This document shows, piece by piece, positions 1 to 64,000 of a stretch of 64,000 bases of DNA. Below the pieces are notes generated by a model. That model made no database searches, had not been told where the DNA came from, and saw only the letters and a program-made list of their open reading frames with translations. The position numbers and the translations under genes were made by a program. The stretch is from contig JAUIBQ010000002.1 in assembly GCA_030427445.1 (NCBI GenBank), positions 101-64,100 on the forward strand. Direction: 5' to 3'. How positions within the stretch are numbered: position 1 is the first letter of the stretch; the number at the start of each line of letters is the position of its first letter. Origin of the DNA: a bacterium. GTDB lineage: Bacteria; Patescibacteriota; Saccharimonadia; Saccharimonadales; SZUA-47.

Positions 1-378
1 TTCACGGAGCTGGCCGGTGGCGATGTCCTGTAGAAAACTTGCGGCGTCGGCTAGTGTTTCGGCTGTTTCCGTTGAGGCCTCCCGTGTCGCACCAGCCCTC
101 TCTGCAAACTCGGTGATGAATTCTCTTTGTTCAGGAGTTACCTCACGCTGTTCTTCTATAGATCCGACGCCTGGGGTGGAGGATCCACGGCTATCTATTA
201 CGCCGTTACGTCTAGTTGCGAAGGCATTGTTATTCGTCCTAGCGTAGCCATCTTTTGCCTGCAAACGATAGAGTAACTCGTCTTCACGGAGCTGGCCGGT
301 GGCGATGTCGCCAAGGAATGAGTTAAAGTCAGCATTCTGCTGACGCTCCTGAGGTGTGACTGTTTCTAGTTCCGACAT
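1..378 (-). CDS. Hypothetical protein, N-terminal part (continues beyond window start); contains an internal sequence repeat (DIATGQLRE occurs twice)
   Basis: Minus-strand ATG at 376-378, open to window edge; not in ORF track because no stop in window. 27-bp exact DNA repeat at 1-27 and 282-308 inside it. Consensus promoter upstream (424-456). Confidence 0.4.
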   Translation of the reverse strand, partial: MSELETVTPQERQQNADFNSFLGDIATGQLREDELLYRLQAKDGYARTNNNAFATRRNGVIDSRGSSTPGVGSIEEQREVTPEQREFITEFAERAGATREASTETAETLADAASFLQDIATGQLRE

Positions 379-423
379 GTTTATTTTGAGGTGTTTGTTT
401 TTGTAATTACTATATAAACATTA

Positions 424-456
424 TAGCAAATTATGGCATTGTTGTCAATATTATAT
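424..456 (-). promoter_or_regulatory. Sigma70-type promoter (minus strand: TTGACA-17-TATAAT) for gene starting at 378
   Basis: Reverse complement reads aTATTGACAacaatgccataatttgcTATAATg; perfect -35/-10 with 17-nt spacer. Confidence 0.55.
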
Positions 457-669
457 ATTTGCTTCAATATATTAGCGAGTATACGTTTACTGCTGCCATA
501 GCTCCTAGAATATCCTTTAAACTAACAGCTATACAACCACGAACTAGGTATTTGAGCTTTATTTCACCTAAAGACTAAATCTGCGCCGAAGATTTTCGGA
601 GTCGAGACGAGTCGCCAATGATGCTCGCAGTAGTTCTGGACGTGATTCTTGATTCTTCATAGTTCTAAA

Positions 670-1968
670 TTACTGCTTAAGGAGAGCTACCAAACCAAGT
701 TCTTCATTATCCTCACCAAGCTCAGGAGCTAGCAACCAATAAGCATAGGTCGTGAGAATGGCGTGCTTAGGCATATCGGTACTACGTTTTTCATTATATT
801 CTTCTTTAGATATAACACCGCCCTCTAGATCCTTCCATATCTTCATGCGCGTATGAGCATAGTTCTGTATTTCTTTAACAATAGTTAAGCAGTCGTCTCC
901 AAATATGTCCTTTATCCGCTCCGGTGTCGCTCCTGCTAAAATACTATGTTGCGTTTTAACATCCTCAGAATTATTGAGTATATTACCAATATTTAGAAGA
1001 AAATTATCAAGCCCTTCAGTAGAAAGATTTAGCACTTCCCATTGCTGGCCTGCATATGATACCTTTTTTGTGTTCGTTCCATCTGGCAACTCTTCGAAGG
1101 TTGCGCTAGCATCAACACGACGTGCTAGTTTATTGAGTTCATCAGCTAAAACACCATCCGCATCTTTCTCGCGGTTTTTACCTGATTTTTCACCTTCAGT
1201 AACAAGCTGTAGTACGCTGTCTACCTCTGATTGGTAATAGCTAAAAGGTTTATTTTCTGATTTTTTACCAAATACAGACGCACTTCTCACACTGACGGGG
1301 ATACTAATTCCCTTATCTTCATCTTTATATACACCAAAATCATCGAGTCTTTTATGGATTTTATTAAGTGCTTCCTCTGCTTGGTCGTCGTCTAGACCAG
1401 TTAAATCAGCAATGATAATAAACTCGTCCCCGCCCCAACGAGCACTAACAGAGCCTTCTATGTCTTGTGCCACTTGCACAGAACCCACGACGTCATTTGC
1501 CGTACTGTTCTTACGTTCAATCTCCTCTTCCCTAGATTGCTTCTCGCCTGGTACACGTAACTCGGAGGTTATTTTTTGACCCATATAGCTGATCACATCA
1601 TTACCGACTTCGTGACCATGCAGTTTATTCATCTGCCCAAAGCCACGACCATCGCACATAATAAATGCGAACTGCTCAGGCTTATACCTATCGAACCACA
1701 TCTCTAGACCTTTAGGGTTGAGTAGGCCTGAGCGTGCGTCGGTAGTATTCTCCCTCGCCTCTTGTGCCAATCGCGTTACAGCACGACCCAACTCAGTCAC
1801 AGGTGGAATTTGACCCTGAAAATTATACTCCCCAGCATTTGCTAGCTCTTTTTGAAGCGAAACTAAATCATCAGCACTATAAAACCTCTCTTCACCATCT
1901 GCGACGGTCTTAATGTGAGGATTAGGGAGCATCTGCTCTGCAGGAGTCTTCGGTATCTGTTCTGACAT
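670..1968 (-). CDS. GGDEF-domain diguanylate cyclase with unknown C-terminal domain
   Basis: MCDGRGFGQMNKLHGHEVGND (DxDxF..N...GH..GD) and ARWGGDEFIIIADL match the GGDEF active-site region. Confidence 0.6.
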   Translation of the reverse strand: MSEQIPKTPAEQMLPNPHIKTVADGEERFYSADDLVSLQKELANAGEYNFQGQIPPVTELGRAVTRLAQEARENTTDARSGLLNPKGLEMWFDRYKPEQFAFIMCDGRGFGQMNKLHGHEVGNDVISYMGQKITSELRVPGEKQSREEEIERKNSTANDVVGSVQVAQDIEGSVSARWGGDEFIIIADLTGLDDDQAEEALNKIHKRLDDFGVYKDEDKGISIPVSVRSASVFGKKSENKPFSYYQSEVDSVLQLVTEGEKSGKNREKDADGVLADELNKLARRVDASATFEELPDGTNTKKVSYAGQQWEVLNLSTEGLDNFLLNIGNILNNSEDVKTQHSILAGATPERIKDIFGDDCLTIVKEIQNYAHTRMKIWKDLEGGVISKEEYNEKRSTDMPKHAILTTYAYWLLAPELGEDNEELGLVALLKQ

Positions 1969-2008
1969 ACTTTTGTTTTTGAATTTTTATGTTAGTAAAT
2001 AACGATAT

Positions 2009-2042
2009 AATTATAGCAAATTATTGCTTAAAAGTCAATATG
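2009..2042 (-). promoter_or_regulatory. Sigma70-type promoter (TTGACT-17-TATAAT) for the GGDEF gene; spacer nearly identical to promoter at 424-456
   Basis: Reverse complement: catATTGACTtttaagcaataatttgcTATAATtat; shares the ...ataatttgcTATAAT block with the 424-456 promoter. Confidence 0.5.
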
Positions 2043-2060
2043 CTTGTGATTATTTACTAC

Positions 2061-2633
2061 TTAGAGATAGTTAGTGAGTTTTTCTTTGATTTGAGCTTTG
2101 AGATCTTCCAGTGTATCTTCGTTAGTGATAACAATATCTGCTTCTTCGATGACGTATTTAATACCCTTCATGTCACCATCAGCAACACCTTCATTTTCGT
2201 AAGAATCCTGCTTCAAAAACTCTTCTAATGAGCGTTTGCTCTCCTCGTCTCGAGCTCGAGACATTATACGTTCATGGCGAACTTTCGGGTCTGCATCAAC
2301 AGCAATCATAATTCCGCCAGCTTCTTTCAACGCTTTCATCTCTCCGATTGAACGAATACCACTGATGATTTGGTAGTCGAAGTTTCGCTCTTTTGCCTGT
2401 AACACTCCCATCTGAACAGTGGTAGACTGATTAAGTTCACGTAGTTGCGTGGCTACCATGAACAGTTGGTCTCGTATAGGATTCTCGTCTGGTGGTAAAT
2501 CAAATAGAAATCGCGTAGACGCTCGTACAAAGTCTCCTGTTGAGTAGTTGTGCATACCAAACATTTCGCACATCAGCTCTGCGACCGTGTCTTTCCCGCT
2601 CCCTGCCGTACCAGTTAATCCAAATAGTTTCAT
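2061..2633 (-). CDS. P-loop nucleotide/nucleoside kinase family protein (dephospho-CoA kinase-like / dNMP kinase-like)
   Basis: N-terminal Walker A GLTGTAGSGKDTV; size ~190 aa; family assignment uncertain. Confidence 0.35.
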   Translation of the reverse strand: MKLFGLTGTAGSGKDTVAELMCEMFGMHNYSTGDFVRASTRFLFDLPPDENPIRDQLFMVATQLRELNQSTTVQMGVLQAKERNFDYQIISGIRSIGEMKALKEAGGIMIAVDADPKVRHERIMSRARDEESKRSLEEFLKQDSYENEGVADGDMKGIKYVIEEADIVITNEDTLEDLKAQIKEKLTNYL

Positions 2634-3133
2634 TGTGTTTTGTATCCTTTACCTTTAAGAATTGAAAATGCTTTTTTGATAACAGAAATCTCTGGATCAT
2701 CAGCACCTTTGATAACGTTTTGAATATCCTTGATCTGGCCCTCTGTTATCCATCGAATCTCTGAGTGGTCGTCAGGATGCAGCACGATATTTTCAGGGTC
2801 GTCTATAAATGTGGCGAAATAAACAAGCTCAATACTATGAGAACCCTTAATTTCATTCACATATGTAAACTCATCGAATAAGTCATGGATTTCAGCTCGT
2901 ACCTGAAACTCCTCCTGTATTTCCCTTGCAAGACCCGTTTTTATATCTTCGCCGAAATCGATATGGCCACCCGGGAGCTCAAATACTCCCGGCAAAAACT
3001 TTTTAACCTCCGAGCGCTTAGCTACAAGAATTTCGTGTTCGTTCTCATCGTTTAAACGATGAAATACAGCGACGGCCGAGAACACCTGTTGGTTTTTGGC
3101 CAGTGTCTCGCTATCGTGCTGTACTTTATTCAT
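2630..3133 (-). CDS. NUDIX hydrolase
   Basis: Nudix box GGHIDFGEDIKTGLAREIQEEFQV (Gx5Ex7REUxEExGU). 4-nt overlap with upstream kinase gene. Confidence 0.7.
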   Translation of the reverse strand: MNKVQHDSETLAKNQQVFSAVAVFHRLNDENEHEILVAKRSEVKKFLPGVFELPGGHIDFGEDIKTGLAREIQEEFQVRAEIHDLFDEFTYVNEIKGSHSIELVYFATFIDDPENIVLHPDDHSEIRWITEGQIKDIQNVIKGADDPEISVIKKAFSILKGKGYKTQ

Positions 3134-3190
3134 CGTTCTCCTTTATTAAATCGTAATTAATTACAGATTTATTCTGTGATTAATTATACA

Positions 3191-3269
3191 GCTCTGGGAA
3201 AAGAGCAGCCGGTGAAATCTGCTTTTGCAGTTTCCCGAGCGATGAGAAAAGGGCTTGCCCTTGTCTCAT
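3191..3269 (-). ncRNA. Conserved structured 3'-flank element, copy B (homologous to 6972-7040); multi-hairpin, immediately after the rpoD stop
   Basis: Minus strand reads ATGAGACAAGGGCAAGCCCTTTTCTCATCGCTCGGGAAACTGCAAAAGCAGATTTC..GGCTGCTCTTTTCCCAGAGC; hairpin 1 and 2 covary relative to copy A. Confidence 0.4.
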
Positions 3270-4432
3270 TACTTTAGATAATCCATAAGTTTACGGGAGT
3301 CTTTATTCTTTTTGAGCTTCATCAGAGCTTTTGCTTCAATCTGCCTAATACGCTCACGTGTGACAGCAAACTCTTGTCCCACCTCTTCGAGTGTGTGTTG
3401 TTTACCATCTTCGAGTCCGAAGCGTAGTCGTAGAATCTTCTGCTCACGATCGCTCAGGCTACCAAGGAGACCTTTCACCTGTTCCTTTAGTAATACGCCT
3501 GTTGCTGATTCTTCTGGAGTTGTCGTGTCCTCGTCTTCGATAAAGTCACCAAGTACAGAATCTTCTTCGTCGTTATGGACACTGGCATCAAGCGAGCTAA
3601 TGTCTTGCTTAATCTTCATAATGTGCTCAACTTTTTCGATGTCCATTTCCATCTCTTCAGCAATCTCTTCGTTGGTCGGCTCACGGTTCAGTTTCTGGGT
3701 GAGGCGGCGCTGAGTCCGTAGAAGTTTGTTGATGGTCTCAACCATGTGCACGGGGATACGAATCGTGCGTGCTTGGTCGGCTATCGCACGGGTAATCGCT
3801 TGGCGAATCCACCATGTCGCGTAGGTTGAAAATTTAAAGCCTTTATCTGGGTCGAACTTTTCTACCGCGCGCAGAAGTCCCGTGTTACCTTCTTGGATTA
3901 GGTCTAGGAGGTCTAAGCCACGACCGACATAACGTTTTGCGATAGACACCACAAGACGCATGTTTGCCTCTGCCATGTGATCTTTTGCCTTCTTGTCACC
4001 TGCTACGACTCGCTTCGCAAGATCTAGCTCTTCTTCTGCGCTGAGAAGAGGGATTTTACCAATTTCACGTAAATACAAACGGACTGAGTCATCAGCTATA
4101 TCATCTAAATATTTCTTATCAGTAGACTCTTTGATAACTTCATCGTCATCACCATCTTCGTCTACCCAGTCATCGTCGGCGTCCTTACCACTCGCACTCT
4201 TTGTCGTAATTTGTAGATTAGCCTCAGCCAGACGCTCGTAAAGTGCATCGAGTGCATCGACGTTGTCGTCATTATCAGGGATTGCGGCGTTGATTTCTTT
4301 CTGATCAATCTTGCCGTCTTTTTTTGCTTGCGCAAACAATGCTTCTGAGTGTTCTTCAACACTCATTGTAGGCTTTTTAGCCTTTCCCTTTTTCTTTACG
4401 GGTTCTTTCTTTGCTTTGTCGTCTTTACTCAC
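3269..4432 (-). CDS. rpoD: RNA polymerase sigma factor RpoD (sigma-70)
   Basis: Regions 2-4 conserved: [48 protein letters not shown]; acidic N-terminal region. Confidence 0.9.
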
Positions 4433-4452
4433 TAAGCGTTCCTTTGCTACAT

Positions 4453-6231
4453 TTAGTCATCAATAGATGTTGAGCGCACGAGCTCTATGATACGTTGACG
4501 CTCTGCGTCGACCGCTCGTACTTTGTTTAATAATTGTTTTTCTTGTTCTTCATCAGCCGTCTCAAACTGATTGAGTAACTGGTCTTTTTGGTATTTTGCA
4601 AACTGTTCTGCCAGTCGGATTGCTATGTTTTGAGCTTGATATAGTTGCTCATGCCTGTCCGTATGCTGGTACGTCTCTTCATAGAGTAGTGCAATCATTT
4701 TACCATAGTCTGTATCTGTTGGAAGAGTACCTGCCTCTTTCTCGAGCTTTTTCTTAACACTCAAGTTTTCTTCAGTCGTGCAAACACTGTCGGAAAATGC
4801 CGGAAGCCACTGACCAGCCACGAGAGTATTTGCACTTGCAATCGCTAGTAAATGCTGGAGAGATTTATCGAGTTTTAGCCTTTGCTCCTCTAGCTCGGTA
4901 GACTGCTGAATGTTGGTTGGTTTTTTACGTTGCGCAGGCTTATTTCCCGGTGACTCAGTAAGCTGCAGTTTTTTATTCAATGATTCAACAGACGTGCCAG
5001 TCTTTTCCGATAATCGGCTGATATAGTGCTCACGCTCAACGGGATCTTCAAGCTTCGTGACGATTTGCAAAATGTCATCTGCAAACGAACGTTTGCCTTG
5101 TGCAGTTTTAAGGTCATAGGACTGCTCTTTTTGCTGAATGAGCCAATCAATCATGTATAGGTTTTCATCGATAACTTTGAGCCATTTATTAGGATCATCT
5201 TTAACAAGCTCATCCGGATCTTTACCCTCAGGAATCGTGATAACACTCATGTCTAGTTTTAGTTTTTGCGCGAGTGGCACAGTGCGCTCAGCAGCAGTCT
5301 GCCCCGCCCTATCACTATCAAACGCGATGCGTATGTCGCCTGTAAAACGTTGCAAATCTTTCAAGTGAAACTCAGTCAATGCAGTCCCAGCAGATGCAAC
5401 GACATTCGCAACTCCTGCTTGGTGGCTTGCGACGACGTCCAGGTTGCCTTCGACGACAACAACAAATCCACTTTTTCTGATAGCCTGTTTTGCCTGCGAA
5501 AACCCATATAGCTGACGACCTTTGTCATACAGAATCGTTGCTGGTGTATTGATGTACTTAGGTGCGTTGTCGTCGCTTTTTAGCAACCTTGCTGTGAATC
5601 CTACAGGTCTGCCTTGGCTATCGCGCAGCGGGATCATTAACCGACCACGGAATAAGTCAAAATACCGTCCATCTCGCTCACCTACTAAGCCGACTTTTTT
5701 AAGCTCTTGCTCCTTAAATCCTTTACTCAAAAGATAGTCCATCAGCGGACTTCCCTTTTCTGGTGAATAACCAAATGCAAAATCGAGAATCGTTTGCTTG
5801 CTAAATTCACGTGTTTTACGTACGTAATCCAACGCCATTGACGACTGCAGTAAAGCTCGTTGATAAAACCGCACTGCTAACTCAACTGCTTCATAGAGCC
5901 GCTCTTTTTCTTGTTTGTTTTTCTGTGAACTACCTGATTGCGTCTTCGAATACTGATCAAGATCGATACCGGATTTACGAGCAAGTAGTTCAAGTGCTCG
6001 TTTAAAATCGACACCCTCTACTTCTTGGATAAAGCTGAACATATCACCACCGCGACCCGAGCTAAAATCATGCCAGATTTGCTTCTCAGGGCTAACGATA
6101 AAACTCGGAGTACGCTCGGTTGTGAAAGGACTCAAACCTTTGAAGTTTCTGCCAGCACGCTTCAGTGCGACATACTCTGACACGACATCTTCGATGTTAA
6201 GCTTCGATTTTATATCCGCAACTGCGTCCAC
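4453..6231 (-). CDS. dnaG: DNA primase DnaG
   Basis: Zinc-ribbon region [30 protein letters not shown], Toprim [12 protein letters not shown]; rpoD-dnaG synteny. Confidence 0.9.
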
Positions 6232-6340
6232 GTTTTTACCTTTCTCTTATCAATAATTATCGTGTATCTAGTGCGTAGTATCAAGCACTAGTGTATTCAC
6301 GGCGTAAATATGTAGAAGTTTGTTACAATAAAGTGTAACC

Positions 6341-6913
6341 ATGAGCGATTATGATTTCATCTTACAAGACCAGCAAAAACGTCGAGGCAATAGTTTACTC
6401 CAAGGCTCTTTCCAGCGAAGGCTGATCGGTTTTGTTTTTATAGCTATTGTACTCGTCGTTGTGATTGTACTTTTTAGCATATTACTGAACAGTGGCAAGC
6501 CGTCAGCTTCTGCTTATCTCCCCGTTGCAATCCGTCAGGAAGAGCTGCTTCGTGTGCTGGAAAACCGTGATGATTTAAGTGACCAAACGCTAAAACCTGG
6601 CTACACCACACTCTTCCTTGCTGTCACAAGTGATTTGCAGGCTTCAAACGACTACTTAGCAAAGAATGGAGTTGTGATATCACCCGAGGACAGGACTCCT
6701 TACTACTATTTTGATTTAGAATCTGACCTCGAAGCGGCAAAGTCAGCAAACAGATTTGATGCTGAACTAGAGGCTTACGTTGATAAAGCACTTGCTGACT
6801 ACTCACAAACCCTACTTGGTCTCGAACCGACAACTGGCCAAGCACCGCTACTCGACCAGGCAAAGCAAAACGTTATTTTCTATAACGGCGTTCCTGAGAC
6901 TGAATCTGAATAA
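6341..6913 (+). CDS. Hypothetical membrane-anchored protein
   Basis: N-terminal TM (LIGFVFIAIVLVVVIVLFSILL), no recognisable domain. Confidence 0.4.
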   Translation: MSDYDFILQDQQKRRGNSLLQGSFQRRLIGFVFIAIVLVVVIVLFSILLNSGKPSASAYLPVAIRQEELLRVLENRDDLSDQTLKPGYTTLFLAVTSDLQASNDYLAKNGVVISPEDRTPYYYFDLESDLEAAKSANRFDAELEAYVDKALADYSQTLLGLEPTTGQAPLLDQAKQNVIFYNGVPETESE

Positions 6914-6916
6914 GAT

Positions 6917-6965
6917 TAGTGGATTCCGAGGACGAGGTTGTAGCTGTGAACTATCAGGTCTTTAA
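6917..6965. repeat. 49-bp perfect direct repeat, copy 1 (tagtggattccgaggacgaggttgtagctgtgaactatcaggtctttaa)
   Basis: Identical to 7046-7094; starts 3 nt after the stop of 6341..6913. Confidence 0.9.
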
Positions 6966-6971
6966 CTACTC

Positions 6972-7040
6972 ATGAGAAGGGCAAGCCCCTCTCATCGCGC
7001 AGGGAACGAAATCAATTCGTTCATCTGGCTGCTCTCCCCT
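6972..7040 (+). ncRNA. Conserved structured element, copy A (homolog of 3191-3269), located between the two 49-bp direct repeats
   Basis: ATGAGAAGGGCAAGCCCCTCTCAT (11-bp stem) + GAACGAAATCAATTCGTTC (7-bp stem) + GGCTGCTCT; compensatory changes vs copy B. Confidence 0.4.
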
Positions 7041-7044
7041 TTTA

Positions 7045-7380
7045 CTAGTGGATTCCGAGGACGAGGTTGTAGCTGTGAACTATCAGGTCTTTAATTTGTT
7101 CGTCGCTTAACTGGCCAGTGAGTAAAATTGTGTTCCAATGCTTTTTGTTCAAGTGGTAACCTTCCATCACTGACTCATATTCACTGCGAAGCTTAACCGC
7201 AAGCTGCGGATCGCACTTAAGACTAATTTGTAATGGTGATTTATTGTTCGGGATAAGCGCAAACATCTTTTCATCATCACCAACAGGAGCTTTATAGACA
7301 TTCACATCCTCACCAAATGGAAAATCGAGCCGAGCATTCGGCATGGCTAACACTAATTCTTCTAACTCTTTAATTGTCAT
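7045..7380 (-). CDS. MmcQ/YjbR-family predicted DNA-binding protein
   Basis: ~110 aa, motif ..GYHLNKKHWNTILL.. typical of YjbR family. Confidence 0.55.
   Translation of the reverse strand: MTIKELEELVLAMPNARLDFPFGEDVNVYKAPVGDDEKMFALIPNNKSPLQISLKCDPQLAVKLRSEYESVMEGYHLNKKHWNTILLTGQLSDEQIKDLIVHSYNLVLGIH
7046..7094. repeat. 49-bp perfect direct repeat, copy 2; encodes the C-terminal 16 aa of the YjbR-family gene
   Basis: Exact match to 6917-6965. Confidence 0.9.
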
Positions 7381-8015
7381 GATTTTTCTCCAATTATATC
7401 TTTTGCAAAATAATTTACTACTAGCTGACCGTCTTTTTCAGAAATACTCGTTAAAGAACAGTTAGGCGTACTGCACGCGAGAATTTGATCTCTATCCCAC
7501 CCATTTATGTATGCAGCTAAACACCTTATTGCCATACCGTGCCCCGTAACCAGTACAATGTCATCCTTATGCTCTTTGACCAACGCTTGAGTTACGGCAA
7601 ACTTACGCTCGGCAACGTCACCCAGTGATTCACCGTTTGGGAGTTTAAATGACATGCCTTGATCTTGAGCCTGCTGACTATTTTCAGGTGTCCATATAAT
7701 GTCACGGAACTCTCCTTCAGCATCACCCTGCCCCATTTCTTGTAAGTCATCTAGAATCTCAGGCTTTAGATCAAAATTCAATGTATCCAACACTATTGCA
7801 CCCGTCGTTACAGCGCGCAATGCAGGACTTGAATACCACGCATCAAAACGCACCCCTTCTTTAGTAAAGTACTCTGCTGCCCTTTGAGCTTGTTCGACTC
7901 CTGTATCATTTAAAGGAAGCCAATTACTACGTCCTCCTACTTTAGAATAGGGGCTATTCTCTCTTTGCTCAACATTGTATGGCGTCTCTCCATGACGCAG
8001 AAAAAGTAGCGGCAT
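7377..8015 (-). CDS. Histidine phosphatase family protein (phosphoglycerate mutase-like)
   Basis: LRHGETPYN (RHG motif) near N-terminus and LVTGHGMAIR second His motif. Confidence 0.7.
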   Translation of the reverse strand: MPLLFLRHGETPYNVEQRENSPYSKVGGRSNWLPLNDTGVEQAQRAAEYFTKEGVRFDAWYSSPALRAVTTGAIVLDTLNFDLKPEILDDLQEMGQGDAEGEFRDIIWTPENSQQAQDQGMSFKLPNGESLGDVAERKFAVTQALVKEHKDDIVLVTGHGMAIRCLAAYINGWDRDQILACSTPNCSLTSISEKDGQLVVNYFAKDIIGEKS

Positions 8016-8022
8016 ACAGTGG

Positions 8023-8580
8023 CTATTCTCCTTGTTTTTTAAACCATTCTATGTAGTGCTGTAGTTCTGCGATACTTGCTTGAATATCCTCAAAAGCTCG
8101 GTGAATTTCAGGTTTTTCGTATTGCTCACCGTGCATTGCTTGAAGTACGACTTTCCATGAACTTACATCTAATAAACGGTAGTGCAGGAGCAAATCGAGC
8201 GTCGGCATGTAACTCTCGATAAACTTTTTATCGCTGTGAATTGAGTTTCCTGCCAAGATTGCAAGTTCATCTCCGAAATGATGTTTCACGAGATCAATCA
8301 TCTCTTGCTCAACAATCTCTAACGCTTTGCCTGATTGCGCATTGTCTAAAAAGTCGTTGCGGTTTTCTGGATATTTGTTCCACCAGTCGTTTGCTTTGAT
8401 AAGGCGCGCTAATTTATCTCGCGGATGTCGTATCCGTGCTTCATAGCTCGCAAGCGTCTCAAGATTTGCATCCGTAATCTCAGCAGCTACTTCTAAAATG
8501 ACGTCTTTGCGCTCATCTAGACCAGTCATCTCAAGGTCTACCCAGAGAAACTTTGTCGGAATTTTGTTGCGGTTATTCAT
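8023..8580 (-). CDS. orn: Oligoribonuclease
   Basis: WVDLEMTGLD..., ILAGNSIHSDKKFI DEDDh exonuclease motifs, ~185 aa. Confidence 0.8.
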   Translation of the reverse strand: MNNRNKIPTKFLWVDLEMTGLDERKDVILEVAAEITDANLETLASYEARIRHPRDKLARLIKANDWWNKYPENRNDFLDNAQSGKALEIVEQEMIDLVKHHFGDELAILAGNSIHSDKKFIESYMPTLDLLLHYRLLDVSSWKVVLQAMHGEQYEKPEIHRAFEDIQASIAELQHYIEWFKKQGE

Positions 8581-8620
8581 GTTACAGATTAGTGTACCTC
8601 AACAGCAAAACGCTCTCAAA

Positions 8621-8662
8621 ATAAAAAACTGCCCTCTCGCATTTTTGTGGGCAGTTTCTTTG
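8621..8662 (-). terminator. Rho-independent terminator after mscL (bidirectional architecture)
   Basis: ctgccc-N14-gggcag hairpin with A-tract upstream and T-tract downstream. Confidence 0.55.
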
Positions 8663-8689
8663 AACACAATTAATTATACACTACGTGTG

Positions 8690-9010
8690 TTACTTTTTCT
8701 TGTCGAGTTTATCGAGACCTGATTTGTGTACAACAAAATAGATCACTAGAGCAGTTGCAATCAGGGTTATGATTGAACTAACTACCGCACCCCATGCCAG
8801 GGTTAGCTCACGATCGCCAAGGGAAATAACAGTCCATGAAAGATTACTAAGGTCCTGTCCTCCAAGAATAAAACCAATAATCGGGTCAATAAGACCTTTC
8901 ACGATAGTACTCACTGTACTGCTTGCTGCAACACCTATCGCCAAGCCCACAGCTAGCCCTACTACTCCTTGTTCTCTTACAAAATCTACAAATCCCTTTA
9001 ACATATTCAT
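8690..9010 (-). CDS. mscL: Large-conductance mechanosensitive channel MscL
   Basis: MLKGFVDFVREQGVVGLAVGLAIGVAA... classic MscL N-terminus and TM1. Confidence 0.85.
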   Translation of the reverse strand: MNMLKGFVDFVREQGVVGLAVGLAIGVAASSTVSTIVKGLIDPIIGFILGGQDLSNLSWTVISLGDRELTLAWGAVVSSIITLIATALVIYFVVHKSGLDKLDKKK

Positions 9011-9078
9011 GTCTCCTTTTTCACCTTTTATGGTTCAATCGTACTACATTTTTGCACAACAGAAAAATCAAATACGTC

Positions 9079-10278
9079 TTAAGATAATCGTTGAACAGCG
9101 ATTTGATATGATGCGTCCAGTATGGTCGTTTGATTGTCTTCAAGGTATTGTTCAACTGACTCACAGGCGGAGGTTAGTTGTGTATGAAGTTTTTCTCGCA
9201 CCTCTTCTTCGGTCCAGTGCTCGTCTTGTTTATTTTGCTGCCACTCGAAGTAGCTCACAATTACTCCACCACTGTTCGCGAGTATCCCCGGTACGATTTC
9301 GACGCCATTTTCAGTCAACTTTTCAGTCGCATTGTATGTTACAGGTCCATTCGCGATTTCTATGATGCCCCTGGCTTTAATACCACCTACATTGTCACTT
9401 GTCACGACATTTTCCATCGCTGCAAGTGCGAGCACATCTACATCACATGAAAGCACTGCATCCACATCGCAAACACTGCTAAAGTCTAAGTCATACTCTT
9501 TGAAGCTACCGCCATCTTTTTTGAACGCAACTAACTCTTCAACATCTAAACCATCCTCTTTAATCAAAGTTGCTGACGAATCACTCACGGCCACAAGTTT
9601 CCACTCTGGTAAATGCTTTTTCATTGCAAGTGCAAAATGTGACCCAGCATTGCCAAACCCCTGCAGAGCGTAGGTTTTGTCTGTAACTTCTAACGCTCCC
9701 GACTTTACAAAAAACTCAGTGACGATCTGTGCACCATCACCGGTCGCTGGTACGCGCCCTTCCGATCCACCATTTTCAATGCTCTTCCCTGTGAACGATG
9801 CTTTAGTAGTGTCGCCAGTCAATTTTGAATACTCATCTGCCATCCAGTCCATGATTTCTGCTCCGGTATTCACATCTGGTGCCGGTACGTCAGTGTCTGG
9901 TCCTAAGTGATCTTTGAGTGCTCGCACATACGCTCGCGATACCTCTTCAAGCTCTGCTTTACTGAGCTTTTTAGGGTTCACCTGCACACCACCCTTGCCA
10001 CCACCCAATGGGATGTCGACAAGCGCTGTTTTGAGACTCATAAGCGTTGAAAGCGCCTTTACTTCGTCCATGTCCAGATCAGGATGAAAGCGTATACCAC
10101 CTTTGTAAGGACCTCGCGAATTATCGTGCTGCATCCGAAACGCACGGTATTCCCCAGAATCTGTCTCGAGCATCACGTCATGCTCAGCATCAAAATCAAT
10201 CACTGTGTTCAGTTTATCCTGACTCAACTCTAATGATTTCCCAGCTCGTTTAATAAGTTCTACTACTGAGTCGTACAT
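9079..10278 (-). CDS. gdhA: Glutamate dehydrogenase (Glu/Leu/Phe/Val dehydrogenase family)
   Basis: Catalytic lysine box IPLGGGKGGV, Rossmann LQGFGNAGSH. Confidence 0.85.
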   Translation of the reverse strand: MYDSVVELIKRAGKSLELSQDKLNTVIDFDAEHDVMLETDSGEYRAFRMQHDNSRGPYKGGIRFHPDLDMDEVKALSTLMSLKTALVDIPLGGGKGGVQVNPKKLSKAELEEVSRAYVRALKDHLGPDTDVPAPDVNTGAEIMDWMADEYSKLTGDTTKASFTGKSIENGGSEGRVPATGDGAQIVTEFFVKSGALEVTDKTYALQGFGNAGSHFALAMKKHLPEWKLVAVSDSSATLIKEDGLDVEELVAFKKDGGSFKEYDLDFSSVCDVDAVLSCDVDVLALAAMENVVTSDNVGGIKARGIIEIANGPVTYNATEKLTENGVEIVPGILANSGGVIVSYFEWQQNKQDEHWTEEEVREKLHTQLTSACESVEQYLEDNQTTILDASYQIAVQRLS

Positions 10279-10394
10279 AATGTCTCCTATTTTGGATACA
10301 AGTATACTCTTTAATCTGTAGAGTTTTGTTAATTTACCTACTTTAAATTAAAGAGAGTATTGATTTTTATTTAATTTTGTGATATTATATATGT

Positions 10395-10835
10395 ATGGCA
10401 GAAAAAATAAACATCCCCGAAGCATACAAACTTGTAAACAAAGAAGATATGACCGCAGAAGAAGTATTAGAAGTACGTAAAAGTACTGGCTGGGGGAACG
10501 GCGGACCAGAAGAAGATGAAACAGCTTGGCTGGAAAATCTAGAAACTTCATTCGTAGCAGTTGGGGCAAGATCAGAAGTCACTGGTGAATTGGTGGGCAT
10601 GGGGTTCATTGTCGGAAATAAAAGACACGGAGTTCTTTGTGATTTTAATGTAAGACCTGAACATCAGGGGAAAGGCATAGGTACGGCAATCTTAGAAGAG
10701 AGGTTGCGAATTGCAGATGAAATAGGGATTCCCTACCTGTATACAAGTCTTGCTGAGACAAACCCTCTCAGGCATAAATATGAAGAACTAGGATTTGTAG
10801 CTACAAACAGCTCGTTCATTAGAACTACTGATTAA
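10395..10835 (+). CDS. GNAT family N-acetyltransferase
   Basis: RPEHQGKGIGTAILEE (acetyl-CoA binding Q/RxxGxG/A motif), ~146 aa. Confidence 0.55.
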   Translation: MAEKINIPEAYKLVNKEDMTAEEVLEVRKSTGWGNGGPEEDETAWLENLETSFVAVGARSEVTGELVGMGFIVGNKRHGVLCDFNVRPEHQGKGIGTAILEERLRIADEIGIPYLYTSLAETNPLRHKYEELGFVATNSSFIRTTD

Positions 10836-10839
10836 ATTT

Positions 10840-12498
10840 TTACATCTGTTCAGGGGCGTGGATGCCAAGAAGGCCTAAACCTTTTTTCAGTGTCTTGTTA
10901 TACGAAAGAACGAGTTGTACACGAGCTTTCTGCTCTTCTCCACCGACCAACACCTTTTCCTTTTCATAAAACCGATTAAACTCTTGCGCTAGTTCATAAA
11001 GGTACGTACAGATTTTATTCGGTTGCAGCTCTTTCACGGCCTGCTCAAACACCGACTGGAACTGGCCTAGTTTACGTGCCAATAAACGCTCATTGTCGTT
11101 AAACTCATACCCCGCTAGGCTACTTGGCGTGCCTTCAGTACTGCGCAATATTGATGCTGAGCGTGCGTACGCATACTGTAGATACGGCCCAGAATTCCCT
11201 TTAGTGCTCACTGAACTCTCGATATCAAACGCGATATCGCCACCCACGGCATATTTATTAAACTCATACTTGATTGCGCCGAGTGCAATCTCCCGCACGA
11301 GCTCACTGTCACCTTCTGTAATTTGCGCTGTCACCGCATCGACAACATCGATTGCTCGCGCGACATTACCAAGTCGTGAGGACATCTTGCTACCATCGGC
11401 AAATTTTACGATTCCATGTACTAGATGAGTCATTTTGTCTCTCATACCAGGTCGTAATTCGTCCATTGCAGCCCATACGACTTTCATATAATCACGCTGA
11501 TCAGAGCCAGTCATAAGGACGCGGTGATCAAAGCTGTATGCCTCATTTTCGAGCAAAATCACTCCCAAGTCTTTTGCTTCGTATGTCGGCAATCCTTCGC
11601 GTGTCATAAATACACGAGTATGTAGATCAACTTTTTCGCCCTCGTAAACCACTGCACCATCAGACTCAGTAAATACTCCTTGACTCAAGCCTTCCTCTAC
11701 AACTGCTACTCCAGTTTCCTCAGTCGTGCTTTCAGGGTAATATACGTCAAAAGGCGCGACGTCGATGAGCTCGTAGAAATACTTAAAGTACTCCGTACCC
11801 CACTCACGGCATGCAAAGTACACACGAGCTTCATCAGAATCCGTATCTTCACCTTTATTAAATCCATAGATTCTCTTGTTTAGTGCTCTAATATCATCTT
11901 TTGCTGTATCATCATCTTCATACGCTTTACTGCCTGCAACGTAATGACTCGTGATAAACTCCGCTTTTTTCTGTGGATTTTGCTCTTCTGTAGCACTGTT
12001 GTAGCCATCTGTGTCCTGGAGGATTGACCACATTGCTTTGGCTACATGTAGCCCTACATCACCACCAAATGACGCACGAGTGACGCTTGCTCCTGCGGCT
12101 TGTAGCATCCGCGATAGTGAGTCACCAACGACCGTCTGATACAAGTGTCCTGTGTGAAGTTCCTTAAACCAGTTTGGGCATGAGTACTCGACAACATATG
12201 TCTTTCCTTCAAGCGGTTTAGTAAGCTCTAAGCTCATGTCACTCACAAGCTGCTCGTCGGTTAACGTGATGTTGATAAACCCTGGCCCTGCGATGTCGAC
12301 GTGCTTTACGGCGTCGACACTATTTAGTTGTTCACAAATAACCTCAGCGACTTCTCGAGGATTTTTCTGGAGTCTTCCAGCAAGCTGCATCGCGACATTT
12401 GTACTCACATCACCAAACTGCGGCTCAGGGACTTCAGTCATCACCTCAACCTCAACATCAAAAAATCTTTTAACTATTTCTTTAATTTCTTTATCCAT
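10840..12498 (-). CDS. argS: Arginine--tRNA ligase
   Basis: SCPNWFKELHTGHL (class I HIGH variant typical of ArgS), DALR-type C-terminal domain ending ...M. Confidence 0.8.
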   Translation of the reverse strand: MDKEIKEIVKRFFDVEVEVMTEVPEPQFGDVSTNVAMQLAGRLQKNPREVAEVICEQLNSVDAVKHVDIAGPGFINITLTDEQLVSDMSLELTKPLEGKTYVVEYSCPNWFKELHTGHLYQTVVGDSLSRMLQAAGASVTRASFGGDVGLHVAKAMWSILQDTDGYNSATEEQNPQKKAEFITSHYVAGSKAYEDDDTAKDDIRALNKRIYGFNKGEDTDSDEARVYFACREWGTEYFKYFYELIDVAPFDVYYPESTTEETGVAVVEEGLSQGVFTESDGAVVYEGEKVDLHTRVFMTREGLPTYEAKDLGVILLENEAYSFDHRVLMTGSDQRDYMKVVWAAMDELRPGMRDKMTHLVHGIVKFADGSKMSSRLGNVARAIDVVDAVTAQITEGDSELVREIALGAIKYEFNKYAVGGDIAFDIESSVSTKGNSGPYLQYAYARSASILRSTEGTPSSLAGYEFNDNERLLARKLGQFQSVFEQAVKELQPNKICTYLYELAQEFNRFYEKEKVLVGGEEQKARVQLVLSYNKTLKKGLGLLGIHAPEQM

Positions 12499-13765
12499 CT
12501 AGGCCCCTATTATACGTCATAGCCTTACTGTGAGCAGTTTTTTGAGCAAGAGTATGAAACTCCGTAAACCCAGCTGCTGCATTTTGGTTAAATATATTTT
12601 CTTTATTAAATGTGGCAGCTTCTTTGTCAAACAATGTAAACTCTGATTCTATAGACACTATCGTGACACTACCCTTATGTAACTTAACTGTCACTAAACC
12701 GTTAACCTTTTTATTTTGATTTTCTATGTATGAGTTTAAGTTACCAACGATTGGGTCATACCACTGCGCAGCATATGTTAGATACGCCCATTTATTGTCG
12801 ACGATCAACTTAAACTCGTTTTCTTGCCTTGTGCTTACTATCATTTCTAGTTTTTTATGTGCTGAAATTAATATAGTCGCTGCCGGGTTCTCGTAGATAC
12901 CTCTAACTTTCATGCCTATTAGTCTATCTTCTATAAGCTGAGCGACACCAACACCGTGCGAAGAACCGACTGCATTCAGCTCGTCAATCATAGTGCTTAG
13001 TTTATATTTTTTACCACCGAGGGAAACTGGCACCCCTTCATGAAAACCAATTGTTATATAGTGCGGCTTCTCAGGCGTGTCTTCAAGCTGAGAACTCCAC
13101 AATAGTACATTTTTCAAGTTGACTGTCTGAGTTGGATCTTCAATCTCACCTCCTTCACATGTATTTCCCCATAGGTTTTCATCATAGCTATATGGCGATT
13201 CTACGGTCTGCTTTACAGGGATGTCGTGGTCTATAGCATATTGAATCTCTTCATCACGCCCCATAGACCACTCTCTAACTGGCGCGATAATTTTTAGGTT
13301 CGAATCGAGCGTTGTTATATAACTTTCAAAACGAACTTGGTCATTGCCTTTGCCAGTCGCTCCGTGTGCGATGACACCACAACCAAGTTCATTTGCTACA
13401 TCCACTGCAATCTCACTAATCATGATTCTTCCTAGTGGTGTACTCAGTGCATAACCTCCTTGATAATCTGCATTTGCTTTTATAGCTTTACCCAGTAGCT
13501 TATCAGCAAAATCATCTTTAGCATCAACGACAATAGCCTTTTTAGCACCCAGCTTTAGGGCTTTTTGTTTTATAGCATTAATATCGTCAAAACTTTGCCC
13601 TAAGTCTACTGTCAAGGTGATGACATGGCATTGATATTCTTCCTTAATCCACTTGATCATTACACTCGTATCAAGCCCACCTGAATAGAGCAAAAGACAT
13701 GTGTCAAACTCTCCTTTTTTTGCTTCATACGAAGCTACTTTTAGATACTTTGATTTACTTTTCAT
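12491..13765 (-). CDS. argG: Argininosuccinate synthase
   Basis: LLYSGGLDTSVMIKWIKEEYQCHVITLTVDLGQ N-terminal PP-loop signature of ArgG; ~424 aa. Confidence 0.85.
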   Translation of the reverse strand: MKSKSKYLKVASYEAKKGEFDTCLLLYSGGLDTSVMIKWIKEEYQCHVITLTVDLGQSFDDINAIKQKALKLGAKKAIVVDAKDDFADKLLGKAIKANADYQGGYALSTPLGRIMISEIAVDVANELGCGVIAHGATGKGNDQVRFESYITTLDSNLKIIAPVREWSMGRDEEIQYAIDHDIPVKQTVESPYSYDENLWGNTCEGGEIEDPTQTVNLKNVLLWSSQLEDTPEKPHYITIGFHEGVPVSLGGKKYKLSTMIDELNAVGSSHGVGVAQLIEDRLIGMKVRGIYENPAATILISAHKKLEMIVSTRQENEFKLIVDNKWAYLTYAAQWYDPIVGNLNSYIENQNKKVNGLVTVKLHKGSVTIVSIESEFTLFDKEAATFNKENIFNQNAAAGFTEFHTLAQKTAHSKAMTYNRGLDG

Positions 13766-14955
13766 AGTTGTTCCTTAATTGTTTGCTTAATTTGTATATA
13801 TGCATCTCTAAACGTGGCTCCTTCGCTAACTAGATCATTTACGTTACCGGTAGCGTAGAGGTTTGGAGACATGGCGTTTTTCATATTCGGTTTATTTATT
13901 TTTAGGTTTTTTACTGTCTTGTCCCACATTTTAATCGTGGCAAGAACAATCTCACACGCTTCCACGAATGGTTTTTTAGTCAACTGCAAGTCTCTCTGAT
14001 ATCCAGAAGTTCGCTTAGCGATTATTCCATTAATCTGGGTACTATATCCCCAAAATATGCTTTGATTACCCCGCATAATTTCGTACACATCGTAATTTCG
14101 CTTCTGTGGCATGATCGATGATCCTGTCGTAAACTCGTCAGGCAACGATACGAATTCAAATTCTTCCATTGTAAAAAGTAAGTTATCGCTAGCCCATTGA
14201 GAGGCAAGTACCATGTACGGATACAGTTGCGAAAGCACCATAGACTCATACAATCCTCTGCTCATTGAGCAATGCATTGGATTCTTCTGAACACGTTTAA
14301 AACCAAGAACCTTTGATGTATGTTTCTGGTCTGGCTTTATTTTCTGTCCTACGAAGCCGTATCCTGCACCCGAGCCGAGTGGGTTCTGGTCTAAGACAGC
14401 TTCTACATTCGAAGAAAGTCTTATGTCTACTAATGCATCTGCAAACGATTCTATCCAGGTATCGACAGTAGTTGGCATGGCTTTCTGCATATGAGTGTAA
14501 CCAGGCATGTGCGTGCCCCTATGCCTACTACTTACTGTACTCAAGCTCTTTTGAAGTATTTGAACTTGGGTATCAATCTCTTTGAGTATATCAATCGCAA
14601 ATAGACGCAACATCACAAGTGCTTGATCGTTTCTACTTCTCAGAAAATGTACTTTTTTACCTGGATCTCCACATATTTTAATAAGCTCTGCTTCGATATA
14701 ACTGTGCCCATCCTCGTATTTGTTTGGTATGGCAAAACCCTGCTTTGAACATCGTAACTTCAAAATTTTTATAGCGTTTTGTACTAGGCTGTGTTCCTCG
14801 ATATCAAGGATACCAACAGAATGCAACATACTCACATGAGCACTAGTTGCCATCAAATCGTAATTCATGAGCTTTGCGTCAATTTGTAAATCTTGCCCTA
14901 TTGTGTACTCGTTGACATGCGAATCAACTTCATAGTCTCCCCAAATTTTCTTCAT
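13762..14955 (-). CDS. argH: Argininosuccinate lyase
   Basis: Fumarate-lyase signature TTGSSIMPQKRNYD; N-terminal ArgH-like region; overlaps argG by 4 nt. Confidence 0.8.
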   Translation of the reverse strand: MKKIWGDYEVDSHVNEYTIGQDLQIDAKLMNYDLMATSAHVSMLHSVGILDIEEHSLVQNAIKILKLRCSKQGFAIPNKYEDGHSYIEAELIKICGDPGKKVHFLRSRNDQALVMLRLFAIDILKEIDTQVQILQKSLSTVSSRHRGTHMPGYTHMQKAMPTTVDTWIESFADALVDIRLSSNVEAVLDQNPLGSGAGYGFVGQKIKPDQKHTSKVLGFKRVQKNPMHCSMSRGLYESMVLSQLYPYMVLASQWASDNLLFTMEEFEFVSLPDEFTTGSSIMPQKRNYDVYEIMRGNQSIFWGYSTQINGIIAKRTSGYQRDLQLTKKPFVEACEIVLATIKMWDKTVKNLKINKPNMKNAMSPNLYATGNVNDLVSEGATFRDAYIQIKQTIKEQL

Positions 14956-15127
14956 ATTATTCTTCCAAATTAAAAACGCTCCCGTGTCTGGGAGCGATGT
15001 AAGAACGTCTATTTTTATTTAATTAAATACGAGCATCACTCCCGGAGATACGTGAGCTACGACGTGAAAGAAAAGTAAATTGCTTTTTCATAAGTTTTAT
15101 TAAATCACTTCTATAATAATACGTCAA

Positions 15128-15799
15128 TTAAAATAATCGCGAGCGCGAACCAGATGAAACAGCTGGAAGAACCTGAGAGCGAAACTCTTCGATTGACTCT
15201 TCGATGCTTTGCTGAGAACCGGCAGTCGTATCGTAAATAACGAACGGATGATACACAGCTAATCCGCACATCGCGAATGTCGAATGCAGCAAAGAATACA
15301 AATGTTGTTCCACGCTTGCATGATGTTGACCCTGGGGCGAGTAGAAGCTCTCTGGATCACCAGTTGAAGTGACACAGAGGATTGATTTGCCTTTAAGTAA
15401 CCCTTCTTGGTACCGAGCACGGCTGTCCCATGCGACACCCATCGCAAATGTCCGGTCGATCCAGCCCTTAAGTACAGCCGGCACACTTCCCCACCACAGT
15501 GGAAAATGCAAAATTATGACGTCCGACGCCTGAACTTTCTCAATCTCTTTTTCAATGTCTGGACTAAAGCCGCCAGGTGTATTTGATGCACGCTGTTGTT
15601 CAAGCATGTAGTTTACATGGCTCGTTGCGCGAGTTGAGAAATCTGTGGCAGTTGCCGTCGGATGGAACTCTGTAGCAAACAAATCACTCAGCATAACCTC
15701 TGACCCTTCTTCACGCTGCAGCACACCCAACGTTGTATTAAACAACGCTGCCGTCAAAGACTTCGGGTCGTCGTGAGCAGAGACTACAAGATACTTCAT
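15128..15799 (-). CDS. Flavodoxin-like fold NAD(P)H dehydrogenase (quinone) family protein
   Basis: ILHFPLWWGSVPAVLKGWIDR matches Flavodoxin_2 family core. Confidence 0.65.
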   Translation of the reverse strand: MKYLVVSAHDDPKSLTAALFNTTLGVLQREEGSEVMLSDLFATEFHPTATATDFSTRATSHVNYMLEQQRASNTPGGFSPDIEKEIEKVQASDVIILHFPLWWGSVPAVLKGWIDRTFAMGVAWDSRARYQEGLLKGKSILCVTSTGDPESFYSPQGQHHASVEQHLYSLLHSTFAMCGLAVYHPFVIYDTTAGSQQSIEESIEEFRSQVLPAVSSGSRSRLF

Positions 15800-15820
15800 A
15801 TGCTTATATTCTACATCGTT

Positions 15821-16276
15821 TTACTGGTGATGGTAAGGGTGACCCTGCAAAATTGCTTGTGAACGATAGAGCTGTTCAGCTAAAACAATCCTCACGATTT
15901 TATGAGGAAACACTAAGCCTGAGAGTGACAGCACCTTATCAGCACGCGCCTGGACTCGCTCATCAACTCCGTATGCCCCACCTATGACAAGCACTACGTC
16001 TTGGTTGGTTGACTCTGGGCTCAGCATCTCAGCTAACTGCATATTGTTTACAGATTTCCCTCGCTCATCCAGTAACACGACAAATTCGTTATCAGAAATG
16101 TACTCAAGTAATTTACTTGATTCGTCTTGCTTCGCTTTTTGTACATCGCCGGGCTGATGCGGAACGAATTTCCACTCCAATATCCACGGCTTTTGGATTC
16201 GTTTTGCGTATTCATCAATTAGCTCAAGCTCAGCGCCACGGGGTTTTTTACCGACAGATAAAATCGTAATTTTCAT
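15821..16276 (-). CDS. rlmH: 23S rRNA (pseudouridine1915-N3)-methyltransferase RlmH
   Basis: SPOUT fold, MKITILSVGKK..., LLDERGK, LVIGGAYG; ~151 aa. Confidence 0.8.
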   Translation of the reverse strand: MKITILSVGKKPRGAELELIDEYAKRIQKPWILEWKFVPHQPGDVQKAKQDESSKLLEYISDNEFVVLLDERGKSVNNMQLAEMLSPESTNQDVVLVIGGAYGVDERVQARADKVLSLSGLVFPHKIVRIVLAEQLYRSQAILQGHPYHHQ

Positions 16277-16480
16277 GCTGACATTAAAGCATTTTTACAG
16301 CTCGATAGCTATAAACTATATCTGTTAGACGTTGTAAAATTAGCACTCTACCATAACGCTTGCTAATTTATCTAACCTGCGTTATAGTGTTACGTGCTCG
16401 CTTGACATTAAGTCTGAAGAATCAAAGAGTGGCGAGCCAACAACATTCAATTTGTACAACTAATCGGAGGGAATCAATTT

Positions 16481-16921
16481 ATGTATTCAGCTGCAGTTAA
16501 TGCACACATCCGTGAACTAATCGTTCAGGCGATGGAGTATCGAGATCAAGGCCAGTGGACAAAGCTTGAACAGCTTTTCACTGAGTCACCTTATATTGAT
16601 GAGGAAATGTTCAACAACGAAAAACCAGGTAAAAAACCAGCAACAAATGTCACCTATGGATGGCGACGTTTGATACGTGATTTTTACTACTCAGCGAAGC
16701 ATACGCTCGGACGTATGGACGTCGAACGAACTGGTAAAAAAGAGGTTCAGGCTGAGAGTGAGATCGAAGCTCGTTACTACTCAATGAAAGATGGCCAGCG
16801 CCAAGTTCACACCATGAAAGGTGTGTATGAGTATCAGTTCCGAAAAGTAGCTGGACGATGGAAAATCGACAGTCTTAAGCTCAAGGTACTAGACCAAACC
16901 ACTGCTCCAGTCGGGGCCTAA
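16481..16921 (+). CDS. Hypothetical protein (possibly NTF2/SnoaL-like fold)
   Basis: No clear motif; RBS ggaggg upstream of ATG. Confidence 0.3.
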   Translation: MYSAAVNAHIRELIVQAMEYRDQGQWTKLEQLFTESPYIDEEMFNNEKPGKKPATNVTYGWRRLIRDFYYSAKHTLGRMDVERTGKKEVQAESEIEARYYSMKDGQRQVHTMKGVYEYQFRKVAGRWKIDSLKLKVLDQTTAPVGA

Positions 16922-16933
16922 AACACGAAAACG

Positions 16934-17575
16934 TTACGCCAAATACGTTTCGATCGTGTTTCGTAGTTCGGGCACCGAGCTGACTACTGCGTCAGCCGGT
17001 GTTCTTTCGAATGCTTCATTGCCACCCAATCCCCAAGTGACGCCTACCACGGTGACACCTGCTTTTCTGCATGCACTTACATCACGTGATTCATCACCTA
17101 CGTATAAGATGTCTCTTGCTTCAAGATTGTGTTGTTTCTCAATCTTTTTAAACGCTTTATGTTTCGCAAACAGTGATCGCTCAGACACGATAAAGTTTAG
17201 TCCTGCTACCTGATGTTCGCTCAGTATTTTTTCAACGACTGTGCTGTCGTTTGACGTCAGAATACCAACTTGATAGCCGCTATCCACAAGTTGCTGCAAC
17301 ATCGAGGCGATACCAGGATAAAGCACGACTTTGCGACGCCGCTTTTTTAGCTCTTTTGTACCCGCCCTTATGATTAACGGCAGCATAAACTTTCTAATAT
17401 TTGCTCGCTTGAATAGCTGTGAGTATGTCATCTTCCTTAGCTCCGGGAGGTCCGTGACATCCACAGGGTTCATGCGGTAGCGTGGCGCTATCGCATTATA
17501 GCTCTCTATCAGAACTGCTAGCGAGTCTGCAAGTGTCCCGTCAAAATCAAAGATAACTGCTTTTTTCTTCTGCAT
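16934..17575 (-). CDS. HAD-superfamily hydrolase (phosphatase)
   Basis: Motif I AVIFDFDGTLADS, motif IV YVGDESRD. Confidence 0.75.
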   Translation of the reverse strand: MQKKKAVIFDFDGTLADSLAVLIESYNAIAPRYRMNPVDVTDLPELRKMTYSQLFKRANIRKFMLPLIIRAGTKELKKRRRKVVLYPGIASMLQQLVDSGYQVGILTSNDSTVVEKILSEHQVAGLNFIVSERSLFAKHKAFKKIEKQHNLEARDILYVGDESRDVSACRKAGVTVVGVTWGLGGNEAFERTPADAVVSSVPELRNTIETYLA

Positions 17576-18148
17576 CTACACTTCATTGTACCTGAAACAG
17601 TCAGTCGTATGGTCATTCACTAAGCCCGTCGCCTGCATGTGCGCGTACATGATAGTGCTACCAACAAAGCTCATCCCTCGCTTTTTGAGGTCTTTTGATA
17701 ATGCATCTGACTCAGGAGTGGTAACAGGTACGTCACTTAACGAATTCCAACTATTTCTTAATGGCTTACCACCGACAAACGACCAGATATACTCGCAAAA
17801 CGAACCAAATTCTTCCTGTATCTCGATAAACGCTCGTGCATTTTTTACTGCAGCATGCACCTTCAGCTTGTTGCGTATAATTCCTGGGTATAGTAGTGCT
17901 TGTTCGATATCTTCCTCTGTCATCGCTGCGACCTTCTCAACATCAAAATCATGAAATACCTCACGGTAGCCTTCCCTACGCTTGAGGATAGTTATCCAGC
18001 TTAATCCAGCCTGTGCGGACTCCAGTGTCAAGAACTCAAACATTTTTCGGTCATCAAAATCCGGAGGTCGACCTACTGGCACGCCCCACTCTTCATCGTG
18101 GTATGCGATGTATACCGGGTCATCGCTCACCCACCCACATCTACGCAT
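17576..18148 (-). CDS. tag: DNA-3-methyladenine glycosylase I
   Basis: RCGWVSDDPVYIAYHDEEWGVPV is the hallmark Tag N-terminus. Confidence 0.85.
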   Translation of the reverse strand: MRRCGWVSDDPVYIAYHDEEWGVPVGRPPDFDDRKMFEFLTLESAQAGLSWITILKRREGYREVFHDFDVEKVAAMTEEDIEQALLYPGIIRNKLKVHAAVKNARAFIEIQEEFGSFCEYIWSFVGGKPLRNSWNSLSDVPVTTPESDALSKDLKKRGMSFVGSTIMYAHMQATGLVNDHTTDCFRYNEV

Positions 18149-18710
18149 CTATCCCCCATTTGCTTAAAAACCGAGAGAGTTCTTTAGGACTACGAACTAT
18201 GACGGTTTTGTCCAACACTCCGTATCTTTCTAGTTTTTTTCGTGCGTGATTCCGCCCAGACTTGAAGTAAACCTTAAGGTTTGCATAAAGCAAAGATTTT
18301 GACGGACGGAAGAAAAAATTAACCAAACTTTCTTGATTATCATTAAAGATTTTTTCTTTTAGAAAAACTCTTCTAAACGTACGCCTCAGCATTCTTGAGA
18401 AAGCTACTCTGATAGGGTAATTCAGATAAATTATCACATCTGCTGCTCTGACCGTCATGCCGTCAAGTTTGGTAATATATGCTCCGCAAAGTATCCAAGA
18501 GTCTTGTTTTATAGTCTCGGCCACCTCTGCAGAAAACGTTTCTGTGTCTTTAATCTCCCAATTCTTGCCTATGTATATTGAATCCATTTCATAATGAGTA
18601 ATTCCAAGTTCATCGGATAGTTTTCTTGCCAATGTCGTTTTCCCACTGCCTGAAAGACCAACTATTTGTATCTTATTAAAACTGCTCAAATCCTCAGGAG
18701 TTTTCATCAT
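18141..18710 (-). CDS. P-loop NTPase, adenylate-kinase-like / topology-modulation-like protein
   Basis: Walker A IVGLSGSGKTTLARKL; no further assignment. Confidence 0.45.
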   Translation of the reverse strand: MMKTPEDLSSFNKIQIVGLSGSGKTTLARKLSDELGITHYEMDSIYIGKNWEIKDTETFSAEVAETIKQDSWILCGAYITKLDGMTVRAADVIIYLNYPIRVAFSRMLRRTFRRVFLKEKIFNDNQESLVNFFFRPSKSLLYANLKVYFKSGRNHARKKLERYGVLDKTVIVRSPKELSRFLSKWGIDA

Positions 18711-18979
18711 AGCAAGGTTATCATTCGACTTTTACGGTCGTGTTTGATGGCATTTCTTGCCTCAAGATCTAATTTCAAACTCATCGTGTACCACCCGATT
18801 TTACCATCAAACTCTGATTCAAGCCTACTCATGTGCTCGAATAAATCTGTAGGAGTTAACGGCTGATGGTCTTTGATGATTTTAAGCACTTTTTCTCTGA
18901 TAAACTCGTACTTATCCTTATCAATATTTACACCCTTTTTCGTCGGGTCGGGATGAAGCGTTTGAACCTTTTCACTCAT
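18707..18979 (-). CDS. Hypothetical protein
   Basis: Coupled (4-nt overlaps) within 18141-19419 operon. Confidence 0.35.
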   Translation of the reverse strand: MSEKVQTLHPDPTKKGVNIDKDKYEFIREKVLKIIKDHQPLTPTDLFEHMSRLESEFDGKIGWYTMSLKLDLEARNAIKHDRKSRMITLL

Positions 18980-19419
18980 TTCTTATCTTTTGCTCCTACG
19001 AGTCCAGGATTTTTTGCAGCGGCCTTCAGTACTTCTTTGACAACGTCGATGTTAAGATCTTCAAGTTTCTTAAAACGAATACAGCTCTTCCCGACGCTTA
19101 CTTTCCCTAAATCTTTCTCGTAGACTTCAGCGATGTATTTGTCGCCGTGCTCTGGATGGATAGCGCAGACATACAAACTCACATAGTTTTTCTGGCTTGC
19201 TAGTGCGATAATTGGCCATTCATTTTCCTGTTTCTTGTAATCGATGTACTTGAACTTTCCATAGCCAAGCATGTTATACGCAAACCACCGCTCCATATAT
19301 GGCACGGTATCTTTAATCAACTTGTCTAAAACTTCTATAATCTCACGTCGCTCTTCATTGAGCATGGCGATGTATTCTTGCTCATCTTTTGCACCAACTG
19401 GCTTGAACATATTCATCAC
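18976..19419 (-). CDS. Hypothetical protein (DUF1801/YdhG-like size and composition)
   Basis: No strong motif. Confidence 0.3.
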   Translation of the reverse strand: MMNMFKPVGAKDEQEYIAMLNEERREIIEVLDKLIKDTVPYMERWFAYNMLGYGKFKYIDYKKQENEWPIIALASQKNYVSLYVCAIHPEHGDKYIAEVYEKDLGKVSVGKSCIRFKKLEDLNIDVVKEVLKAAAKNPGLVGAKDKK

Positions 19420-19532
19420 GTTACAACTTTTCTAAGGCTTATTTTTATAAAAACAATGCTTTCTTTTATATCATCTACGCACAATTTCAAGCGACAAATC
19501 ATGTTAGAAGCTGTAACGGGATTCATTTATGA

Positions 19533-20330
19533 CTAGTCCTTTCTTGGCGGCAATGGCACAAGAATACTCGTGCGTTTTTTGTACTCTTGGTACTTTTTAA
19601 TGTTGCCCCACTTTTGGTCTGCTTTTTTCTCTAAAATAGGTATCCCGCTAGCAAATAATAAAAGGCCTGCGATACTAAGAGGCCCTACCGATGCGACAAG
19701 CACCTGAGAAAGTGGTTCAACGACTGACGTCGCGACTACAAATAGTCCGTACCACACCATAATCTCACCGAAATAGTTCGGATGACGTGAATACTTCCAG
19801 AGCCCAGTTTCTATCCAGCCTTTTGGCTTCGGTTTTTGAGTTATGAACTTGAACTTTTGTGCATCAGCTATTGTTTCAAACAACAATCCAAATAGTGATA
19901 TCACGACTCCGGTAATTAATACTGGAAGCACTGCTGTTCTTGCTAAATCACCTATAAACAGCATCTCTACAGGTAGTAAAATAATTGGCACCGCCAAAGC
20001 TTGAAGTAGCCAAAACTGACCGAACTTTTTGAAACTAGATCGTTTATCATCAAAACGAGCATCTTTACCGAACTTAGTGACTCGAGCGACAAGATACGTA
20101 GCAAGTCGTATAGCCCACAAGAACACAACAACACTAGCAACCACCTGCTCGACTTCGATACGCTCGACTTGAATGAGAGCAAAAAGTGTCACCGCGACGA
20201 ACGTCAAAGCATAGCTGGCATCAGTTAATTTATCTGTTTGAAGCCTGTAAGCAACCACGAGTCCAATACCATTTATTGCAAAGGAGATTGCAAAAAATGG
20301 CAATAAGTCTTGAAACAATTCAATCATCAC
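19533..20330 (-). CDS. Polytopic membrane protein with RHPxY motif (ICMT / DUF1295 / PEMT-like methyltransferase fold)
   Basis: RHPNYFGEIMVWYGLFV; multiple TM helices. Confidence 0.45.
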   Translation of the reverse strand: MMIELFQDLLPFFAISFAINGIGLVVAYRLQTDKLTDASYALTFVAVTLFALIQVERIEVEQVVASVVVFLWAIRLATYLVARVTKFGKDARFDDKRSSFKKFGQFWLLQALAVPIILLPVEMLFIGDLARTAVLPVLITGVVISLFGLLFETIADAQKFKFITQKPKPKGWIETGLWKYSRHPNYFGEIMVWYGLFVVATSVVEPLSQVLVASVGPLSIAGLLLFASGIPILEKKADQKWGNIKKYQEYKKRTSILVPLPPRKD

Positions 20331-21271
20331 TAGGCTCCTGGAGCTTGTTTATGAGGATTGTGAGAAGCGCCCCTACTTCCCTTACTCACTTCATTTGCTG
20401 TAATCATCGCGTTACGCAGCTGCTCAGAAATGTCATTCATGCCACTTGGTGCATGCGGAATCAAAATCGTATTACTGTTGCTACCTAAGCCTACGTCTTT
20501 AAGCGTGTCAAAGTACTGAGTCATCAACACGAGGTTCATGACATCTTGTGAGCTTGTACCATCAACTGATTGTTTGAACTCGGTAACGGATTCTTCGAGT
20601 CCCTTCACGATCGCTGTACGCTGGTCAGCGATACCCTTACCACTAAGTGCTTTACTCTCAGCTTCTGCTTCTGCAGCTTTCACGACGCGGATCTTGTCAG
20701 CTTCTGCTTCTTCAACAGCAGCAACTCGTAAACGCTGGGCAGCATTAATCTTGTTCATGCTTGCTTTCACATTCGCATCTGGGTCAATATCAGTCACGAG
20801 TGTCTTCACGATACCGTACCCGAAATCATCCATGATTTGCTCAAGCTCAGTTTTAACCGCTTGTGCGATATCGTCTTTAGTTTCGAAAACGTTATCTAGC
20901 GTAATGCCTGGCACACGAGCGCGCACGACATCGTAGACGTAGCTAGTAATCTGCGCTTCAGTGTTTTGAAGTTTATAGAATGCATCAACGATTTTTTCTG
21001 GGATCACGTAGTACTGAACGCTCACGATAACGAACACAAACACGTTGTCTTTCGTCTTTGTCTCAACGCGCACATCGAGCTGACGTACTCGCAGTGAAAT
21101 CCTCCCGGCTACTCTATCAATCAAAGGTATTTTGAAGTTAAGACCTGCAGATGACACTTTGTTAAATTTCCCAAACCGCTCTACCAAAGCTGCTGTCTGC
21201 TGGCTTACAGTAAACAAACCTGTCACTAGCACGATTAGCGCAAATATGACGATAAATATGATAAATCCCAC
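20330..21271 (-). CDS. SPFH/band-7 (stomatin/prohibitin/HflK-C-like) membrane protein
   Basis: SPFH core plus Ala/Glu-rich coiled coil (AAQRLRVAAVEEAEADKIRVVKAAEAEAESKA). Start moved to GTG at 21271 (RBS aaggag 7 nt upstream); the ORF-track start at 21403 adds an implausible N-terminal extension. Confidence 0.65.
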   Translation of the reverse strand: MGFIIFIVIFALIVLVTGLFTVSQQTAALVERFGKFNKVSSAGLNFKIPLIDRVAGRISLRVRQLDVRVETKTKDNVFVFVIVSVQYYVIPEKIVDAFYKLQNTEAQITSYVYDVVRARVPGITLDNVFETKDDIAQAVKTELEQIMDDFGYGIVKTLVTDIDPDANVKASMNKINAAQRLRVAAVEEAEADKIRVVKAAEAEAESKALSGKGIADQRTAIVKGLEESVTEFKQSVDGTSSQDVMNLVLMTQYFDTLKDVGLGSNSNTILIPHAPSGMNDISEQLRNAMITANEVSKGSRGASHNPHKQAPGA

Positions 21272-21401
21272 GTTGTAACTCCTTCTTTTATAAAAAGTAT
21301 AGCAAAAACATACCTGAACTATCTTGTATTGTGAGAAATCCAACTGTGATAAATGGATTTGATTTATAAAGTGGTGGTACCTAAAAAGAAAAGGAGTACC
21401 C

Positions 21402-21947
21402 ATGAGCTTAGAAGATAAACGAATAATCGTTATGGCAACAGATGGATTTGAAGATTCAGAGTTTAACGAACCATTTCAAAGGCTACAAACTGAACAAGCT
21501 TCAGTCACAATCGTCTCAACAAACGAAAGTGTCATAACGGGCAAAGATGGCACGACGTATGATGTCGATATACACGTTAGTGAAGTTGATGCAGAAGATT
21601 ATGATGCACTTGTGCTTCCAGGAGGAGTTGCTAATCCGGACAAACTACGGACGGATGAAGATGCAGTGAGAATCGTCAGAGAATTTTTCGAGCAGCACAA
21701 ACCTGTGAGCGCGATATGTCATGCTCCATGGATGCTCATCGAAGCAGACGTACTAGATGGTCGAACTATCACCTCATGGCCAAGCTTACGGACCGATGTT
21801 GAAAACGCCGGAGCAATTTGGGTAGACAAAGAAGTTGTCGTGGATGAGGGGCTCACTACAAGTCGTAACCCTGATGACCTGCCAGCCTTCTGCGACAAAA
21901 TGGTCGAAGAAATTCTCGAGGGTAAACACGCCGAACAAACTGCCTAA
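21402..21947 (+). CDS. DJ-1/PfpI family protein
   Basis: Nucleophile elbow AICHAPWML; ~181 aa. Confidence 0.8.
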   Translation: MSLEDKRIIVMATDGFEDSEFNEPFQRLQTEQASVTIVSTNESVITGKDGTTYDVDIHVSEVDAEDYDALVLPGGVANPDKLRTDEDAVRIVREFFEQHKPVSAICHAPWMLIEADVLDGRTITSWPSLRTDVENAGAIWVDKEVVVDEGLTTSRNPDDLPAFCDKMVEEILEGKHAEQTA

Positions 21948-21998
21948 GTCTAGTGCCTTCAGCACAAAAGAGCTCGGTTAATCGAGCTCTTTTTAGTT

Positions 21999-22066
21999 AG
22001 CGGAGAGGGTGGGATGTTGGCTCATGACTGAAGCCATGTACGAACCGCATTGCGGGTTCGAACCCA
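21999..22066 (-). pseudogene. Degenerate tRNA fragment (16-bp copy of tRNA-Ser 3' end gcggagagggtgggat plus a T-arm-like gggttcgaaccc)
   Basis: 22000-22015 duplicates 22127-22142; no complete cloverleaf. Confidence 0.4.
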
Positions 22067-22077
22067 CTTTCATACTT

Positions 22078-22121
22078 CGTAAGAAAAGCAAAAAGCCATC
22101 CGTTTGGATGACTTTTTGCTT
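22078..22121 (-). terminator. Rho-independent terminator downstream of tRNA-Ser(TGA)
   Basis: Nested hairpin gcaaaaag..catcc-gttt-ggatg..ctttttgc followed (minus strand) by T-rich run. Confidence 0.5.
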
Positions 22122-22122
22122 C

Positions 22123-22213
<91 letters not shown>

Positions 22214-22242
22214 ATGGTATGTTTAAGCGATTTGCTCAAGGG

Positions 22243-22271
22243 ATTATAACAGAGGTAAATAATAGTTTCAA
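22243..22271 (-). promoter_or_regulatory. Consensus sigma70 promoter (TTGAAA-17-TATAAT) driving tRNA-Ser(TGA)
   Basis: Minus strand: TTGAAActattatttacctctgtTATAAT, ~28 nt upstream of the tRNA 5' end. Confidence 0.6.
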
Positions 22272-22289
22272 CTTATCTTGATGAGGGAT

Positions 22290-22384
22290 GGCCGAAGTAA
22301 ACTTCGGCGAAGCGAACCCTTGGGTTAGAACACATGTTCACCCATCAAATAAAAACAACCGAGACAAGCTCGGTTATATTTATT
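22290..22384 (+). repeat. Conserved ~95-bp tRNA-flanking element, copy X (three hairpins; last hairpin + T/A tracts act as terminator of tRNA-Ser(GCT))
   Basis: ATGGCCGAAGTAAACTTCGGCGA..CGAACCCTTGGGTT.GAACAC..ATCAAATAAAAACAACCGAGACAAGCTCGGTTATATTTATT; ~90% identical to reverse complement of 45291-45390. Produces spurious ORF 22288..22554. Confidence 0.6.
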
Positions 22385-22477
22385 TGGCGGAGAGAGAGGG
22401 ATTCGAACCCTCGCGCCAGGTTGCCCCGACCTACAGCTTTAGCAAAGCCGCCCCTTCAGCCACTTGGGTACCTCTCC
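22385..22477 (-). tRNA. tRNA-Ser (anticodon GCT)
   Basis: Manual fold: anticodon arm cggct-ttgctaa-agctg (one G-U), long variable arm, T-arm gaggg-ttcgaat-ccctc, CCA encoded. Confidence 0.75.
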
Positions 22478-22590
22478 TTTTTTGTCATTGGCTAATGCTG
22501 TATTTTACAGGATTCTCCTCTATATTTAAAGTGTTTAGTGTGTATATTTACTGACAGAAAAAGCATAAGTAATGTACACTGGGTGTAGAT

Positions 22591-23136
22591 ATGGAGCAAA
22601 AAAACCAACCAGAGAGTAATTGGGCATACAACCCTGGACAAGTACATGATTCTTCCTCTGTGAATACTCCAATGCAAAAACAGGCGATTTCTTGGTCCGC
22701 TTCAGAGTACATTTCTCACGAAAAATCACCGATGTGGTATGCATATCTAGCGTCTGGTGCGACAGTACTTTGTGCAGTCGTCTTCTTATTCACGAGGGAC
22801 TGGATTGCCGTCACTGTCGTCGCAGTCACTGTATTACTCCTCGCAATTTATTCCAACCGAACTCCAAGGACTCGCAATTATGTGCTTGATGACAAGGGCT
22901 TACATATCGACAACGAACTTCATCCATTCAGCAAGTTCCGGTCGTTCTCAATCGTCGAAGAAGGCGGTATTAGTAGCATCTGGTTAAAGCCCTTAAAACG
23001 AGTCTCCCCTGTCGTGGTCATTTACTGTGCACCAGATGAAGAGCCAAATATCGTGAATGCTCTTGGAAACTATCTACCGCATGAGCAACGTGAGCTTGAC
23101 CAGATCGACCGCATCAGCAAACAGCTTCGCTTCTAA
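22591..23136 (+). CDS. Hypothetical membrane protein
   Basis: Two TM helices (residues ~50-95); no motif. Confidence 0.4.
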   Translation: MEQKNQPESNWAYNPGQVHDSSSVNTPMQKQAISWSASEYISHEKSPMWYAYLASGATVLCAVVFLFTRDWIAVTVVAVTVLLLAIYSNRTPRTRNYVLDDKGLHIDNELHPFSKFRSFSIVEEGGISSIWLKPLKRVSPVVVIYCAPDEEPNIVNALGNYLPHEQRELDQIDRISKQLRF

Positions 23137-23729
23137 GAGTTAATTCGCTTTTCCTCCAGCCAACCAGGCACTTCAGAGAACACAATTTCTTTCCAGTAGT
23201 CTATCTCTTCCTCCGTGACGTCATAAACGGCTTGATATGCCACCTCAACACTTCCGTGCAATGCGTTTTTATAGTCTAAGCCAAGTTGTTCAGCGACATC
23301 TCTAAGCGCTGCTTCATCAGGAGCTTCTATCTCAACGAACGATGGTATCCATGGCCATGTATCAAGTTCGACTTCTACGGCACCAATTTTCCAGCTTTCT
23401 CGTTTTGTTTCTTGATACGACTTAGATTGCAGTCCGACCGACTCGAGAAATGAACACGTATCATCAAAATCACTTACTTCGACACTTACTTCTTTCGTGC
23501 CGACTAGTGTTCTGTTGTATAGCTGTTTATAACTGAGCGTAACTTTGTCGCCCTCACTTCTCACTCGTACCCATCCGTTTACTTTGTCTAATCTATTGTC
23601 AGGGAAATCAAAGTTTTTACGTACCATCATGCGTTCAGCATGGATGAGTTTTGCACCAGCTTTTTTAAGTGTAGTTCTTAGTTCACTGTGGTTAACATCA
23701 AGCCACTTGGCTTCAATTTCTGTTGTCAT
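23133..23729 (-). CDS. CYTH-domain protein (class IV adenylyl cyclase / triphosphatase-like)
   Basis: N-terminal EIEAKWLD (ExExK) signature of CYTH domains. Confidence 0.5.
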   Translation of the reverse strand: MTTEIEAKWLDVNHSELRTTLKKAGAKLIHAERMMVRKNFDFPDNRLDKVNGWVRVRSEGDKVTLSYKQLYNRTLVGTKEVSVEVSDFDDTCSFLESVGLQSKSYQETKRESWKIGAVEVELDTWPWIPSFVEIEAPDEAALRDVAEQLGLDYKNALHGSVEVAYQAVYDVTEEEIDYWKEIVFSEVPGWLEEKRINS

Positions 23730-23827
23730 GAGTTAACTATAGCAAACAACAGTTTATCTAATGCACCATCAAGAAGCTGTTTTAACAGCAATAAGGTGTC
23801 AATAAGTAGTGAAATGATTTAGCTAGT

Positions 23828-24415
23828 CTAAAGTGTATGTGGATGAGTCACTGAGCGCACTGTACTATAAAAATCAGCAGTATCCTGACTCGCTTCTACT
23901 GTTACGTAGTGAGTTCCAGCACCATGATTGTATCTTGCGCCACTTTGAATCTCTTCTTCAGTTCTTGGTTTATCCGCAGGAGTTCCATCAGCTTCTAGGT
24001 AGCCTTGCATAGTTACTACCTTCATTTCATCCATATCACGAAAAGCATCCTCATATTCTGCTGGATTTTTTGGTTTACTAGTAGTTACGGAAACTCCAAG
24101 TCTCTCACCGTCAATATCTGAAACTTTTTGCATAACTCCTGCTATAGAGTCGACAGTAAATTCACCGTGTTTATGAGTTCTTGGAAATACTAGAGGGCTA
24201 TCTGCCAGCTCAACCGATGACGCTTTTCTAAATGCACTAAGAGCTTGCGCCCCCAACTCCTCGCCCCTCTTTGTTAGCATGGCTTTAGTTGCCGCATTCA
24301 AAGCTTTAATTTTATCATTTGGGTCACCCGTGCGAAGCGCCGCGTCTCTTGTAGCGTGAGCATATGCACGTCGTATTCTAGGATTATTTGATTCTGAAGA
24401 AAATGTATTTTTCAT
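23828..24415 (-). CDS. Hypothetical protein
   Basis: No recognisable motif. Confidence 0.35.
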   Translation of the reverse strand: MKNTFSSESNNPRIRRAYAHATRDAALRTGDPNDKIKALNAATKAMLTKRGEELGAQALSAFRKASSVELADSPLVFPRTHKHGEFTVDSIAGVMQKVSDIDGERLGVSVTTSKPKNPAEYEDAFRDMDEMKVVTMQGYLEADGTPADKPRTEEEIQSGARYNHGAGTHYVTVEASQDTADFYSTVRSVTHPHTL

Positions 24416-24530
24416 AAACTACATTATAACTTGTATACTTATTTTTGTCAAGTATACTTTTGCTGATGATTTTCTGAGTTTCGAGCAAAATTACCAATAA
24501 AAAATCCACCCAATGGTGTATTTTTTATTT

Positions 24531-24549
24531 TGGTACACCCGGCGCGATT
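24531..24549 (-). repeat. Partial copy (19 bp) of tRNA-Arg 3' end
   Basis: tggtacacccggcgcgatt identical to 24931-24949. Confidence 0.7.
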
Positions 24550-24741
24550 ACTATGTGTGATTCTGCGTAAACTGCGGATGTGCAAGCATCTTTCTTAAAC
24601 CCGGCGGATACATAAAATCCGCCCGTCTGCAAAGCAAGCTTTGCTGGGGGATTTCCGAACGCTGCGTTCGAATCGTGGCTAGATATATCTAGCAAAATTA
24701 ATAACCGCCCTACTTACGTAAGACGGTTTCTAATTTTCCTG

Positions 24742-24762
24742 GTACACCCGGCGCGATTCGCC
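24742..24762 (-). repeat. Partial copy (21 bp) of tRNA-Arg 3' end
   Basis: tggtacacccggcgcgattcg identical to 24931-24951. Confidence 0.7.
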
Positions 24763-24930
24763 CACATTCTGCGAGCCCAGAACTTTCAAGCATGAAGCAA
24801 GTTTCATTGCTGAAAGGTTCTCTTGCGAAATGCCACAGGCATTTCTCACACACGACCTCTTTCCGGTCGTGGTTGAATATCGTCGAGGTGAATTCAAATC
24901 AAAAACCCCTCAAACGAGGGGTTCTAGATT

Positions 24931-25007
24931 TGGTACACCCGGCGCGATTCGAACGCACGACCTCTTGTACCGCAAACAAACGCTCTATCCAGCTGAGCTA
25001 CGGGTGC
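24931..25007 (-). tRNA. tRNA-Arg (anticodon GCG by manual fold; ACG/other not excluded)
   Basis: 77 nt, acceptor gcacccg/cgggtgt, D-arm gctc..gagc, anticodon arm tttgt-ttgcggt-acaag, T-arm gtgcg-ttcgaat-cgcgc, CCA encoded; terminator hairpin cccctc-gttt-gagggg + T5 follows at 24903-24930. Confidence 0.7.
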
Positions 25008-25054
25008 TTAACAGGGGTTAATTGTACCATTAAACATGTATAATTACTAGTGTT

Positions 25055-25148
25055 GGAGAGGTGGCCGAGTCCGGTTGAAGGCGCACGACTCGAAATCGTG
25101 TAAGCAGTTTTCGCTGTTTCAAGGGTTCAAATCCCTTCCTCTCCGCCA
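25055..25148 (+). tRNA. tRNA-Ser (anticodon CGA)
   Basis: ggagagg...cctctcc acceptor, anticodon arm cacga-ctcgaaa-tcgtg, long variable arm, T-arm aaggg-ttcaaat-ccctt, CCA; TATAAT at 25039-25044. Confidence 0.8.
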
Positions 25149-25167
25149 AAACTGCTATACTTCTCTT

Positions 25168-25572
25168 ATGCAAACAAGCATTTTTACTAAGATTATTAAT
25201 GGTGAAATCCCTTCACATAAAGTGTATGAGGACGAAAACACATTTGCTTTTATGGACATCCACCCTGTGCAGCCAGGCATGGTTCTCGTCGTACCAAAAG
25301 CTGAAGTCGACAACTTTGAAGACTTAGAAAGCGACGATTACTTGCAGCTCATGACTACGGTAAAAAGAGTTGCTCGGGGACTGCGTCGTGTATTTCCAGA
25401 AAAAGCAAAGATTGGTGTGCAAATCGAAGGACTTGAGGTCCCCCATGCTCACGTAAAGCTTATCCCGATTGATTCTGGAGCTGAGTTCCACGCTCATGCA
25501 TCAGAAACTGAACCAGATCATGAAGCATTAGCGGAATTAGCAATGAAAATTAAGGAGAGTATTGATGTTTAG
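25168..25572 (+). CDS. HIT-family (histidine triad) nucleotide hydrolase
   Basis: IINGEIPSHKVYEDENTFAFMDIHPVQPGMVLVVPK and HIT motif PHAHVKLIP. Start moved to ATG 25168; ORF-track start 25075 lies inside the tRNA. Confidence 0.8.
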   Translation: MQTSIFTKIINGEIPSHKVYEDENTFAFMDIHPVQPGMVLVVPKAEVDNFEDLESDDYLQLMTTVKRVARGLRRVFPEKAKIGVQIEGLEVPHAHVKLIPIDSGAEFHAHASETEPDHEALAELAMKIKESIDV

Positions 25573-25741
25573 TAATTTTGTAGTAGCACTCGCAGCCGCA
25601 GTAGGTGTAGGGATTTACGTGTACCGTTATTTTGGGAAACGAGCGACTGCCGGGCAATTTGACAAAACATTTGCTCCAGCAGCAATCGCAGCAGTGCTCA
25701 CATTCATAATTGCACTAACGACACTCGCAACTGTTCTGTAA
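25565..25741 (+). CDS. Small hydrophobic protein (58 aa, two predicted TM helices), translationally coupled to HIT gene
   Basis: ATG overlaps the HIT stop (ATGTTTAG); MFSNFVVALAAAVGVGIYVYRYFGKRATAGQFDKTFAPAAIAAVLTFIIALTTLATVL; below ORF-track length cutoff. Confidence 0.35.
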   Translation: MFSNFVVALAAAVGVGIYVYRYFGKRATAGQFDKTFAPAAIAAVLTFIIALTTLATVL

Positions 25742-25801
25742 AACTAGCCATTTAATGCTAATTCTACTTCCATAAGCGCTTCAGCACTGATATTATAGTG
25801 T

Positions 25802-26668
25802 TTGTATATGGGTAGGGACGAGCAAAAACTTGGTGTTGCAATTCAAAAGGCACGCCAGGCCAAGAATATGACTCAACAGCAGCTATGCGAGAAAGCTGAT
25901 CTGTCATATTCGACTCTGACGAAGATTGAACGTGGCGCTATCAAAGCCCCTTCTATCTTCACAGTTGCCTCTCTTTGCCGTATATTAAACATTTCCTTGG
26001 ACGAGTTATTGGGCACGGTCGTCCAAGGTCACAACACATTACAACCAGCTGACAGCAAGAAAACATCGAAAACCGGTGTTCGCTTTTTGTATATGGACCT
26101 AAATGGTTGTCTTGTACACTTTTATCAACACGCTTTTTTGGAAATCTCTCAAGAATTTGGCCTCTCAAGTGGACAAGTTGAAGCGGCATTTTGGCACTTC
26201 AATGACACTGCAAACAGAGGTAAAATGACGCTTGATGAATTCAACCAAGCATTTGCTGAGCGCCTTGGTGTCGAGTCTATTGCATGGCAAGATTATTACT
26301 TACGAGCAGCTGAACCAATCAAAGAAGCTCAAGAAGTCCTTCGCTGGGCATCGGATCACTACAAAGTTGGACTGCTGACCAACATTACAGAGTCGCTCGT
26401 CGAAGGTTTATTGGCTAAAGGCACTCTCCCTGACGTTGAATACGACGCAATCATTGATTCCTCAAAGGTTGGACATATCAAGCCAGAGCTCGAAATTTAT
26501 CAAATAGCTATTGAACAATCAGGAGTAAAGCCTGAAGAAATCTTATTTGTTGATGACTCGCGTGCGAACTTAAGCGCTGCCGAATCACTTGGCATGCAAG
26601 TTCTCTGGTTCGACGACTTCTCTGCAGAAGCCTCAGCGGATAAAATCCGCGAATACCTAGAGTACTAA
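25802..26668 (+). CDS. XRE-family HTH domain fused to HAD-like hydrolase domain
   Basis: N-term Cro/C1-type HTH (MTQQQLCEKADLSYSTLTKIERG); C-term HAD motif ILFVDDSRANLSAAESLGMQVLWF. Confidence 0.6.
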   Translation: MYMGRDEQKLGVAIQKARQAKNMTQQQLCEKADLSYSTLTKIERGAIKAPSIFTVASLCRILNISLDELLGTVVQGHNTLQPADSKKTSKTGVRFLYMDLNGCLVHFYQHAFLEISQEFGLSSGQVEAAFWHFNDTANRGKMTLDEFNQAFAERLGVESIAWQDYYLRAAEPIKEAQEVLRWASDHYKVGLLTNITESLVEGLLAKGTLPDVEYDAIIDSSKVGHIKPELEIYQIAIEQSGVKPEEILFVDDSRANLSAAESLGMQVLWFDDFSAEASADKIREYLEY

Positions 26669-27085
26669 TTTTTTAAATTTCACCACAGTAGTAGATGATA
26701 CGTCACTACATGGTTTTCAACGCCGTTTGGTGATTTAACTTCTTAGGATTTCACCCCGTTTGTAAATGGTTTACATTACAACGGGGCACGGCATCATTTT
26801 AATTATTGCAGAGGATTCTGAAGGTTGTTTCTCGCTTTGGAAATACTCTTGTAGAATGAGCTTGAATGAATCGAATCATTGCTGAGGACCAGCCAGAAAA
26901 CATCAATAACGATAACTTTTCTGGCCGCTTGAGTTCCGCAAGCACGGTTTATTCAAGCTTGTTTTGCAAAGATGTTTTTCCAACCGCGAGTCATTTTTTA
27001 TCTTCATTTTTGATGACCCAAAAATGAAGTCGCCTGTCGTGCGTGAACGACAAAAAAGTAAAACGTAGTTGTTACGACAAGATTT

Positions 27086-29617
27086 TTAAGCGTAGCGTTT
27101 AATTTCAGCTTCTACTCGTTCGATTGACGATTTGGTCTCTTTCAGTTCATCACGTGTTTCTTTAACGAGTTCTTTTGGAGCATTTTTCACATATGACTCG
27201 TTGTCGAGACGTTTTTGCAGTCCTTCTAAGCGCTTCTCAAGCTCTTCACGCTGCGTTTTGAGCTGAGATGCGTAATGTTCCCGTGTTTCACGATCAATGT
27301 CCAGCCACGCCTTGTGGTCGGTTTGTGTCAGGTGTAGGCCATTTCCATCTTCGACTTTAGATACACCATCAAGTCCGGCTAAACCTTTCACAAGTTCACC
27401 GTATTCATCGAGTGTCTTCGAGTCAGCATAGTATAACGACGTTTTCTTAAGTTTGAGCTCGCCTTTAATCAGTCGAATCTCTGCGACAATAGCTTGGATG
27501 TCCGTAAACACAGCGGCTTCTGACTTTTTGCTCTTACCAACTTTTGGCCACTTTTGGGAAATCAGTAAACTATCACCTGTCCAACGTAACGTCTGCCAGA
27601 TTGTTTCAGTAACAAACGGCGCAAACGGATGCGCTAGTCTTAGAATCGTATCGAGCACATATGCCATCATAGCTTCATTTTTGGACTGTTTACTAGCCTC
27701 TATATACCAGTCAGCGACGCTGTCCCAAATGACGTGGTAGACAGTTTCATATGCTTCACTAAAGCGATAGTCAGCCATCGATTTCTGCATCAGTTCACTA
27801 GCTTGTTGTAATTCATGCAACACCCAGTAATCAGCCACGCTTTTTGGTTTTGCCTCCGGTTTTACTTTGCTGTCACCAATAACACTTTCGATGTAGCGAG
27901 CAACGTTCCATAACTTGTTACAGAAGTTTCGGCCTGCGACAACTTTAGACGGATCATACGCCGCGCTCTCCCCTGCACTTCTTCCAGCCAACACACCAAG
28001 ACGGAGCGCATCAGTTCCATACTCATCAATAATCGGCATCGGGTCGACAACATTGCCTTTACTCTTACTCATCTTCGTGCCGTCAGTTGCTCGCATCATT
28101 CCGTGCAAATACACCTGCTCAAACGGTATTTTCCCAGTGACGTACAGCCCTAAACAAATCATACGAGCTACCCATTGATACAAGATATCAACACCAGTTT
28201 CCATAAGCTGGGTTGGGTATGTATCTTTATTATTCGGGTATCCAGTCGTAATAAACGGCCACTGCCCTGAACTAAACCACGTATCAAACACATCTGGGTC
28301 GCGACGATACGTTTTGCCATCTTTTTCTATCGTATGTTGTTCGACTTGAGTGTCGAAAATCCACTCATCTGGATCATCAACATTTTGGAATGCTGGGATA
28401 GGTATCCCCCAGGCAATTTGCCTGCTGATGTTCCAATCTTTTACATTTTGTAGATACTCAATTGTCTGAGCTCGTTTTGCTTCAGGGTAGAACTCTATCT
28501 TTTTATCTTTAAGAGCTTTAATCGCAGGTTTAGCGAGCTTTTTCATGTCAATAAACCACTGATCAAGCAACATCGGCTCTATCTGTGTGCCGCACTTATA
28601 ACACTTCCCGACTCTGTTCTTGTACTTCTCATCAATTCTCAGCAACAAGCCTTTTTCTTTCAGAGCCTTTACGACCGCTTTGCGTGCATCAGCAATCGTC
28701 ATACCTTCGAACTGCCCTGCTTCATGGTTCATTGTTCCATCATGATTAATCACACGCTTCGCTTGCAGGTTGTGTCTCTGTGCAACTTCCCAGTCATTAA
28801 AGTCGTGAGCTGGTGTAATCTTCACTACCCCTGTTCCGAATTCTCGGTCAACCATCTCGTCTCCTACGACGACGATTTCAAACGGCCCATTAATACCTTC
28901 AACTTCGATAGTCTGACCAATGTACTTTTTGTATCGCTCATCATCTGGATGCACTGCGACTGCAGTATCACCAAACTTGGTCTCTGGTCGAGTAGTTGCA
29001 AGCTCAAATGGCCCGTACTGCATGTAGTAGAGTGGTGAATTTTGCTCCTGATATTCCACTTCAATATCTGCAAACCCTGTGCGATGCTCGGTACAGTAGT
29101 TTACCAGCCTTTCACCTCTGTAAATGAGCCCATCTTTCCATAGTTTTTCAAAGGTAGAATACGCGACATCAATCGTATTTTGATCAAGCGTAAAGTGGAA
29201 GTTCTCCCAGTCACAGCTCGCACCCAGTTGACGGAAAATGTCGTTAAACCGTTCCCTGTTACCAGCTACGAAATCAAACACCTGATCGTAGAGTTCTTCA
29301 CGGGTAAAATCAAAGCGACTCTTCCCTTCTTTAGCAAGCTGTTTTTCATACACAACCTGCGTCTCAAACCCAGCATGGTCAGCTCCTGGTATCCACTGCA
29401 CTCGCTTCCCTTGCATTCGCTCGTATCTGACAACCGTATCTTCTATTCCTACGAATAGCACGTGGCCTATGTGCAATCCGGCATTAGCGTTAGGTGGTGG
29501 CATGACTACTGTAAAAGGATCGCCCTTTCCTTTAGGGCTAAACGCTCCGCTGGCTTCCCAAAGGGCGTAAATATCTTTCTCGTACTCCTGTGGAGTGTAT
29601 TTTGAACTCAACTTCAT
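27086..29617 (-). CDS. valS: Valine--tRNA ligase
   Basis: HIGH (PPPNANAGLHIGHV), KMSKS (KMSKSKGN), C-terminal coiled coil; 843 aa. Confidence 0.9.
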   Translation of the reverse strand: MKLSSKYTPQEYEKDIYALWEASGAFSPKGKGDPFTVVMPPPNANAGLHIGHVLFVGIEDTVVRYERMQGKRVQWIPGADHAGFETQVVYEKQLAKEGKSRFDFTREELYDQVFDFVAGNRERFNDIFRQLGASCDWENFHFTLDQNTIDVAYSTFEKLWKDGLIYRGERLVNYCTEHRTGFADIEVEYQEQNSPLYYMQYGPFELATTRPETKFGDTAVAVHPDDERYKKYIGQTIEVEGINGPFEIVVVGDEMVDREFGTGVVKITPAHDFNDWEVAQRHNLQAKRVINHDGTMNHEAGQFEGMTIADARKAVVKALKEKGLLLRIDEKYKNRVGKCYKCGTQIEPMLLDQWFIDMKKLAKPAIKALKDKKIEFYPEAKRAQTIEYLQNVKDWNISRQIAWGIPIPAFQNVDDPDEWIFDTQVEQHTIEKDGKTYRRDPDVFDTWFSSGQWPFITTGYPNNKDTYPTQLMETGVDILYQWVARMICLGLYVTGKIPFEQVYLHGMMRATDGTKMSKSKGNVVDPMPIIDEYGTDALRLGVLAGRSAGESAAYDPSKVVAGRNFCNKLWNVARYIESVIGDSKVKPEAKPKSVADYWVLHELQQASELMQKSMADYRFSEAYETVYHVIWDSVADWYIEASKQSKNEAMMAYVLDTILRLAHPFAPFVTETIWQTLRWTGDSLLISQKWPKVGKSKKSEAAVFTDIQAIVAEIRLIKGELKLKKTSLYYADSKTLDEYGELVKGLAGLDGVSKVEDGNGLHLTQTDHKAWLDIDRETREHYASQLKTQREELEKRLEGLQKRLDNESYVKNAPKELVKETRDELKETKSSIERVEAEIKRYA

Positions 29618-29712
29618 ATAGTTCCCATCATAACAGTTTAAAGGTGTTCATTTCTAGAGGTAATCCAAACAAAACTATCAATCAATTCTTTAGAACTTAG
29701 GAGTTTACACAG

Positions 29713-29726
29713 TTTTCACGTGAAAA
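29713..29726. promoter_or_regulatory. Perfect 14-bp palindrome TTTTCACGTGAAAA (candidate operator) upstream of valS
   Basis: Second near-identical site TTTTCACGTGAAAC at 29750-29763. Confidence 0.45.
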
Positions 29727-29749
29727 TTAAAAACACATGAACAATAAGG

Positions 29750-29763
29750 TTTTCACGTGAAAC
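29750..29763. promoter_or_regulatory. Second copy of CACGTG-core palindrome (TTTTCACGTGAAAC)
   Basis: 37 bp centre-to-centre from first site. Confidence 0.45.
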
Positions 29764-29917
29764 CTCCCTACTCATGTGCCCATAACTACTCGCAAACATC
29801 CTCGCATCGAGTTCATGTTCGCTTTTTGTATCTATAAGAACTATCAGACTACACTGATTTGAAACTCACATTTTGTTTTCACCTCTAGATTAACAGATGA
29901 AACTATCATAAGCAATA

Positions 29918-29946
29918 TTGACAATTCACATAATTTTTGCTATAAT
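29918..29946 (+). promoter_or_regulatory. Consensus sigma70 promoter TTGACA-17-TATAAT for gene at 29971
   Basis: TTGACAattcacataatttttgcTATAAT. Confidence 0.6.
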
Positions 29947-29970
29947 TAGTGCATAAAATTAAAACAAAAA

Positions 29971-30405
29971 ATGAACACAATTCGCGAATCAGTAGACCCA
30001 CTCAACACACTACCGCAAGTAGAATTGGCTAGAGATCCGAATGCACAGGAGGCTAGGGGAACCTTAGTCCCACATCATCAGTTAGTGATGCATAACGGAG
30101 AACAAATTGGAGTGGCTACATTAGTAGAAAATACAGGAAGAAGTAAAGAAGCTTACTTCAATGGCATAAATATTGAAGAAGAGTTGAGAGGGCAAGGTTA
30201 TGGACTAGCCACCTACCTTGCTGCTATCGAACATGCACACGGAAAGGGCCTAGATTTTAGAACTCATGACTGGTCTCAAACAAAAGAAGCTGCGAAAGTT
30301 TGGGCGAAATTTATTGAATTAGGTATTGCTGAAGTAATTGAGCCATTTGAACCTATTGAAGACAGCGATAAGTTTTCAGGGCATGCGGTTATACGAGCTA
30401 CATAG
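29971..30405 (+). CDS. Hypothetical protein, GNAT acetyltransferase-like
   Basis: EELRGQGYGLATYLAAIEHA resembles GNAT motif A. Confidence 0.4.
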   Translation: MNTIRESVDPLNTLPQVELARDPNAQEARGTLVPHHQLVMHNGEQIGVATLVENTGRSKEAYFNGINIEEELRGQGYGLATYLAAIEHAHGKGLDFRTHDWSQTKEAAKVWAKFIELGIAEVIEPFEPIEDSDKFSGHAVIRAT

Positions 30406-31471
30406 AGAGGTTTGGCTGAATCTGGAGAGAGTAGGGGTCAGCCGGTTCGCTATCAAGCATGGCGTGATAGCACCCAAGCGTTGCTATCATCGCACCGTTG
30501 TCAGTGCAAAGCTTGATATCAGTGTAATCGATAGAGCAGGGGAGCCGCTCGCGTAACTGTCGTCGTAACTCTTGGTTTGCGGCTACACCACCAGCGATAA
30601 CGACTGATTTTGGAGCAAACTGCTCATATGCTTTCACTGCCTTATCTACAACTGTCTCAATCGCAACTCTTTGGAAGCTCGCAGCTATGTCATTCCTTTG
30701 AGTCTCTGAGAGCCTCTCAGCTACCTTGAAACTAGGAAAGGTGAAATCTTCTCCTATCTCAGCTTGAGCAAGCCTTAGAACGGCCGTCTTAAGGCCAGAG
30801 AAGCTAAATTCGTACGGATGATCTAGGTTTGCTTTGGGGAATGAATATTTTACTGCGTCACCGTTTTTAGCTGACTCACTAACGCTCGGTCCGCCAGGGT
30901 AGGGGAGGCCAATTATTTTGGCTACCTTATCAAATGCCTCACCAATCGCGTCGTCTCTGGTTCTACCAAGTAATTCGTAATTAAAATGATCCTTAAAAAG
31001 GACTAACTGACTGTGGCCACCACTCACAATAAGCGCAAGTAAAGGAAACTCAGGTTGTTTTTCTCGTAACTGGTAGTTATCTAAATTTGTTTCGTTCAAA
31101 AAATTGGCATAGACATGACCTTCGACATGGTTGCACGCATACAGAGGCTTATTTTTAGTGATCGCTAGCGTTCGAGCAGTCATAACTCCTACGAGTAATG
31201 AGCCTCCCAGGCCCGCACCACACGTGACGGCAATTGCATCAATCTCATCCCAGGGATTAGCTACGCCTGGAAACGCTACCGCTAAGGCTTCCTCAATAAC
31301 TGGGGTGATTACTTCGATATGACTTCGAGCTGCAATTTCAGGAACCACTCCACCGTACGCTTTATGCAAGTCAAGACTTGTAGACACGACATTACTCAAC
31401 AGCACACGCCCGTCGCGCACTACTGCAGCTGATGTCTCATCACAACTCGACTCTATTCCTAGCACTGTCAT
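30398..31471 (-). CDS. tsaD: tRNA N6-adenosine threonylcarbamoyltransferase TsaD
   Basis: MTVLGIESSCDETSAAVV Kae1/TsaD N-terminus, metal-binding H-x-x-H region (HVEGHVYANF). Start chosen at ATG 31471 (ORF-track start 31546 adds a 25-aa non-conserved extension). Confidence 0.8.
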   Translation of the reverse strand: MTVLGIESSCDETSAAVVRDGRVLLSNVVSTSLDLHKAYGGVVPEIAARSHIEVITPVIEEALAVAFPGVANPWDEIDAIAVTCGAGLGGSLLVGVMTARTLAITKNKPLYACNHVEGHVYANFLNETNLDNYQLREKQPEFPLLALIVSGGHSQLVLFKDHFNYELLGRTRDDAIGEAFDKVAKIIGLPYPGGPSVSESAKNGDAVKYSFPKANLDHPYEFSFSGLKTAVLRLAQAEIGEDFTFPSFKVAERLSETQRNDIAASFQRVAIETVVDKAVKAYEQFAPKSVVIAGGVAANQELRRQLRERLPCSIDYTDIKLCTDNGAMIATLGCYHAMLDSEPADPYSLQIQPNLSM

Positions 31472-31709
31472 TCCACTTATTTTAACACTTCTCATTGTGT
31501 CACTATTCTTGACATTTAAGGTGTTTTTTGCTATATTAAAGCGCAAGACTGATACATAAAAACTATAAAAACAAAATTATGAAGGAATTCAAACCACTAG
31601 TCTCAGATACAGAGCCAACAAACGTACTTGCGCCATACTCTTTGCAGTACGAAGCACTTATCGTCGAGCCTAAAGTTCAAAAGCATAAGAATTAATCTAC
31701 AACATAATA

Positions 31710-31738
31710 TTGACATTTTATTAATTATTTAGTATTAT
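31710..31738 (+). promoter_or_regulatory. Sigma70-type promoter TTGACA-17-TATTAT for gene at 31791
   Basis: TTGACAttttattaattatttagTATTAT. Confidence 0.5.
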
Positions 31739-31790
31739 AGTCGTATATTCTGTTATTAATTCGTAGCCAAAAGGAACAAGAATTAGAATT

Positions 31791-33569
31791 ATGAGAAATC
31801 CACTACAACGTCAACCCGAACAACCATCTGTTGGACCTGGTACTGTTAATCTAGAGTCTGACTATCAGGCTAGGGGCGCAGTTAACGGCAATCCTTACTT
31901 TACAGGCAATCCATACAGTGAGACTGTATCGGGCCGTGTTGCTAAAGCGAACGTAGGCGATTTAGATCAAGAACTGCCTGGCTGGGAGGTTGTGAGCCAA
32001 CTTGACACTGCTGAAAAGAATTTCACAGATGCTGAAAAAACTGATATCAAAGCAGCACAAGATTTAGTAGACCAGAAATTAACTATCCTAGGCGAACACT
32101 CACTTGAGAGAAGTACATCACTAATTACACGTGATGCAGCAAGCAAAAAGTTTGGTGATAGCGTTGAAGAAGAATTACGTGAAGCACGCGAGTCACTACA
32201 AGAAAAGCTTAAAAATGCATATGTCGCACACGGTGTAGATGAAGCGTTATTTAGTATCGAAGCAAGTGATGATGAAGAGTCTGAGCGTGCTCGAGGTGCT
32301 ATGAATACATTACGGCTTCTATCAGCAGCAGATGAAATTGATAAGATGACAGACGCTATGGGTGCGCACGCCACTGACAAGTACGCATCAACTCCTGTTC
32401 AACCTCAGTCAGACCCAACGACTAGAACAGAAAAGGCAAAAGGCTTTTTCAAAAAGGGTCTAGATAAACTAAAGAAGGTTGGTTCTAAAGCAGTTGACGC
32501 TTATGCATGGGCAAGTGAACGTAAAGAAGACGGTAAGCGACGATGGGGCAGAACACTAGTGAAAGGTGTCGCAACTGTTGGCGCAGGTGCTGGTGCTGCA
32601 TTAATTGCAGGCGGACTCGGTGCTGGCGCAGCGGCAGCCGGTATTGGGTATATCGCGAAAAAAACTGTCAATGCTGGTTTCATGGGTGCAGTAAAGAATC
32701 GAAAACTTCGTGAAAACATTGATGAGCGAATTGCGGATTTTAATCGTCAAGCTAAAGAAGCGCTCAATGCGCACTTTAATTCAGCAGAGATTACCGACAC
32801 ATCTGCTGGGATCAATGCAGCTCGCAAAGAAGTCAACTCAGCAACTCGTAAGAATCGCGTAGAGGTTGGTGTTGTCGCAGGAGCAGCAGCTGTAGCCGGC
32901 GGTATAGTCGCCGAAACTATAGACGTGGGGGAAATTGCAAAAACTGCGTCTACGCCTTTCCGCTGGGCAGGCGACAAAATGAATGTTCATGTTGATAACC
33001 CGTTCTCACAAGACACCAGTGGCAGTATTGCAACTGATGAAGTTGGCACTAAAATTAATGTGGGTGACAACGACTTGTCAGAATTAGATGTCGACGGAGA
33101 CGGTGAAGTTGATGCAGACGAGATAGAAAAAGCAATTGATGCAAATCAGCCAGTAACTGTCATGGGGCAAGAAGCAACCATGGTCGATGTAAATGATGAT
33201 GGCGATTTATCACCTGAAGAACTACATGCAGCATCACCGCAAGATCTTGAACTCACTGGAGATACAGACAGTGAAGGAGAGATAGGAGACTTTACTACAG
33301 ACGAAACTGCAGAGTCGCTTGGTGGCGCAGAACCTACATTCGAAGAGATGTCACATTTTACTGAATATGACTACCCATCAAACTACTACACGATGGATCA
33401 AATTCGCCACTTAGCTGAACTAGCTTCAGACGACTTTACTGTTAACTGGCACAACGTTGGTGATGGTAATAATGGCAATGATTGGATAAGCATCAATGGA
33501 CGAAGTGAAACTGCATACGTATTAGCAGTACTAAGTCGATATGCTGAAGAAGAAGCTGTCACGGCCTAA
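31791..33569 (+). CDS. Large acidic hypothetical protein with central Gly/Ala-rich TM segment and two EF-hand-like Ca-binding loops
   Basis: DVDGDGEVDADE and DVNDDGDLSPEE fit the 12-residue EF-hand loop (D1,D/N3,D5,G6,hydrophobic8,E12); hydrophobic GAGAGAALIAGGLGAGAAAAGIGYIA. Confidence 0.45.
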   Translation: MRNPLQRQPEQPSVGPGTVNLESDYQARGAVNGNPYFTGNPYSETVSGRVAKANVGDLDQELPGWEVVSQLDTAEKNFTDAEKTDIKAAQDLVDQKLTILGEHSLERSTSLITRDAASKKFGDSVEEELREARESLQEKLKNAYVAHGVDEALFSIEASDDEESERARGAMNTLRLLSAADEIDKMTDAMGAHATDKYASTPVQPQSDPTTRTEKAKGFFKKGLDKLKKVGSKAVDAYAWASERKEDGKRRWGRTLVKGVATVGAGAGAALIAGGLGAGAAAAGIGYIAKKTVNAGFMGAVKNRKLRENIDERIADFNRQAKEALNAHFNSAEITDTSAGINAARKEVNSATRKNRVEVGVVAGAAAVAGGIVAETIDVGEIAKTASTPFRWAGDKMNVHVDNPFSQDTSGSIATDEVGTKINVGDNDLSELDVDGDGEVDADEIEKAIDANQPVTVMGQEATMVDVNDDGDLSPEELHAASPQDLELTGDTDSEGEIGDFTTDETAESLGGAEPTFEEMSHFTEYDYPSNYYTMDQIRHLAELASDDFTVNWHNVGDGNNGNDWISINGRSETAYVLAVLSRYAEEEAVTA

Positions 33570-33620
33570 AGCAGTAGTTTAGTGCTATACTTTTAGCAAA
33601 ATCAAACAAAAAGGAAAAAT

Positions 33621-33917
33621 ATGGACAAAGAATCAGTAGAAAAAATTATAAAAGACTTAGAGGTCACTAATCTTAGCGATGAGCAAAAAGAGCTCGTGGC
33701 AACTAGATTCATGCAATCGTATAAAAAAAGACTAGAGACAATAACAGCTGCACAAGTCAGTCATGCTGGGCTTGTAGACGAACTCGATTGTGCTTCATCG
33801 CCTGAGGAAATAAATGCTGTAGTTCGTAAGGCACTAAATACCGACGATGATGGCCTTCTGGAGCAGACTGAAGCAATGTATGACATTTTGATAAATGAGT
33901 TCAAGTCTTTGATGTAG
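33621..33917 (+). CDS. Hypothetical small protein
   Basis: RBS aaaggaaaa upstream; no motif. Confidence 0.35.
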   Translation: MDKESVEKIIKDLEVTNLSDEQKELVATRFMQSYKKRLETITAAQVSHAGLVDELDCASSPEEINAVVRKALNTDDDGLLEQTEAMYDILINEFKSLM

Positions 33918-33953
33918 CTCACACTGTAGCGACTAGCGTATAATTTTAAAATA

Positions 33954-35249
33954 ATGAACGCTGTACAGTCATTCAAAAAATCAACCATATATAAAAAGCT
34001 GGTGCTTCCTAAGCACTGGCTTTTTGCTGTTGTAGCAAATATACGCGAGGGCTGGCCGGGTAAAGACGTAGAAGTTATTGCCGTTACGGGCACGAATGGC
34101 AAAACCAGCACCTGCTTTTTGATTCATAATATGCTCAGTAGCGCAGGCATAAAAAGCGCAGTTATCACAACTATTGGGTACGGGATGGGTGACGATATCC
34201 AGCCGTTAGATGCTCACGGCGGGCATATGACGAGCCTGCCAGCACCATCGCTTTTGAAGAAAATTAAGGAGTTAAAAGAGCAGGGGGTGGAAGTAATTGT
34301 CCTAGAAGTTACATCTCACGCACTTAGCCAATACCGAACACTGGGTGTGCCGTTTTCTATTGGCGTATTCACTAACCTCACTCGCGAGCACCTCGACTTT
34401 CACGGGAGTATGGAAGCATATCGAGATGCGAAGCTAAAGCTGTTTAAAAAAGTAGCGAGAAATACGAACGGGAAACAGGTTGGCATCGCCAATATTGACG
34501 ACAAGTACGGCAACGACTTTTTAGCAGTCGTTCCGAATAAGGTCGGATACAGTGTGCAGAACGGCGGAGCATCAGCTTTTGCTCAAGAGATAAAACTAAG
34601 CCCAGAAAAGTCGACATATAAGGCAGTTACTGACGAAACTACCTATTCAATCATCTGCAATTTACCTGGTGAATTTAACGTATCAAACAGCCTCGCTGCA
34701 GTGTGCGTAGGTAAAGCTTTGGGATTGGACAAAAAGCAAATAGAGCAGGGGATAGCTGCGACGACATCCGTAAGTGGCAGAATGACTCGTGTTGATGCAG
34801 GACAAGATTTCGATGTAATCGTCGACTTCGCCCACACACCAGACGCTATACAAAATGTGCTTGAGAGCCTACAGAAAACAACCAAAGGTGACGTCGCGTT
34901 AGTATTTGGAGCTACAGGCAACCGCGACACGACGAAGCGTGTGCCTATGGGTGAAGTAGCTGCAACATATGCGGATAAGGTGTATCTCACAGATGATGAA
35001 ACATATACTGAGAGCCCTGAAAAAATCAGAGAAACAGTCATGCAAGGCATTGTAAAAGCTGGTGGACGAGACAAAACTGAGGAGATAGGCGATAGACGAG
35101 AAGCGATCACTCGTGCATTCAAAGATGCAAAAAAAGGTGACGTCGTCGTGCTCGCAGGATTAGGCCACCAACCGTATCGCGAGATGAAAAGTGGTCAAGA
35201 ACCATGGCTTGAGAAAGAGGTCGCTGAAGATATTCTCGAGACTTTATAG
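33954..35249 (+). CDS. Mur ligase family protein (MurE-like, lacks N-terminal domain)
   Basis: VIAVTGTNGKTSTCFLIH P-loop, GVFTNLTREHLDFHGSMEAYRDAKLKLF central-domain signature. Confidence 0.65.
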   Translation: MNAVQSFKKSTIYKKLVLPKHWLFAVVANIREGWPGKDVEVIAVTGTNGKTSTCFLIHNMLSSAGIKSAVITTIGYGMGDDIQPLDAHGGHMTSLPAPSLLKKIKELKEQGVEVIVLEVTSHALSQYRTLGVPFSIGVFTNLTREHLDFHGSMEAYRDAKLKLFKKVARNTNGKQVGIANIDDKYGNDFLAVVPNKVGYSVQNGGASAFAQEIKLSPEKSTYKAVTDETTYSIICNLPGEFNVSNSLAAVCVGKALGLDKKQIEQGIAATTSVSGRMTRVDAGQDFDVIVDFAHTPDAIQNVLESLQKTTKGDVALVFGATGNRDTTKRVPMGEVAATYADKVYLTDDETYTESPEKIRETVMQGIVKAGGRDKTEEIGDRREAITRAFKDAKKGDVVVLAGLGHQPYREMKSGQEPWLEKEVAEDILETL

Positions 35250-35258
35250 AGCTTCTAC

Positions 35259-35942
35259 TTAATCTAGGAAAGAGATGTGCTCTGAGTCTATAAGCCTAGG
35301 AGCAAGCTCGGAGAACACACTCAGGTTTGCCATTTGCGAAGGCCTAATAGACCCTAGCTCTTCCGTTCCGTCTGCTGTTCCATACAGTATACCTCCAACT
35401 GGATCAACCAAGTTGTAACCAAACCTTGGGGTTACACCCCTGCGGTCATAGACACCACACCCTATGATACCCACAGACTTCTTTAAATGACCTGCGGGCT
35501 CAGTATTCCTCCATGTGATTGGATCACCAGGAACAAAGACACCGGACCTTTTTGCATGACCGAAGAACATCATATGTGCAATTTCAGGATCGGCAAGCAG
35601 AGACTCTACGTCCTTCCTAGAATAATCATCTACCTGTAGAGTTTCGTTACCTATACCTAGATTCTTTAGATATTTCGCCATGCGAGAAGCCGCATGCTTA
35701 TTTTCATCTAACTCGTGTGAGTTTCTTTTGTTATCACGATCTGATGAAATTAACATCGCAATGGTAGCGCCGGCTGCAACGCGTCTTTGTTCAGCTAAAG
35801 TATCTGTAACCTGTAGTCCTTCACGATATGTTTTTGCGTTCTTTTTCCCAAGCTGTGCAGTACTATGAGGTTTATCTTCGGCACCGCACAACAAACTTGG
35901 TAACATTTCGTGAAAACTATCCTGAATATTTAATTCTGACAT
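35259..35942 (-). CDS. Hypothetical protein
   Basis: No confident domain. Confidence 0.3.
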   Translation of the reverse strand: MSELNIQDSFHEMLPSLLCGAEDKPHSTAQLGKKNAKTYREGLQVTDTLAEQRRVAAGATIAMLISSDRDNKRNSHELDENKHAASRMAKYLKNLGIGNETLQVDDYSRKDVESLLADPEIAHMMFFGHAKRSGVFVPGDPITWRNTEPAGHLKKSVGIIGCGVYDRRGVTPRFGYNLVDPVGGILYGTADGTEELGSIRPSQMANLSVFSELAPRLIDSEHISFLD

Positions 35943-35994
35943 ATATATATTATATCAAAATACTTATGCTATGTCAATGTTTTTACCTCTGTTT

Positions 35995-36021
35995 TTGGCA
36001 CTCTATATTGACGAGTGCTAG
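35995..36021. promoter_or_regulatory. CIRCE (HrcA operator) inverted repeat upstream of groES
   Basis: TTGGCACTC-N9-GAGTGCTAG vs consensus TTAGCACTC-N9-GAGTGCTAA. Confidence 0.7.
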
Positions 36022-36100
36022 CTATGATTTGTATACTGCTATCGTACGGTAGCAGTTATTGCTACCCCTTAGAACGAAAAGTAAGTGAGGAGTATTTATT

Positions 36101-36373
36101 ATGGCAGGGAAAATACCAATTACACCCCTAGCGGACTACATCGTAGCTCAGCAAGAGGAAGCAAAAACCAAGACTAACAGCGGGTTATTCCTTCCTGAGA
36201 GCGCTGGCGAAAAACCAAAAATTGCAAACGTGCTTGCGGTAGGCCCAGCAGTTGTTGATGTGAAAGCTGGCGACAAAATCATTTTTGGTGGATACACTAA
36301 CAGCGACATAAAAGTAGATGGCGCCGAATATATGCTTATAAAAAATGAAAACGTCTACGCGACACTAAAGTAA
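36101..36373 (+). CDS. groES: Co-chaperonin GroES
   Basis: 90 aa; IPITPLADYIVAQQEEAKTKTNSGLFLPESA... typical GroES. Confidence 0.9.
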   Translation: MAGKIPITPLADYIVAQQEEAKTKTNSGLFLPESAGEKPKIANVLAVGPAVVDVKAGDKIIFGGYTNSDIKVDGAEYMLIKNENVYATLK

Positions 36374-36563
36374 AGCTAAGATAGCTTGATATCTGAGAAT
36401 TAATTTAAAATCTAGAGGGAAGAGGAGGAGTAAAGCATTTTTGGCCAAGGGTCACTTGGCAGAAATCGAGCACATTTCACGAAAGTGTATATGAAATACA
36501 TTGAGTAAAATTGACGCAGATTTACGCCAAGTGAACACTCCAAAAATATTTACGTAAATTACT

Positions 36564-38207
36564 ATGGCAAAAAAGGTTTTCTATGACGAAGATGCACGAC
36601 GGAGAGTATTAGGCGGAGCATCGATTTTGTATAACGCGGTCAAGACAACCATGGGACCGAAAGGTCGCAATGTTGTTATCGGCAAAGGGTACGGCGGACC
36701 TAGCGTTACGCACGACGGTGTGACAGTAGCTAAGGGAGTCGATATTGCAGACGTCGACGACGAGACACTGGGATATAGCGTTGGAGCGGAGCTTATTAAA
36801 GAAGCTGCGAACAAGATGAATGATGTCGCCGGTGATGGAACAACTACCGTGACTGTGCTCACGTATCACATCCTAAATGAAGCAAACAAACTCATCGCTG
36901 CGGGCCATAACCCGATGGCATTGCGACGAGGACTTGATAAAGCAGCAGAGGAAGTATTGAGTCAATTAGACGGTATGAGCGAGGACATTTCTGGTAAAAA
37001 AGCGAAGATTGCCGAAGTGGCTACAATCTCAGCAGGCGACAAAGAAATCGGTGCGTTGATCGCTGACGTGATGGATAAAGTTGGTAAAGATGGAGTCGTT
37101 ACAGTTGAAGAAGGTCGTAGCCTTGAAGTTGAACAAGAAGTTGTTGAAGGGTTTACGTTCGACAAAGGCTTCGTTAGCCCGTATATGGTGAGCGACGCTG
37201 AGCGACTTGAAGCAGTAGTTAATAAACCTGCAATCGTCATCACTGATAAAAAAATCAGTTCTATCTCAGAGATTCAGCCAACACTTGAGCTCCTCGCAGC
37301 CTCTGGTAAAAAAGATCTTGTGCTGATCGCCGAAGACGTCGAAGGTGAAGCACTTACGATGCTTGTACTCAACAAACTCAAAGGCGTTTTTAACACTGTA
37401 GCGGTTAAGGCACCGAGCTTCGGTGACAGAAGGAAAGAAGTCTTGAGTGATATTGCAGCGCTCACTGGTGGAGCAGTTATCAGTGAAGAGCAGGGAGATA
37501 GCCTCGAGAATATAACGGTGGAGCACATTGGTAGCGCAAGGAAAGTAATTGTCTCAAAAGATGAAACTACTATCGTCGAAGGCGACGGCAGTGAAAGTGC
37601 TATTAAGAAACGGATTAGCGCGATGAATACTCAGATCGCCTCAACTACAAGCGCTTACGACAAAGGTGAGCTTGAGAAGCGACGAGCTGCTTTGCAAGGT
37701 AAAGTTGCTGTCATCAAAGTAGGTGGCGCATCAGAGACTGAAATTGAGGAAAAGAAATACCGGGTTGATGACGCGGTTGCAGCCGTAAAAGCAGCTCTCA
37801 GTGAAGGTGTCGTGCCAGGTGGTGGTGTGACACTCGTAAACCTCGCAAGCACAATCTCCACACTTGCGGAGGCAACTGAGGATGCGGGCGCGCAACTATT
37901 AGCACGAGCGCTCGAAAAACCTTTCAGGACACTGCTTGAAAACTCAGGACTTAACGCCGATGAATGGCTACCGAAAGTTAAATCAGCGAAAGCTGGGCAA
38001 GGGGTTGACGTCAATAACCCTGACAAGCTTGTTGACCTTAAGAAGGCTGGTGTTATCGACCCAGTATTGGTCACGAGACAAGCCGTCCAGTACGCGACAT
38101 CCATCGCTGGTACAAGCATGACGATGGGAGCACTTGTCGTCGATGTACCAGAGAAAGAAACCTCAGCCCCAGCCAGCCCAGGCATGGGTGGCATGGGTAT
38201 GATGTAA
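36564..38207 (+). CDS. groEL: Chaperonin GroEL
   Basis: [40 protein letters not shown]-terminal GMGGMGMM. Confidence 0.95.
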
Positions 38208-38423
38208 AGCGCTTCGCTAACGAGACAAAACCCTGATGGTTTTTTCTCGTCGTGCAGGGTCGCAGAGTAAATCTGCAGACTCTGGCTGCTCTTTTTCCTT
38301 CCGGTATAAGTAGTAAGTGTGTTTATTTATAGATAAAACTCTTGATTTTTTGTCGTTTTTGTAGTATTATATAAGTATAATACAAATATTGTGTTGATAA
38401 CAGAGGTGGGCAGGAGAGAGACT

Positions 38424-38957
38424 ATGGCGTTATTCAAACGTAAAAATAACCCGACAATCTCAGAAATCGAGAGCTACTACGAACAACAAAACCGTCGTTC
38501 TACTTCTACAGGACGTGCGTGGGTGATGGCTATTTTAGCTATTATCTTAACCGTTGTTGTCTTAGCGCTACTTTTCTTCGGTGGACGATGGTTGTATAAC
38601 TCAATTGTCGACAACGACTCTGCAGAGACGACACAACAAGATGTAAACTCTGGAACCGTGAATATTGATGGGTTCGATGGAGAAAATTCTACACAGAGCA
38701 ACTCAGGCAACGAACTGAGTGAGGGTGCAGAAAACGAAGGTACCGTAAGTGACTCTGCTGCATCTACAAACGAATCAAATGTTGATCGTATCGCTGGCTC
38801 AAACACGAACGAGAACGATGACGAGGAAACTAGCTCATCTGTCGCAGGATCTGCAACAAATATTCCGAACACTGGGGCTGGCGAAACTGCACTTATCGTT
38901 TCACTCGCTGCCGGCGTGATTGCAACAATCGCTTCATACCGAAGAAAACTAAACTAA
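38424..38957 (+). CDS. Putative sortase substrate / surface protein (C-terminal IPNTG + hydrophobic segment + RRKLN)
   Basis: Start moved to ATG 38424 (RBS aggagag). C-terminus NIPNTGAGETALIVSLAAGVIATIASYRRKLN resembles an LPXTG-type sorting signal; N-terminal TM. Confidence 0.4.
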   Translation: MALFKRKNNPTISEIESYYEQQNRRSTSTGRAWVMAILAIILTVVVLALLFFGGRWLYNSIVDNDSAETTQQDVNSGTVNIDGFDGENSTQSNSGNELSEGAENEGTVSDSAASTNESNVDRIAGSNTNENDDEETSSSVAGSATNIPNTGAGETALIVSLAAGVIATIASYRRKLN

Positions 38958-39137
38958 TTAGACAGTTTTTAATTTTTTTACTAGAACAATAAAAAAATTA
39001 AGGGAGCTACGGTGAGTGCTTGTTTTTGGTGTTCTTCACGGGCATCGCAAGCGAACTGTATGCACATACAGAGAAGCGCGAAGCACAGTGAAAACATCGA
39101 AAATAGGCCTCAAGAAAACCGGAGCCGCTAGCTCTGG

Positions 39138-40013
39138 CTAGCTGGCAGGGTTTTCGTCCGTAGTTCCCTGAGAGAAGTAGTTGATTTCGTTTATGATATC
39201 CAACATCGCTTGAGCACGTAACTTATCATCTGCAATCAACTTCGCTGCCTCAAAAGCTTTATCAAGTAGTGTATGATTATCATTCGCTTGAATCATCATC
39301 ATAGTTGTCTTGAAAGTTTCCTCAGGTGAGTGCTCTAAGTGATCCACAAGCGGGTCCAGATGCTCAATTGCTTGTTGCTTCATAGCCTGAAGTTTGGCTG
39401 CGTCAATTGGAGCGCTGAGTGGCGCTTGTACTGACCCAGTACTAGCCTCCGTAACTTCAGATTCACTATCAGTGCTTGGCGGGGTTTGTGATTCTTGGTC
39501 TTGAAGCTCTTCAGATTCATTGCTCGATTCACTATGGTCATTTTGTCCAGTAACAACTTCCTGGCTTTTTGAGCTTTCATCAGTAATTTCTGTCGCCTGT
39601 TCTGGTGCGACTTGCTCAGTTGTGGGCTCGGTACTCTCAGGTGCAACAATCTCTTCGTCGGCTACTGTTTGATCAGTATCAGTTTGAGTTTGTGGATCAG
39701 GAAATGTAAATGAGCTAGGTGCTTCTGTCGTTGCTTGATCTTGAACTCCTTGCTGCTCTACCGATGGAGCAACGCCCTCCTGTGTGCTCGTTTCATCTAC
39801 AGGCTGACTTGCTGCTACTTGTGCATCTTGCTGCACGTCATCAGATGAAGCTGGGAATCCAGAGCGAGCTGTAGTGTCGTCTGACTGCTGAGACGCTGCA
39901 GGTATATTTTGCTGTGACGATGCACTACCAAGGTCAGTCGCTAGTTGTGACACGTTCTTTAGCATCACCTGGTCGTCTTGATTATCTTGTTTGTTGTTTG
40001 AAAGGCCAAACAT
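39138..40013 (-). CDS. Hypothetical acidic low-complexity protein (Q/T/E/S-rich) with C-terminal helical domain
   Basis: Composition only. Confidence 0.35.
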   Translation of the reverse strand: MFGLSNNKQDNQDDQVMLKNVSQLATDLGSASSQQNIPAASQQSDDTTARSGFPASSDDVQQDAQVAASQPVDETSTQEGVAPSVEQQGVQDQATTEAPSSFTFPDPQTQTDTDQTVADEEIVAPESTEPTTEQVAPEQATEITDESSKSQEVVTGQNDHSESSNESEELQDQESQTPPSTDSESEVTEASTGSVQAPLSAPIDAAKLQAMKQQAIEHLDPLVDHLEHSPEETFKTTMMMIQANDNHTLLDKAFEAAKLIADDKLRAQAMLDIINEINYFSQGTTDENPAS

Positions 40014-40119
40014 GCCACCCCCTGAATTTTATTGGACTTTTTTCGCTTATGCTCCATATTCTAGCGTGTTTTACACTAATATACTAGAGAAAATGATAGA
40101 GTAGAAGAAAGGGGATTTA

Positions 40120-41178
40120 TTGATGTCAAAAACATTATTAGATGATTTAGAATATATTCACACCAAAGATAGTTCAGATGCATTAGGTATAGCTCAACAC
40201 CAAACTGAACAACTCACACAGCCATTTGAGACAATCGCGTTATACGACACAAAGAAACCGTCAAAGATTGTATGGGCCGGAATGGGTGGTTCTGCGTTAG
40301 CTCCTTCACTCGTTCAATCCTGGCTATCTATCAACGTACCTTTTGAGATTACTAAAAATTACGAATTACCACACTACGTGTCTGAGGATACGTTGGTGAT
40401 TTGTACAAGCTATTCGGGAAACACCGAGGAAACGTTAAGCGCACTTGAAAATGCTAAGCAAAAAAATGCACAAATAATCATCATGTCTACGGGCGGTGCG
40501 TTGCAAAAAATAGCTGAGGAAGAAAATATTGTATTTATCGAAATCCAAAAAGTCGCACAACCTAGATTTTCTACTTTTAGCCAAATAGGAATTTTAGGAC
40601 TTATTTTGTCAAGATTAGGAGTAACTGATGTTGATGAAAAACTTGTACTAGATAGCCTACATGAAGTAAGTACCGGCCTTGAAGAAGTTATTAAAAATTG
40701 GGCCGCAGATGTACCGACCAGTGATAACCGAGCAAAGCAAATCGCGCTTGATATCGCTGGTACTTCTCCTGTTATCTATGGGGGCCCACTAATGTTTCCA
40801 GCAGCCTACAAATGGAAGATCAGTTTCAACGAAAATGCTAAAAACGTCTCGTGGTGCAATGTAATCCCTGAGTTTTCTCATAACGAGTTCTTAGGGTGGA
40901 CGTCACATCCTGTCGATAAGCCATACTCAGTGATCGATCTTCGTTCAACTTTTGAGCATCCACGAGTCCAAAAACGATTTGAAGTTACCGAGCGTCTGTT
41001 GTCAGGGAAGAGGCCTGCGCCTACTGTGATTGAGGCTCAAGGCGATTCTGTCCTTGAACATCTCCTTTACTGCGTAGCACTAGGTGATTTCGTCAGCATG
41101 TACACAGCGCTACTCAACGGCCTAGACCCAACGCCCGTTGACCTCATCGAGCGTATGAAAAAAGCACTTGATGAATAA
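40120..41178 (+). CDS. Bifunctional phosphoglucose/phosphomannose isomerase (SIS domain)
   Basis: VWAGMGGSALAPSLVQSWLS SIS motif; ~350 aa PGI/PMI family. TTG at 40120 or ATG at 40123. Confidence 0.65.
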   Translation: MMSKTLLDDLEYIHTKDSSDALGIAQHQTEQLTQPFETIALYDTKKPSKIVWAGMGGSALAPSLVQSWLSINVPFEITKNYELPHYVSEDTLVICTSYSGNTEETLSALENAKQKNAQIIIMSTGGALQKIAEEENIVFIEIQKVAQPRFSTFSQIGILGLILSRLGVTDVDEKLVLDSLHEVSTGLEEVIKNWAADVPTSDNRAKQIALDIAGTSPVIYGGPLMFPAAYKWKISFNENAKNVSWCNVIPEFSHNEFLGWTSHPVDKPYSVIDLRSTFEHPRVQKRFEVTERLLSGKRPAPTVIEAQGDSVLEHLLYCVALGDFVSMYTALLNGLDPTPVDLIERMKKALDE

Positions 41179-41218
41179 TTACTGAAAGCGCACTTGATTA
41201 GTTGCTTAATCCTAACTC

Positions 41219-41596
41219 TTACGTGCGTTTAGATAATCGGGCATATACACCTGATATTGTTAGAAGTACTGTATACACAGCTACGCTAACTACCGAAACA
41301 TTAGCTACTGCTAGCATGTAGCTTGTCCTCTCTGATGCTGTGACAAATGTGCCACTTTTTGCGTCTGATGTGTACTGATACGTAGTAGTTATAAATTCAA
41401 ACGGAGTACCGTTTGTCTCTTTTTGTACAAACACACAATCGCTAGGGTCAACAACGGCTCCGTCTTCTTGATAACAAACTTCTACTGGTGACTCGTCAAA
41501 ATAATAGACTCGCGTAATGAATATCGAGCTCCAATAAGTAAACAAGAAGCCAGCAACAAGTGACGCGAGCAATAGCCATTTGTTAATGTATTTCAT
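41219..41596 (-). CDS. Hypothetical membrane/secreted protein
   Basis: N- and C-terminal hydrophobic segments. Confidence 0.35.
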   Translation of the reverse strand: MKYINKWLLLASLVAGFLFTYWSSIFITRVYYFDESPVEVCYQEDGAVVDPSDCVFVQKETNGTPFEFITTTYQYTSDAKSGTFVTASERTSYMLAVANVSVVSVAVYTVLLTISGVYARLSKRT

Positions 41597-41636
41597 ATCT
41601 GTATTTATACTCCTTTTTCTAGAACTGTTCTACGAA

Positions 41637-41744
41637 ATTATTTTCATATTGAGCATTGGTCCAAAGAATAAACCCAACAGCAAGGGTAATAATGATGAGC
41701 AGAAGTACTGTTCTGTGCCATTCTTTGAGCTTAAAAGATTTCAT
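41637..41744 (-). CDS. 35-aa single-TM micro-protein translationally coupled to sortase
   Basis: ATG immediately follows the sortase stop (TAAATG); MKSFKLKEWHRTVLLLIIITLAVGFILWTNAQYEK. Confidence 0.3.
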
Positions 41745-42338
41745 TTATTGCACTCCTTCGATCAGTTTTGCTGTCACTACTAACCTGTCTCTTGCCGTCC
41801 AGAGTGGATGACAAGTATACAATGTCAGCGTTGGCTCAATGGTTTGGTTTTCGATTTCTGTAGCCGTTGCTGCGACAACTTTTACGGATTCAACTTCATA
41901 GATATATTCTTTCTCATCCCAATACACTCCGATGTGTTGTCTAGGCTCAACTTTATCTAAATTGTAGAACGTTGACGCTGAAGAAGCGTAATAACGATGA
42001 GCGACTATAACAGTATTTCCGCCTTTATCGGGTGTTGATGTCTGTGGACGTCGCCATGAAGCACCGGATGCAATAACGCCAATGTCCGAACCCTCTTTAA
42101 TTTCCTCGTTTAAAGACAGTTCTGGGATTACGATGCGGTTTTCCTTAGGTAGTGGCCTGGGATCAGAGTTATTATTTTCTTCTGCTAGCGCTCCCGCGTA
42201 GGGTGCTATAGCAGCAGGGGAGGTATCGCGTAACCAGTACAAAAACTGTGGGATAAACGGGCTCAGGGCAATATATAATCCCAGCAAAACAGCGACAACT
42301 GATAGTCCATGGTTTACATGACGTAAGCGTAGAGTCAT
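41745..42338 (-). CDS. Sortase (cysteine transpeptidase)
   Basis: N-terminal TM anchor; catalytic TLxTC motif LTLYTCHPLWTARDR. Confidence 0.75.
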   Translation of the reverse strand: MTLRLRHVNHGLSVVAVLLGLYIALSPFIPQFLYWLRDTSPAAIAPYAGALAEENNNSDPRPLPKENRIVIPELSLNEEIKEGSDIGVIASGASWRRPQTSTPDKGGNTVIVAHRYYASSASTFYNLDKVEPRQHIGVYWDEKEYIYEVESVKVVAATATEIENQTIEPTLTLYTCHPLWTARDRLVVTAKLIEGVQ

Positions 42339-42365
42339 ATACTCATGAGTATAGCTCTGTTTATT

Positions 42366-43580
42366 CTAGACGTCACGTCGAAGCGCCGTAATTGGGTCTT
42401 TTCTTGCTGCTTTCACGGCCGGAAGCAGACCAGACACAACCCCTGTCGCAACAGATATCGTACACGCAGCAACAGCAATCTCAACAGTTACAACAGGCTG
42501 AAGGTCAGTTGTTATACGGATCAGAGCATTCGCAGCGAAAGATACGATGATACCCAACAGGGCACCAAGTACACTTAGCACCATTGCCTCGACCAAAAAC
42601 TGACCGAGTATCTGAGTGTTAGTTGCGCCAATCGCTTTTCTAATTCCGATTTCTCGAGTACGCTCGCTAACCGTCGCAAACATGATATTCATAATTCCGA
42701 TGCCGCCAACGATAAATGAAATAAATGCGACGCCAGCTGTAAAGACAGTAAGTTGATAAAATACTTCATTCGTAGACTGTAAAGCTTCTTCTTCAGTAAG
42801 TACAGAGAAGTCTACTTGACCAGCGTGGTTTGCTTTAATTTTGTTAAAAACGTCACCAGCGACCTTGTTCACATCACTGCCTTCGTCTGCTTGTAAAAAC
42901 ACCTGCACAACTTGGATTGTACTGCCATTTGCTTGAGCAGCTTCATGAGGCAAGACAATACTATTGTTAACATTTACTGCTGAGAAAGTGCCTGACTCTT
43001 GTAGTTCAAACACACCATTCACACGGTATTCAACGCCACGAATAGTAAATGGTCGGCCAACTGGGTTGTTTTCTTCGAACAGCGATTCAGCGACATCGCG
43101 ACCTATCACAGCGTATTTTTGCTTACTATTATCATCGTTAAAAAAGGCGCCAAACTCAACGTTTTGCGAAAACATTTCAGGAAAATCAGCTGTAGTCGCA
43201 ATAATATTACCGCTGTACTCCTTATCCTCATATGTTGCAACTCCGCTAATAACCCCTACTGGAACGACCGACGATACGCCTTCAATCCTCCCAATGTCCT
43301 GCCAATCCTTGTTGCTAATGCTGCCACTACGACTAAGTGCTGTAAAAGCGTCTAAACTAATAAGTCTTTGATCGGTCTGTTTACCTGGTTTCACGACGAT
43401 AAGTTGTTCTTGGGACTCTCCACCGATTTGCGTAGAAATCTGCTGCCTCACACCTTCACCTAAACTTACAATAGTCACTACGGAGCTGACACCTACGATA
43501 ATCCCGAACATCGTCAGTAGACTTCGGAATCGTGCTCGTCTGACCGACGCGACGGCCATCTTGAAATACTCTAACGTCAT
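42366..43580 (-). CDS. ABC transporter permease, FtsX/MacB-like
   Basis: N-terminal TM, large extracytoplasmic domain, C-terminal 3-TM FtsX fold. Confidence 0.75.
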   Translation of the reverse strand: MTLEYFKMAVASVRRARFRSLLTMFGIIVGVSSVVTIVSLGEGVRQQISTQIGGESQEQLIVVKPGKQTDQRLISLDAFTALSRSGSISNKDWQDIGRIEGVSSVVPVGVISGVATYEDKEYSGNIIATTADFPEMFSQNVEFGAFFNDDNSKQKYAVIGRDVAESLFEENNPVGRPFTIRGVEYRVNGVFELQESGTFSAVNVNNSIVLPHEAAQANGSTIQVVQVFLQADEGSDVNKVAGDVFNKIKANHAGQVDFSVLTEEEALQSTNEVFYQLTVFTAGVAFISFIVGGIGIMNIMFATVSERTREIGIRKAIGATNTQILGQFLVEAMVLSVLGALLGIIVSFAANALIRITTDLQPVVTVEIAVAACTISVATGVVSGLLPAVKAARKDPITALRRDV

Positions 43581-44449
43581 TTCTTTTTCTTGCCTCGTTT
43601 TTTCTTTGATTTCTTCGGCTTAGATTTTTCTGCTGGGGTAGACCCTCCTAGGTGTTTTTCAGGCATCATTTCCATCATTGCACTGACATTTGCGAGCTTT
43701 TCATCATCATCTGACTTTCGAAGGGCTTCGACAGCGCGCTGCACACGTGCTGGGATTTCTCCAACAGCACTAGCCTCATCGTACACAACAGCTCCATCAA
43801 GCATATAGATAATTCTATCCGCATAACGGGTGAGGGAAGGGTTATGTGTCACCATTAAAACAGTATTTCCCATCTTATGTATCTCGCTTAAGAGCTCCAT
43901 CACAACACGTGCAGACACACTATCTAAGTTTCCTGTCGGTTCGTCTGCGATAATAATGCTCGGGCTATTTACAAGTGCACGAGCAATTGCTGCACGCTGC
44001 AACTGACCCCCTGAGAGCTGAGCAGGGTAGTACGAATCACGATCGCGCAGCCCTACTTGTTCTAGCATCTGAGCTGCTAGCTTAAGTCGCTTCGCTTGTC
44101 TAACACCTTTGTACGAAAGTGGGGCAGCGACATTTTCTAGCACTGTTAGGTTCGGGAGTAGGTTGAATGACTGAAAGATGAATCCGATATTTTCTCTACG
44201 TTGACGAGCTCGACGGTATTCAGAAAAACGAGCAACTTTTCGACCGTTAATCTTATAGTCTCCACTGGTTGGTCGATCTAAAAGCCCAATCATATTCATG
44301 AGCGTTGTCTTACCAGAACCGCTTGGTCCCATGACGGCTATAAATTCACCTTTCTTAATATTCAAGGTGACGTCGTCGAGTGCGACTGTTGTTGCATCGC
44401 CGAACCCATAGAGTTTGGATAATTCATTAATCTCTATGATAAAACTCAT
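43577..44449 (-). CDS. ABC transporter ATP-binding protein (MacB/LolD-like) with Lys-rich C-terminal tail
   Basis: Walker A GPSGSGKTT, signature LSGGQLQRAAIARAL, Walker B IIIADEPTGNLD; tail KSKPKKSKKKRGKKKK. Confidence 0.85.
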   Translation of the reverse strand: MSFIIEINELSKLYGFGDATTVALDDVTLNIKKGEFIAVMGPSGSGKTTLMNMIGLLDRPTSGDYKINGRKVARFSEYRRARQRRENIGFIFQSFNLLPNLTVLENVAAPLSYKGVRQAKRLKLAAQMLEQVGLRDRDSYYPAQLSGGQLQRAAIARALVNSPSIIIADEPTGNLDSVSARVVMELLSEIHKMGNTVLMVTHNPSLTRYADRIIYMLDGAVVYDEASAVGEIPARVQRAVEALRKSDDDEKLANVSAMMEMMPEKHLGGSTPAEKSKPKKSKKKRGKKKK

Positions 44450-44805
44450 GCTAACACCTCCTTTTCAGCCTCAAGCCAAAACTGACGGCATCGTTGTGGA
44501 AGTTTTATCTTTCTCCATATCCCGTAGATATGGTTCAAGATAATAACTGCCATCCGTTGCACGCCATTTTGTCTTTCGCTTGACGAAAAAGAGATGTAGT
44601 ATGAGTTTTTCGGCATTTTCATCTGTTATTGTACCCATTTTTACCATCATAATACAAGCACGAGCGTTACAACTATGAACAATTTTGCGAGAGGATTCGC
44701 AAAATTGAAAGGAAATGGCTTGATTAGCTTACTTAGTATGGCGAGAAACTTGTTTTGTCGCAATGCAAGTGAGACAATCTTTACACAATTGACGTGGAGA
44801 GGTGC

Positions 44806-44900
44806 AGGAGTGGTTGGAGAGTCAAGTTTTACTTGACCGCCTTAGCGAAGGTGGTACACACCACCACCGAGCGTCAGTGGCACGCCTGGAAAGTGAGGAC
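44806..44900 (+). other. tRNA-Ser-like degenerate segment inside a ~470-bp ORF-free, GC-rich, highly structured region (candidate ncRNA or pseudo-tRNA)
   Basis: ggagaggtgcaggagtgg.. resembles the tRNA-Ser 5' half; 15-nt exact match cacgcctggaaagtg to the anticodon arm of tRNA-Ser(GGA); many GC stems (ggtggtacacaccaccacc, ccggtg..caccgg). Confidence 0.3.
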
Positions 44901-45027
44901 TGCCGGTGGCAGTACGCAAGGCCGGAGCACCGGCGAACATTAGTTCCCGATGCGAGGTGTGCCGACGGCTGATTTGAGCTTTAGCTCAAGTAAGACCGTG
45001 GGTGTTGGCGTATAATCAGGTTGACGA

Positions 45028-45117
45028 GGAGAGGTGGCCGAGTGGCTTAAGGCGCACGCCTGGAAAGTGTGTTGAGCAGAAATGCTCTCCAGGGTTCAAA
45101 TCCCTGTCTCTCCGCCA
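45028..45117 (+). tRNA. tRNA-Ser (anticodon GGA)
   Basis: Acceptor ggagagg/tctctcc, anticodon arm cacgc-ctggaaa-gtgtg, long variable arm, T-arm caggg-ttcaaat-ccctg, CCA; TATAAT at 45011-45016. Confidence 0.8.
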
Positions 45118-45124
45118 GGAGAAG

Positions 45125-45160
45125 AGCGGTCAAGGTTTTATCCTTGGCCGTTTTTCTCTT
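45125..45160 (+). terminator. Rho-independent terminator after tRNA-Ser(GGA)
   Basis: ggtcaagg-ttttat-ccttggcc followed by gtttttctctt. Confidence 0.65.
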
Positions 45161-45267
45161 CGTGAAAAAGGATTTAAATCATAGGTTCGACAGTTGTCAT
45201 AATCTACCGATTTTACAATTGGTAGCGCATGGTGGAGCTAGAGTAGCTCTACCATACAGCGTCAATC

Positions 45268-45390
45268 CCATCCCTTCCGCCAAATAAATATAACCGAGCT
45301 TGCCTCGGTTTGTTTTTAATTGATTAACAAATTGTGTTCGAACCCAAGGGTTCGTCTCGCCGAAGTTTACTTCGGCCATCTCTTTCTCCG
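45268..45390 (-). repeat. Copy Y of the conserved tRNA-flanking element (inverted relative to copy X), preceded by a degenerate tRNA-Ser 3'-end relic (45268-45290 ...tcaatcccatcccttccgcca)
   Basis: Plus strand: ..ccgcca|aataaatataaccgagcttgcctcggtttgtttttaatt..tgtgttcgaacccaagggttcgtctcgccgaagtttacttcggccat; further tRNA 3' relic tctctttctccgcca at 45391-45405. Spurious ORF 45197..45415 shares the MAEVNFGExNPWVRT / KLGYIYLAE translation with ORF 22288..22554. Confidence 0.6.
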
Positions 45391-45395
45391 CCAAA

Positions 45396-46124
45396 TTAAC
45401 TATTCCCAGCCGCAAACACTACCGCAGATACAGAATTTGCGCCGGCTTTCTTCAGCTCACGACTGCATGCAGATAACGTTGCACCGGTCGTTGCTATGTC
45501 ATCAATAAGCAATATTTTCACGCCGTTTAAGCTTTTAACTCTTCTCATTTTCACACCATTTTCCATCTGAGCAAATCTTTCTTTTCTACTTTTACCAACT
45601 TGTCGAGTATTTGTGGTGCGCTCAAGGAGTGCCTCGGTCGGCAAACCAATCAACTTAGAAAGTTCTTGCGCGATGGTACGTGTATGATCAAACCCGCGCT
45701 CACGTATATGCGGTCTGATGGTTGGAACTGGAACGATAAGGTTAATATCCTGCAATAAATAGGAGTTTTGAGCTAGCAGTAGAGCGAGGGCTTGCGCAAT
45801 CGAAGTAGCAGCCTCTCGCGACCCGTCTTTTTTCATTTTTAACACAAGCTGCTTATGTATTCCGTCATAAGGGCCGGCACTCAAAAGTGTCCGCAAATGA
45901 ATAACTTTTCTACAAGACGAACATGTGCGGTATTCATCCGATACACGTTGGCAGCGGAAGCAACGTGATGGAGGAGGGGATACCACTAATTCAACGCACT
46001 CGTTACATAAACAGGAGCCGAGTCGACCACATCCGAAACAAGCGTTTGGTGCAAGCAAGGACACGACGCTGTCGAGAGACCTGGCTTGTGTTGTTTTAAT
46101 TATGTTGTAGATATCACGGCGCAT
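45396..46124 (-). CDS. comFC: ComF family protein (ComFC-like phosphoribosyltransferase, competence)
   Basis: N-terminal Cys4 zinc finger (CFGCGR..CNEC..), PRTase motif ILLIDDIATTGATL. Confidence 0.75.
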   Translation of the reverse strand: MRRDIYNIIKTTQARSLDSVVSLLAPNACFGCGRLGSCLCNECVELVVSPPPSRCFRCQRVSDEYRTCSSCRKVIHLRTLLSAGPYDGIHKQLVLKMKKDGSREAATSIAQALALLLAQNSYLLQDINLIVPVPTIRPHIRERGFDHTRTIAQELSKLIGLPTEALLERTTNTRQVGKSRKERFAQMENGVKMRRVKSLNGVKILLIDDIATTGATLSACSRELKKAGANSVSAVVFAAGNS

Positions 46125-46264
46125 ACTTGATGGATAGCCTTAATAAGTTTATACTACTTATAACACAAAAAGGTGTTATATCGTCGCTGAGGTACCAAAA
46201 CTATATTGTGCCTCGGTGACGATCAAAAACTACCTGAGTCCTATAAGGAGGGAACCCTAGCGAT

Positions 46265-46759
46265 ATGGCGAGACGATCGCGGAACGATAACGATTTGCTC
46301 ATGGAAGATGAGCTAACTGCTGCATTTTTGGGAGAAGAAGCAGATCTAGATGTAGGTGTTATGGATGACGACCAACAGGTTGATGATTCAATGCCGGAAC
46401 AATCAGCAGATGAGTGGGAAGAAGACGACGCTGTTCCAGGACAGCTCGCAGTAGATGTGTACGAAACGAAAGAAAAGCTTGTCGTAAAGGCACGCACAGC
46501 TGGAGTTGACCGGAATGAACTTGATGTAAGCATAGCTGACAATACGCTAAGTATTCGTGGCACGCTTTCAGCGGGTGAAGAGAGCGGAGTAGAGAACTAC
46601 TTCGTACAAGAATGTTACTGGGGCGAGTTTAGCCGAAGCATCGCGCTTCCAGTGCCAGTCAAAGAAGATGAGATCGAAGCCGTGCTAAAAGACGGAGTTC
46701 TCACTATCTCATTCACAAAAGTGAAGCAAGACACAGTTAAGAAGATTCAAATTAACTAA
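46265..46759 (+). CDS. Hsp20/alpha-crystallin family small heat-shock protein
   Basis: ACD core LAVDVYETKEKLVVKARTAGVDRNELDVSI...GVLTISFTK; acidic N-terminal extension. Confidence 0.85.
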   Translation: MARRSRNDNDLLMEDELTAAFLGEEADLDVGVMDDDQQVDDSMPEQSADEWEEDDAVPGQLAVDVYETKEKLVVKARTAGVDRNELDVSIADNTLSIRGTLSAGEESGVENYFVQECYWGEFSRSIALPVPVKEDEIEAVLKDGVLTISFTKVKQDTVKKIQIN

Positions 46760-46782
46760 TTGGCTGCCTAGTCAAAAACAAT

Positions 46783-46813
46783 AAACGACCCTACCAGAGG
46801 GTCGTTTTTATTT
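46783..46813 (+). terminator. Rho-independent terminator after hsp20
   Basis: aaacgaccct-accag-agggtcgttt + ttatttg. Confidence 0.7.
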
Positions 46814-46914
46814 GTCTGTAAATCAGTTTTAGCTATAGGAACAGGGGAGGTACTTTACTAAATTAAAAACCCGGTTGTTACGCCGGGTTTAGTTCGCTAA
46901 TCGTATATAACCAA

Positions 46915-47343
46915 CTAGACGACGTTATCAACGCTGTTCGCTGTACCGAGTACGAATCGAACGATAACTTGCGCTAACGCAACTACTACAAGGCCGATAA
47001 CCGCATAAAGGATGGTGTTCTTAGCACCAGATACGCTGTCTGATGAACCTTGGGAAGTGATGTATTTCACGCCACCTACCATAATCATGACAACAGAAAT
47101 GATACCAATAATCCACGAGAATAGGTTAATCGCATCAATAACTAGTTGGTTAACATTGTTTCGACCTGCGTCAGTCGCTGTGCCACCGCTACAGGTAGCA
47201 TTAAGATTGAGCTGAGACCCTTTACAAAGTCCTTCTTCTGTATTGTTCTGAGCTACAGCAACTGTCACAGGCACAAGTGGTGCGCCGAAGGTAGCAAGGC
47301 TCAAAATCGCGGTCATCATAAATGTTTTAATTTTTTGGATCAT
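46915..47343 (-). CDS. T4SS pilin-like protein, paralog 1 (signal peptide + variable Cys-pair ectodomain + conserved two-helix C-terminal domain)
   Basis: C-terminal IIGIISVVMIMVGGVKYITSQGSSDSVSGAKNTILYAVIGLVVVALAQVIVRFVLG shared by 7 tandem ORFs; VirB2/TrbC-like topology. Confidence 0.6.
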   Translation of the reverse strand: MIQKIKTFMMTAILSLATFGAPLVPVTVAVAQNNTEEGLCKGSQLNLNATCSGGTATDAGRNNVNQLVIDAINLFSWIIGIISVVMIMVGGVKYITSQGSSDSVSGAKNTILYAVIGLVVVALAQVIVRFVLGTANSVDNVV

Positions 47344-47439
47344 TATTATTTTCTCCTTTTATTAGAAAATACCTACATTTTCATGTGTTTACGCACTTAA
47401 GTGTATCTGGTTTTATGAAAAAATTCTAGTGTTTTAGCT

Positions 47440-47886
47440 TCAAGAATTAGCAATGTCTGCAGTAGTGCCGAGTACAAAGCGTACTATCAGTTGTGCTAGT
47501 GCTACTACTACGAGGCCGATGATAGCGTAGAGAATGGTGTTTTTCGCTGCAGTGACATTGCCTGAATCACCCTGAGAAGTGATGTACTTCACACCACCAA
47601 CCATGATCATAACGACTGCGATAATGCCAATCACAAGAGAGAAAAGGTCTATTGCGGTCGCGATAAGTTCTGAAATTTGCTCTTCAGCTATACCAAAATC
47701 TGAACCACAGTCCACAGCGTCTTCGTCTATGTTCGCACCTCGACATAAATTTTCTTGAATGTCCTGCGCTCCGACTTGCGGTGAAAGAAACGGCACAAAT
47801 AGTAGTCCTGTGACCATTAGCACCACAGCCGGGAAGTGTACAATCTTTGATGCGAGAAGCGCGAGTGAATGTGATGAATTAAACAT
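47440..47886 (-). CDS. T4SS pilin-like protein, paralog 2
   Basis: VIGIIAVVMIMVGGVKYITSQGDSGNVTAAKNTILYAIIGLVVVALAQLIVRFVLG; Cys pair LCRGANIDEDAVDC. Confidence 0.6.
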   Translation of the reverse strand: MFNSSHSLALLASKIVHFPAVVLMVTGLLFVPFLSPQVGAQDIQENLCRGANIDEDAVDCGSDFGIAEEQISELIATAIDLFSLVIGIIAVVMIMVGGVKYITSQGDSGNVTAAKNTILYAIIGLVVVALAQLIVRFVLGTTADIANS

Positions 47887-47904
47887 ACTAACCTTTCAAT
47901 TACT

Positions 47905-48312
47905 TTATGCAAAGAATCCGAGGACGAAGCGAACAATGAGCTGTGCAAGTGCGACGACGACGATTCCGATTGCTGCGTATATGATAGCATTCTTTGCTTG
48001 AGAAACCTTCTGTGAGTCTCCTTGAGAGGTGATGTAGCGTAAGCCTGCCAGCATAATCATCAATACTGCGATAATGCCAGCGACAAAAGAAAGTAGGTTT
48101 AGTGCTGATTCAAGTCCATTATCAATAGTTACGTCGTCTGTGTCATCGGTGCATGAAGCATTATTGTCGATAACTCCAAGTGATTCACATGCAGCATCTG
48201 AAGAGTTATTTTGAGCATGTACCAGTTGCGCCGGAAAGAAAAGACTGAATAAAAAGACACCTGTGATAAGAAGCTTGCTAACTGAAGTTAATTTTCTCGT
48301 CATATCGTACAT
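47905..48312 (-). CDS. T4SS pilin-like protein, paralog 3
   Basis: VAGIIAVLMIMLAGLRYITSQGDSQKVSQAKNAIIYAAIGIVVVALAQLIVRFVLG; Cys pair ACESLGVIDNNASC. Confidence 0.6.
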   Translation of the reverse strand: MYDMTRKLTSVSKLLITGVFLFSLFFPAQLVHAQNNSSDAACESLGVIDNNASCTDDTDDVTIDNGLESALNLLSFVAGIIAVLMIMLAGLRYITSQGDSQKVSQAKNAIIYAAIGIVVVALAQLIVRFVLGFFA

Positions 48313-48322
48313 TATAAAACCC

Positions 48323-48727
48323 TTAGTTTATTAGCTCTCCAATAACAACTGAGACGATGGCTTGAGCAAACAGGACAATCACGATACCTATTACAGCATA
48401 TATCATGAGGTTTCTTGCACTGTTAAACTTCTGTGGATCGCCGTCAGACGTCATCATCTGGACACCACCAACAATAATTATAATAACTGCAATAATACCT
48501 GCCACGATTGAGAGGATATTGAAAACACTTCTAAATAAACCGTCCTCACCACTAACGGGGTCTTCTGTGCTCTGTAAATCTTGGCATATCGGTGAACTAG
48601 ATGAGTCATTTCGACACACTTCGTTGATAGCATTACTTTGTGCACCGACCAAGGTAGGCGATAAAGAAATCAGGATAACGAATAGCAAAGCCAGAGTCGA
48701 TAGAGATGTTTTTATGCTCGTTATCAT
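48323..48727 (-). CDS. T4SS pilin-like protein, paralog 4 (more divergent)
   Basis: VAGIIAVIIIIVGGVQMMTSDGDPQKFNSARNLMIYAVIGIVIVLFAQAIV; Cys pair VCRNDSSSSPIC. Confidence 0.55.
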   Translation of the reverse strand: MITSIKTSLSTLALLFVILISLSPTLVGAQSNAINEVCRNDSSSSPICQDLQSTEDPVSGEDGLFRSVFNILSIVAGIIAVIIIIVGGVQMMTSDGDPQKFNSARNLMIYAVIGIVIVLFAQAIVSVVIGELIN

Positions 48728-49014
48728 AGTGCCCCCGCAACAAATCTTATAATTGAAGTTGCAAGTGCAGCAATGATAATTCCGACTATTGCGTATATGA
48801 TTGTATTTCTTGCATTTTTTGTTTTCTGTGGATCACCTTGTGAAGTTATGAAATTAATGCCAGCAACAATAATAACTACAGTCGCAACAGCAACCACCAA
48901 GATAAATACCCACCCCATTATGGTGTCTAAGCCTGCTTCCTGATTTTCATTTTTAGGCAAACCAGTAAGGTCGTCTGGGTTGATATTAATCTGAGAAAGC
49001 TTGTGAAAATACAT
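48724..49014 (-). CDS. T4SS pilin-like protein, paralog 5 (core only; lacks signal peptide and Cys-containing variable domain)
   Basis: VAVATVVIIVAGINFITSQGDPQKTKNARNTIIYAIVGIIIAALATSIIRFVAG; overlaps paralog 4 start by 4 nt. Confidence 0.5.
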   Translation of the reverse strand: MYFHKLSQININPDDLTGLPKNENQEAGLDTIMGWVFILVVAVATVVIIVAGINFITSQGDPQKTKNARNTIIYAIVGIIIAALATSIIRFVAGAL

Positions 49015-49015
49015 A

Positions 49016-49468
49016 TTACCCTCCCAGAGTCCTTCCTACATATGCAACAATTTGTGATGCAATAAGCACTATAGCGAAACCAATAGCAGCGTTTATAACT
49101 GTTTGGCGCGCTTTTGTAGCGTTGTCAGGATTGCCTTGAGATGTAATAAACTTAAACGAACCCCAGAAAATCATAACTAATGCTACGAATGTTGACGCCT
49201 TTAATAACCCTTCAAGGATGGTGATGCCTATCACTAAAGAAGTATTGACTTGCTCTTCTTCGTCGCCGTCACCTAAAGAAGGCTGACAATCCCCCTCTTC
49301 ACTTTCTGGTAAATAGTTATACCATGCAGGTATAGTGAGAAAGCTGTCTTGACACCTCACCGGTAGAGCATGGGCTTTCTGGGGAGCGGCATTGCTAGCG
49401 ATAGCCAATGCACTAAAAATAACTATCAAACTAACTGTCATCTTTAAAAATATAGTCTGCAGCTTCAT
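49016..49468 (-). CDS. T4SS pilin-like protein, paralog 6
   Basis: FVALVMIFWGSFKFITSQGNPDNATKARQTVINAAIGFAIVLIASQIV; Cys pair RCQD..DCQP. Start set to ATG 49468 (signal peptide MKLQTIFLKMTVSLIVIFSALAIASNA) because the longer ORF-track version overlaps paralog 7. Confidence 0.5.
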   Translation of the reverse strand: MKLQTIFLKMTVSLIVIFSALAIASNAAPQKAHALPVRCQDSFLTIPAWYNYLPESEEGDCQPSLGDGDEEEQVNTSLVIGITILEGLLKASTFVALVMIFWGSFKFITSQGNPDNATKARQTVINAAIGFAIVLIASQIVAYVGRTLGG

Positions 49469-49508
49469 TACAAATATCATATACCATTTATTAGCCAAAG
49501 ACCAAAGC

Positions 49509-50057
49509 CTAGAGCACTCCTCCTGGCACGAGGAAATTAAGTAAACCATACCCAAACACGAATAGTGCTAGTGCAACCAGAGCCCAAACGATACGTTTTT
49601 TAGCTGCAGCAACCGCCGCCGGATTATCGCGAGCCGACATATATTGATATCCAGCAAACATGACTGACGCGACTATCGCCATAATGGCTAAGGCAGACAA
49701 AAAGTTAATCGCAATTACTAGATAGTTAATGATCGTACAATTGTCTTTACTAAGAGCTACACCATTACCTGGCTCACAGTTATTTGGATCTGAGGCGTCA
49801 AAACCACTTACACCTTCTGTTTCGCTAACACACGCTCCATCTATAGAGCTAGTCCCGATTTGGCACTGACAATACTCTGCTGTAACTGCTCTTCCAGCAA
49901 CTACTTCTGTTTCTGTAGTCCATGTACCACCAGACGCTTTGCATGCTTCTTCATCAGCAGAGACTGTGGGTGGTGCTACAAAAAACAGAAAAACACCTGT
50001 TGCTAGAATCGCGACTATGAGTGAGTTGATTATATAAATTTTTATTTGATTAAGCAT
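49509..50057 (-). CDS. T4SS pilin-like protein, paralog 7 (largest, Cys-rich ectodomain; first gene of the pilin operon)
   Basis: FLSALAIMAIVASVMFAGYQYMSARDNPAAVAAAKKRIVWALVALALFVFGYGLLNF; seven Cys in ectodomain. Start set to ATG 50057 (RBS aaagg). Confidence 0.5.
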   Translation of the reverse strand: MLNQIKIYIINSLIVAILATGVFLFFVAPPTVSADEEACKASGGTWTTETEVVAGRAVTAEYCQCQIGTSSIDGACVSETEGVSGFDASDPNNCEPGNGVALSKDNCTIINYLVIAINFLSALAIMAIVASVMFAGYQYMSARDNPAAVAAAKKRIVWALVALALFVFGYGLLNFLVPGGVL

Positions 50058-50160
50058 TTTATTACCTTTATATTTTATAGTATACAAACATTTAATACTA
50101 TGTACAAAAATAGTATTTGTGTACATAGTACTTACGTTTTTAATATCAATGGTTTATTGG

Positions 50161-50166
50161 TATAAT
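50161..50166 (+). promoter_or_regulatory. TATAAT -10 box in divergent promoter region between pilin operon and T4SS operon
   Basis: ttattggTATAATtttactaattcaagggggcatcTTG; flanked by TGTACA-N16-TGTACA palindromes at 50099-50126. Confidence 0.4.
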
Positions 50167-50188
50167 TTTACTAATTCAAGGGGGCATC

Positions 50189-50821
50189 TTGGGCAAGGCA
50201 TTTATAATCAAATTCATCACTATATCAGTAGTGCTAGCATTACTAGTATTCGTGGGCACTATAGTATATAGATTTTTTTTCGATAAGGTGATGATTAATG
50301 AAAATAGCCTTGTTGTTACATCAAACAACAACGTAGAGTACATGACTCCAGACAACTGGAATGAACTTTACACGGGATCTACTGACTTAACCGTCGCGTA
50401 CTCGCCTAAGGAAGAGGATAGTTTAGAAAGCGCAGATGATATCCTAGGTTTTAGAGTAGAAAATAAAGCACCGACAAATTTTAGTTATACCAATCTCACT
50501 TCAAATGAAAAACAAATTGCAGAGACAAACCTAATAAATGACTACACTGATCCTGATTTTTTTGAGTATATATGTTCTGATCCCAGCAATATTTCCGCTA
50601 CGAAAGATGTACAAACTCTGGAGAATTTTGATTTGTCGTTTAGTATTAGCATGGACTGCAACAGAGAGTCTGAAAATGGAGTTTTGCCAAGTAAAATAAA
50701 TGCTGTTGCAGGAATAAAAGCTGGGACTGAGTACATTTTGTTTTATAGTGTAAGCGAAAAAACATATAAGAATAACGAGGTAGTTCTGGCAAAGATACTA
50801 AATTCGCTTAGCTACTTATAG
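50189..50821 (+). CDS. Hypothetical membrane-anchored protein, first gene of T4SS operon (TTG start)
   Basis: RBS aaggggg 5 nt upstream of TTG; N-terminal TM FIIKFITISVVLALLVFVGTIVY. Confidence 0.4.
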   Translation: MGKAFIIKFITISVVLALLVFVGTIVYRFFFDKVMINENSLVVTSNNNVEYMTPDNWNELYTGSTDLTVAYSPKEEDSLESADDILGFRVENKAPTNFSYTNLTSNEKQIAETNLINDYTDPDFFEYICSDPSNISATKDVQTLENFDLSFSISMDCNRESENGVLPSKINAVAGIKAGTEYILFYSVSEKTYKNNEVVLAKILNSLSYL

Positions 50822-50878
50822 ATACCTCTTATACCGATATGCCCTTAGTTAATAATATGCTAGTATTCACTCATAGAA

Positions 50879-53800
50879 ATGCAAAGAAATAAAAGCAAAG
50901 CCATCATCTTAAATAAAATTCGAGCACAACAATTGTTTGTAGTTGCTTATTTCATGATACTACTTATAAACATGCTCGGTTTGTTTAACGTAGGTCAGGT
51001 TAGGGCTGCTCCTTTCTATGAAAACATACAGACAGACTACACAGTGTACAACCTTCTAGTGGGCTTTTCTTACAGTTGTGGTGTTGATGGAGGCGATGAC
51101 AGAAGGATGAGTCTCGACGACATGAATGATGTCTACGATAACGACGAAGGCAACGACAACGCAGGATATGACGGAAACAATTATGAGTCAGATCCTGGTA
51201 AGAGAATAAACTTGGGCTTATCTACAAGTGGTTTTGGTGTCATTGATGGTATGGCAAGTTGTGACGAGATAGCGACAGAAGCAGTCACCAGAATTATGGA
51301 TTATTATGAAATTGACAATGACAGGCCAACTGATGCAGATGAAGCAAAATCATACATAATTAACTTCTTATCAGTGAGCGCAGGTGACACCAAGGAAGAC
51401 ATGATTGAGTACATTGAAAGTCTTGAAGGTGATGGACTAAAAGACGTCCTGGGAATCAACAGCACTATAGAACTAAGAAGTAATGCGTGGCGCAATTTTG
51501 TAGATACCATTACTGAACCGATGTTTGAAGAAATTGGTCAGAGCTTAGTCGATAACGTAACTGAGATTGACCTCGCTAACTGGATCGCACCAGCCTTAAA
51601 CTACTGCTTAGACTGGTCCGACACAGCACCTCAAAATAACGACGATATACGAATTGATTTATCTAGTACGGCTGGACTATATGGGTTTACTCCGGTAGAT
51701 GGCTATAGCGAAAGTAGGATGAGTGAAGTATTTTCTTCTTTTGATAAAGGAAGCGACGGAAAACTATTTGCAGGAAAATCTTGGGCTAGTATCGCTGATG
51801 GAGAGTTTTATTTTCTGTTTAGAGATTATGCTCGTTACCCATCTGAAAATAGTGGCGCTTTTCATGACGCCTATGAGGCATTTATAGATACAACAACAGC
51901 ATATCTTAGTGGAGGGTGGAGTTTGGTAGTGGGTCCTGACGACTCTGAAGAAGGGTATTTTTATCCTTTCGGTTATTCAAGTGAACTATTCTTTGACGAT
52001 GTACCTAGTGCTCGTTCACATAATGAAGGCTTCCGAAGAGGCGGTTTACTATCTTGCCAAAATATTGAGGAAAATGTTAGCAAGTTTGACGATGGTATGG
52101 AGGGAAAAGGAGACGGTAGAAACATTCAGGCTAAAGCACCTACCGCAGGTACGGGTGTGCCCCAGAATACAACTGGCAATGGAGGCGAAGCTGTCGCTGC
52201 TCAACCAAGCTGTGAGTCTCAAGGAGGAGCATTTAGTTTTATCCTTTGTCCAGCACTGGAGGCTATGGGAGACGGGTTTGTCTGGTTCGATCAGAGAATC
52301 GAAGATGCTCTTGTGGTTAATACTTCATATATTACAAACGACGGGACTCGCGATGCATGGAACAATTTTAGAAATATTGCCTATATATTACTTATTCCGA
52401 TAATGCTCGTGATGGTTATTGGCACAGCATTGAATTTCAATTTCCTAGATGCTTACACAGTCAAGCGTGCTCTTCCACGCTTATTTGCAGCGGTAATCTT
52501 TATAACACTTTCCTACAGTATCTGCCTCTTGATGATTGAGGTCACCAATGTCATAGGTGCAGGCACTAGAGGTCTAATATCCTCACCATTTGGCGGAACA
52601 GAAGCGTTAAGTCTAGAAAATATATTTAACCCTCCTGGGGCAGGCGGTACAGCTTTATATGGGTTAGCAATATTTGGTGGTATCGGCATAGCTGCGCTGT
52701 CGGGTGTGACCATTGGCTCATTGTTTGTCACAGTTGCGCTGGGGGCATTGGCGCTTTTGATAGTTTTTGTACTTTTGTATCTTCGCGAACTACTTATCAC
52801 TTTACTTGTCATTCTCGCACCACTCGCAATTGTTGCATGGATTTTTCCTGGCAATGATAAACCTTGGAAGTTTTGGTGGCAGGCATTTTCAAAAATGCTG
52901 TACTTTTTCCCGGTGGTCATCGCAGTAATAACATTCGGTAAGGCTTTTGCTTCAATCGTAGATGTGGTTGCTGGTGAAGACGGAAACGTCATAACAACCA
53001 TGATAAAAATAGTTGCATATGTAGGCCCATACTTCTTTATTCCGAAACTCTTTACTATGGCGGGTGGTGCATTGGGTAATATAGCTGGTATGGTGAACGA
53101 CAGAAGTAAAGGTGTCTTTGACAGAGGGCGTAAGGCTCGCGAAGGAATGAAAGCAAACCAGAGACAACAAATTAAGGCTGGCGGTGGAGGAGTTTTTGGG
53201 GTCGGAAAGAATAGTAGAATCGGAAAAGGTTTTGGGTCTATGGGAGCGGGTGCATACGGTATAGGTAAGTCTCTTTCTGATAACGGTGTCGCTGGATTAA
53301 GTAGAGGAAATATCACAGCAGCACGACGAGCAAACGAAGCTATTCATGGTAAAAAGATGCTTGACGATGATCATGATATGGGTGTATGGGATGGAAATGA
53401 TACTGTTTCGGGTATCAGCTCTGATTTAATGACGGGTAATGTCACTGGTTTAGCTCTACAACTGTCGAGAGCTCATGGCTTAAGCGAGAGTGATGCCATG
53501 GCGGAGGCTCGAGGAATGGTATCACAGTTTAGAAGAAACTCAGGACAGGGACTTGAGAATGCATTTTCTCGTATTGGCGGTATGGAAGGTGCCGAACTAC
53601 GAACTGCTGTTGCACAAGTCCAAACAGCTAGAGGAAAGTACTCTGACGATATTTTATCAAGACATCTTGTTGAAAAAGCAATGGCAGGAGGAACTTACTA
53701 TAAAAACTCTGGTGAAGCTTGGCATGCAGCAGGTCTTGCAACAGAAGGCAACGAAAATGCTGTTGCCTCAATGAACGTGACGGGCAGAAAAGCTCTTATT

Positions 53801-54412
53801 GGTGCGGGACAAATTATAGATGGGGGTGCGGGATTTGGCACAACAAGAGGGGAGATGCTAACTGCTGCCTCTGCTGGAGGGGAGAGGAGTTTCGATGAAA
53901 TATCTCAGTCACAGCGCAGGTACGAAACTGCAGCAATGGAGTCAAAGTCTATGCAATCTCTCCTACATGAACAAATGAAGGCTGGCAACTACGACAAAGT
54001 TGCGAGCTTCTTGCGAACGAATATATCTGAAGCCTATGAGTCAGGCGATCAGAGACGTATTGAACAGGCTGTTGCTGTTGCAGAGCAGGCGCATGTGATA
54101 GCAAAAAACGCTAGTCCAGCAGCAGACAGAGCAGTGTCTGAAGTCATGGACATGCCAGTTTATGTAGGCATGTCGTCCGCTAATGCAAACAGCCCATTCA
54201 ATCGGGACCCTACGGGAAGACGCATATTGTCCGCTCAGGAACGTGATGCACCAACAGTAAGGCAAGAAACTCATCGTCTGGGTAGAGATTCTGGTACATA
54301 CCAAGACATTCAAAGACAATATACAGAGGCCGAATATCAAGGTCAATCTCAAATTATGGGAAGAACCCCTGATGTAGGAGCAAGTACACCAGGACCCACT
54401 GAAGGACTTTAA
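50879..54412 (+). CDS. Giant polytopic membrane protein, VirB6/TrbL-like channel component with large extracytoplasmic N- and C-terminal regions
   Basis: Signal/TM at N-terminus, ~450-aa acidic ectodomain, central block of >=6 TM helices, Gly-rich C-terminal ~400 aa. Confidence 0.45.
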   Translation: MQRNKSKAIILNKIRAQQLFVVAYFMILLINMLGLFNVGQVRAAPFYENIQTDYTVYNLLVGFSYSCGVDGGDDRRMSLDDMNDVYDNDEGNDNAGYDGNNYESDPGKRINLGLSTSGFGVIDGMASCDEIATEAVTRIMDYYEIDNDRPTDADEAKSYIINFLSVSAGDTKEDMIEYIESLEGDGLKDVLGINSTIELRSNAWRNFVDTITEPMFEEIGQSLVDNVTEIDLANWIAPALNYCLDWSDTAPQNNDDIRIDLSSTAGLYGFTPVDGYSESRMSEVFSSFDKGSDGKLFAGKSWASIADGEFYFLFRDYARYPSENSGAFHDAYEAFIDTTTAYLSGGWSLVVGPDDSEEGYFYPFGYSSELFFDDVPSARSHNEGFRRGGLLSCQNIEENVSKFDDGMEGKGDGRNIQAKAPTAGTGVPQNTTGNGGEAVAAQPSCESQGGAFSFILCPALEAMGDGFVWFDQRIEDALVVNTSYITNDGTRDAWNNFRNIAYILLIPIMLVMVIGTALNFNFLDAYTVKRALPRLFAAVIFITLSYSICLLMIEVTNVIGAGTRGLISSPFGGTEALSLENIFNPPGAGGTALYGLAIFGGIGIAALSGVTIGSLFVTVALGALALLIVFVLLYLRELLITLLVILAPLAIVAWIFPGNDKPWKFWWQAFSKMLYFFPVVIAVITFGKAFASIVDVVAGEDGNVITTMIKIVAYVGPYFFIPKLFTMAGGALGNIAGMVNDRSKGVFDRGRKAREGMKANQRQQIKAGGGGVFGVGKNSRIGKGFGSMGAGAYGIGKSLSDNGVAGLSRGNITAARRANEAIHGKKMLDDDHDMGVWDGNDTVSGISSDLMTGNVTGLALQLSRAHGLSESDAMAEARGMVSQFRRNSGQGLENAFSRIGGMEGAELRTAVAQVQTARGKYSDDILSRHLVEKAMAGGTYYKNSGEAWHAAGLATEGNENAVASMNVTGRKALIGAGQIIDGGAGFGTTRGEMLTAASAGGERSFDEISQSQRRYETAAMESKSMQSLLHEQMKAGNYDKVASFLRTNISEAYESGDQRRIEQAVAVAEQAHVIAKNASPAADRAVSEVMDMPVYVGMSSANANSPFNRDPTGRRILSAQERDAPTVRQETHRLGRDSGTYQDIQRQYTEAEYQGQSQIMGRTPDVGASTPGPTEGL

Positions 54413-54449
54413 GGAAAATTACGTAAAACTGTTATAATACTAGTGTTTT

Positions 54450-55607
54450 ATGGCCGTTTATAAAGTACCACAAGATGTCGAGGCAGAGGACAAGTTTTTA
54501 GGTCCTTTGACGTTCAAGCAGTTTCTCTTTTTCGGAGGAGTGTTAATCTTTGGATACATCACATTTCTTACAGCAACTAAGGTGGTGTTTCTTGCTCCGG
54601 TTTTCGCTATCCCTACGCTCGTTTTTGCCGTGCTTGCGACACCCTGGAGCAAAGACCAGCCGACGGAAGTGTTCTTAGGTGCTCGCTTCCGGTTTTTCTT
54701 CAAACCACGCAAGCGTATCTGGGACCAGACAGGCATCAAAGACTTAGTCAAAATCACCGTGCCAAAACGTGAAGCTCATGTGTATTCAGACGGCCTCTCA
54801 CAAGGTGAGGTGAGAAAACGCTTTGGTGCGTTAGCAACGATGGTAGACAGCCGTGGCTGGGCTGTAAAGAGCGTTCCGGGACTTTCACAAGTCAACGTAG
54901 CAGAGCAGAGTGACCGACTTGTCGAAGCTCCTCAGCAAGCTCCAAGTCAAAACGAAGCGATTTTAGCGCAGACTGAAGATGTGCTTGATGAAGACACCGG
55001 TGTCGTCGGAAAAAGTCTCGACAACATGATCGCTCAGTCAGAGCAAAAACATAAAAGTGAAACTCTGAAAATGATTCAACAAGCCCGTCAGGGTGGTGGG
55101 GGAGATACGAGTGCACCTAGCTTAAGCCCAGCACAAAAAAATAACACTGCCAAACCTAAAGCTGACCAGAACTCTCAAGATTTCTGGTTTATGCATCAGC
55201 AAAACGGCCAGGGTGGGCAAGCAGCCCCAGACCCTTCGCTCGCAACATTTAGCAACTCAACTGTTGTGTCTCCTGGAAGCACCACTCAACAAACCACAAC
55301 TCAGTCTGTTAAAGACGACCCCGTAGATGAGCAAGCAGTGTTGGATAAAATCCACGAAAAAGAGCGTAGAGACGCACTGCAGACACATTCACATCATGGC
55401 AAAGTAGTAAACCCGGACGGCACTGTACCTCAACAAAACGAAAGCCAAACAACAGAAGAAAAAAAGGATAAGCAAAACGTGACTACTCCTGTTAATCCTG
55501 ATATACTGAACCTAGCATCTAACAGAGATTTGAACGTTGCTACGATCCAGAGGCAAGCGAATAAAAAAGACGACGGCCAAGACGAAGTCGTGATTTCGCT
55601 TCACTAG
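54450..55607 (+). CDS. PrgI-family (VirB3-like) T4SS protein with long low-complexity C-terminal extension
   Basis: N-terminus MAVYKVPQDVEAEDKFLGPLTFKQFLFFGGVLIFGYITFL + second TM matches PrgI family hallmark (VP.D...EDK...G.LT..Q + 2 TM). Confidence 0.55.
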   Translation: MAVYKVPQDVEAEDKFLGPLTFKQFLFFGGVLIFGYITFLTATKVVFLAPVFAIPTLVFAVLATPWSKDQPTEVFLGARFRFFFKPRKRIWDQTGIKDLVKITVPKREAHVYSDGLSQGEVRKRFGALATMVDSRGWAVKSVPGLSQVNVAEQSDRLVEAPQQAPSQNEAILAQTEDVLDEDTGVVGKSLDNMIAQSEQKHKSETLKMIQQARQGGGGDTSAPSLSPAQKNNTAKPKADQNSQDFWFMHQQNGQGGQAAPDPSLATFSNSTVVSPGSTTQQTTTQSVKDDPVDEQAVLDKIHEKERRDALQTHSHHGKVVNPDGTVPQQNESQTTEEKKDKQNVTTPVNPDILNLASNRDLNVATIQRQANKKDDGQDEVVISLH

Positions 55608-55677
55608 TATCAAAACTGATTCAAACGTTAGAATCAGTTTTGAAGTAAGGGTGGGAGACCAGTAAATACACGAAAAT

Positions 55678-56484
55678 ATGCAGCCGCAAAACCAATATCC
55701 TAATCAACCTGCTGGCATGCCTGGAAACCCAGGTCAGCCTGTTGCTCAGTCGCCAAAAACCAACCCAAATAGCACACAAAACACGTTGCAGATTGCAGAA
55801 ATCCGTGACGGAATCGTCATCATGAATGACGGTAGTTTCCGAGCTGTAGTCGCGTGTCAGAGCATCAACTTTGACCTCATGAGTCCTGAAGAGCGTGAGG
55901 CTGTTGAGTACAGTTATCAAGGATTTTTAAACTCGCTTTATTTTCCAGTACAAATATTTGTCAGAAGTCAGAAAGTAGATATCCGACCATACATTGAAAA
56001 GTTGGACAAAATCCGCTCAGAGCATGACAACATGCTTTTAGCACTTTTAATGGAGGACTACATTGGCTTTATGTCTTCACTCGCACAAGAAACAAACATT
56101 ATGGATAAAAAATTCTATGTTGTCATCCCGTATTTCAAGTCAGTAGACGGTCAACAGCTAGTAGAGCAGAGTAAGGGCTTTTTCCAGAGTTTTATGGGTA
56201 AAAAAGAGGAAAAGGTTGTGATCAACGAGCAAGACCTTGAAAAAGGTAAGGCAGAGCTTAGGAATCGCATCCAGGCAATTATGGCCGGACTCCAGCAATG
56301 TGGAGTGCAGTCCGTACCTCTTGATACACAAGAATTGATTGAACTTTACTACGATGCGTATAACCCAGATACTGCGACACGCCAGCAGATTACACGATTT
56401 GACGGCATGCTCAACACTGACGTCATCGAAAAAGGGCAGGGCGATGCAGCTCAACCGCAACTAGATAAGGAATTGGGTAGTTAG
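55678..56484 (+). CDS. VirB4/TrbE N-terminal domain-like protein (separate ORF) with Pro/Gln-rich leader
   Basis: IAEIRDGIVIMNDGSFRAVVACQSINFDLMSPEEREAVEYSYQGFLNSL resembles the start of CagE/TrbE/VirB4 N-domain; stop TAG 2 nt before GTG of the ATPase ORF. Confidence 0.45.
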   Translation: MQPQNQYPNQPAGMPGNPGQPVAQSPKTNPNSTQNTLQIAEIRDGIVIMNDGSFRAVVACQSINFDLMSPEEREAVEYSYQGFLNSLYFPVQIFVRSQKVDIRPYIEKLDKIRSEHDNMLLALLMEDYIGFMSSLAQETNIMDKKFYVVIPYFKSVDGQQLVEQSKGFFQSFMGKKEEKVVINEQDLEKGKAELRNRIQAIMAGLQQCGVQSVPLDTQELIELYYDAYNPDTATRQQITRFDGMLNTDVIEKGQGDAAQPQLDKELGS

Positions 56485-56486
56485 TC

Positions 56487-58403
56487 GTGGGATTATTCGG
56501 AGGAAAACCAAAACTCGATCCAGTTGCTCAAGCACAGCTTCAGCAAGCCCAGGAGCAAATGGAGGTACAGGCAGCATTTCAAAAAGGCGTGACTGCACTT
56601 CGGGACTTCATCGCACCGGCAAGCCTAGAGTTTGAAAGTTCGATGTTTAAGATCGGCACGCGGCTCGCGCGCACCTATTTCGTGTACGGCTACCCTCGGC
56701 AAATTTATACAGGCTGGCTTTCTAGTATGATCAATCTCGATGAGGTGATCGATATTTCAATGTTTATCTACCCGGTTGAGAGTCAAGCAGTTCTCGAAAA
56801 CCTCCGTAAAAAAGTCGGTCAGCTCGAAGCAGGTATCCAAATCGACGCTGAAAAAGGTCGCGTGCGTGACCCACAAAAGCAAGCAGCTATCCAAGATGCT
56901 GAAGAGTTACGAGACAAGCTCCAGGTGGGCGAAGAGCGGTTTTTCCGCTTTGGTCTGTATTTCACTGTATACGCAAACAGTCCTGAGGAGATGGAGTTCG
57001 TTACGCACAAGGTTGAGAGTATGCTCGGTCAACAGCTTGTGTACTCAAAACCTGCAAGCGCACAACAAGAACAAGGTCTAAACTCGACAATCCCACAATT
57101 CACCGACCAGCTACAAATCCGCCGTAACATGAACACAGGAGCTATCAGCACGAGCTTCCCATTCACGAGCTCTGATCTATCTCAAGAAAACGGCATTCTC
57201 TACGGTATCAACATGCACAACTCAGGCCTTGTGATCTTTGACCGTTTCAGCCTTGAGAACGGCAACTCTGTTGTCTTCGCGAAGTCAGGCGCTGGTAAAA
57301 GCTTTACCGTGAAGCTCGAAGCGCTTCGAAGCATGATGTTTGGCACTGAAGTGTTTATTATCGACCCAGAAAACGAATACCAGAGAATGGCGGAAGCTGT
57401 AGGCGGCGCGTATGTACGACTAAGCCTAAACTCCACAACACGAATCAATCCGTTTGACTTGCCGCAAGTCGTAGACGGGGAAGAGGCAGACAACGCGCTG
57501 CGAAGCAACCTCATCACCCTCCACGGACTTCTTCGTCTCATGATGGGTGGTGCACAAGCGCAAATGGCAGGCCAACAAGGCGCAATGATGGCGCCAGCAC
57601 TCAGTCCAGTCGAAGAATCAGATCTTGACCAAGCTCTCATCGAAACCTACGCAAAAGTCGGGATTACAAATGACCCATTAACTCATAAATCTCAGCCGCC
57701 AACTATCGCTGATCTCTACGATACACTCCTCCACATGGGAGGCACCGGACCGCAGCTAGCGCAACGACTGCGAAAGTACACCACAGGTACATTTGCCGGT
57801 ATCTTTTCACAGCAAAGCAACGTAAATATCAACAACCCGTTGGTGGTATTTAATATTCGTGACCTTGAGGATGAGCTTCGACCAGTCGCAATGTACATTG
57901 TCCTAAACTACATCTGGAACAAAACAAAATCTGACCAAAAGAAACGTTTGCTTGTTGTTGATGAAGCGTGGCAACTAATGAAATACGAAGATTCGGCAAA
58001 CTTTATGTTCTCTCTTGCGAAGCGTGCTCGTAAATACAACCTTGGCATCACAACCATTACGCAAGACGTCGAAGACTTTATGGGCTCTCGTATGGGGCGT
58101 GCTATCGTCGCCAACTCTAGCATGCAGCTTCTACTAAAGCAGTCGGCATCGGCGGTTGATGTACTTAGTGACGTCTTTAAGCTGACGAGTGAGGAGAAGA
58201 AGCGTCTTAGTCAGTTCCCAGTGGGTCAAGGCCTGTTCTTTGCTGGTCAAAACCATGTGCACATCCAAATAGTTCCTAGCCAGACAGAGGCTTCTCTTAT
58301 CACGACCAATCCAGAACAGGTGAAGCAGCTCGAGCAGCAGCAACAAAATCAGCAAGTCGACCTTAATCAAACAGGATATAATGATACTGTGAATCTACGA
58401 TAG
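56487..58403 (+). CDS. virB4: VirB4/TrbE/PrgJ-family T4SS ATPase (C-terminal part)
   Basis: Walker A VFAKSGAGKSFTVK, Walker B RLLVVDEAWQLM, motif ITQDVEDF; GTG start. Confidence 0.8.
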   Translation: MGLFGGKPKLDPVAQAQLQQAQEQMEVQAAFQKGVTALRDFIAPASLEFESSMFKIGTRLARTYFVYGYPRQIYTGWLSSMINLDEVIDISMFIYPVESQAVLENLRKKVGQLEAGIQIDAEKGRVRDPQKQAAIQDAEELRDKLQVGEERFFRFGLYFTVYANSPEEMEFVTHKVESMLGQQLVYSKPASAQQEQGLNSTIPQFTDQLQIRRNMNTGAISTSFPFTSSDLSQENGILYGINMHNSGLVIFDRFSLENGNSVVFAKSGAGKSFTVKLEALRSMMFGTEVFIIDPENEYQRMAEAVGGAYVRLSLNSTTRINPFDLPQVVDGEEADNALRSNLITLHGLLRLMMGGAQAQMAGQQGAMMAPALSPVEESDLDQALIETYAKVGITNDPLTHKSQPPTIADLYDTLLHMGGTGPQLAQRLRKYTTGTFAGIFSQQSNVNINNPLVVFNIRDLEDELRPVAMYIVLNYIWNKTKSDQKKRLLVVDEAWQLMKYEDSANFMFSLAKRARKYNLGITTITQDVEDFMGSRMGRAIVANSSMQLLLKQSASAVDVLSDVFKLTSEEKKRLSQFPVGQGLFFAGQNHVHIQIVPSQTEASLITTNPEQVKQLEQQQQNQQVDLNQTGYNDTVNLR

Positions 58404-58430
58404 GTATGAGAGGGCGCGCGTAAAAACAAA

Positions 58431-61400
58431 ATGTATCCAGGACCAGGTTCAGTTATAACACCAGGAGGGTCTAGTACAGGTCCTGATAATGACCCGAGAA
58501 ATCCAGTCGCTAAACCTTGGAGTGATGAAGAAATCGCTAAAGGCGTTCAACAACTAGAAGATCATGCAAATGATCCAAAAAACGCTACTAAAAATTCCCA
58601 GTCTGCGGCTAAGGGTGAATCAAACACCTCTCCGCATAAGGGGAATGAAAGTTCAGCTCTTGATGAAGAAAAAGGTAAGTTTAGGACTTCTTTAAGCGAC
58701 AAGCTTCGTCAGGATAATTCTTTAGTTGGCCTCGCAAAGCGACACAGAGCACGACTTGCTTTGGCCAGTGCAACTTTTGGAGTTGCTGGACTAATGGTTG
58801 GTGGTTTTATTGCTGCTCCAAGTTTTATACTGTCTCACATAAGCACCCTTATTACTGACAAGACAAGCGAGCTTCAAGTTAATAGTCAAGCAAAGTATCG
58901 CCGTTCGAAATTCGCTAGTTTCACTGACAGATTTACAATAGACGGCAGAAGATCTGGTGCGCTCATTGCAGAAATGAAGAAATTCGGCTATAAGATCGAC
59001 GTTAAAAATGGTACATTCCAAGCACCAGGTGGCTCATCAAAACCACTAGCGGAAGCTGGCGAAGAATTCTCAGAATTTATGGACCAACGCTACAAAATTT
59101 TTGGTGTACCGACACGTTCGCAGACATGGAAAACAAAACGTACTGATGCGCTTTTTAATAGGCATAATGTCGTGCGGTCATCTTCCGTGACATCTAAACC
59201 AGGCGATCTAGAAGACCCAGAGATACAGATGAACAAAACTCAGAATAATTCAATTAATGAGGGTAGCGAGATTGATACAAGCATAGATGAGTCTCCGGCA
59301 AAGAGAGATACTGACTCCGGGAATGAAAATATAGATAGCGATAATGAGAGCTATAATCAAGCTAATGATGAAGCGGCTGAAGCATTGGTACCAGAGGATA
59401 ATGTGTTTAGGCAAGCTGCTGATGATCTTGCCGATGGAGTAAGTATTAATGAACTTGGCGGGGTTGGACCTATCGGTGATGAGCTTGATCTTGGCTATGG
59501 CCCAAATCTCGTAAAAGCAGAGGTGAGAAGGAGTCTTCTTAGTCCCGGTGGGGCAGCTGCCGGAGCTGTTACCATTGCTAAGTCTGCACTTTTACCTGCA
59601 GATATAGCCGACAAAGCATGTACCGCAAATTCACGTCTCGATATGGCGGTAAAAGTGGCGAGAGCTGCTACAAGCGTCAAAATGATGCGCGCAGCTTTGG
59701 TGTTTGTAAGTGCAGATGATGGACAAAGAAGACAGGAAGCATCATTTGATTTAATGATGCAGATAGTTAAGCGAGTGATGTTGAGTGATAAAGCTATGGG
59801 AAATTTTGCTAATTCGGCAGGCTTTCAGTTTGCAAGTAATGGCTCTTTTAGTAGGTCAGCGCTGGAGAATCAGCCTTCTAAATTTAATACTTCTGGAAAG
59901 CTTTCTGCATTTTGGGGTGCCGTACGTAGTGCGACCGGAAAGATACCAGGATGTAGCGTATTGGGAAATACGGCATTTCAAATAGGTCTTGGGATTGGTG
60001 CGGTAGCATTGTCGATAGCGGTTCCAGGATCTGGCGCCGCTGCAGGCACAGGGGTTAAAACAGCACTACAAACTGCTGTACAGGGATTTTTTACAAAAAA
60101 AGCTCTGACTGGTATACTTGCGGGGCTGATAATTGATTACAGTTTTGAAGAAATACTGAACTTAACTACGTTATATGTGCAGAAACAACTCACTATGGCA
60201 ATCACAGGACAAGAGACTGGGGGCATGTATTCGAGTCTTTTATTCTCAGGAGCGGGAGTTCTTACTAAACAGAGATTCTTAAATGCTGGACAGGTACCCG
60301 CGACAGCCACACAATACGCACAAGCACGAGACATATTCCTAGCTGAGAAACGTGAAGAATCTAAAAATAAATCACTTGCTCAAAGATTATTTGATTTCTC
60401 TGATTATGACTCTCTCGCATACCAAACCACAGCCACACTTGCTTTGAATAGCGGCACACCTTCTGCTGCGATATCAAATTTCGGCACCAGTGTAGCGAGC
60501 CTGCCTTCATTAATGACAAATACCGTTACATCACTAACAACCGGCCGCGCATATGCTCAAGATTCTGATGAGCAATTAGCGTTCGACACAATTAGCATAA
60601 ACGGCACAGAATACGCGACAGATCCATCGGGTAATCTTCTCACGATCATGCGTGACGATATAAGCAGTATAGATGTTGATGAGAACCTTCAAGAATTAGA
60701 AGACGAAGGACATATAAGCAGTGAAGCTACAGGCTACGAACCAAAAAGTAGCGAGTTTACTACTTTTATGGAGTTATGTATAGACTCTGTCGATCAAATA
60801 AGCGCCATGGAAGAGGGAGAAGATTGTGCTGGCACAAAAACATTAACTAAGAAATTCTATGCGCATCTAGCATATTTAGACTCGATTGACTTCATAGATA
60901 GCTCACTGTTCTCGAACGAAATCAGTAGCTATGGCAGTGGCAGTAGTACACAACCAACTAACGCACCGAATGCATACTCAGTATCTGCGATTGAACCGGC
61001 GGAGGGATTGATACAAGGCACAAGTATCGAAGCACAGGACACAAGCAATATGGAATGCCCTATAAGTGACACCGTGCAAGACTTAGGCATAGAAACTGAG
61101 GCCTATGTAAAAGGAGTGAGGTACAGTGTTAGACTGTGCGCAGTACATGGTATTCGCATAAATGTCCTTATTGCTAAACAACTTGATGACATGTTAAATG
61201 AAATGGCTGACGAAGGCTATACCGTACGTGGAAGCGGTGGCTTTAGGGATCACGCAAGCCAAGTAGCAGGGTATGCTGGTGGCGCAGGGGCAGGGACGTT
61301 TGCAAAACCAGGATATTCAAATCACCAATTCGGACTGGCTATCGACTTCAGTTGTCAAGGACAAGGACAAAGTTACACAGCTGGTACGGGTAGATATCGA

Positions 61401-61568
61401 GATAGCTTCTTGCAAAACCTTAGTCAGTACCCTTGCCTGGAGTGGTTATCCAGAAATTCACCTCGCTATGGACTTCTTAACTCGTGTGTAGCCCAGGGGT
61501 CTCAAGGTGAAATTAGAGCAACTTCGGGTGGCTGTGAATGGTGGCATTTTTCACCTGATGGGAAATAA
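58431..61568 (+). CDS. Large T4SS-associated membrane protein with C-terminal peptidase M15 (VanY/D-Ala-D-Ala carboxypeptidase-like) cell-wall hydrolase domain
   Basis: C-terminus SNHQFGLAIDF (SxHxxGxAxD) and CEWWHF (ExxH) zinc-peptidase motifs; TM segments at ~110 aa and ~520-560 aa. Confidence 0.6.
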   Translation: MYPGPGSVITPGGSSTGPDNDPRNPVAKPWSDEEIAKGVQQLEDHANDPKNATKNSQSAAKGESNTSPHKGNESSALDEEKGKFRTSLSDKLRQDNSLVGLAKRHRARLALASATFGVAGLMVGGFIAAPSFILSHISTLITDKTSELQVNSQAKYRRSKFASFTDRFTIDGRRSGALIAEMKKFGYKIDVKNGTFQAPGGSSKPLAEAGEEFSEFMDQRYKIFGVPTRSQTWKTKRTDALFNRHNVVRSSSVTSKPGDLEDPEIQMNKTQNNSINEGSEIDTSIDESPAKRDTDSGNENIDSDNESYNQANDEAAEALVPEDNVFRQAADDLADGVSINELGGVGPIGDELDLGYGPNLVKAEVRRSLLSPGGAAAGAVTIAKSALLPADIADKACTANSRLDMAVKVARAATSVKMMRAALVFVSADDGQRRQEASFDLMMQIVKRVMLSDKAMGNFANSAGFQFASNGSFSRSALENQPSKFNTSGKLSAFWGAVRSATGKIPGCSVLGNTAFQIGLGIGAVALSIAVPGSGAAAGTGVKTALQTAVQGFFTKKALTGILAGLIIDYSFEEILNLTTLYVQKQLTMAITGQETGGMYSSLLFSGAGVLTKQRFLNAGQVPATATQYAQARDIFLAEKREESKNKSLAQRLFDFSDYDSLAYQTTATLALNSGTPSAAISNFGTSVASLPSLMTNTVTSLTTGRAYAQDSDEQLAFDTISINGTEYATDPSGNLLTIMRDDISSIDVDENLQELEDEGHISSEATGYEPKSSEFTTFMELCIDSVDQISAMEEGEDCAGTKTLTKKFYAHLAYLDSIDFIDSSLFSNEISSYGSGSSTQPTNAPNAYSVSAIEPAEGLIQGTSIEAQDTSNMECPISDTVQDLGIETEAYVKGVRYSVRLCAVHGIRINVLIAKQLDDMLNEMADEGYTVRGSGGFRDHASQVAGYAGGAGAGTFAKPGYSNHQFGLAIDFSCQGQGQSYTAGTGRYRDSFLQNLSQYPCLEWLSRNSPRYGLLNSCVAQGSQGEIRATSGGCEWWHFSPDGK

Positions 61569-61576
61569 AGAACTTT

Positions 61577-63109
61577 ATGACTAAAAAATCATTCCTACTC
61601 ACCTCGATTACGGCAATCATCATGACATTAACTGCGATACTTTTACAGTTTTCCATTGTGACTGCACAAGAAGAGGAGGAATGCACTGAGGCACAATTAC
61701 GAGCACAGGGAGTTATTGTGGTTTCTTGCAACCCTTTACCGGCAGAGAACTGCACAACTGTGGGTACTGTAAGCAGCAGAAACCCAGCCACTTCTGAGTA
61801 TTTATCTATTACTTATCCTGAAGCACTTGATAGCATCCCTGATTTGGCACAAAAAATTGATACTTTCATAGCTAGTAAGAATTCAACAACCCCATGGAAT
61901 GGACTAGGTTCCTTTATCATAGAAGAAAGTAAAAAGTACGACGTCAACCCTGTTTTTATAGTTGCCACGGGCAGGTCTGAAACTGGCTTCAGAGGGTCGA
62001 GTTCAAGCAGGTACAACTATTTTGGTATTAAAAACTCCAGCTCTACATATCGTCAATTCACAAGTGCAGAGGAAGGAATTGCATACTTTATTTCTACCAT
62101 ACCGGAATATTTAAGCGGAGAGAGATCAGGAGGAAGGTATCAAGGTATAAATACGGTATATGAGTACTCCTCAATACATCAAACTGGTAGCGTTGTTTAC
62201 CCAGGAGAGCCATTCGATCCTAACGATATCGATGAAAAGAAGGGGAACACTCAAGACTTATGGGACCCTGCAATGGCCGTGTATGTGAGCTGGGACGAAA
62301 ACGCTAACAACAGGCCTGAAGTAAACCCAAAATACAAAGGTAACGTATATAACCCGCTCAATTATTACAAACTAAATATTGAGACTTTTAATGGCATCCT
62401 TGGTTTAAACTTGCCTGATACACCTGGTGGAGTCACGGCTCAGTGTGGGTCTTTGACTGCTGGTGCATCTGGCTGGGACCTGCCAGGAGAAGGAGCGAAT
62501 CCTATGGTTTACTACTCCCAGAGAAGGTCTGGAGATGATACTGCTTTAAGTGCTGACGCATTACGTGAGGTTATTGGTAGGTCCTTTAATTATCCCTCGG
62601 GATATTTCGGCAACGACAATTATGGTCCAGGACCGATAGCGCATTGCGGATGCGGTCCGACATCGTGGGCAATGATTGTCAGTACGCTTACTGGTGAAGT
62701 TACGACACCTACCGAAGTAGCTGAATGGGCGAACGAGAATGGTTGGCAATCTGACGGTGATCCTTGCGGTGGATCTAATTGGTGGTGGAACTCCCAAGAA
62801 TCTTCCGAAGCGAAATGGAAAGTATCAGCAACCCCTATAACCATCTCGGATGCACCCGATGCATTACGCTCGGGCTCTTTAATACTGGTTTCTGCAGGAT
62901 CAGGACCATTCACAAGCGGAGGGCATCTTTTAGTGATGAGAGCTGTGACAGATGATGGGAAATTCTTATTTGCAGACCCTAATGACTATAGAGATACTAG
63001 ACAGGCAGCATTCAATGTGTTTAACGGCGAAAGTAAGAGTCGCACACCACTAAGTGAAGAGCAGTTTATAGGCAGTATAAAAGGGCTATGGGAGGTTAAG
63101 CCATTATGA
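61577..63109 (+). CDS. Secreted cell-wall hydrolase: glucosaminidase (FlgJ/Mannosyl-glycoprotein endo-beta-N-acetylglucosaminidase-like) + C39-like/CHAP-like cysteine peptidase domain
   Basis: Signal peptide; ATGRSETGFRGSSSSRYNYFGIK (glucosaminidase motif); CGPTSWAMIV ... GGHLLVMRAV (Cys/His peptidase_C39_2-like). Confidence 0.55.
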   Translation: MTKKSFLLTSITAIIMTLTAILLQFSIVTAQEEEECTEAQLRAQGVIVVSCNPLPAENCTTVGTVSSRNPATSEYLSITYPEALDSIPDLAQKIDTFIASKNSTTPWNGLGSFIIEESKKYDVNPVFIVATGRSETGFRGSSSSRYNYFGIKNSSSTYRQFTSAEEGIAYFISTIPEYLSGERSGGRYQGINTVYEYSSIHQTGSVVYPGEPFDPNDIDEKKGNTQDLWDPAMAVYVSWDENANNRPEVNPKYKGNVYNPLNYYKLNIETFNGILGLNLPDTPGGVTAQCGSLTAGASGWDLPGEGANPMVYYSQRRSGDDTALSADALREVIGRSFNYPSGYFGNDNYGPGPIAHCGCGPTSWAMIVSTLTGEVTTPTEVAEWANENGWQSDGDPCGGSNWWWNSQESSEAKWKVSATPITISDAPDALRSGSLILVSAGSGPFTSGGHLLVMRAVTDDGKFLFADPNDYRDTRQAAFNVFNGESKSRTPLSEEQFIGSIKGLWEVKPL

Positions 63110-63813
63110 TGAACAGCAATAAGGCCAAGCTAATAGTTGCGGCCCTACTTTTTATTGGTGCAGTTGTTCTTTTTATACTTAGTTTTGTGAGCAACCCTGC
63201 AAACGATACAGCTGAAGAGCCAATCTTCGCAGACACTCCAGCACTGTTTAGTGGCGAGTATTCAGAATTACTAAATAGCCTTCCTACTGCGTCATTTGAA
63301 TTACTTAGAGAGGATGTAAAGTATCTTGGCGTAGAATCGTTTGATGAGTATAGAAAACTTGAGGAAGAAGTTATATTCTTCGTTAACGGAGAATCAATAA
63401 GCACTCAAAATGACACCATGTCGTTTAGCGGATACTTTGAGATTAATGAAGAAGAACCTGTACAAACAACAGTGGAGATTTTATCAAACAACCGTATTAA
63501 CGTCGTCTTCAATCAGCAGCTTATTGAGCTAGACCCAAACCAACTTCCATCAAACTCTCCAAGAAATAACTTTATATCTACATTACCAGAGCAAAGACCA
63601 GGCTATGACATAGAATACGATATTGATGCAGATAGCTTCATAGTTAGGCTGTATGAGTTGGATGCGCAAGAGGCCGCAGTGGATTATATATCAGCTAAAA
63701 TAGAAGACCCGAATTATTCAGAGAAAATTGAAATAATACCTCTTGGGTCAACGAATTTTGAGCGGTTTGAGAGTATTTATCCTACTAATGGCGCTGAGGT
63801 AGTAGGGCCTTAA
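63106..63813 (+). CDS. Hypothetical membrane-anchored protein (possible VirB8/PrgL-like periplasmic component), last gene of T4SS operon
   Basis: N-terminal TM LIVAALLFIGAVVLFILSF; 4-nt overlap with upstream gene. Confidence 0.35.
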   Translation: MMNSNKAKLIVAALLFIGAVVLFILSFVSNPANDTAEEPIFADTPALFSGEYSELLNSLPTASFELLREDVKYLGVESFDEYRKLEEEVIFFVNGESISTQNDTMSFSGYFEINEEEPVQTTVEILSNNRINVVFNQQLIELDPNQLPSNSPRNNFISTLPEQRPGYDIEYDIDADSFIVRLYELDAQEAAVDYISAKIEDPNYSEKIEIIPLGSTNFERFESIYPTNGAEVVGP

Positions 63814-64000
63814 AGTGGGATGATGTTGTGGTCGCTGAAATGTTCGACGACGACGTCTGCGTCGGTGCTTGTGACGAACGTTTGCGTGTCTGTAAGCGCG
63901 TTAGCGAGTGATTTCCGACGTGAACCATCCAACTCCCCAAACACGTCGTCTAAAAGCAATATGGGCTGCTTGTCGTACCGCTCCCGTACGACATCAAGCT
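63810..64000 (-). CDS. recF: DNA replication and repair protein RecF, C-terminal end (partial, continues past window)
   Basis: Minus-strand translation ...ILLLDDVFGELDGSRRKSLANALTDTQTFVTSTDADVV..IIPL* matches RecF C-terminal signature (LLLDDV.sELD). Confidence 0.7.
   Translation of the reverse strand, partial: LDVVRERYDKQPILLLDDVFGELDGSRRKSLANALTDTQTFVTSTDADVVVEHFSDHNIIPL

Follow-up and report, generated by a model that had tools for sequence, protein, structure and literature searches.

The window analysed here, a stretch of DNA of 64 kb in all, carries seven ORFs in tandem on its minus strand between positions 46915 and 50057, exactly as an initial annotation had placed them. That annotation read them as VirB2-type pilins with shuffled, hypervariable heads on a conserved stalk. 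The locus raises the question of whether the seven proteins (P7 to P1, in gene order) are exchangeable variants of one pilin or distinct parts of one assembly.

Pilin family and protein architecture

All seven proteins score above the gathering threshold of the T4SS_pilin profile PF18895 (26.6 bits), in a range of 27.2–59 bits (P7 27.2, P6 32.4, P5 52.3, P4 51.7, P3 58.1, P2 59 and P1 47). Such a pattern lies far outside what chance would produce. An HMM of the core, trained on the seven pilins, detected no additional member in any frame of the whole 64-kb window. Scores against the TrbC profile PF04956 lie near its cut-off of 27.9 bits, which one protein, P4, exceeds (28.1 bits); three other pilins score 25–27 bits. 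With type IV secretion system (T4SS) genes adjacent, these profile matches agree with the initial annotation, and the proteins are, as judged from their sequences, VirB2-type pilin homologues that form a seven-gene T4SS pilin array. Sequence comparison with solved pilins gave no match.

Alignment confirmed a common C-terminal module of ~67 aa in every protein, comprising a helix, an (I/M)TSQGD-type loop and a second helix. The motif IVRFVLG, described earlier as frequent, is found in P1–P3, and P5 has IIRFVAG instead. AF2 models are helical hairpins with pLDDT of 70–89, including those of P7 (H104–141/H146–176, pLDDT 84–89) and P1 (H56–96/H101–141, with a disordered head); the heads are modelled at low confidence. 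Type IV pilus pilins were considered and rejected, as the class III leader/prepilin-peptidase motif (G↓F/M-T-L-x-E) occurs in none of the seven and all have two C-terminal helices, not one N-terminal hydrophobic helix.

The region preceding the core had been described as a hydrophilic segment of 40–110 aa. It resolves into a hydrophobic Sec-type signal peptide of 29–40 aa, present in six of the seven pilins (P5 is leaderless), and an acidic head of 33–77 aa with a net charge of -1 to -10. Leaders were called by rule from the n-h-c pattern and small residues at -3/-1, and the cleavage sites, read in the same way, are VAVA↓Q, VGA↓Q, VHA↓Q, VGA↓Q, AHA↓L and VSA↓D. Nearly all heads contain cysteines, as had been noted: exactly two in P1–P4 and P6, six in P7 and none in P5. 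The Cys-containing heads are probably closed by disulfides; the window showed no gene of the Dsb/VKOR type. P5 is indeed reduced to the core, with neither signal peptide nor Cys, and this form (96–100 aa) is kept in every relative examined. The general description, in which a two-helix core is conserved and the exposed N-terminal segment is divergent and contains Cys, is therefore supported.

Array layout and the neighbouring secretion genes

The coordinates of P1–P7 correspond to the most plausible start codons (Table 1). For P6, the mechanical ORF runs from a TTG and extends to 49555; 49468 was taken as the start. A single nucleotide separates the P6 stop codon from the P5 start, and P5 and P4 overlap by 4 nt (ATGA), a spacing that points to translational coupling of P6–P5–P4. 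Overlaps of this type recur in a related locus (L001) and in strain ML1 (see below). P1 has its own 96-nt spacer upstream and a canonical AAGGAG ribosome-binding site, and the terminator-like hairpin that follows it suggests the end of the pilin operon. The promoter-like site upstream of P7 is not above chance expectation, as shuffled sequences give no fewer matches of its quality (9/12).

Table 1. Features of the pilin array and its surroundings (positions in the window)
Feature	Coordinates	Strand	Description
Second hairpin	46783-46807		Bidirectional
Terminator-like hairpin	46867..46890	-	3′ of P1; 8-bp stem, 5 GC pairs, T-run (consensus scan)
P1	46915..47343	-	142 aa; last gene of array
P2	47440..47886	-	148 aa; 40-aa signal peptide, 34-aa head (IQENLCRGA...DC)
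P3	47905..48312	-	135 aa; signal peptide, 33-aa head (AACE.L.VID...C)
P4	48323..48727	-	134 aa; signal peptide, 35-aa head (CRN...SP(I/V)C...DPVSG)
P5	48724..49014	-	96 aa; core-only; 29-aa acidic N-tail with Q(I/V)N(I/V)NPDD motif
P6	49016..49468	-	150 aa; signal peptide, 46-aa head; Cys pair, conserved FLTIPAWYNYLP motif
P7	49509..50057	-	182 aa; first gene; 34-aa signal peptide, 77-aa head with six Cys, hairpin core
Promoter-like site	50079..50106	-	Upstream of P7; consensus match 9/12
Imperfect palindrome	50096-50130		TACTATGTACA-N13-TGTACATAGTA; contains candidate promoter site
Membrane protein gene	50189-50821		210 aa; between array and VirB6-like gene
VirB6/TrbL-like polytopic membrane protein	50879..54412	+	1177 aa; divergent from array
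PrgI-family (VirB3-like)	54450..55607	+	PF12666, 47.3 bits
TraC-like/TrsD-like, like N-terminal part of VirB4	55678..56484	+	Weak PF11130, below cut-off
VirB4-type ATPase	56487..58403	+	PF19044 TraG P-loop, 91.3 bits; AAA_10; DUF87
Two cell-wall hydrolases	58431..63109	+	Pfam above cut-off; VirB1-like role

The VirB4, PrgI and VirB6/TrbL_3-like genes lie within 0.8–8 kb of the pilins (6.4–9.6 kb between the pilin genes and virB4), and the T4SS operon reaches the end of the window at 63813. Our own Pfam scan gave no match for the VirB6/TrbL-like protein, which shares 42–45% identity over ~500–750 aa with orthologues that have a precomputed PF19590 TrbL_3 assignment; orthologues of the TraC-like protein carry PF26593 (TraC-like). 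One of the hydrolases has 1045 aa and a VanY domain, and the other has 510 aa with glucosaminidase and C39-like/CHAP domains. No relaxase or coupling protein was found among the scanned window ORFs of at least 150 aa. Genes around the array and T4SS are chromosomal housekeeping genes, and the array is flanked by genes for a ComF-like phosphoribosyltransferase, for tRNA-Ser and, on the other strand, for Hsp20. A MacB-type ABC transporter and a sortase are encoded 3–5 kb from the array.

We regard it as very improbable that the seven proteins have no relation to the T4SS beyond the adjacency of their genes and are small secreted products of another kind (lipoproteins, effectors or bacteriocin-like peptides). 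Their small size, signal peptides and Cys pairs would suit such products, as would the nearby transporter and sortase, and a transcriptome study of TM7x labels the array genes putative effectors. Against this, the lipobox L-[ASTVI]-[GAS]-C occurs in none of the seven, the first Cys lying 5–9 residues past the predicted cleavage site, and a double-glycine leader is not visible in the sequences. The two C-terminal transmembrane helices indicate a membrane anchor, all seven match a curated pilin family, and synteny with the T4SS is kept across divergent genomes. The initial annotation would have fallen had no pilin profile matched and had the proteins looked like lipoproteins or bacteriocin-like peptides; the profile matches and the missing lipobox leave it standing on this point.

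Arrays of this kind have been published. Quinonero-Coronel et al. (2025; PMC12102498) report 441 arrays of 2–11 pilin (VirB2) genes in 383 Patescibacteria assemblies, so that a seven-fold expansion, which the initial annotation had called unusual for VirB2-type pilins, is not unusual in this group. According to that survey, they consist of tandem PF18895/PF04956 genes near virB4, with signal peptides and no relaxase in the cluster, as here, and members share a mean identity of 25% and a maximum of 54% (here 23–48%). In Saccharibacteria/TM7x, an array of small signal-peptide proteins like the present one has been described (McLean et al., bioRxiv 10.1101/258137). Neither the surveyed arrays nor that of TM7x differs essentially from ours.

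The closest named counterpart is the array of ML1 (Ca. Southlakia epibionticum; Wang et al. 2023, Cell; PMC10633639), as compared by gene order, sizes, flanks and annotation. There, a first pilin is followed by one of ~185 aa, a core-only pilin of ~100 aa that overlaps its upstream neighbour by 4 nt (the length of the P5/P4 overlap here), and three of ~126–138 aa. All match PF18895, the flanking genes are the same as here, and the divergent partners are likewise VirB6-like, PrgI, small TraC-like and VirB4 proteins. ML1 has six pilins, and the seventh here is explained by the P1/P2 duplication discussed below. The first ML1 pilin has 132 aa, in contrast to the 182-aa P7 with its six-Cys head; the 210-aa membrane protein gene is extra relative to ML1, and in ML1, unlike here, an NTF2-like gene separates two VirB6-like genes (0011 and 0013).

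The classical VirB2/TraA/TrbC/TrwL pilins (PF04956) share with the array a leader, two hydrophobic helices, a short basic loop and a location with VirB3, VirB4 and VirB6 homologues. In those diderm systems, however, there is usually one pilin gene per system, whose mature product measures ~7 kDa and lacks an N-terminal extension, whereas the array encodes mature proteins of 96–148 aa with acidic, Cys-containing extensions of 30–77 aa, in a monoderm without VirB7/9/10. The archaeal conjugative Ced/Ted pili (PDB 8dft, 8dfu) belong to DNA-import systems; they resemble the array pilins only in the generic helical hairpin, and a sequence relationship was not detectable.

Position-specific classes and their variable parts

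Gene order and sizes of the array are conserved in the six related loci of our comparison set (L001, L003, L005, L006, L007 and L009), and in 194 of the 200 best cross-locus matches the two partners occupy equivalent places in their arrays. The paralogs thus appear from sequence comparison to be ancient, position-specific orthogroups, comprising six old position-fixed classes (P7-P6-P5-P4-P3-P2) and one lineage-specific duplicate (P1). P1 is a duplicate of the P2 type, and a P1-type gene is missing from L003, L007 and ML1 (six pilins). In relatives with saturated synonymous sites, the heads of P1–P4 and P6 are still 50–80% identical, and their Cys pairs are kept. In near relatives, the P6 head is 59–80% identical (L006/L009/L003), the P4 head 59–62%, and P3 52% in the head and 79–90% in the core. 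P2 has the most conserved core in the array (96–97% identical to L006/L009, dN 0.01–0.02), with a head identity of 50–76%. Signal peptides diverge more than heads, mostly to 20–40% identity and at most up to 70%.

Variability is concentrated at the two ends of the array. Among 45 homologues of P7, the core is 60–91% identical and the head 14–28%; the heads range from 49 to 215 aa, with even Cys counts and a conserved motif C-x(9-13)-[DE]NC-x-I[IV]. A hypervariable Cys-rich head thus seems limited to P7, the first gene. At the other end, the P1/P2 pair has undergone head/core recombination in L003 and L001: one relative has a P2-head/P1-tail mosaic, and another shows gene conversion of the signal peptide and core. 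Modular exchange appears confined to this terminal pair. The idea of shuffled, hypervariable heads therefore holds for the P7 head and, in relatives, for P1/P2, and is not supported for P1–P4 and P6, whose heads are conserved and orthologous by position.

These observations bear on whether the pilins are interchangeable alternatives, each building the pilus or its tip alone, in an array that provides antigenic variation or allows the host range to be switched, as proposed for VirB2 paralogs in Anaplasma and Bartonella. Those families have been interpreted as antigenic variants (cited in PMC12102498), and they resemble the present array in that divergent virB2 copies lie in tandem and the T4SS serves host interaction rather than conjugation. 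Our paralogs share only 23–48% aa identity with P1, the difference lying mostly in the exposed head; species differ greatly in the hypervariable head of P7, the P1/P2 pair is not constant in copy number and shows head/core recombination in L003 and L001, and the survey itself speculates on adaptation to different hosts (PMC12102498). We nevertheless consider interchangeable pilins quite unlikely, as the classes are position-fixed, with heads conserved at saturated dS, and the headless P5 is universally kept. The genes form a single operon with apparent translational coupling, and neither the paralog repeats nor the operon layout shows invertible segments or silent cassettes. Paralog cores are only 60–73% identical in DNA, which argues against recent conversion within the genome. 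Antigenic variation as a general property, as first suggested, is thus not supported, and positional orthology (194/200) together with the conserved heads of P1–P4 and P6 speaks against fast-turnover variants of the Anaplasma/Bartonella type.

In ML1, each of the six pilins (SEML1_0014-0019) was called GD/ES/ES in Tn-seq on a single host, with 11–15 insertions per pilin gene in the input; calls for upstream genes may reflect polar effects (PMC10633639). Unlike the antigenic variants of Anaplasma and Bartonella, the paralogs here are old and position-fixed, and together with the essentiality call for each in ML1 this suggests distinct structural roles.

A possible heteromeric pilus or conduit

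We favour, with some confidence, a reading in which the array is the pilin operon of a chromosomal monoderm-type T4SS whose six non-interchangeable classes and one duplicate are co-assembled into a heteromeric pilus or conduit. Synteny, above all with ML1, suggests that the bacterium is a Patescibacterium, probably related to the Saccharimonadia. Conserved order and sizes, positional matches and class-conserved heads with Cys pairs argue for non-interchangeable classes, and the P6–P5–P4 coupling for co-assembly, as do fused polypeptides in the pilin arrays of other lineages, which contain 2–17 hairpin units each.

Sec would export six of the seven pilins and signal peptidase I would remove their leaders, in most cases at an A↓Q site as read from the sequence, and P5 would insert into the membrane without a leader. 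In the membrane each would form a helical hairpin of N-out/C-out topology, the basic (I/M)TSQGD loop facing the cytoplasm and the acidic, probably disulfide-closed head lying outside; this topology is suggested by the net charge of the heads (-1 to -10) versus that of the loops (0 to +3) and by the AF2 hairpins. The VirB4 ATPase and the VirB3/VirB6-like platform would then extract the hairpins, and the different classes would be assembled together into a single heteromeric pilus or wall-spanning conduit towards the host cell. From conservation and gene position, P2 is a candidate major subunit: P2/P1 would fill this role, as the core of P2 is under the strongest constraint and P1 comes with a separate spacer, a strong ribosome-binding site and a terminator. 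P7, with a hypervariable head on a conserved core, would be the likely host-contact or tip subunit, and P3–P6 would be minor or initiating subunits in fixed ratios.

Alternatively, no filament may form, the hairpins remaining in the membrane as a ring or bundle (c-ring, VirB2 pool or stalk) that serves as T4SS channel or scaffold. We think this unlikely, and equally so that the heads touch peptidoglycan or other parts of the machine instead of the host. Pili are normally absent from Gram-positive T4SSs (PMC12102498; PMC10633639). A pilus of the Patescibacterial T4SS is a mere possibility according to reviews, with no filament demonstrated so far for any of these systems (PMC12857230), and none has been imaged. 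Covalent chains of up to 17 hairpins are easily pictured as bundles, and for one ML1 pilin, annotation by structure gave a hit to the ATP-synthase subunit c fold. However, the family is homologous to the pilus-forming VirB2/TrbC, assembled conjugative pili are among the best compact matches in structure, and the hypervariable Cys-rich P7 head better fits an exposed interaction surface than an internal contact. In F/T-pilus structures both pilin termini are on the filament exterior, so fused hairpins are also compatible with a filament.

The heteromeric assembly that we favour would give each class of pilin its own structural part in the T4SS. The kind of array is already published in ultrasmall epibiotic Patescibacteria, and the present locus is a further example. 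In the searched passages of PMC12102498 and bioRxiv 10.1101/258137 there is no mention of position-specific orthology, of the Cys pair, of a leaderless core-only member, of a first member that is hypervariable, or of genes with several fused hairpins. The new details are the position-specific orthology of the paralogs, the Cys pair shared across the family and, in other lineages, single-chain “poly-pilins” with as many as 17 hairpins.

Array identity and genomic surroundings

The seven tandem ORFs proposed in the initial annotation were found as consecutive genes on the minus strand (P7 first, P1 last), separated by 40, 1, -4 (an ATGA overlap), 10, 18 and 96 nt in the direction P7 to P1. Alignment of the seven proteins confirmed a common C-terminal module, the core, behind a divergent stretch. 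The core is about 67 aa long and consists of a helix, an (I/M)TSQGD-type loop and a second helix, frequently ending in IVRFVLG. The suggested pilin family also held, as all seven score above the curated cut-off of PF18895 (T4SS_pilin; 27-59 bits versus 26.6). PF04956 (TrbC/VirB2) gave 17-28 bits in five of the seven, with P4 just above the cut-off. No further core copy was found in the 64-kb window with an HMM built from the seven cores. In combination, these results indicate that the array is genuine and did not arise by chance. P6, P5 and P4 are translationally coupled, and the coupling is kept in L001 (a related locus from a metagenome-assembled genome) and in Ca. Southlakia epibionticum ML1. 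A promoter scan returned 10 sites, with 12 expected by chance.

The genes divergent from the array encode components of a type IV secretion system (T4SS), among others (table). No relaxase or coupling protein was detected among the scanned window ORFs of at least 150 aa. The other flank encodes Hsp20, a ComF-like phosphoribosyltransferase, tRNA-Ser, a MacB-type ABC transporter and a sortase, and the remaining window carries chromosomal housekeeping genes (RpoD, DnaG, ArgRS, ValRS, GroEL and a MurC-like ligase). The sortase lies directly downstream of the MacB-type pair (ATPase and FtsX/MacB permease). In L001 and in another related locus, L003, such a pair likewise lies beside the pilin array, and in L003 a sortase again follows it. 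The gene between the array and the VirB6-like gene occupies the stretch of lowest GC in the window (0.37); in L001, L003 and L006, a third relative, there is no gene at this position. Near the same position ML1 has a different gene, which is NTF2-like and non-essential. Between P7 and the divergent genes, in the promoter region, lies an 11-bp perfect palindrome, TACTATGTACA-N13-TGTACATAGTA. L003 and L006 lack it in the matching intergenic regions, which rules it out as a conserved operator; those regions have in common a different conserved block that ends in TTTTTGTATAAT.

Elsewhere in the window, genes for glutamate dehydrogenase, arginyl-tRNA synthetase, argininosuccinate synthase and an argininosuccinate-lyase-like protein (Lyase_1) are clustered. 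Genomes of this type are usually described as lacking amino-acid biosynthesis, which makes these arginine-related enzymes notable. A partial match to GGDEF (diguanylate cyclase) was seen in a protein of 432 aa, and signalling through cyclic-di-GMP is perhaps worth a look in what is putatively an ultrasmall epibiont.

Coordinates of the array genes, their neighbours and the related features discussed in the text
Feature	Locus	Coordinates	Strand	Remark
P7	window	49509-50057	-	ORF, most plausible start
P6	window	49016-49468	-	ORF, most plausible start
P5	window	48724-49014	-	ORF, most plausible start
P4	window	48323-48727	-	ORF, most plausible start
P3	window	47905-48312	-	ORF, most plausible start
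P2	window	47440-47886	-	ORF, most plausible start
P1	window	46915-47343	-	ORF, most plausible start
Terminator-like hairpin	window	46890-46867	-	after P1
Palindrome	window	50096-50130		upstream of P7
210-aa protein	window	50189-50821	+	N-terminal membrane anchor, no Pfam match; between array and VirB6-like gene
1177-aa polytopic protein	window			divergent from array; TrbL_3 (VirB6-like) in orthologues
PrgI-family (VirB3-like) protein	window			divergent from array
Small TraC/TrsD-like protein	window			divergent from array
VirB4-type ATPase	window			divergent from array
Two large cell-wall hydrolases	window			divergent from array
235-aa protein	window			divergent from array; no family match
MacB-type pair and sortase	window	41745-44449	-	
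Arginine-related cluster	window	9079-14955	-	
Partial GGDEF protein	window	670-1968	-	
P7 orthologue, 263 aa	L001	8507-9298	-	
Terminal pilins	L001	5729-6172, 6280-6738	-	
Terminal pilin	L003	7036-7482		also in L004
Poly-pilin locus	L010	2861-4021		
Poly-pilin locus	L011	8001-13328		

A seven-fold expansion had been called unusual. This is true only for classical systems, as such arrays are already described in Patescibacteria. A preprint reports an array of 4-6 small VirB2-related signal-peptide proteins beside VirB4/VirB6 genes in Saccharibacteria (McLean et al. 2018, bioRxiv 10.1101/258137), and a survey counts 441 such arrays, each of 2-11 pilin genes, across 383 assemblies and gives a mean intra-array identity of 25% (Quinonero-Coronel et al. 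2025, PMC12102498). ML1 has six PF18895 genes, SEML1_0014-0019, of 132, 185, 103, 126, 127 and 138 aa (Tables S1/S2 of Wang et al., PMC10633639), in the same layout as in the window: Hsp20, the ComF-like gene and tRNA-Ser after the array, and VirB6-like, PrgI and VirB4 before it. The T4SS with this array is essential to epibiotic growth of the sole genetically tractable Saccharibacterium (PMC10633639), and a 2025 review singled it out as the one Gram-positive-type T4SS with VirB2-like pilins (PMC12857230). The array thus joins the Patescibacterial VirB2 pilin arrays already on record, and the locus is no new kind of system. The new points are modest: position-specific orthology of six classes, a conserved leaderless P5, a P7 with a hypervariable head, restriction of recombination to P1/P2, a family-wide cysteine pair, and poly-pilin fusions (several hairpins in one chain).

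Leaders, heads and predicted topology

The stretch before the core, initially described as one hydrophilic region, is not a single region. In six of the seven proteins it begins with a Sec-type leader of 29-40 aa with small residues at -3/-1 (VAVA↓Q, VGA↓Q, VHA↓Q, VGA↓Q, AHA↓L and VSA↓D). The head that follows is acidic, is 33-77 aa long and has a net charge of -1 to -10. The number of head cysteines is exactly two in each of P1-P4 and P6, and six in P7. P5 has none; it also has no leader, just an acidic tail of 29 aa.

The loop between the helices has a net charge of 0 to +3, which by the positive-inside rule would place it in the cytoplasm, with heads and C-termini outside. The sequences are thus consistent with an N-out/C-out topology. 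Neither a lipobox nor a type IV-pilus prepilin motif was found in the seven proteins, and on motifs and topology we ruled out that they are lipoproteins, type IV pilins or bacteriocins.

AlphaFold2 predicted the hairpins with moderate to good confidence (P1, H56-96/H101-141, pLDDT 70-82; P7, H104-141/H146-176, pLDDT 84-89) and the heads poorly (pLDDT 40-69). Profiles built from either 7 or 39 pilin sequences had no meaningful match in the PDB that would link them to solved pilins, and a Foldseek search with the P1 model gave no match below E 0.39.

Orthologous classes and the location of variability

We compared the array with the related loci L001, L003/L004, L006, L007, L009, L005 and L002. 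Scans with the VirB6-like protein supplied one locus each from genome contigs and metagenome contigs, and the others came from contig look-ups and from searches with the P5 and P7 proteins. The VirB6-like protein of L001 is 45% identical to that of the window over the best-matching segment. L004, grouped with L003, is on an 818,748-bp scaffold, and L002, the only closer sequence found, is 100% identical to the window in DNA. The common gene order is long-headed P7, P6, leaderless P5 (about 96-100 aa), P4, P3 and P2, and some loci also have P1 as a seventh gene.

In an all-against-all comparison, 194 of the 200 best cross-locus matches were to the same array position, and we infer that the paralogs are ancient orthogroups. 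This weakens the alternative that they are interchangeable variants, against which the Tn-seq calls in ML1 also stand, with a caveat for polarity: each of SEML1_0014-0019 is called GD/ES/ES (PMC10633639).

In the three nearest relatives, cores of all classes are 68-97% identical to those of the window, heads of P1-P4 and P6 50-80%, the leaderless P5 tail 31-50%, and signal peptides mostly 20-40% (up to 70%). Head cysteine pairs and motifs are kept in P1-P4 and P6, for example FLTIPAWYNYLP in P6 and IQENLCRGA in P2. For dN/dS of heads versus cores (Nei-Gojobori, window versus five relatives), dS is saturated, exceeding 1.2 or being undefined in nearly all comparisons, so that only dN and identity are usable. 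The dN of heads (0.15-0.45) is well below that of leaders (mostly 0.6-1.2). Head differences between paralogs thus reflect paralog age and not ongoing diversification. Paralog cores within the window genome have only 60-73% DNA identity and the only inverted repeats are short, which rules out that cassettes are switched or that genes were recently converted in this genome.

The initial claim of hypervariable, shuffled heads therefore fails for P1-P4 and P6, whose heads are conserved, and stands for the P7 head and for P1/P2 recombination in L003 and L001. Across 45 homologues, the P7 core is 60-91% identical to that of the window, versus 14-28% for the head. The heads range from 49 to 215 aa with even cysteine counts (mostly 6, up to 14), and conserve only a membrane-proximal C-x(9-13)-[DE]NC-x-I[IV] loop. 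In the L001 orthologue, a Cys-rich module of about 50 aa, C..DG.WVEIPSPPNENRGSSFACDCPG, is present twice by internal duplication, so heads may grow by module duplication.

The sole terminal pilin of the six-gene locus L003 is a P2/P1 mosaic. Its first 270 nt are 64-89% identical to window P2 versus 33-53% to P1, and its last ~130 nt are 87-88% identical to window P1; leader, head and first helix are of P2 type, and loop, second helix and tail of P1 type. Such a structure fits an unequal crossover within the conserved core by which one gene was lost. In L001, the DNA of the two terminal pilins is 100% identical over the leader (86 nt) and core (~210 nt), and differs in the head (with synonymous changes and a 27-nt indel among the differences) and the C-terminal tail. 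The pattern points to gene conversion of the probably buried parts, with two distinct exposed surfaces kept.

Poly-pilins and a possible heteromeric assembly

A profile of the seven proteins matched 75,634 representative proteins among 1.84 billion (E<=1e-3). Among the best 150 of these, cysteine accounts for 3.2% of the residues before the core and in linkers versus 0.27% of those in cores, and 81 of the 150 N-terminal segments have exactly two, which makes the pair a family trait. Unexpectedly, 139 of the same best 150 contain 2-17 hairpin units in one chain, frequently with cysteine pairs in the linkers. The 4-unit P0017 is encoded by a genuine table-11 ORF that lies within a pilin array. 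P0013 (17 units, 1775 aa; NCBI GCA_975902405.1) adjoins genes for ribosomal protein L39e and Cas4, and so is probably archaeal. No mention of such fusions was found in the searched passages of the T4SS survey paper (PMC12102498). These natural fusions argue for different hairpins lying side by side.

The pilins would be exported by Sec and cleaved by signal peptidase I, leaving an exposed head closed by a disulfide. VirB4 may then drive extraction of the hairpins, and the classes would co-assemble into one heteromeric pilus or conduit. P2/P1 could be the major subunit, given the most constrained core and their own spacer, RBS and terminator; P7 may be a variable host-contact subunit and P3-P6 minor subunits.

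T4SS pili are otherwise built from one VirB2 species. Our joint reading, held only tentatively, is that six fixed classes, functionally differentiated by their disulfide-looped heads, form one heteromeric T4SS filament. The hypervariable Cys-rich P7 head would be a host-recognition tip that sets host range. P1/P2 would be shaft subunits whose cores are kept identical by gene conversion while their outer surfaces are kept different, and the 2-17-hairpin chains of other Patescibacteria and an apparent archaeon would be the same heteromer, covalently pre-assembled. The main rival is that the hairpins form a membrane-embedded ring or stalk and not a filament. If true, the heteromeric filament would add a new architecture to those of T4SS pili.

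The T4SS and its pilin array are conserved in otherwise minimal genomes, and paralogs that fall into six conserved classes, and are not redundant variants, point to a heteromeric machine. Among these classes, P5 has neither leader nor head, and P7 carries the variable surface, which could determine host specificity. Genes elsewhere that fuse several hairpins give independent access to the question of which hairpins are neighbours.

What the first reader, a model, noticed from the sequence alone, without database searches (positions are those of the whole stretch)
50879..54412. 1177-aa VirB6-like polytopic protein with very large extracytoplasmic domains
The central hydrophobic block (~residues 480-760) resembles VirB6/TrbL multi-TM channel proteins. 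It is flanked by a ~450-aa acidic N-terminal region after a signal/TM segment and a ~400-aa Gly/Ala/Ser-rich C-terminal region. This size and domain layout are atypical for VirB6. It resembles the extended VirB6 homologs of obligate host-associated bacteria that expose surface domains.
Basis: inference. Interest (0 to 1): 0.55.

Follow-up and report, generated by a model that had tools for sequence, protein, structure and literature searches.

The report
Extended VirB6-like subunit of Saccharibacteria T4SS
This 1177-residue membrane protein is a very divergent, enlarged relative of VirB6, the membrane platform of type IV secretion machines, in a tiny epibiotic Saccharibacterium. It belongs to a large family that was already recognised, and its outward-facing domain differs completely between species.

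Summary
It has a signal peptide, a 400-aa acidic region, a 310-aa hydrophobic core and a 420-aa Gly/Ala/Ser-rich tail.

It sits in a chromosomal, monoderm-type T4SS locus: seven VirB2-like pilin genes, then this gene, PrgI/VirB3, TrsD, VirB4 and wall hydrolases. This is the position prgH (VirB6) holds in pCF10.

No Pfam, NCBIfam or PDB sequence profile recognises it. A confident AlphaFold model of the core (pLDDT 86) has R388 TrwI/VirB6 as its five best PDB matches (Foldseek probability 0.96-1.00, E 0.016-0.085, TM 0.34-0.44). A local profile match to the TrwI family exceeds reversed and shuffled controls.

The family has 8930 cluster representatives, nearly all from Saccharibacteria, with a median length near 980 aa, so the size is normal for this lineage.

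- **N-terminal domain:** secreted, hypervariable (0 of 140 relatives detectable) and rich in paired cysteines.
- **C-terminal region:** a folded helical domain, tentatively cytoplasmic.

VirB6-like proteins of Patescibacteria were already reported, and one is essential in strain ML1. This is a new member of a known kind.

The parts
50879..54412 (+). Whole gene: 1177-aa extended VirB6-like T4SS subunit
   Evidence: ORF. Family of 8930 representatives. Conserved synteny in 79 Saccharibacteria loci.
50879..51007 (+). Residues 1-43: signal peptide (K/R-rich n-region, hydrophobic residues 20-38, cleavage-type VRA|AP)
   Evidence: A43 is >=90% conserved. 131 of 138 full-length relatives have an N-terminal hydrophobic segment and 89 have AxA after it. 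Cleavage itself is inferred.
51008..52210 (+). Residues 44-444: acidic, Cys-containing, hypervariable ectodomain of unknown fold
   Evidence: D+E is 18%. No Pfam, NCBIfam, PHROGs or PDB match. BLASTP gives 0 of 140 relatives, and only 7% of N-domain pairs in the family are detectable. tblastn gives 0 of 79 loci. pLDDT is 30-45. Family N-domains carry 1.6 Cys per 100 aa, with an even number in 87%.
52211..53140 (+). Residues 445-754: conserved VirB6-like core. It begins with the invariant Cys pair C445/C457, followed by seven long helices, and contains the invariant R636, P648, W663 and W666.
   Evidence: Conservation. All family pairs are alignable, with median identity 47%. The AF2 core model has pLDDT 85.7 and pTM 0.80. 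Foldseek top 5 are TrwI/VirB6 chains. hhalign against the TrwI family scores 29.1 (P=0.0064), against 17.3+-2.6 for shuffled controls.
53141..54409 (+). Residues 755-1177: basic Gly-rich linker followed by an all-helical (solenoid-like) C-terminal domain, probably cytoplasmic
   Evidence: AF2 pLDDT is 80-95 over residues 780-1090, all helices. The only fold hits are weak helical-repeat hits such as 14-3-3 and TPR at E about 5. 21% of family pairs are detectable. 98% of family C-domains lack Cys. The ML1 proteins of matching size and position have an ARM-repeat-like C-terminus (Wang 2023 Table S2).
46915..50126 (-). Context: seven tandem VirB2-like pilin paralogs (T4SS_pilin PF18895), transcribed divergently
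   Evidence: The same array lies upstream in 61-66 of 79 related loci.
50189..50821 (+). Context: orphan 210-aa bitopic protein between the pilin array and the VirB6-like gene
   Evidence: No family or PDB match and no relative in 79 loci. GC is 0.34. A VirB8-like role is only a guess, based on the NTF2-like SEML1_0012 found nearby in the ML1 cluster, between its two large proteins.
54450..55607 (+). Context: PrgI/VirB3-like protein (385 aa, long low-complexity tail)
   Evidence: Pfam PrgI E=3.1e-12. It follows the VirB6-like gene in 64 of 79 loci. pCF10 has the same prgH-prgI order.
55678..58403 (+). Context: TrsD-like protein (55678..56484) plus VirB4 ATPase of the CD1110 family (56487..58403)
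   Evidence: NCBIfam TrsD E=2.2e-6 and conju_CD1110 E=6e-112. Pfam hits. Present in 56 of 79 loci.
58431..63109 (+). Context: two cell-wall hydrolases (1045 aa with a VanY domain; 510 aa with glucosaminidase plus C39_2/CHAP), the VirB1-type function

Best explanation
The gene encodes the VirB6-type membrane subunit of the chromosomal, monoderm-type (MPF_FATA-like) type IV secretion system of a Saccharibacterium (Patescibacteria/CPR).

Shown here: a 310-aa core with about seven long, mostly hydrophobic helices is conserved across Saccharibacteria. Its closest solved structure is R388 TrwI/VirB6. The gene sits exactly where prgH (VirB6) sits in pCF10: immediately upstream of prgI/virB3, virB4 and the wall hydrolase genes, and here also next to seven VirB2-like pilin genes.

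Inferred by analogy with R388. The core oligomerises, probably as a pentamer, at the cytoplasmic membrane above the PrgI-TrsD/VirB4 ATPase complex. It recruits membrane-embedded VirB2-like pilins and serves as the base from which the pilus or conduit grows.

Two lineage-typical additions flank the core. The first is a signal-peptide-exported, disulfide-containing ectodomain on the outward-facing N-terminus. It differs in every species and most plausibly contacts the cell wall or the host surface. The second is a roughly 400-aa helical-repeat C-terminal domain, tentatively cytoplasmic. It could dock the ATPases or substrates in a system with no coupling protein nearby.
For: Context. T4SS_pilin x7, PrgI, TrsD, VirB4 (E=6e-112) and hydrolases flank the gene. 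The order pilins / this gene / PrgI / TrsD / VirB4 recurs in most of 79 Saccharibacteria loci. pCF10 has prgH-prgI-prgJ(VirB4)-prgK in the same order, and PrgH is a Pfam TrbL member.

Structure. The core-only AF2 model has pLDDT 85.7 and pTM 0.80. Foldseek against 350,542 PDB chains gives five TrwI/VirB6 chains as ranks 1-5. They have E 0.016-0.085, probability 0.96-1.00 and TM (target-normalised) 0.34-0.44, with 277-288 aligned columns covering nearly the whole of both proteins. Four more VirB6 chains appear in the top 26. The best non-VirB6 hit has probability 0.33. The full-length model also ranks VirB6 chains first.

Sequence. hhalign of the core profile against the TrwI-family profile scores 29.1 (P=0.0064), aligning APLAILAWIFPGNDKxWKxW with GPLFIxALxWQPTxRFFxxW. 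Reversed controls score 18-19. Forty block-shuffled controls score 17.3+-2.6 (max 22.8), with 0 of 40 reaching 29.1. The bona fide pair PrgH family versus TrwI family scores only 15.8 (P=0.34) with equally narrow profiles, so the test is insensitive rather than negative. The relaxed alignment superposes [FY]LR-x10-APL of this family on FLRGIQLYMIKALAPL of PrgH.

Literature. VirB6 homologues occur in Patescibacteria, mostly next to virB4, and the one detected in Ca. Southlakia epibionticum ML1 is essential (PMC12102498). In ML1, two roughly 1000-aa proteins lie between PrgI and the pilins. Their best predicted-structure matches are a 'TrbL/VirB6' protein and a 'Type IV secretion system protein', and both have ARM-like C-termini (Wang 2023 Table S2). 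The R388 VirB6 has seven long helices, forms a pentamer and acts as a VirB2 recruitment and assembly platform (PMC9259494).

Topology. A signal peptide is conserved. N-domain cysteines are even in number in 87% of family members. K/R clusters lie on alternate loops and after the last hydrophobic helix.
Against: No curated sequence model recognises the protein. Pfam TrbL has no hit for the query whole or in three pieces, and hits 2 of 45 relatives with best E=0.025. NCBIfam gives nothing. The family profile finds no PDB chain, TrwI included, at E<=10.

Foldseek E-values do not reach 1e-3 and TM-scores are below 0.5. All-helical membrane bundles can resemble each other by convergence. hhalign against the PrgH family is at noise level (P=0.22).

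Oligomeric state, pilin binding, and the roles and even the compartment of the C-domain are inferred, not shown. The precomputed Pfam tag PF19590 on this protein could not be identified or reproduced.
Confidence: 0.75

Rival explanations
1. A lineage-specific T4SS membrane subunit that is analogous, not homologous, to VirB6. On this reading it is a Saccharibacteria invention that occupies the VirB6 slot, and its helical bundle resembles TrwI only by convergence.
For: No Pfam, NCBIfam or PDB sequence-profile hit. Foldseek E is only 0.016-0.085 and TM is 0.34-0.44. hhalign probability is 5.9% against TrwI and at noise level against PrgH.
Against: VirB6 chains are the only PDB proteins with high Foldseek probability, and they align over the whole core in the same helix order. 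The local profile match exceeds reversed and shuffled controls, falls on the conserved helix-Pro-Trp region, and shows the same R-x10-APL spacing as PrgH. The gene has the same slot as prgH. Known members PrgH and TrwI are even less similar to each other in the same test.
Confidence: 0.12
2. A VirB6 core with added functions. The variable ectodomain would act as a pilus-tip or host-recognition module, taking the place of the missing VirB5. The C-terminal solenoid would be a substrate or ATPase receptor, taking the place of the missing coupling protein.
For: No VirB5, T4CP or relaxase is recognised in the window. The N-domain is exported, carries paired cysteines and is hypervariable, while the core is 47% identical across the family. 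In R388 the VirB5 pentamer sits on the VirB6 pentamer. The C-domain is a folded helical repeat.
Against: This is pure inference. There is no structural model for the N-domain (pLDDT 30-45). No similarity to VirB5 or T4CP domains was found. A T4CP homologue exists elsewhere in ML1, although it is not essential. The C-domain compartment is unresolved.
Confidence: 0.15
3. A transporter permease unrelated to secretion. KEGG assigns K01992 (ABC-2 permease) to the ML1 proteins in the corresponding position, SEML1_0011 and SEML1_0013.
For: Polytopic hydrophobic core. The K01992 label for SEML1_0011 and SEML1_0013 is in Wang 2023 Table S1.
Against: No ABC-2 or any transporter Pfam or NCBIfam match. 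No ABC ATPase in the operon. The nearest ABC pair (42366..44449, MacB-type) lies 6 kb away, beyond a tRNA and the pilin array. In one search no hit outside the VirB6 chains exceeds Foldseek probability 0.33. In one search the transporters listed have probability <=0.03. Synteny with T4SS genes is strict.
Confidence: 0.02

Closest known systems
TrwI/VirB6 of plasmid R388 (PDB 7O3V, 8RT9, 8RTD; Pfam TrbL PF04610)
   Same: It is the best structural match for the core. About 280 aligned columns run in the same helix order, and both have about seven long, mostly hydrophobic helices. Both have an outward-facing N-terminus followed by two helices with a basic loop between them. There is a local profile match at the helix-Pro...Trp region. 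Both have a basic Gly/Ala-rich segment after the last hydrophobic helix. Both are encoded in a cluster that also holds the virB2, virB3 and virB4 genes.
   Different: R388 TrwI is 342 aa with no signal peptide and no large flanking domains. It belongs to a diderm MPF_T system with VirB5 and VirB7-11. Identity in the structural alignment is 13-19%. Pfam TrbL does not score this protein.
PrgH of Enterococcus plasmid pCF10 (MPF_FATA VirB6)
   Same: Identical gene slot: prgH-prgI-prgJ(VirB4, CD1110 family)-prgK(hydrolase). Both belong to monoderm systems. In the relaxed hhalign alignment the [FY]LR-x10-APL motif has the same spacing.
   Different: PrgH is 266 aa and a Pfam TrbL member (E=1e-6). 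The profile-profile score against this family is at noise level. pCF10 has no VirB2-like pilins.
SEML1_0011 / SEML1_0013 of Ca. Southlakia epibionticum ML1 (Wang et al. 2023) and the Patescibacteria VirB6 set of Quinonero-Coronel et al. 2025
   Same: Same phylum and the same locus type (pilin array, large polytopic proteins, PrgI, TrsD, VirB4). They are about 1000-1090 aa. Their best predicted-structure matches are proteins named TrbL/VirB6 and 'T4SS protein', and both have ARM-like C-termini. Both are essential in Tn-seq, SEML1_0011 at all time points.
   Different: ML1 has two such genes with an NTF2-like gene between them. This window has one gene preceded by an orphan 210-aa gene. Tandem pairs occur in only 3 of 79 loci.
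Extended VirB6 proteins (Rickettsiales RvhB6/VirB6 paralogs; MPF_FA proteins of 700-900 aa such as Tn916 Orf15)
   Same: A VirB6-type hydrophobic core plus large hydrophilic domains. They occur in obligately host-associated bacteria, and gene duplication occurs in some genomes.
   Different: Their extensions are described as central or C-proximal, and partly unstructured. Here there is also a signal-peptide-exported, hypervariable N-terminal ectodomain, and the C-terminal extension is predicted to be a folded solenoid. No sequence relationship of the extensions was tested.

Membership tests
VirB6/TrbL (Pfam PF04610) | Scores above the Pfam TrbL gathering threshold | tested here: not met
   No hit for the whole protein or for three pieces at E<=10. 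Only 2 of 45 relatives hit, with best E=0.025. PrgH (E=1e-6) and TrwI (E=5e-50) do hit.
VirB6/TrbL (Pfam PF04610) | Core of about 300 aa made of five or more long, mostly hydrophobic alpha-helices | tested here: met
   The AF2 core has long helices at 488-517, 525-571, 592-606, 609-645, 661-697, 703-728 and 746-766. Core length is 297-333 aa in 141 relatives.
VirB6/TrbL (Pfam PF04610) | Closest solved structure is a VirB6, aligned over the whole core | tested here: met
   Foldseek ranks 1-5 are TrwI/VirB6 chains, with probability 0.96-1.00, E 0.016-0.085 and 277-288 aligned columns. The next family has probability 0.33. Caveat: TM is 0.34-0.44 and no hit reaches E<=1e-3.
VirB6/TrbL (Pfam PF04610) | Profile-level sequence similarity to bona fide members, including the conserved helix-Pro...Trp region | tested here: inconclusive
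   Against the TrwI family: score 29.1, P=0.0064, probability 5.9%. This is above reversed controls (18-19) and shuffled controls (17.3+-2.6, 0 of 40). Against the PrgH family: P=0.22. The positive control PrgH against TrwI gives P=0.34.
VirB6/TrbL (Pfam PF04610) | Encoded in a T4SS cluster next to virB3/virB4 | tested here: met
   PrgI begins 38 nt downstream, followed by TrsD and VirB4. The arrangement is conserved in 56-64 of 79 loci. pCF10 has the same order.
VirB6/TrbL (Pfam PF04610) | Pentameric assembly that binds VirB2 (and VirB5) at the inner membrane | not testable with these tools
   No multimer prediction or model coordinates were available. This is known for R388 only.
Extended VirB6 subfamily | VirB6 core plus one or more large hydrophilic domains | tested here: met
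   N-domain about 400 aa and C-domain about 420 aa around a 310-aa core. The definition is taken from PMC12857230.
Extended VirB6 subfamily | Extensions related in sequence or fold to those of Rickettsiales or MPF_FA proteins | not tested
   No reference sequences of RvhB6, TcpH or Orf15 were fetched. No Pfam domain is shared.
Saccharibacteria/Patescibacteria VirB6-like family (SEML1_0011/0013 type) | Conserved core (SCExxGG...CP, RNIAY..LIPIMLVMVIGTALGF, YTVKRALPRL, APLAILxWIFPGNDKLWKLWW) and a locus with the pilin array, PrgI, TrsD and VirB4 | tested here: met
   Invariant C445, C457, R498, Y526, P533, R636, P648, W663 and W666. 8930 representatives. 79 loci, nearly all Ca. Saccharibacteria/Saccharimonadales. 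Synteny.
Saccharibacteria/Patescibacteria VirB6-like family (SEML1_0011/0013 type) | Direct sequence similarity to the ML1 proteins shown essential by Tn-seq | not tested
Only position, size and domain calls could be compared.
ABC-2 type permease (KEGG K01992, the label given to the ML1 proteins SEML1_0011/0013) | ABC-2 membrane domain and a partner ABC ATPase in the operon | tested here: not met
   No transporter family at E<=10. The operon partners are T4SS genes. Foldseek gives no transporter with probability above 0.03.

The most novel reading that the evidence does not exclude
The Saccharibacterial VirB6-like protein may be a three-in-one T4SS subunit. Its species-specific, disulfide-bonded N-terminal ectodomain would sit on the VirB6 pentamer where VirB5 sits in diderm systems. 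There it would act as the host-recognition or pilus-tip module that sets which host bacterium the epibiont can exploit. Its C-terminal solenoid would replace the coupling protein as the ATPase or substrate receptor. Ectodomain hypervariability would then record an arms race with hosts.
Probability: 0.15. Interest if true: 0.7.

Novelty: new member of a known kind. Interest (0 to 1): 0.35.

Why it matters
The T4SS of Saccharibacteria is described as the first T4SS shown to be essential for the survival of the bacterium that carries it (PMC12857230). What it transports, and how it contacts the host bacterium, are unknown. This gene adds nothing categorically new, because VirB6-like proteins of Patescibacteria have been reported.

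The analysis does define a family-wide architecture that the papers read here do not describe. It consists of a signal peptide, a hypervariable Cys-paired ectodomain, a strongly conserved 310-aa VirB6-like core and a folded helical C-domain. The analysis also shows that standard profile libraries miss the whole family.

This gives concrete experimental handles. The conserved core motifs can be used for annotation. The ectodomain is a candidate determinant of host specificity. The C-domain is a candidate docking site in a system with no adjacent coupling protein.

Tried and rejected
- **Curated libraries.** Pfam, NCBIfam and PHROGs scans of the whole protein and its three parts found nothing.
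- **PDB sequence searches.** Searches with the protein and with a 45-sequence family profile gave only noise.
- **Word-indexed homologue search.** The exhaustive search was needed.
- **Family profile against single PrgH.** hhalign gave no signal. Against a PrgH-family profile it was at noise level.
- **Precomputed tag PF19590.** The tag on this protein could not be reproduced by hmmscan at E<=10 or found in the literature. I do not use it as evidence.
- **ABC-2 permease idea (KEGG label of the ML1 proteins).** Rejected.
- **Second paralogue in the window.** None found.
- **Extra genes in other loci.** Genes between the VirB6-like gene and PrgI, or before it (for example L007 9995..12034 and 6141..7157), are soluble, poorly conserved and unrelated to this protein. 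The long N-domain here is therefore not a fusion with them.
- **Cys content as a compartment marker for the C-domain.** 98% of family C-domains are Cys-free. However, 34% of long ORFs in these loci are Cys-free too, and so is the cytoplasmic VirB4 of this window. The test does not decide the compartment.
- **Low GC at 50.1-51.0 kb.** This belongs mainly to the orphan 210-aa gene, not to the ectodomain.
- **Contig look-up.** The exact-match look-up for the protein failed.

Full report
**1. Observation**

A single ORF of 1177 aa runs from 50879 to 54412 on the + strand.
- Residues 1-43 form an N-terminal K/R-rich, hydrophobic signal-type segment ending in VRA|AP.
- Residues 46-480 are acidic (D+E 18.4%).
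- Residues about 497-730 form a hydrophobic block.
- Residues 771-1177 are rich in Gly, Ala and Ser (about 35% combined).

The gene is real. An exhaustive phmmer scan of 1.84 billion cluster representatives found 8930 relatives at E<=1e-3 and 2634 at E<=1e-30.

**2. Genomic setting**

The window is chromosomal DNA of a small-genome bacterium. It carries sigma-70, primase, ArgRS, ValRS, GroEL, Mur ligase and PGI.

Around the gene lies a type IV secretion locus:
- seven tandem T4SS_pilin (VirB2-like) genes on the - strand, 46915..50126
- an orphan 210-aa bitopic protein
- the 1177-aa gene
- a PrgI/VirB3-like protein (E=3e-12)
- a TrsD-like protein
- a VirB4 of the CD1110 family (E=6e-112)
- two wall hydrolases

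No coupling protein or relaxase is recognisable among the large ORFs of the window.

A degenerate-pattern scan of one genome per species returned 79 loci encoding relatives, almost all labelled Candidatus Saccharibacteria or Saccharimonadales. In these loci the order pilin array (divergent) / this gene / PrgI / TrsD / VirB4 is conserved. Pilins are present in 61-66 of 79 loci, PrgI in 64 and TrsD plus VirB4 in 56. Many of the missing cases are contig ends.

This is the locus type described for Patescibacteria by Quinonero-Coronel et al. 2025 (PMC12102498). It was shown essential for epibiotic growth of Ca. Southlakia epibionticum ML1 by Wang et al. 2023.

**3. Is it VirB6?**

Sequence libraries say no. 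Pfam TrbL/VirB6 does not score the protein, whole or in pieces. It scores only 2 of 45 relatives, with best E=0.025. NCBIfam gives nothing. A family profile finds no PDB chain.

Three independent lines nevertheless point to VirB6.

(i) Position. In pCF10 the order is prgH (VirB6, a Pfam TrbL member) - prgI - prgJ (VirB4, CD1110 family) - prgK (hydrolase). This is the same order as here.

(ii) Structure.
- The full-length AF2 model is confident for residues 445-770 and 780-1090 but not for 37-440.
- The core-only model built with 75 sequences has pLDDT 85.7 and pTM 0.80.
- Foldseek of the core against 350,542 PDB chains puts five TrwI/VirB6 chains of the R388 T4SS at ranks 1-5. They have E 0.016-0.085, probability 0.96-1.00 and TM 0.34-0.44, and their 277-288 aligned columns span essentially both proteins.
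- Four further VirB6 chains appear in the top 26. The best unrelated hit has probability 0.33.
- The numbers are modest. This may be partly because the solved VirB6 is in its assembled pentameric conformation.

(iii) Profile-profile comparison.
- The core profile against a TrwI-family profile gives score 29.1 and P=0.0064 over the segment APLAILAWIFPGNDKxWKxW / GPLFIxALxWQPTxRFFxxW.
- Reversed-sequence controls give 18-19. Forty block-shuffled controls give 17.3+-2.6 (max 22.8).
- With equally narrow profiles, the two bona fide members PrgH and TrwI score only 15.8 against each other. The method is therefore insensitive here, not contradictory.
- The relaxed alignment also superposes the family's invariant R636-x10-A-P648-L on PrgH FLRGIQLYMIKALAPL.

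Published structure-based annotation agrees. In ML1 two proteins of 998 and 1088 aa lie between PrgI and the pilins. Their best predicted-structure matches are a 'Type IV secretion system protein' and a 'TrbL/VirB6' protein, and both have ARM-like C-termini.

I conclude with about 0.75 confidence that the core is a highly divergent VirB6 homologue. The main rival is a convergent, lineage-specific subunit in the same slot (about 0.12).

**4. Architecture of the family**

I used 141 aligned relatives.

| Region | Median length (aa) | Range (aa) | This protein (aa) |
|---|---|---|---|
| N-domain | 277 | 136-493 | 444 |
| Core | 310 | 297-333 | 310 |
| C-domain | 387 | 206-542 | 423 |
| Total | 980 | not computed | 1177 |

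- This protein is at the 98th percentile for both N-domain length and total length. Large size is the rule in this lineage. Only the long N-domain is unusual.
- Conservation is very uneven. Every core pair is alignable, with median identity 47%. C-domains are detectable in 21% of pairs and N-domains in 7%.
- This protein's N-domain matches none of 140 relatives and none of 79 loci.
- Its closest relative in the searched libraries is 60% identical over residues 425-819 but unrelated before that.
- N-termini with signal-peptide features are conserved in 131 of 138 full-length relatives.
- N-domains always contain cysteine (1.6 per 100 aa), with an even number in 87% of sequences. C445 and C457 at the start of the core are invariant. 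This pattern fits a secreted, disulfide-bonded ectodomain.
- Three of 79 loci carry two tandem paralogues, as ML1 does. This window has one copy.

**5. Topology**

The signal peptide puts the N-domain outside the cell. Family-averaged hydropathy and charge fit seven membrane spans:
- 500-520
- 535-556
- 591-610
- 612-634
- 637-656
- 673-695
- 705-730

K/R clusters lie on the loops at 521-534 and 657-672 and after the last span (about 9 K/R in 741-765). This gives an N-out, C-in topology with a cytoplasmic C-domain.

There is a caveat. In the R388 structure only the first two of the five hydrophobic VirB6 helices cross the membrane, and the rest form the periplasmic cone (PMC9259494; PMC12857230). 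Hydropathy-based counts are therefore unreliable for this fold, and an extracytoplasmic C-domain is not excluded.

Cysteine content does not settle the question. 98% of family C-domains are Cys-free, but so are 34% of long ORFs in these loci and the cytoplasmic VirB4 of this window. I rate a cytoplasmic C-domain at roughly 60%.

**6. Mechanism**

The mechanism is inferred. By analogy with R388, a VirB6 pentamer is anchored in the membrane, recruits VirB2 through its first helix, and is the base on which the pilus grows.

Applied here, the conserved core would oligomerise above the PrgI-TrsD/VirB4 complex. It would act as the assembly platform for the VirB2-like pilins encoded next door. Such pilins are, among monoderm T4SSs, reported only from Patescibacteria.

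The N-terminal ectodomain is attached to the outward-facing N-terminus of the VirB6 fold. It would lie at the cell surface or cell wall. Its hypervariability suggests contact with variable partners, such as the host surface.

The C-terminal solenoid could dock ATPases or substrates. None of these steps was tested here.

**7. Novelty and verdict**

Its proposed profile test fails, however. The size is typical for the lineage, and only the N-terminal domain is clearly extracytoplasmic.

VirB6-like proteins of Patescibacteria, and their essentiality, are already published. This is therefore a new member of a known kind.

The family-wide tripartite architecture and the extreme ectodomain variability are not described in the papers I read. 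They are a modest addition. Interest is 0.35.

Noticed in passing
46915..50126 (- strand): There are seven tandem, sequence-divergent T4SS_pilin (VirB2-like) paralogues. The one nearest the VirB6-like gene (49509..50126, 205 aa) carries a Cys-rich N-terminal extension of about 100 aa before the pilin domain.
   Followed up: partly
54450..55607 (+): The PrgI/VirB3-like protein is 385 aa, against 117 aa for pCF10 PrgI. The PrgI domain covers residues 5-90, and the rest is a long Q/T/S/N/P-rich, probably disordered tail.
   Followed up: no
55678..56484 and 56487..58403 (+): VirB4 looks split, because a 268-aa protein resembling the VirB4 N-terminus (TrsD-like) precedes the 638-aa ATPase in another reading frame. 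The same pair occurs in 56 of 79 related loci and is described in the literature, so it is a genuine two-gene arrangement and not a frameshift.
   Followed up: yes
50189..50821 (+): An orphan 210-aa bitopic protein lies here, and the surrounding 50.1-51.0 kb has GC about 0.34 against 0.43-0.46 nearby. It has no relatives in 79 related loci and no Pfam, NCBIfam, PHROGs or PDB match. It precedes the VirB6-like gene; in ML1 an NTF2-like (VirB8-like) gene, SEML1_0012, lies between the two large proteins of the same cluster.
   Followed up: partly
58431..61568 (+): In this 1045-aa protein only the last 130 aa (VanY D-Ala-D-Ala carboxypeptidase domain) are recognised, and the first 900 aa are unassigned. 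A 510-aa protein with glucosaminidase plus C39_2/CHAP domains follows at 61577..63109.
   Followed up: no
about 30000..32000: The GC skew changes sign from negative to positive and the coding strand switches here. This is consistent with a replication origin about 19 kb from the T4SS locus, and Patescibacteria T4SS loci are reported to lie near the origin. No dnaA was seen among the ORFs scanned.
   Followed up: no
L031 2567..8334, L035 and L033 (related loci): Three of 79 Saccharibacteria loci carry two tandem VirB6-like paralogues (1026 aa plus 878 aa in L031). This is reminiscent of the virB6 duplications of Rickettsiales and of the two large genes in strain ML1.
   Followed up: partly
L007 6141..7157 and 9995..12034 (related locus): In 39 of 62 loci, extra lineage-specific genes sit between the VirB6-like gene and PrgI. 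The L007 example, and another extra gene upstream of its VirB6-like gene, are soluble and poorly conserved, so the spaces flanking the conserved core genes are hotspots of gene turnover.
   Followed up: partly
31791..33569 (+): This 592-aa protein has only EF-hand motifs as weak matches (residues about 428-450). It lies right at the strand-switch point.
   Followed up: no

Follow-up and report, generated by a model that had tools for sequence, protein, structure and literature searches.

The most abundant type IV secretion system (T4SS) component in Patescibacteria is a family of TrsD homologues, 1664 of which adjoin virB4 (PMC12102498, Quiñonero-Coronel 2025); the same study reports that the homologue of Southlakia epibionticum is essential, as are the peptidase and lysozyme genes 3′ of virB4 in that organism, and that TrsD homologues of Gracilibacteria show no association with virB4. 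In S. epibionticum the small gene and its virB4 neighbour, SEML1_0009 (882 nt) and SEML1_0008 (1839 nt), share a 1-nt overlap, and each was scored essential (PMC10633639, Wang 2023). Both papers describe the small protein as a TrsD homologue with ‘no function assigned’ (PMC10633639, PMC12102498). A comparable gene order is found in the Gram-positive conjugation systems of the staphylococcal plasmids pSK41/pGO1 (MPF_FATA, pGO1 subclass), where TrsC (VirB3-like) is followed by TrsD (227 aa) and TrsE (672 aa, DUF87). VirB4 proteins of the VirB4/TrwK/TraC/PrgJ type, by contrast, are single chains; they are represented structurally by TrwK of R388 (7O41, 8RTD) and by the C-terminal domain of Thermoanaerobacter pseudethanolicus VirB4 (4AG5). 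The R388 protomer contains two copies of VirB4, the central one binding VirB3 and the outer one the VirB8 tails. VirB3 in that system wraps the VirB4 N-terminal domain, residues 15–400 (PMC9259494). Our literature searches for an explicit description of a ‘split VirB4’, or for a function of pIP501 TraD, returned nothing beyond the statements on TrsD, and TrsD is not named in the main text of Guglielmini 2014.

We examined a locus of this kind in a 64,000-nt stretch of a Saccharimonadales contig (hereafter the window, to which all positions refer). Its T4SS core operon runs on the forward strand in the order VirB6-like, PrgI/VirB3-like, TrsD-like, VirB4, cell-wall hydrolases. Divergent from it, on the reverse strand at 46915–50126, lie six genes for VirB2-like T4SS pilins (46915–47343, 47440–47886, 47905–48312, 48323–48727, 49016–49555 and 49509–50126; Pfam PF18895 T4SS_pilin, E 4e-6 to 5e-16), a layout matched in two related loci, L001 and L002. 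The operon opens with a 1,177-aa VirB6/TrbL-like polytopic membrane protein (50879–54412) that is 42% identical over 745 aa to an L002 gene carrying PF19590 TrbL_3, and that has no direct Pfam match of its own at E ≤ 0.01. Next comes a 385-aa PrgI/VirB3-like protein (54450–55607; Pfam PF12666 PrgI, E 3e-12, 47.3 bits against a cut-off of 27), whose PrgI domain occupies aa 5–90 and is followed by a long C-terminal extension. Downstream of the two ORFs considered here are two cell-wall-remodelling genes, the first of 1,045 aa with a VanY/M15 C-terminal domain in Pfam (58431–61568, +) and the second of 510 aa with Pfam glucosaminidase and C39_2/CHAP-like domains (61577–63109, +), and a 235-aa gene of the same group with no Pfam match (63106–63813, +); equivalents of the hydrolase genes also stand 3′ of virB4 in L001.

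Between the VirB3-like gene and the hydrolases lie ORF1 (55678–56484, +; ATG start, 807 nt, 268 aa) and ORF2 (56487–58403, +; GTG start, 1,917 nt, 638 aa). The junction reads TAG-tc-GTG (56482–56489, +): the ORF1 stop at 56482–56484, a 2-nt spacer (TC at 56485–56486) and the ORF2 start, with the ORF2 frame at −1/+2 relative to ORF1. A TAG at 56478–56480 closes the ORF2 frame two codons upstream of the GTG, about 4 nt from the ORF1 stop, and reading through that stop in the ORF1 frame adds 35 codons, out of the ORF2 frame, before a TGA at 56590. No heptamer of the form X_XXY_YYZ is found in the final 84 nt of ORF1. On re-checking, the coordinates, junction and differing frames given by the initial annotation all proved exact, and so did its remark that no slippery heptamer is evident. 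At its 3′ end ORF1 has conserved D-K-E-L codons, and these contain a Shine–Dalgarno (SD)-like AAGGAA (56467–56472, +), 14 nt before the ORF2 start, which may serve in its initiation. That spacing exceeds the optimum, and the start codon is GTG.

ORF2 encodes a short, TrsE-type VirB4 ATPase. It matches the NCBIfam model for VirB4-like CD1110 (NF045971) at 375.3 bits, above the cut-off of 325 (E 6e-112, positions 168–734 of 752), and the Pfam families P-loop_TraG, AAA_10 and DUF87; against TIGR00929 it scores 129 bits, under a cut-off of 643, and it is likewise under cut-off for the other VirB4 models. The second part of the VirB4 N-terminal domain (approximately aa 30–250) is followed by the ATPase domain, with the Walker A (GAGKS, aa 268–272, nt 57288–57302, +) and Walker B (LLVVDEA, aa 488–494, nt 57948–57968, +) motifs that had been noted initially and that are common to the single-chain VirB4 proteins. 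As a VirB4-family ATPase of the MPF_FATA/CD1110 type, ORF2 would be expected to hydrolyse ATP and assemble as a hexamer or dimer of trimers. Alignment with pSK41 TrsE extends end to end (26% identity, E 1e-39), and the two proteins begin at nearly the same place on the CD1110 profile, TrsE at position 183 and ORF2 at 168, which is to say at the same break point. A reading of the locus as a defence system, suggested by a PADLOC mads_8 match of ORF2 (a generic HerA/FtsK-like ATPase) that ORF1 does not share, is ruled out by the T4SS context.

ORF2 does not carry a complete VirB4 N-terminal domain, starting as it does at position 168 of 752 on CD1110 and at 292 of 894 on VirB4_plasma (matched at positions 292–893), and ORF1 accounts for what is absent. 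The latter, a small soluble protein, matches three NCBIfam VirB4 models at E 1e-6 to 4e-4, all far under their curated cut-offs, and falls at positions 2–104 of CD1110 and 98–233 of VirB4_plasma, so that together the two ORFs tile VirB4 profiles of full length with no overlap. The break thus lies inside the N-terminal domain, around profile position 105–168 of 752, and does not divide an N-domain ORF from an ATPase ORF as first proposed; ORF1 is only the first part of that domain, and some 230 residues of it remain in ORF2 before Walker A. The suggestion that ORF1 resembles the VirB4 N-domain stands as regards homology, through the weak NCBIfam matches, the fold and natural fusions described below, and falls as regards the domain being whole.

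By sequence, the likeness of ORF1 to the VirB4 N terminus is real but weak, and it is independently backed by the fold and by fused homologues. Against the TrsD/TraD model NF041427, ORF1 scores 27.6 bits (E 2.2e-6, positions 15–142 of 201), far from the cut-off of 200 bits that pSK41 TrsD itself passes with 227.6, which places it outside this narrow family; a profile of 38 ORF1 sequences aligned to pSK41 TrsD with hhalign gives a suggestive probability of 79%, under the usual 90–95% for confidence (E 1.6e-5, 174 columns, 20% identity). The only local Pfam match is to PF11130 TraC_F_IV, at 17.5 bits under a cut-off of 28.1. ORF1 has at least 7889 homologues, the best 120 of which are all 255–422 aa long and carry PF26593 ‘TraC-like’; that domain is precomputed on these homologues, including a 97%-identical one, so ORF1 itself is linked to it by proxy. 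In a search of representative sequences, 149 of the 150 best matches were of 125–478 aa. The profile of 38 relatives found no match at E ≤ 1 among all PDB sequences, and since sequence alone fails to reach the VirB4 structures, a fold search was needed. The AlphaFold2 (AF2) model of ORF1 (mean pLDDT 76, core ~90) comprises a disordered Q/P/N-rich tail (residues 1–37), a folded core (~38–235) and a second disordered tail (236–268). Its best 14 Foldseek matches in the PDB are all R388 TrwK/VirB4 (probability ≥0.99, E 2e-3 to 3e-2, TMq up to 0.45), and those that follow have probabilities of at most 0.2. Judged from models, the folds of both window proteins appear to match those of single-chain VirB4, although the window chain is broken inside the N-terminal domain and identity in the structural alignments is 8–15%.

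Covalent versions of the pair occur elsewhere in the Patescibacteria. Around 66 clusters of fused 850–910-aa proteins, from Berkelbacteria and other Patescibacteria, contain both modules in the same order and colinear with the split pair, beside a PrgI-like gene. The one we analysed most closely, P0210 (898 aa; identical on 5 contigs from at least 3 samples), consists of an ORF1 part (35% identical to ORF1 over residues 13–240), a Pro/Ala-rich linker of ~80 aa and an ORF2 part (51% identical over residues 323–887), and residues 3–882 align in one stretch to positions 92–893 of the full-length VirB4 profile. Where these fused TraC-like/VirB4 proteins, P0210 and ~65 other clusters, have a single ORF with a disordered Pro/Ala-rich linker of ~80–100 aa, the window has a stop, tc and a start. 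The linker is disordered in the AF2 model of the fused protein (pLDDT <50 over residues 214–314), whose inter-domain geometry (pTM 0.45, rmsd ~21 Å to TrwK) is unusable for placing the N-terminal module; the protein aligns with TrwK over 926–950 columns, and its C-terminal domain, which at 51% identity acts as a proxy for ORF2, superposes on 4AG5 with a TM score of 0.83. A similar order of secondary-structure elements in this model raised the idea that ORF1 might be a paralogue of a module still present in ORF2, an internal duplication of the N-domain that was rejected at the sequence level (hhalign of ORF1 against the N-terminal part of ORF2, probability 0.15%). An internal start call shortens the fused proteins to ~580 aa in some public annotations; two Berkelbacteria proteins (582 and 578 aa) that seemed to place split and fused forms side by side are such miscalls of intact 906- and 868-aa ORFs.

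The question of whether related loci are fused or split was answered across 80 loci from different Saccharibacteria species, relatives at 63–75% identity found with the closer of two alignments as seed; the more diverse alignment was too divergent to seed a genome scan, and distant relatives are covered by protein lengths only. ORF1 relatives are encoded in at least 578 GTDB species genomes. In all 80 loci an ORF1 stop is followed by a separate start of the ORF2 homologue. The gap between them is −1 nt (TAATG or TAGTG) in 49, −4 nt in 2, 0 to +5 nt in 11 and 13–486 nt in most of the others, and the relative frame is 2 in 55 loci, 1 in 15 and 0 in 10; a shared frameshift is incompatible with the same-frame loci and the long spacers. 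A GGAG, GAGG, AGGA or GGGA lies at −20 to −4 of the ORF2 start in 73 of the 80, SD-like AGGAG or GGGAG occurs in the final ORF1 codons of relatives, and where the spacer is long (64–486 nt in some species) ORF2 has a GGAGG of its own. From its first codon, the ORF2 N-terminal peptide M/V-G/A-(L/F)-FG-K-K-x-P-x-LDPVA is kept across species. Another patescibacterial contig holds a true split with a 131-nt spacer.

The comparison with L002 also bears on the junction. This relative, with 83% nucleotide identity, has TAG-tc-ATG at the same position, with ATG where the window has GTG, and this TAG-tc junction with ATG comes from an independent assembly (L002/L003). ORF1 is 97.0% identical to its L002 counterpart at the protein level (pS 0.77, dN 0.02) and ORF2 98.7% (pS 0.70, dN 0.013), giving an omega of ~0.006 for both. 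Purifying selection on both ORFs is very strong, with synonymous sites saturated; envelope-facing parts of the system show 42–84% identity.

By every test applied, the window pair are orthologues of SEML1_0009 and SEML1_0008. They belong to the same phylum and the same operon (pilins, VirB6-like, PrgI, TrsD-like, VirB4, hydrolases), and their sizes match (882 and 1839 nt against 807 and 1917 nt), with a 2-nt gap in place of the 1-nt overlap; there is no substantive difference from the patescibacterial pairs beyond the GTG and the TAG-tc-GTG junction, the commoner form being TAATG. The two-gene arrangement is the norm in Saccharibacteria and is already published, so the split is no oddity of this genome. 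What is new relative to those papers are the fused Berkelbacteria forms and the tiling of VirB4 profiles, which they do not describe. Essentiality for epibiotic growth is reported for the S. epibionticum orthologues only. The pSK41 system resembles the window in gene order (in the window PrgI, ORF1, ORF2) and differs in being a DNA-conjugation system with a relaxase and coupling protein, whereas the Saccharibacteria system is chromosomal and includes pilins, and epibiotic growth is reported to depend on it.

These observations lead us to conclude, with a probability of roughly 85%, that ORF1 and ORF2 are both real genes, each translated separately, whose products jointly form a single VirB4-type motor in the Saccharibacteria T4SS. 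The initial annotation had offered as one option a pseudogenising frameshift, or a 1-nt sequencing or assembly indel, in a single gene of ~900 aa. The different frames of two ORFs only 2 nt apart, and the existence of ~900-aa fused proteins in other Patescibacteria, would fit such damage; the comparative data refute it. A stop and separate start recur in 80 of 80 loci with variable junctions and frames, including same-frame TAA/TAG-ATG and spacers of up to 486 nt, the same junction was assembled independently, omega is ~0.006 on both ORFs, a TAG closes the ORF2 frame two codons before its start, and in the closed genome of a cultured organism the two orthologues are annotated as separate genes and are both essential. 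The chance of an artefact or recent lesion is therefore practically nil. Programmed recoding, in which some ribosomes would shift frame or read through and yield a fused VirB4 alongside the two separate products, could draw on the tight juxtaposition of the genes and on fused orthologues elsewhere, which show the covalent version to be functional. We nonetheless regard it as highly improbable, given the absence of slippery heptamers from the final 84 nt of ORF1, the ~4 nt available between the ORF2-frame TAG and the ORF1 stop, the out-of-frame course of read-through for 35 codons to the TGA at 56590, and the variation of frame among the 80 relatives, many with long spacers.

A different question is whether ORF1, though derived from the VirB4 N terminus, has become independent of it, acting perhaps in assembly, in regulation or as an adaptor for PrgI/VirB3, and is not a stoichiometric VirB4 subunit. 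The Gracilibacteria homologues reported without virB4 would fit such a role, as would the species in which the genes stand 64–486 nt apart and ORF2 has its own SD. Adjacency is, however, near-universal and stop/start overlap dominant; ORF1 evolves at a rate like that of the cytoplasmic motor (97% identity vs 98.7%), unlike the envelope-facing parts (42–84%); the fusions are colinear; and the segment supplied by ORF1 is precisely the one absent from ORF2. Independence of ORF1 thus seems unlikely. We are also rather doubtful of the proposal that the break in VirB4 is functional and not neutral, with the TrsD-like protein as a regulated adaptor determining how the inner-membrane complex of monoderms and Patescibacteria is built; a separate VirB3-facing N-terminal module could allow ATPase subunits with and without the module, or docking of the motor on demand. 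Because fused (Berkelbacteria) and split (Saccharibacteria, pSK41) states occur at the same hinge, swapping them would be a natural experiment on this idea.

For the two-gene motor, the likeliest mechanism is a translationally coupled, two-polypeptide VirB4. Ribosomes that terminate on the TAG of ORF1, or that the SD-like AAGGAA recruits, would start ORF2 at the GTG, and initiation of this kind would give roughly equimolar products. ORF1 is the first structural module of the VirB4 N-domain and would form the membrane-proximal surface that VirB3 wraps in R388, and ORF2 carries the rest of that domain with the RecA-like ATPase domain; the two polypeptides may join non-covalently into a full VirB4 protomer, the structural models being of single chains. 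Of the alternatives in the initial annotation, a genuine two-polypeptide VirB4 is borne out by the 80 of 80 species loci, the strong purifying selection and the same split point in pSK41 TrsD/TrsE, and translational coupling is favoured on sequence grounds only, by the dominance of the TAATG overlap in relatives and the SD-like motif in the last ORF1 codons. At the window junction, with its 14-nt spacing and GTG start, coupling of whatever efficiency is predicted. The split may be ancestral for Saccharibacteria and is shared with the pGO1/pSK41-type Gram-positive conjugation systems; the two states could reflect an ancestral fission or a secondary fusion.

For annotation, these results mean that such a pair should be neither flagged as a pseudogene nor ‘repaired’ into one coding sequence, and that for ORF1 the label ‘hypothetical protein’ should give way to TrsD-like VirB4 N-terminal module. 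They leave the picture of T4SS biology unchanged and are a modest consolidation of published observations, the T4SS being among the few machines on which the epibiotic life of Saccharibacteria is known to depend. Taken together, the tiling of VirB4 profiles, the VirB4-specific match of the modelled fold and the natural fusions point to a testable assignment, in which TrsD would be the subunit that completes VirB4.

The TrsD-like gene ORF1 occupies 55678-56484 on the forward strand (ATG start, 268 aa, TAG stop at 56482-56484) and is followed, after the two nucleotides TC, by the short VirB4 ATPase gene ORF2 (56487-58403, forward strand; GTG start, 638 aa), which lies in the -1/+2 frame relative to it. 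Coordinates, TAG-tc-GTG junction and frame difference are exactly those of the initial annotation, and the Walker A and Walker B motifs that it placed in ORF2 were located as GAGKS (aa 268-272) and LLVVDEA (aa 488-494). Residues 1-37 of ORF1 (55678-55790) form a Q/P/N-rich low-complexity tail (pLDDT ~50) whose length differs between homologues (total 255-340 aa), making the true start of ORF1 less certain than that of ORF2.

Searches against NCBIfam profiles place ORF1 at positions 2-104/752 of VirB4 CD1110 (E 1e-6), 98-233/894 of VirB4_plasma (E 9e-6), 19-174/792 of TIGR00929 (E 4e-4) and 15-142/201 of TrsD/TraD (E 2e-6); all four scores fall far under the curated cut-offs, and by itself this evidence of ORF1 identity is weak. 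Matches of ORF2 begin at 168/752 (CD1110), 292/894 (VirB4_plasma) and 215/792 (TIGR00929), complementary ranges indicating that the two ORFs tile full-length VirB4 without overlap, and similarity between ORF1 and the N-terminal part of ORF2 was undetectable (hhalign probability 0.15%). In an AF2 model of ORF1 (mean pLDDT 76; core residues 38-235 near 90), the 14 top PDB matches are all chains of TrwK, the single-chain VirB4 of R388 (probability at least 0.99, E 2e-3 to 3e-2, 130-225 aligned columns); matches ranked below these have probabilities of at most 0.2.

Natural fusions provide a further line of evidence. Of the top 150 representatives clustered at 50% identity, 149 are 125-478 aa long and one alone, P0210, reaches 898 aa: its residues 13-240 resemble ORF1 (35% identity) and residues 323-887 resemble ORF2 residues 31-610 (51% identity), the two parts being separated by a Pro/Ala-rich linker of ~80 aa. 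Five contigs, drawn from three or more samples, carry this protein in identical form beside a PrgI-like gene; it spans positions 92-893 of a full-length VirB4 profile as one match (residues 3-882). Its AF2 model, in which linker residues 214-314 are disordered, is colinear with TrwK along the whole chain (926-950 columns), with a TM of 0.83 between its C-terminal domain and 4AG5. The same architecture recurs in ~66 clusters (850-910 aa) named Berkelbacteria or Patescibacteria by their sources. Public annotation of two Berkelbacteria VirB4 proteins, P0336 (582 aa) and P0340 (578 aa), uses an internal start codon that leaves ~950 nt 'non-coding'; the intact ORFs (CP066695.1, 3029-5749; MEZX01000002.1, 3131-5737) encode 906 and 868 aa, TrsD-like module included.

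Tiling, fold and natural fusions are three independent lines that firmly identify ORF1 as the N-terminal part of VirB4. The initial division into an N-domain ORF and an ATPase ORF thus holds for the homology of ORF1 but not for the position of the break, which falls inside the N-terminal domain (residues 15-400 in TrwK; PMC9259494) rather than at its boundary with the ATPase domain: ORF2 retains ~230 N-terminal-domain residues ahead of Walker A.

When one genome per GTDB species was scanned by pattern, at least 578 species proved to encode an ORF1 relative; we analysed the best 80 of these loci. All 80 carry an ORF1 stop codon (TAA 55, TGA 16, TAG 9) and, downstream, an ORF2 homologue with its own start (ATG 70, GTG 8, TTG 2, the two TTG calls being errors of the automated search for starts). 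In 49/80 loci the ORFs overlap by 1 nt (TAATG or TAGTG) and in two by 4 nt; the spacing is 0 to +5 nt in 11 and 13-486 nt in most of the remainder. The relative frame of ORF2 is 2 in 55 loci, 1 in 15 and 0 in 10. In 73/80 loci an SD-like AGGAG/GGGAG precedes the ORF2 start by 8-14 nt, embedded in the D-(K/R)-E-L codons that are conserved in ORF1; long-spacer loci have their own GGAGG in place of this motif. ORF2 keeps the peptide M-A/G-F/L-F-G-K-K-x-P-x-L-D-P-V-A from codon one, and the close relatives L002 and L003 (97% identical, two independent assemblies) share the TAG-tc junction of the window with ATG replacing GTG, both supporting 56487 as the true start. Short tandem repeats with units of 6-8 nt open the long spacer in six loci (GTTTACA x3, GGAAGTT x3, (C/T)AAGTTT repeats and AAGTTCA x3, for example), directly after the ORF1 stop in L008, L040, L056, L062 and L084; the spacer of the sixth, L033, measures 486 nt. 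The window has no spacer of this kind; the repeats may mark a hot spot for insertions or serve as a regulatory element.

Two readings would make the split only apparent. A sequencing error or pseudogenising frameshift, as the initial annotation had allowed, might have divided a single VirB4 gene; yet every one of the 80 loci has a stop and a separate start, frames vary, a shared frameshift cannot produce long spacers or same-frame junctions (TAA-ATG, for example), and two independent assemblies show the same junction. Selection also argues against it. Between the window (55678-58403) and L002 (8001-10726), ORF1 and ORF2 proteins are 97.0% and 98.7% identical at 83% nucleotide identity, with synonymous sites close to saturation (pS 0.77 and 0.70), dN of 0.02 and 0.013 and omega ~0.006; the two ORFs evolve at similar rates, under constraint unusually strong for a secretion-system ATPase pair. 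Alternatively, a programmed frameshift might join the ORFs, but an X_XXY_YYZ heptamer sought near the junction was not found, as initially noted, TAG at 56478-56480 shuts the ORF2 frame two codons upstream of the GTG, and relative frames differ among the 80 loci; read-through of the ORF1 TAG gives 35 codons in the wrong frame and then TGA. Conserved split, conserved start and strong selection lead us to reject both readings. ORF1 and ORF2 are instead conserved, separately initiated, tightly juxtaposed and complementary VirB4 parts, a genuine two-polypeptide VirB4 that is split in all 80 Saccharibacteria loci and fused in the Berkelbacteria/Patescibacteria clusters.

The T4SS locus that surrounds the pair is complete and of the Saccharibacteria type. 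It also encodes six VirB2-like pilins (46915-50126, reverse strand; PF18895), a VirB6/TrbL-like protein of 1177 aa (50879-54412) and a PrgI/VirB3-like protein (54450-55607); downstream of the pair, 58431-63813 holds genes for two large cell-wall hydrolases followed by one for a protein of 235 aa. The same gene order is seen in the closest relatives, every one a Candidatus Saccharibacteria/Saccharimonadales genome. Two pilin ORFs (49016-49555 and 49509-50126, reverse strand) overlap by 47 nt because the first possible start was listed; translation of 49016-49555 probably begins further downstream, and the counterparts in L001 and L002 abut without overlap. In the 385-aa PrgI/VirB3-like protein the PrgI domain is confined to residues 5-90, and the ~295-aa C-terminal extension had no match in a family search; relatives measure 382-396 aa, versus 130-140 aa for Berkelbacteria PrgI-like genes. 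The PADLOC model mads_8 matches the ORF2 P-loop domain (E 1e-22), a generic HerA/FtsK-superfamily similarity that could misdirect automated defence-system annotation.

Compared with L002 (1196-16533), conservation of the locus (46915-63813) is mosaic. HSP20, ORF1 and ORF2 are 97-99% identical, PrgI 84%, pilins 46-80% and VirB6 42%, the last (1177 aa versus 915 aa) with an unrelated N-terminal region of ~440 aa; the downstream hydrolases are non-homologous (VldE-like, and GDSL lipase plus phage lysozyme, in L002). The parts facing the envelope and the host diversify or are exchanged; the cytoplasmic motor, by contrast, is frozen.

The gene order is that of staphylococcal plasmid pSK41 (NC_005024), with TrsC, TrsD (227 aa) and TrsE (672 aa). 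TrsE, annotated 'DUF87 domain-containing', aligns end to end with ORF2 (26% identity, E 1e-39) and enters the CD1110 profile at 183, ORF2 at 168; a 174-column alignment of TrsD with the ORF1 profile is suggestive (probability 79%, E 1.6e-5). TrsD is the commonest T4SS component in Patescibacteria, with virB4 adjoining 1,664 of 2,272 homologues, and is essential in Ca. Southlakia epibionticum (Quiñonero-Coronel et al. 2025, PMC12102498). There, SEML1_0009 (882 nt, 'hypothetical') and SEML1_0008 (1839 nt, TraC-like P-loop), neighbours of SEML1_0010 (PrgI), overlap by 1 nt and each scored essential in Tn-seq (Wang et al. 2023, PMC10633639). The window pair is therefore orthologous to a published, experimentally essential gene pair, and the split arrangement, already in the literature, is the norm within this phylum.

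Tight junctions and the SD-like motif are consistent with the translationally coupled pair considered initially; such coupling would give near-equimolar products, which may rebuild the VirB4 protomer non-covalently. In R388, VirB3 wraps a surface of VirB4 (PMC9259494), and the ORF1 module would be the equivalent membrane-proximal surface. What is added here, namely the VirB4 profile tiling, the VirB4-specific fold match and a fused Berkelbacteria clade with a disordered linker, amounts to three small increments that form a concrete basis for naming TrsD a VirB4 subunit.
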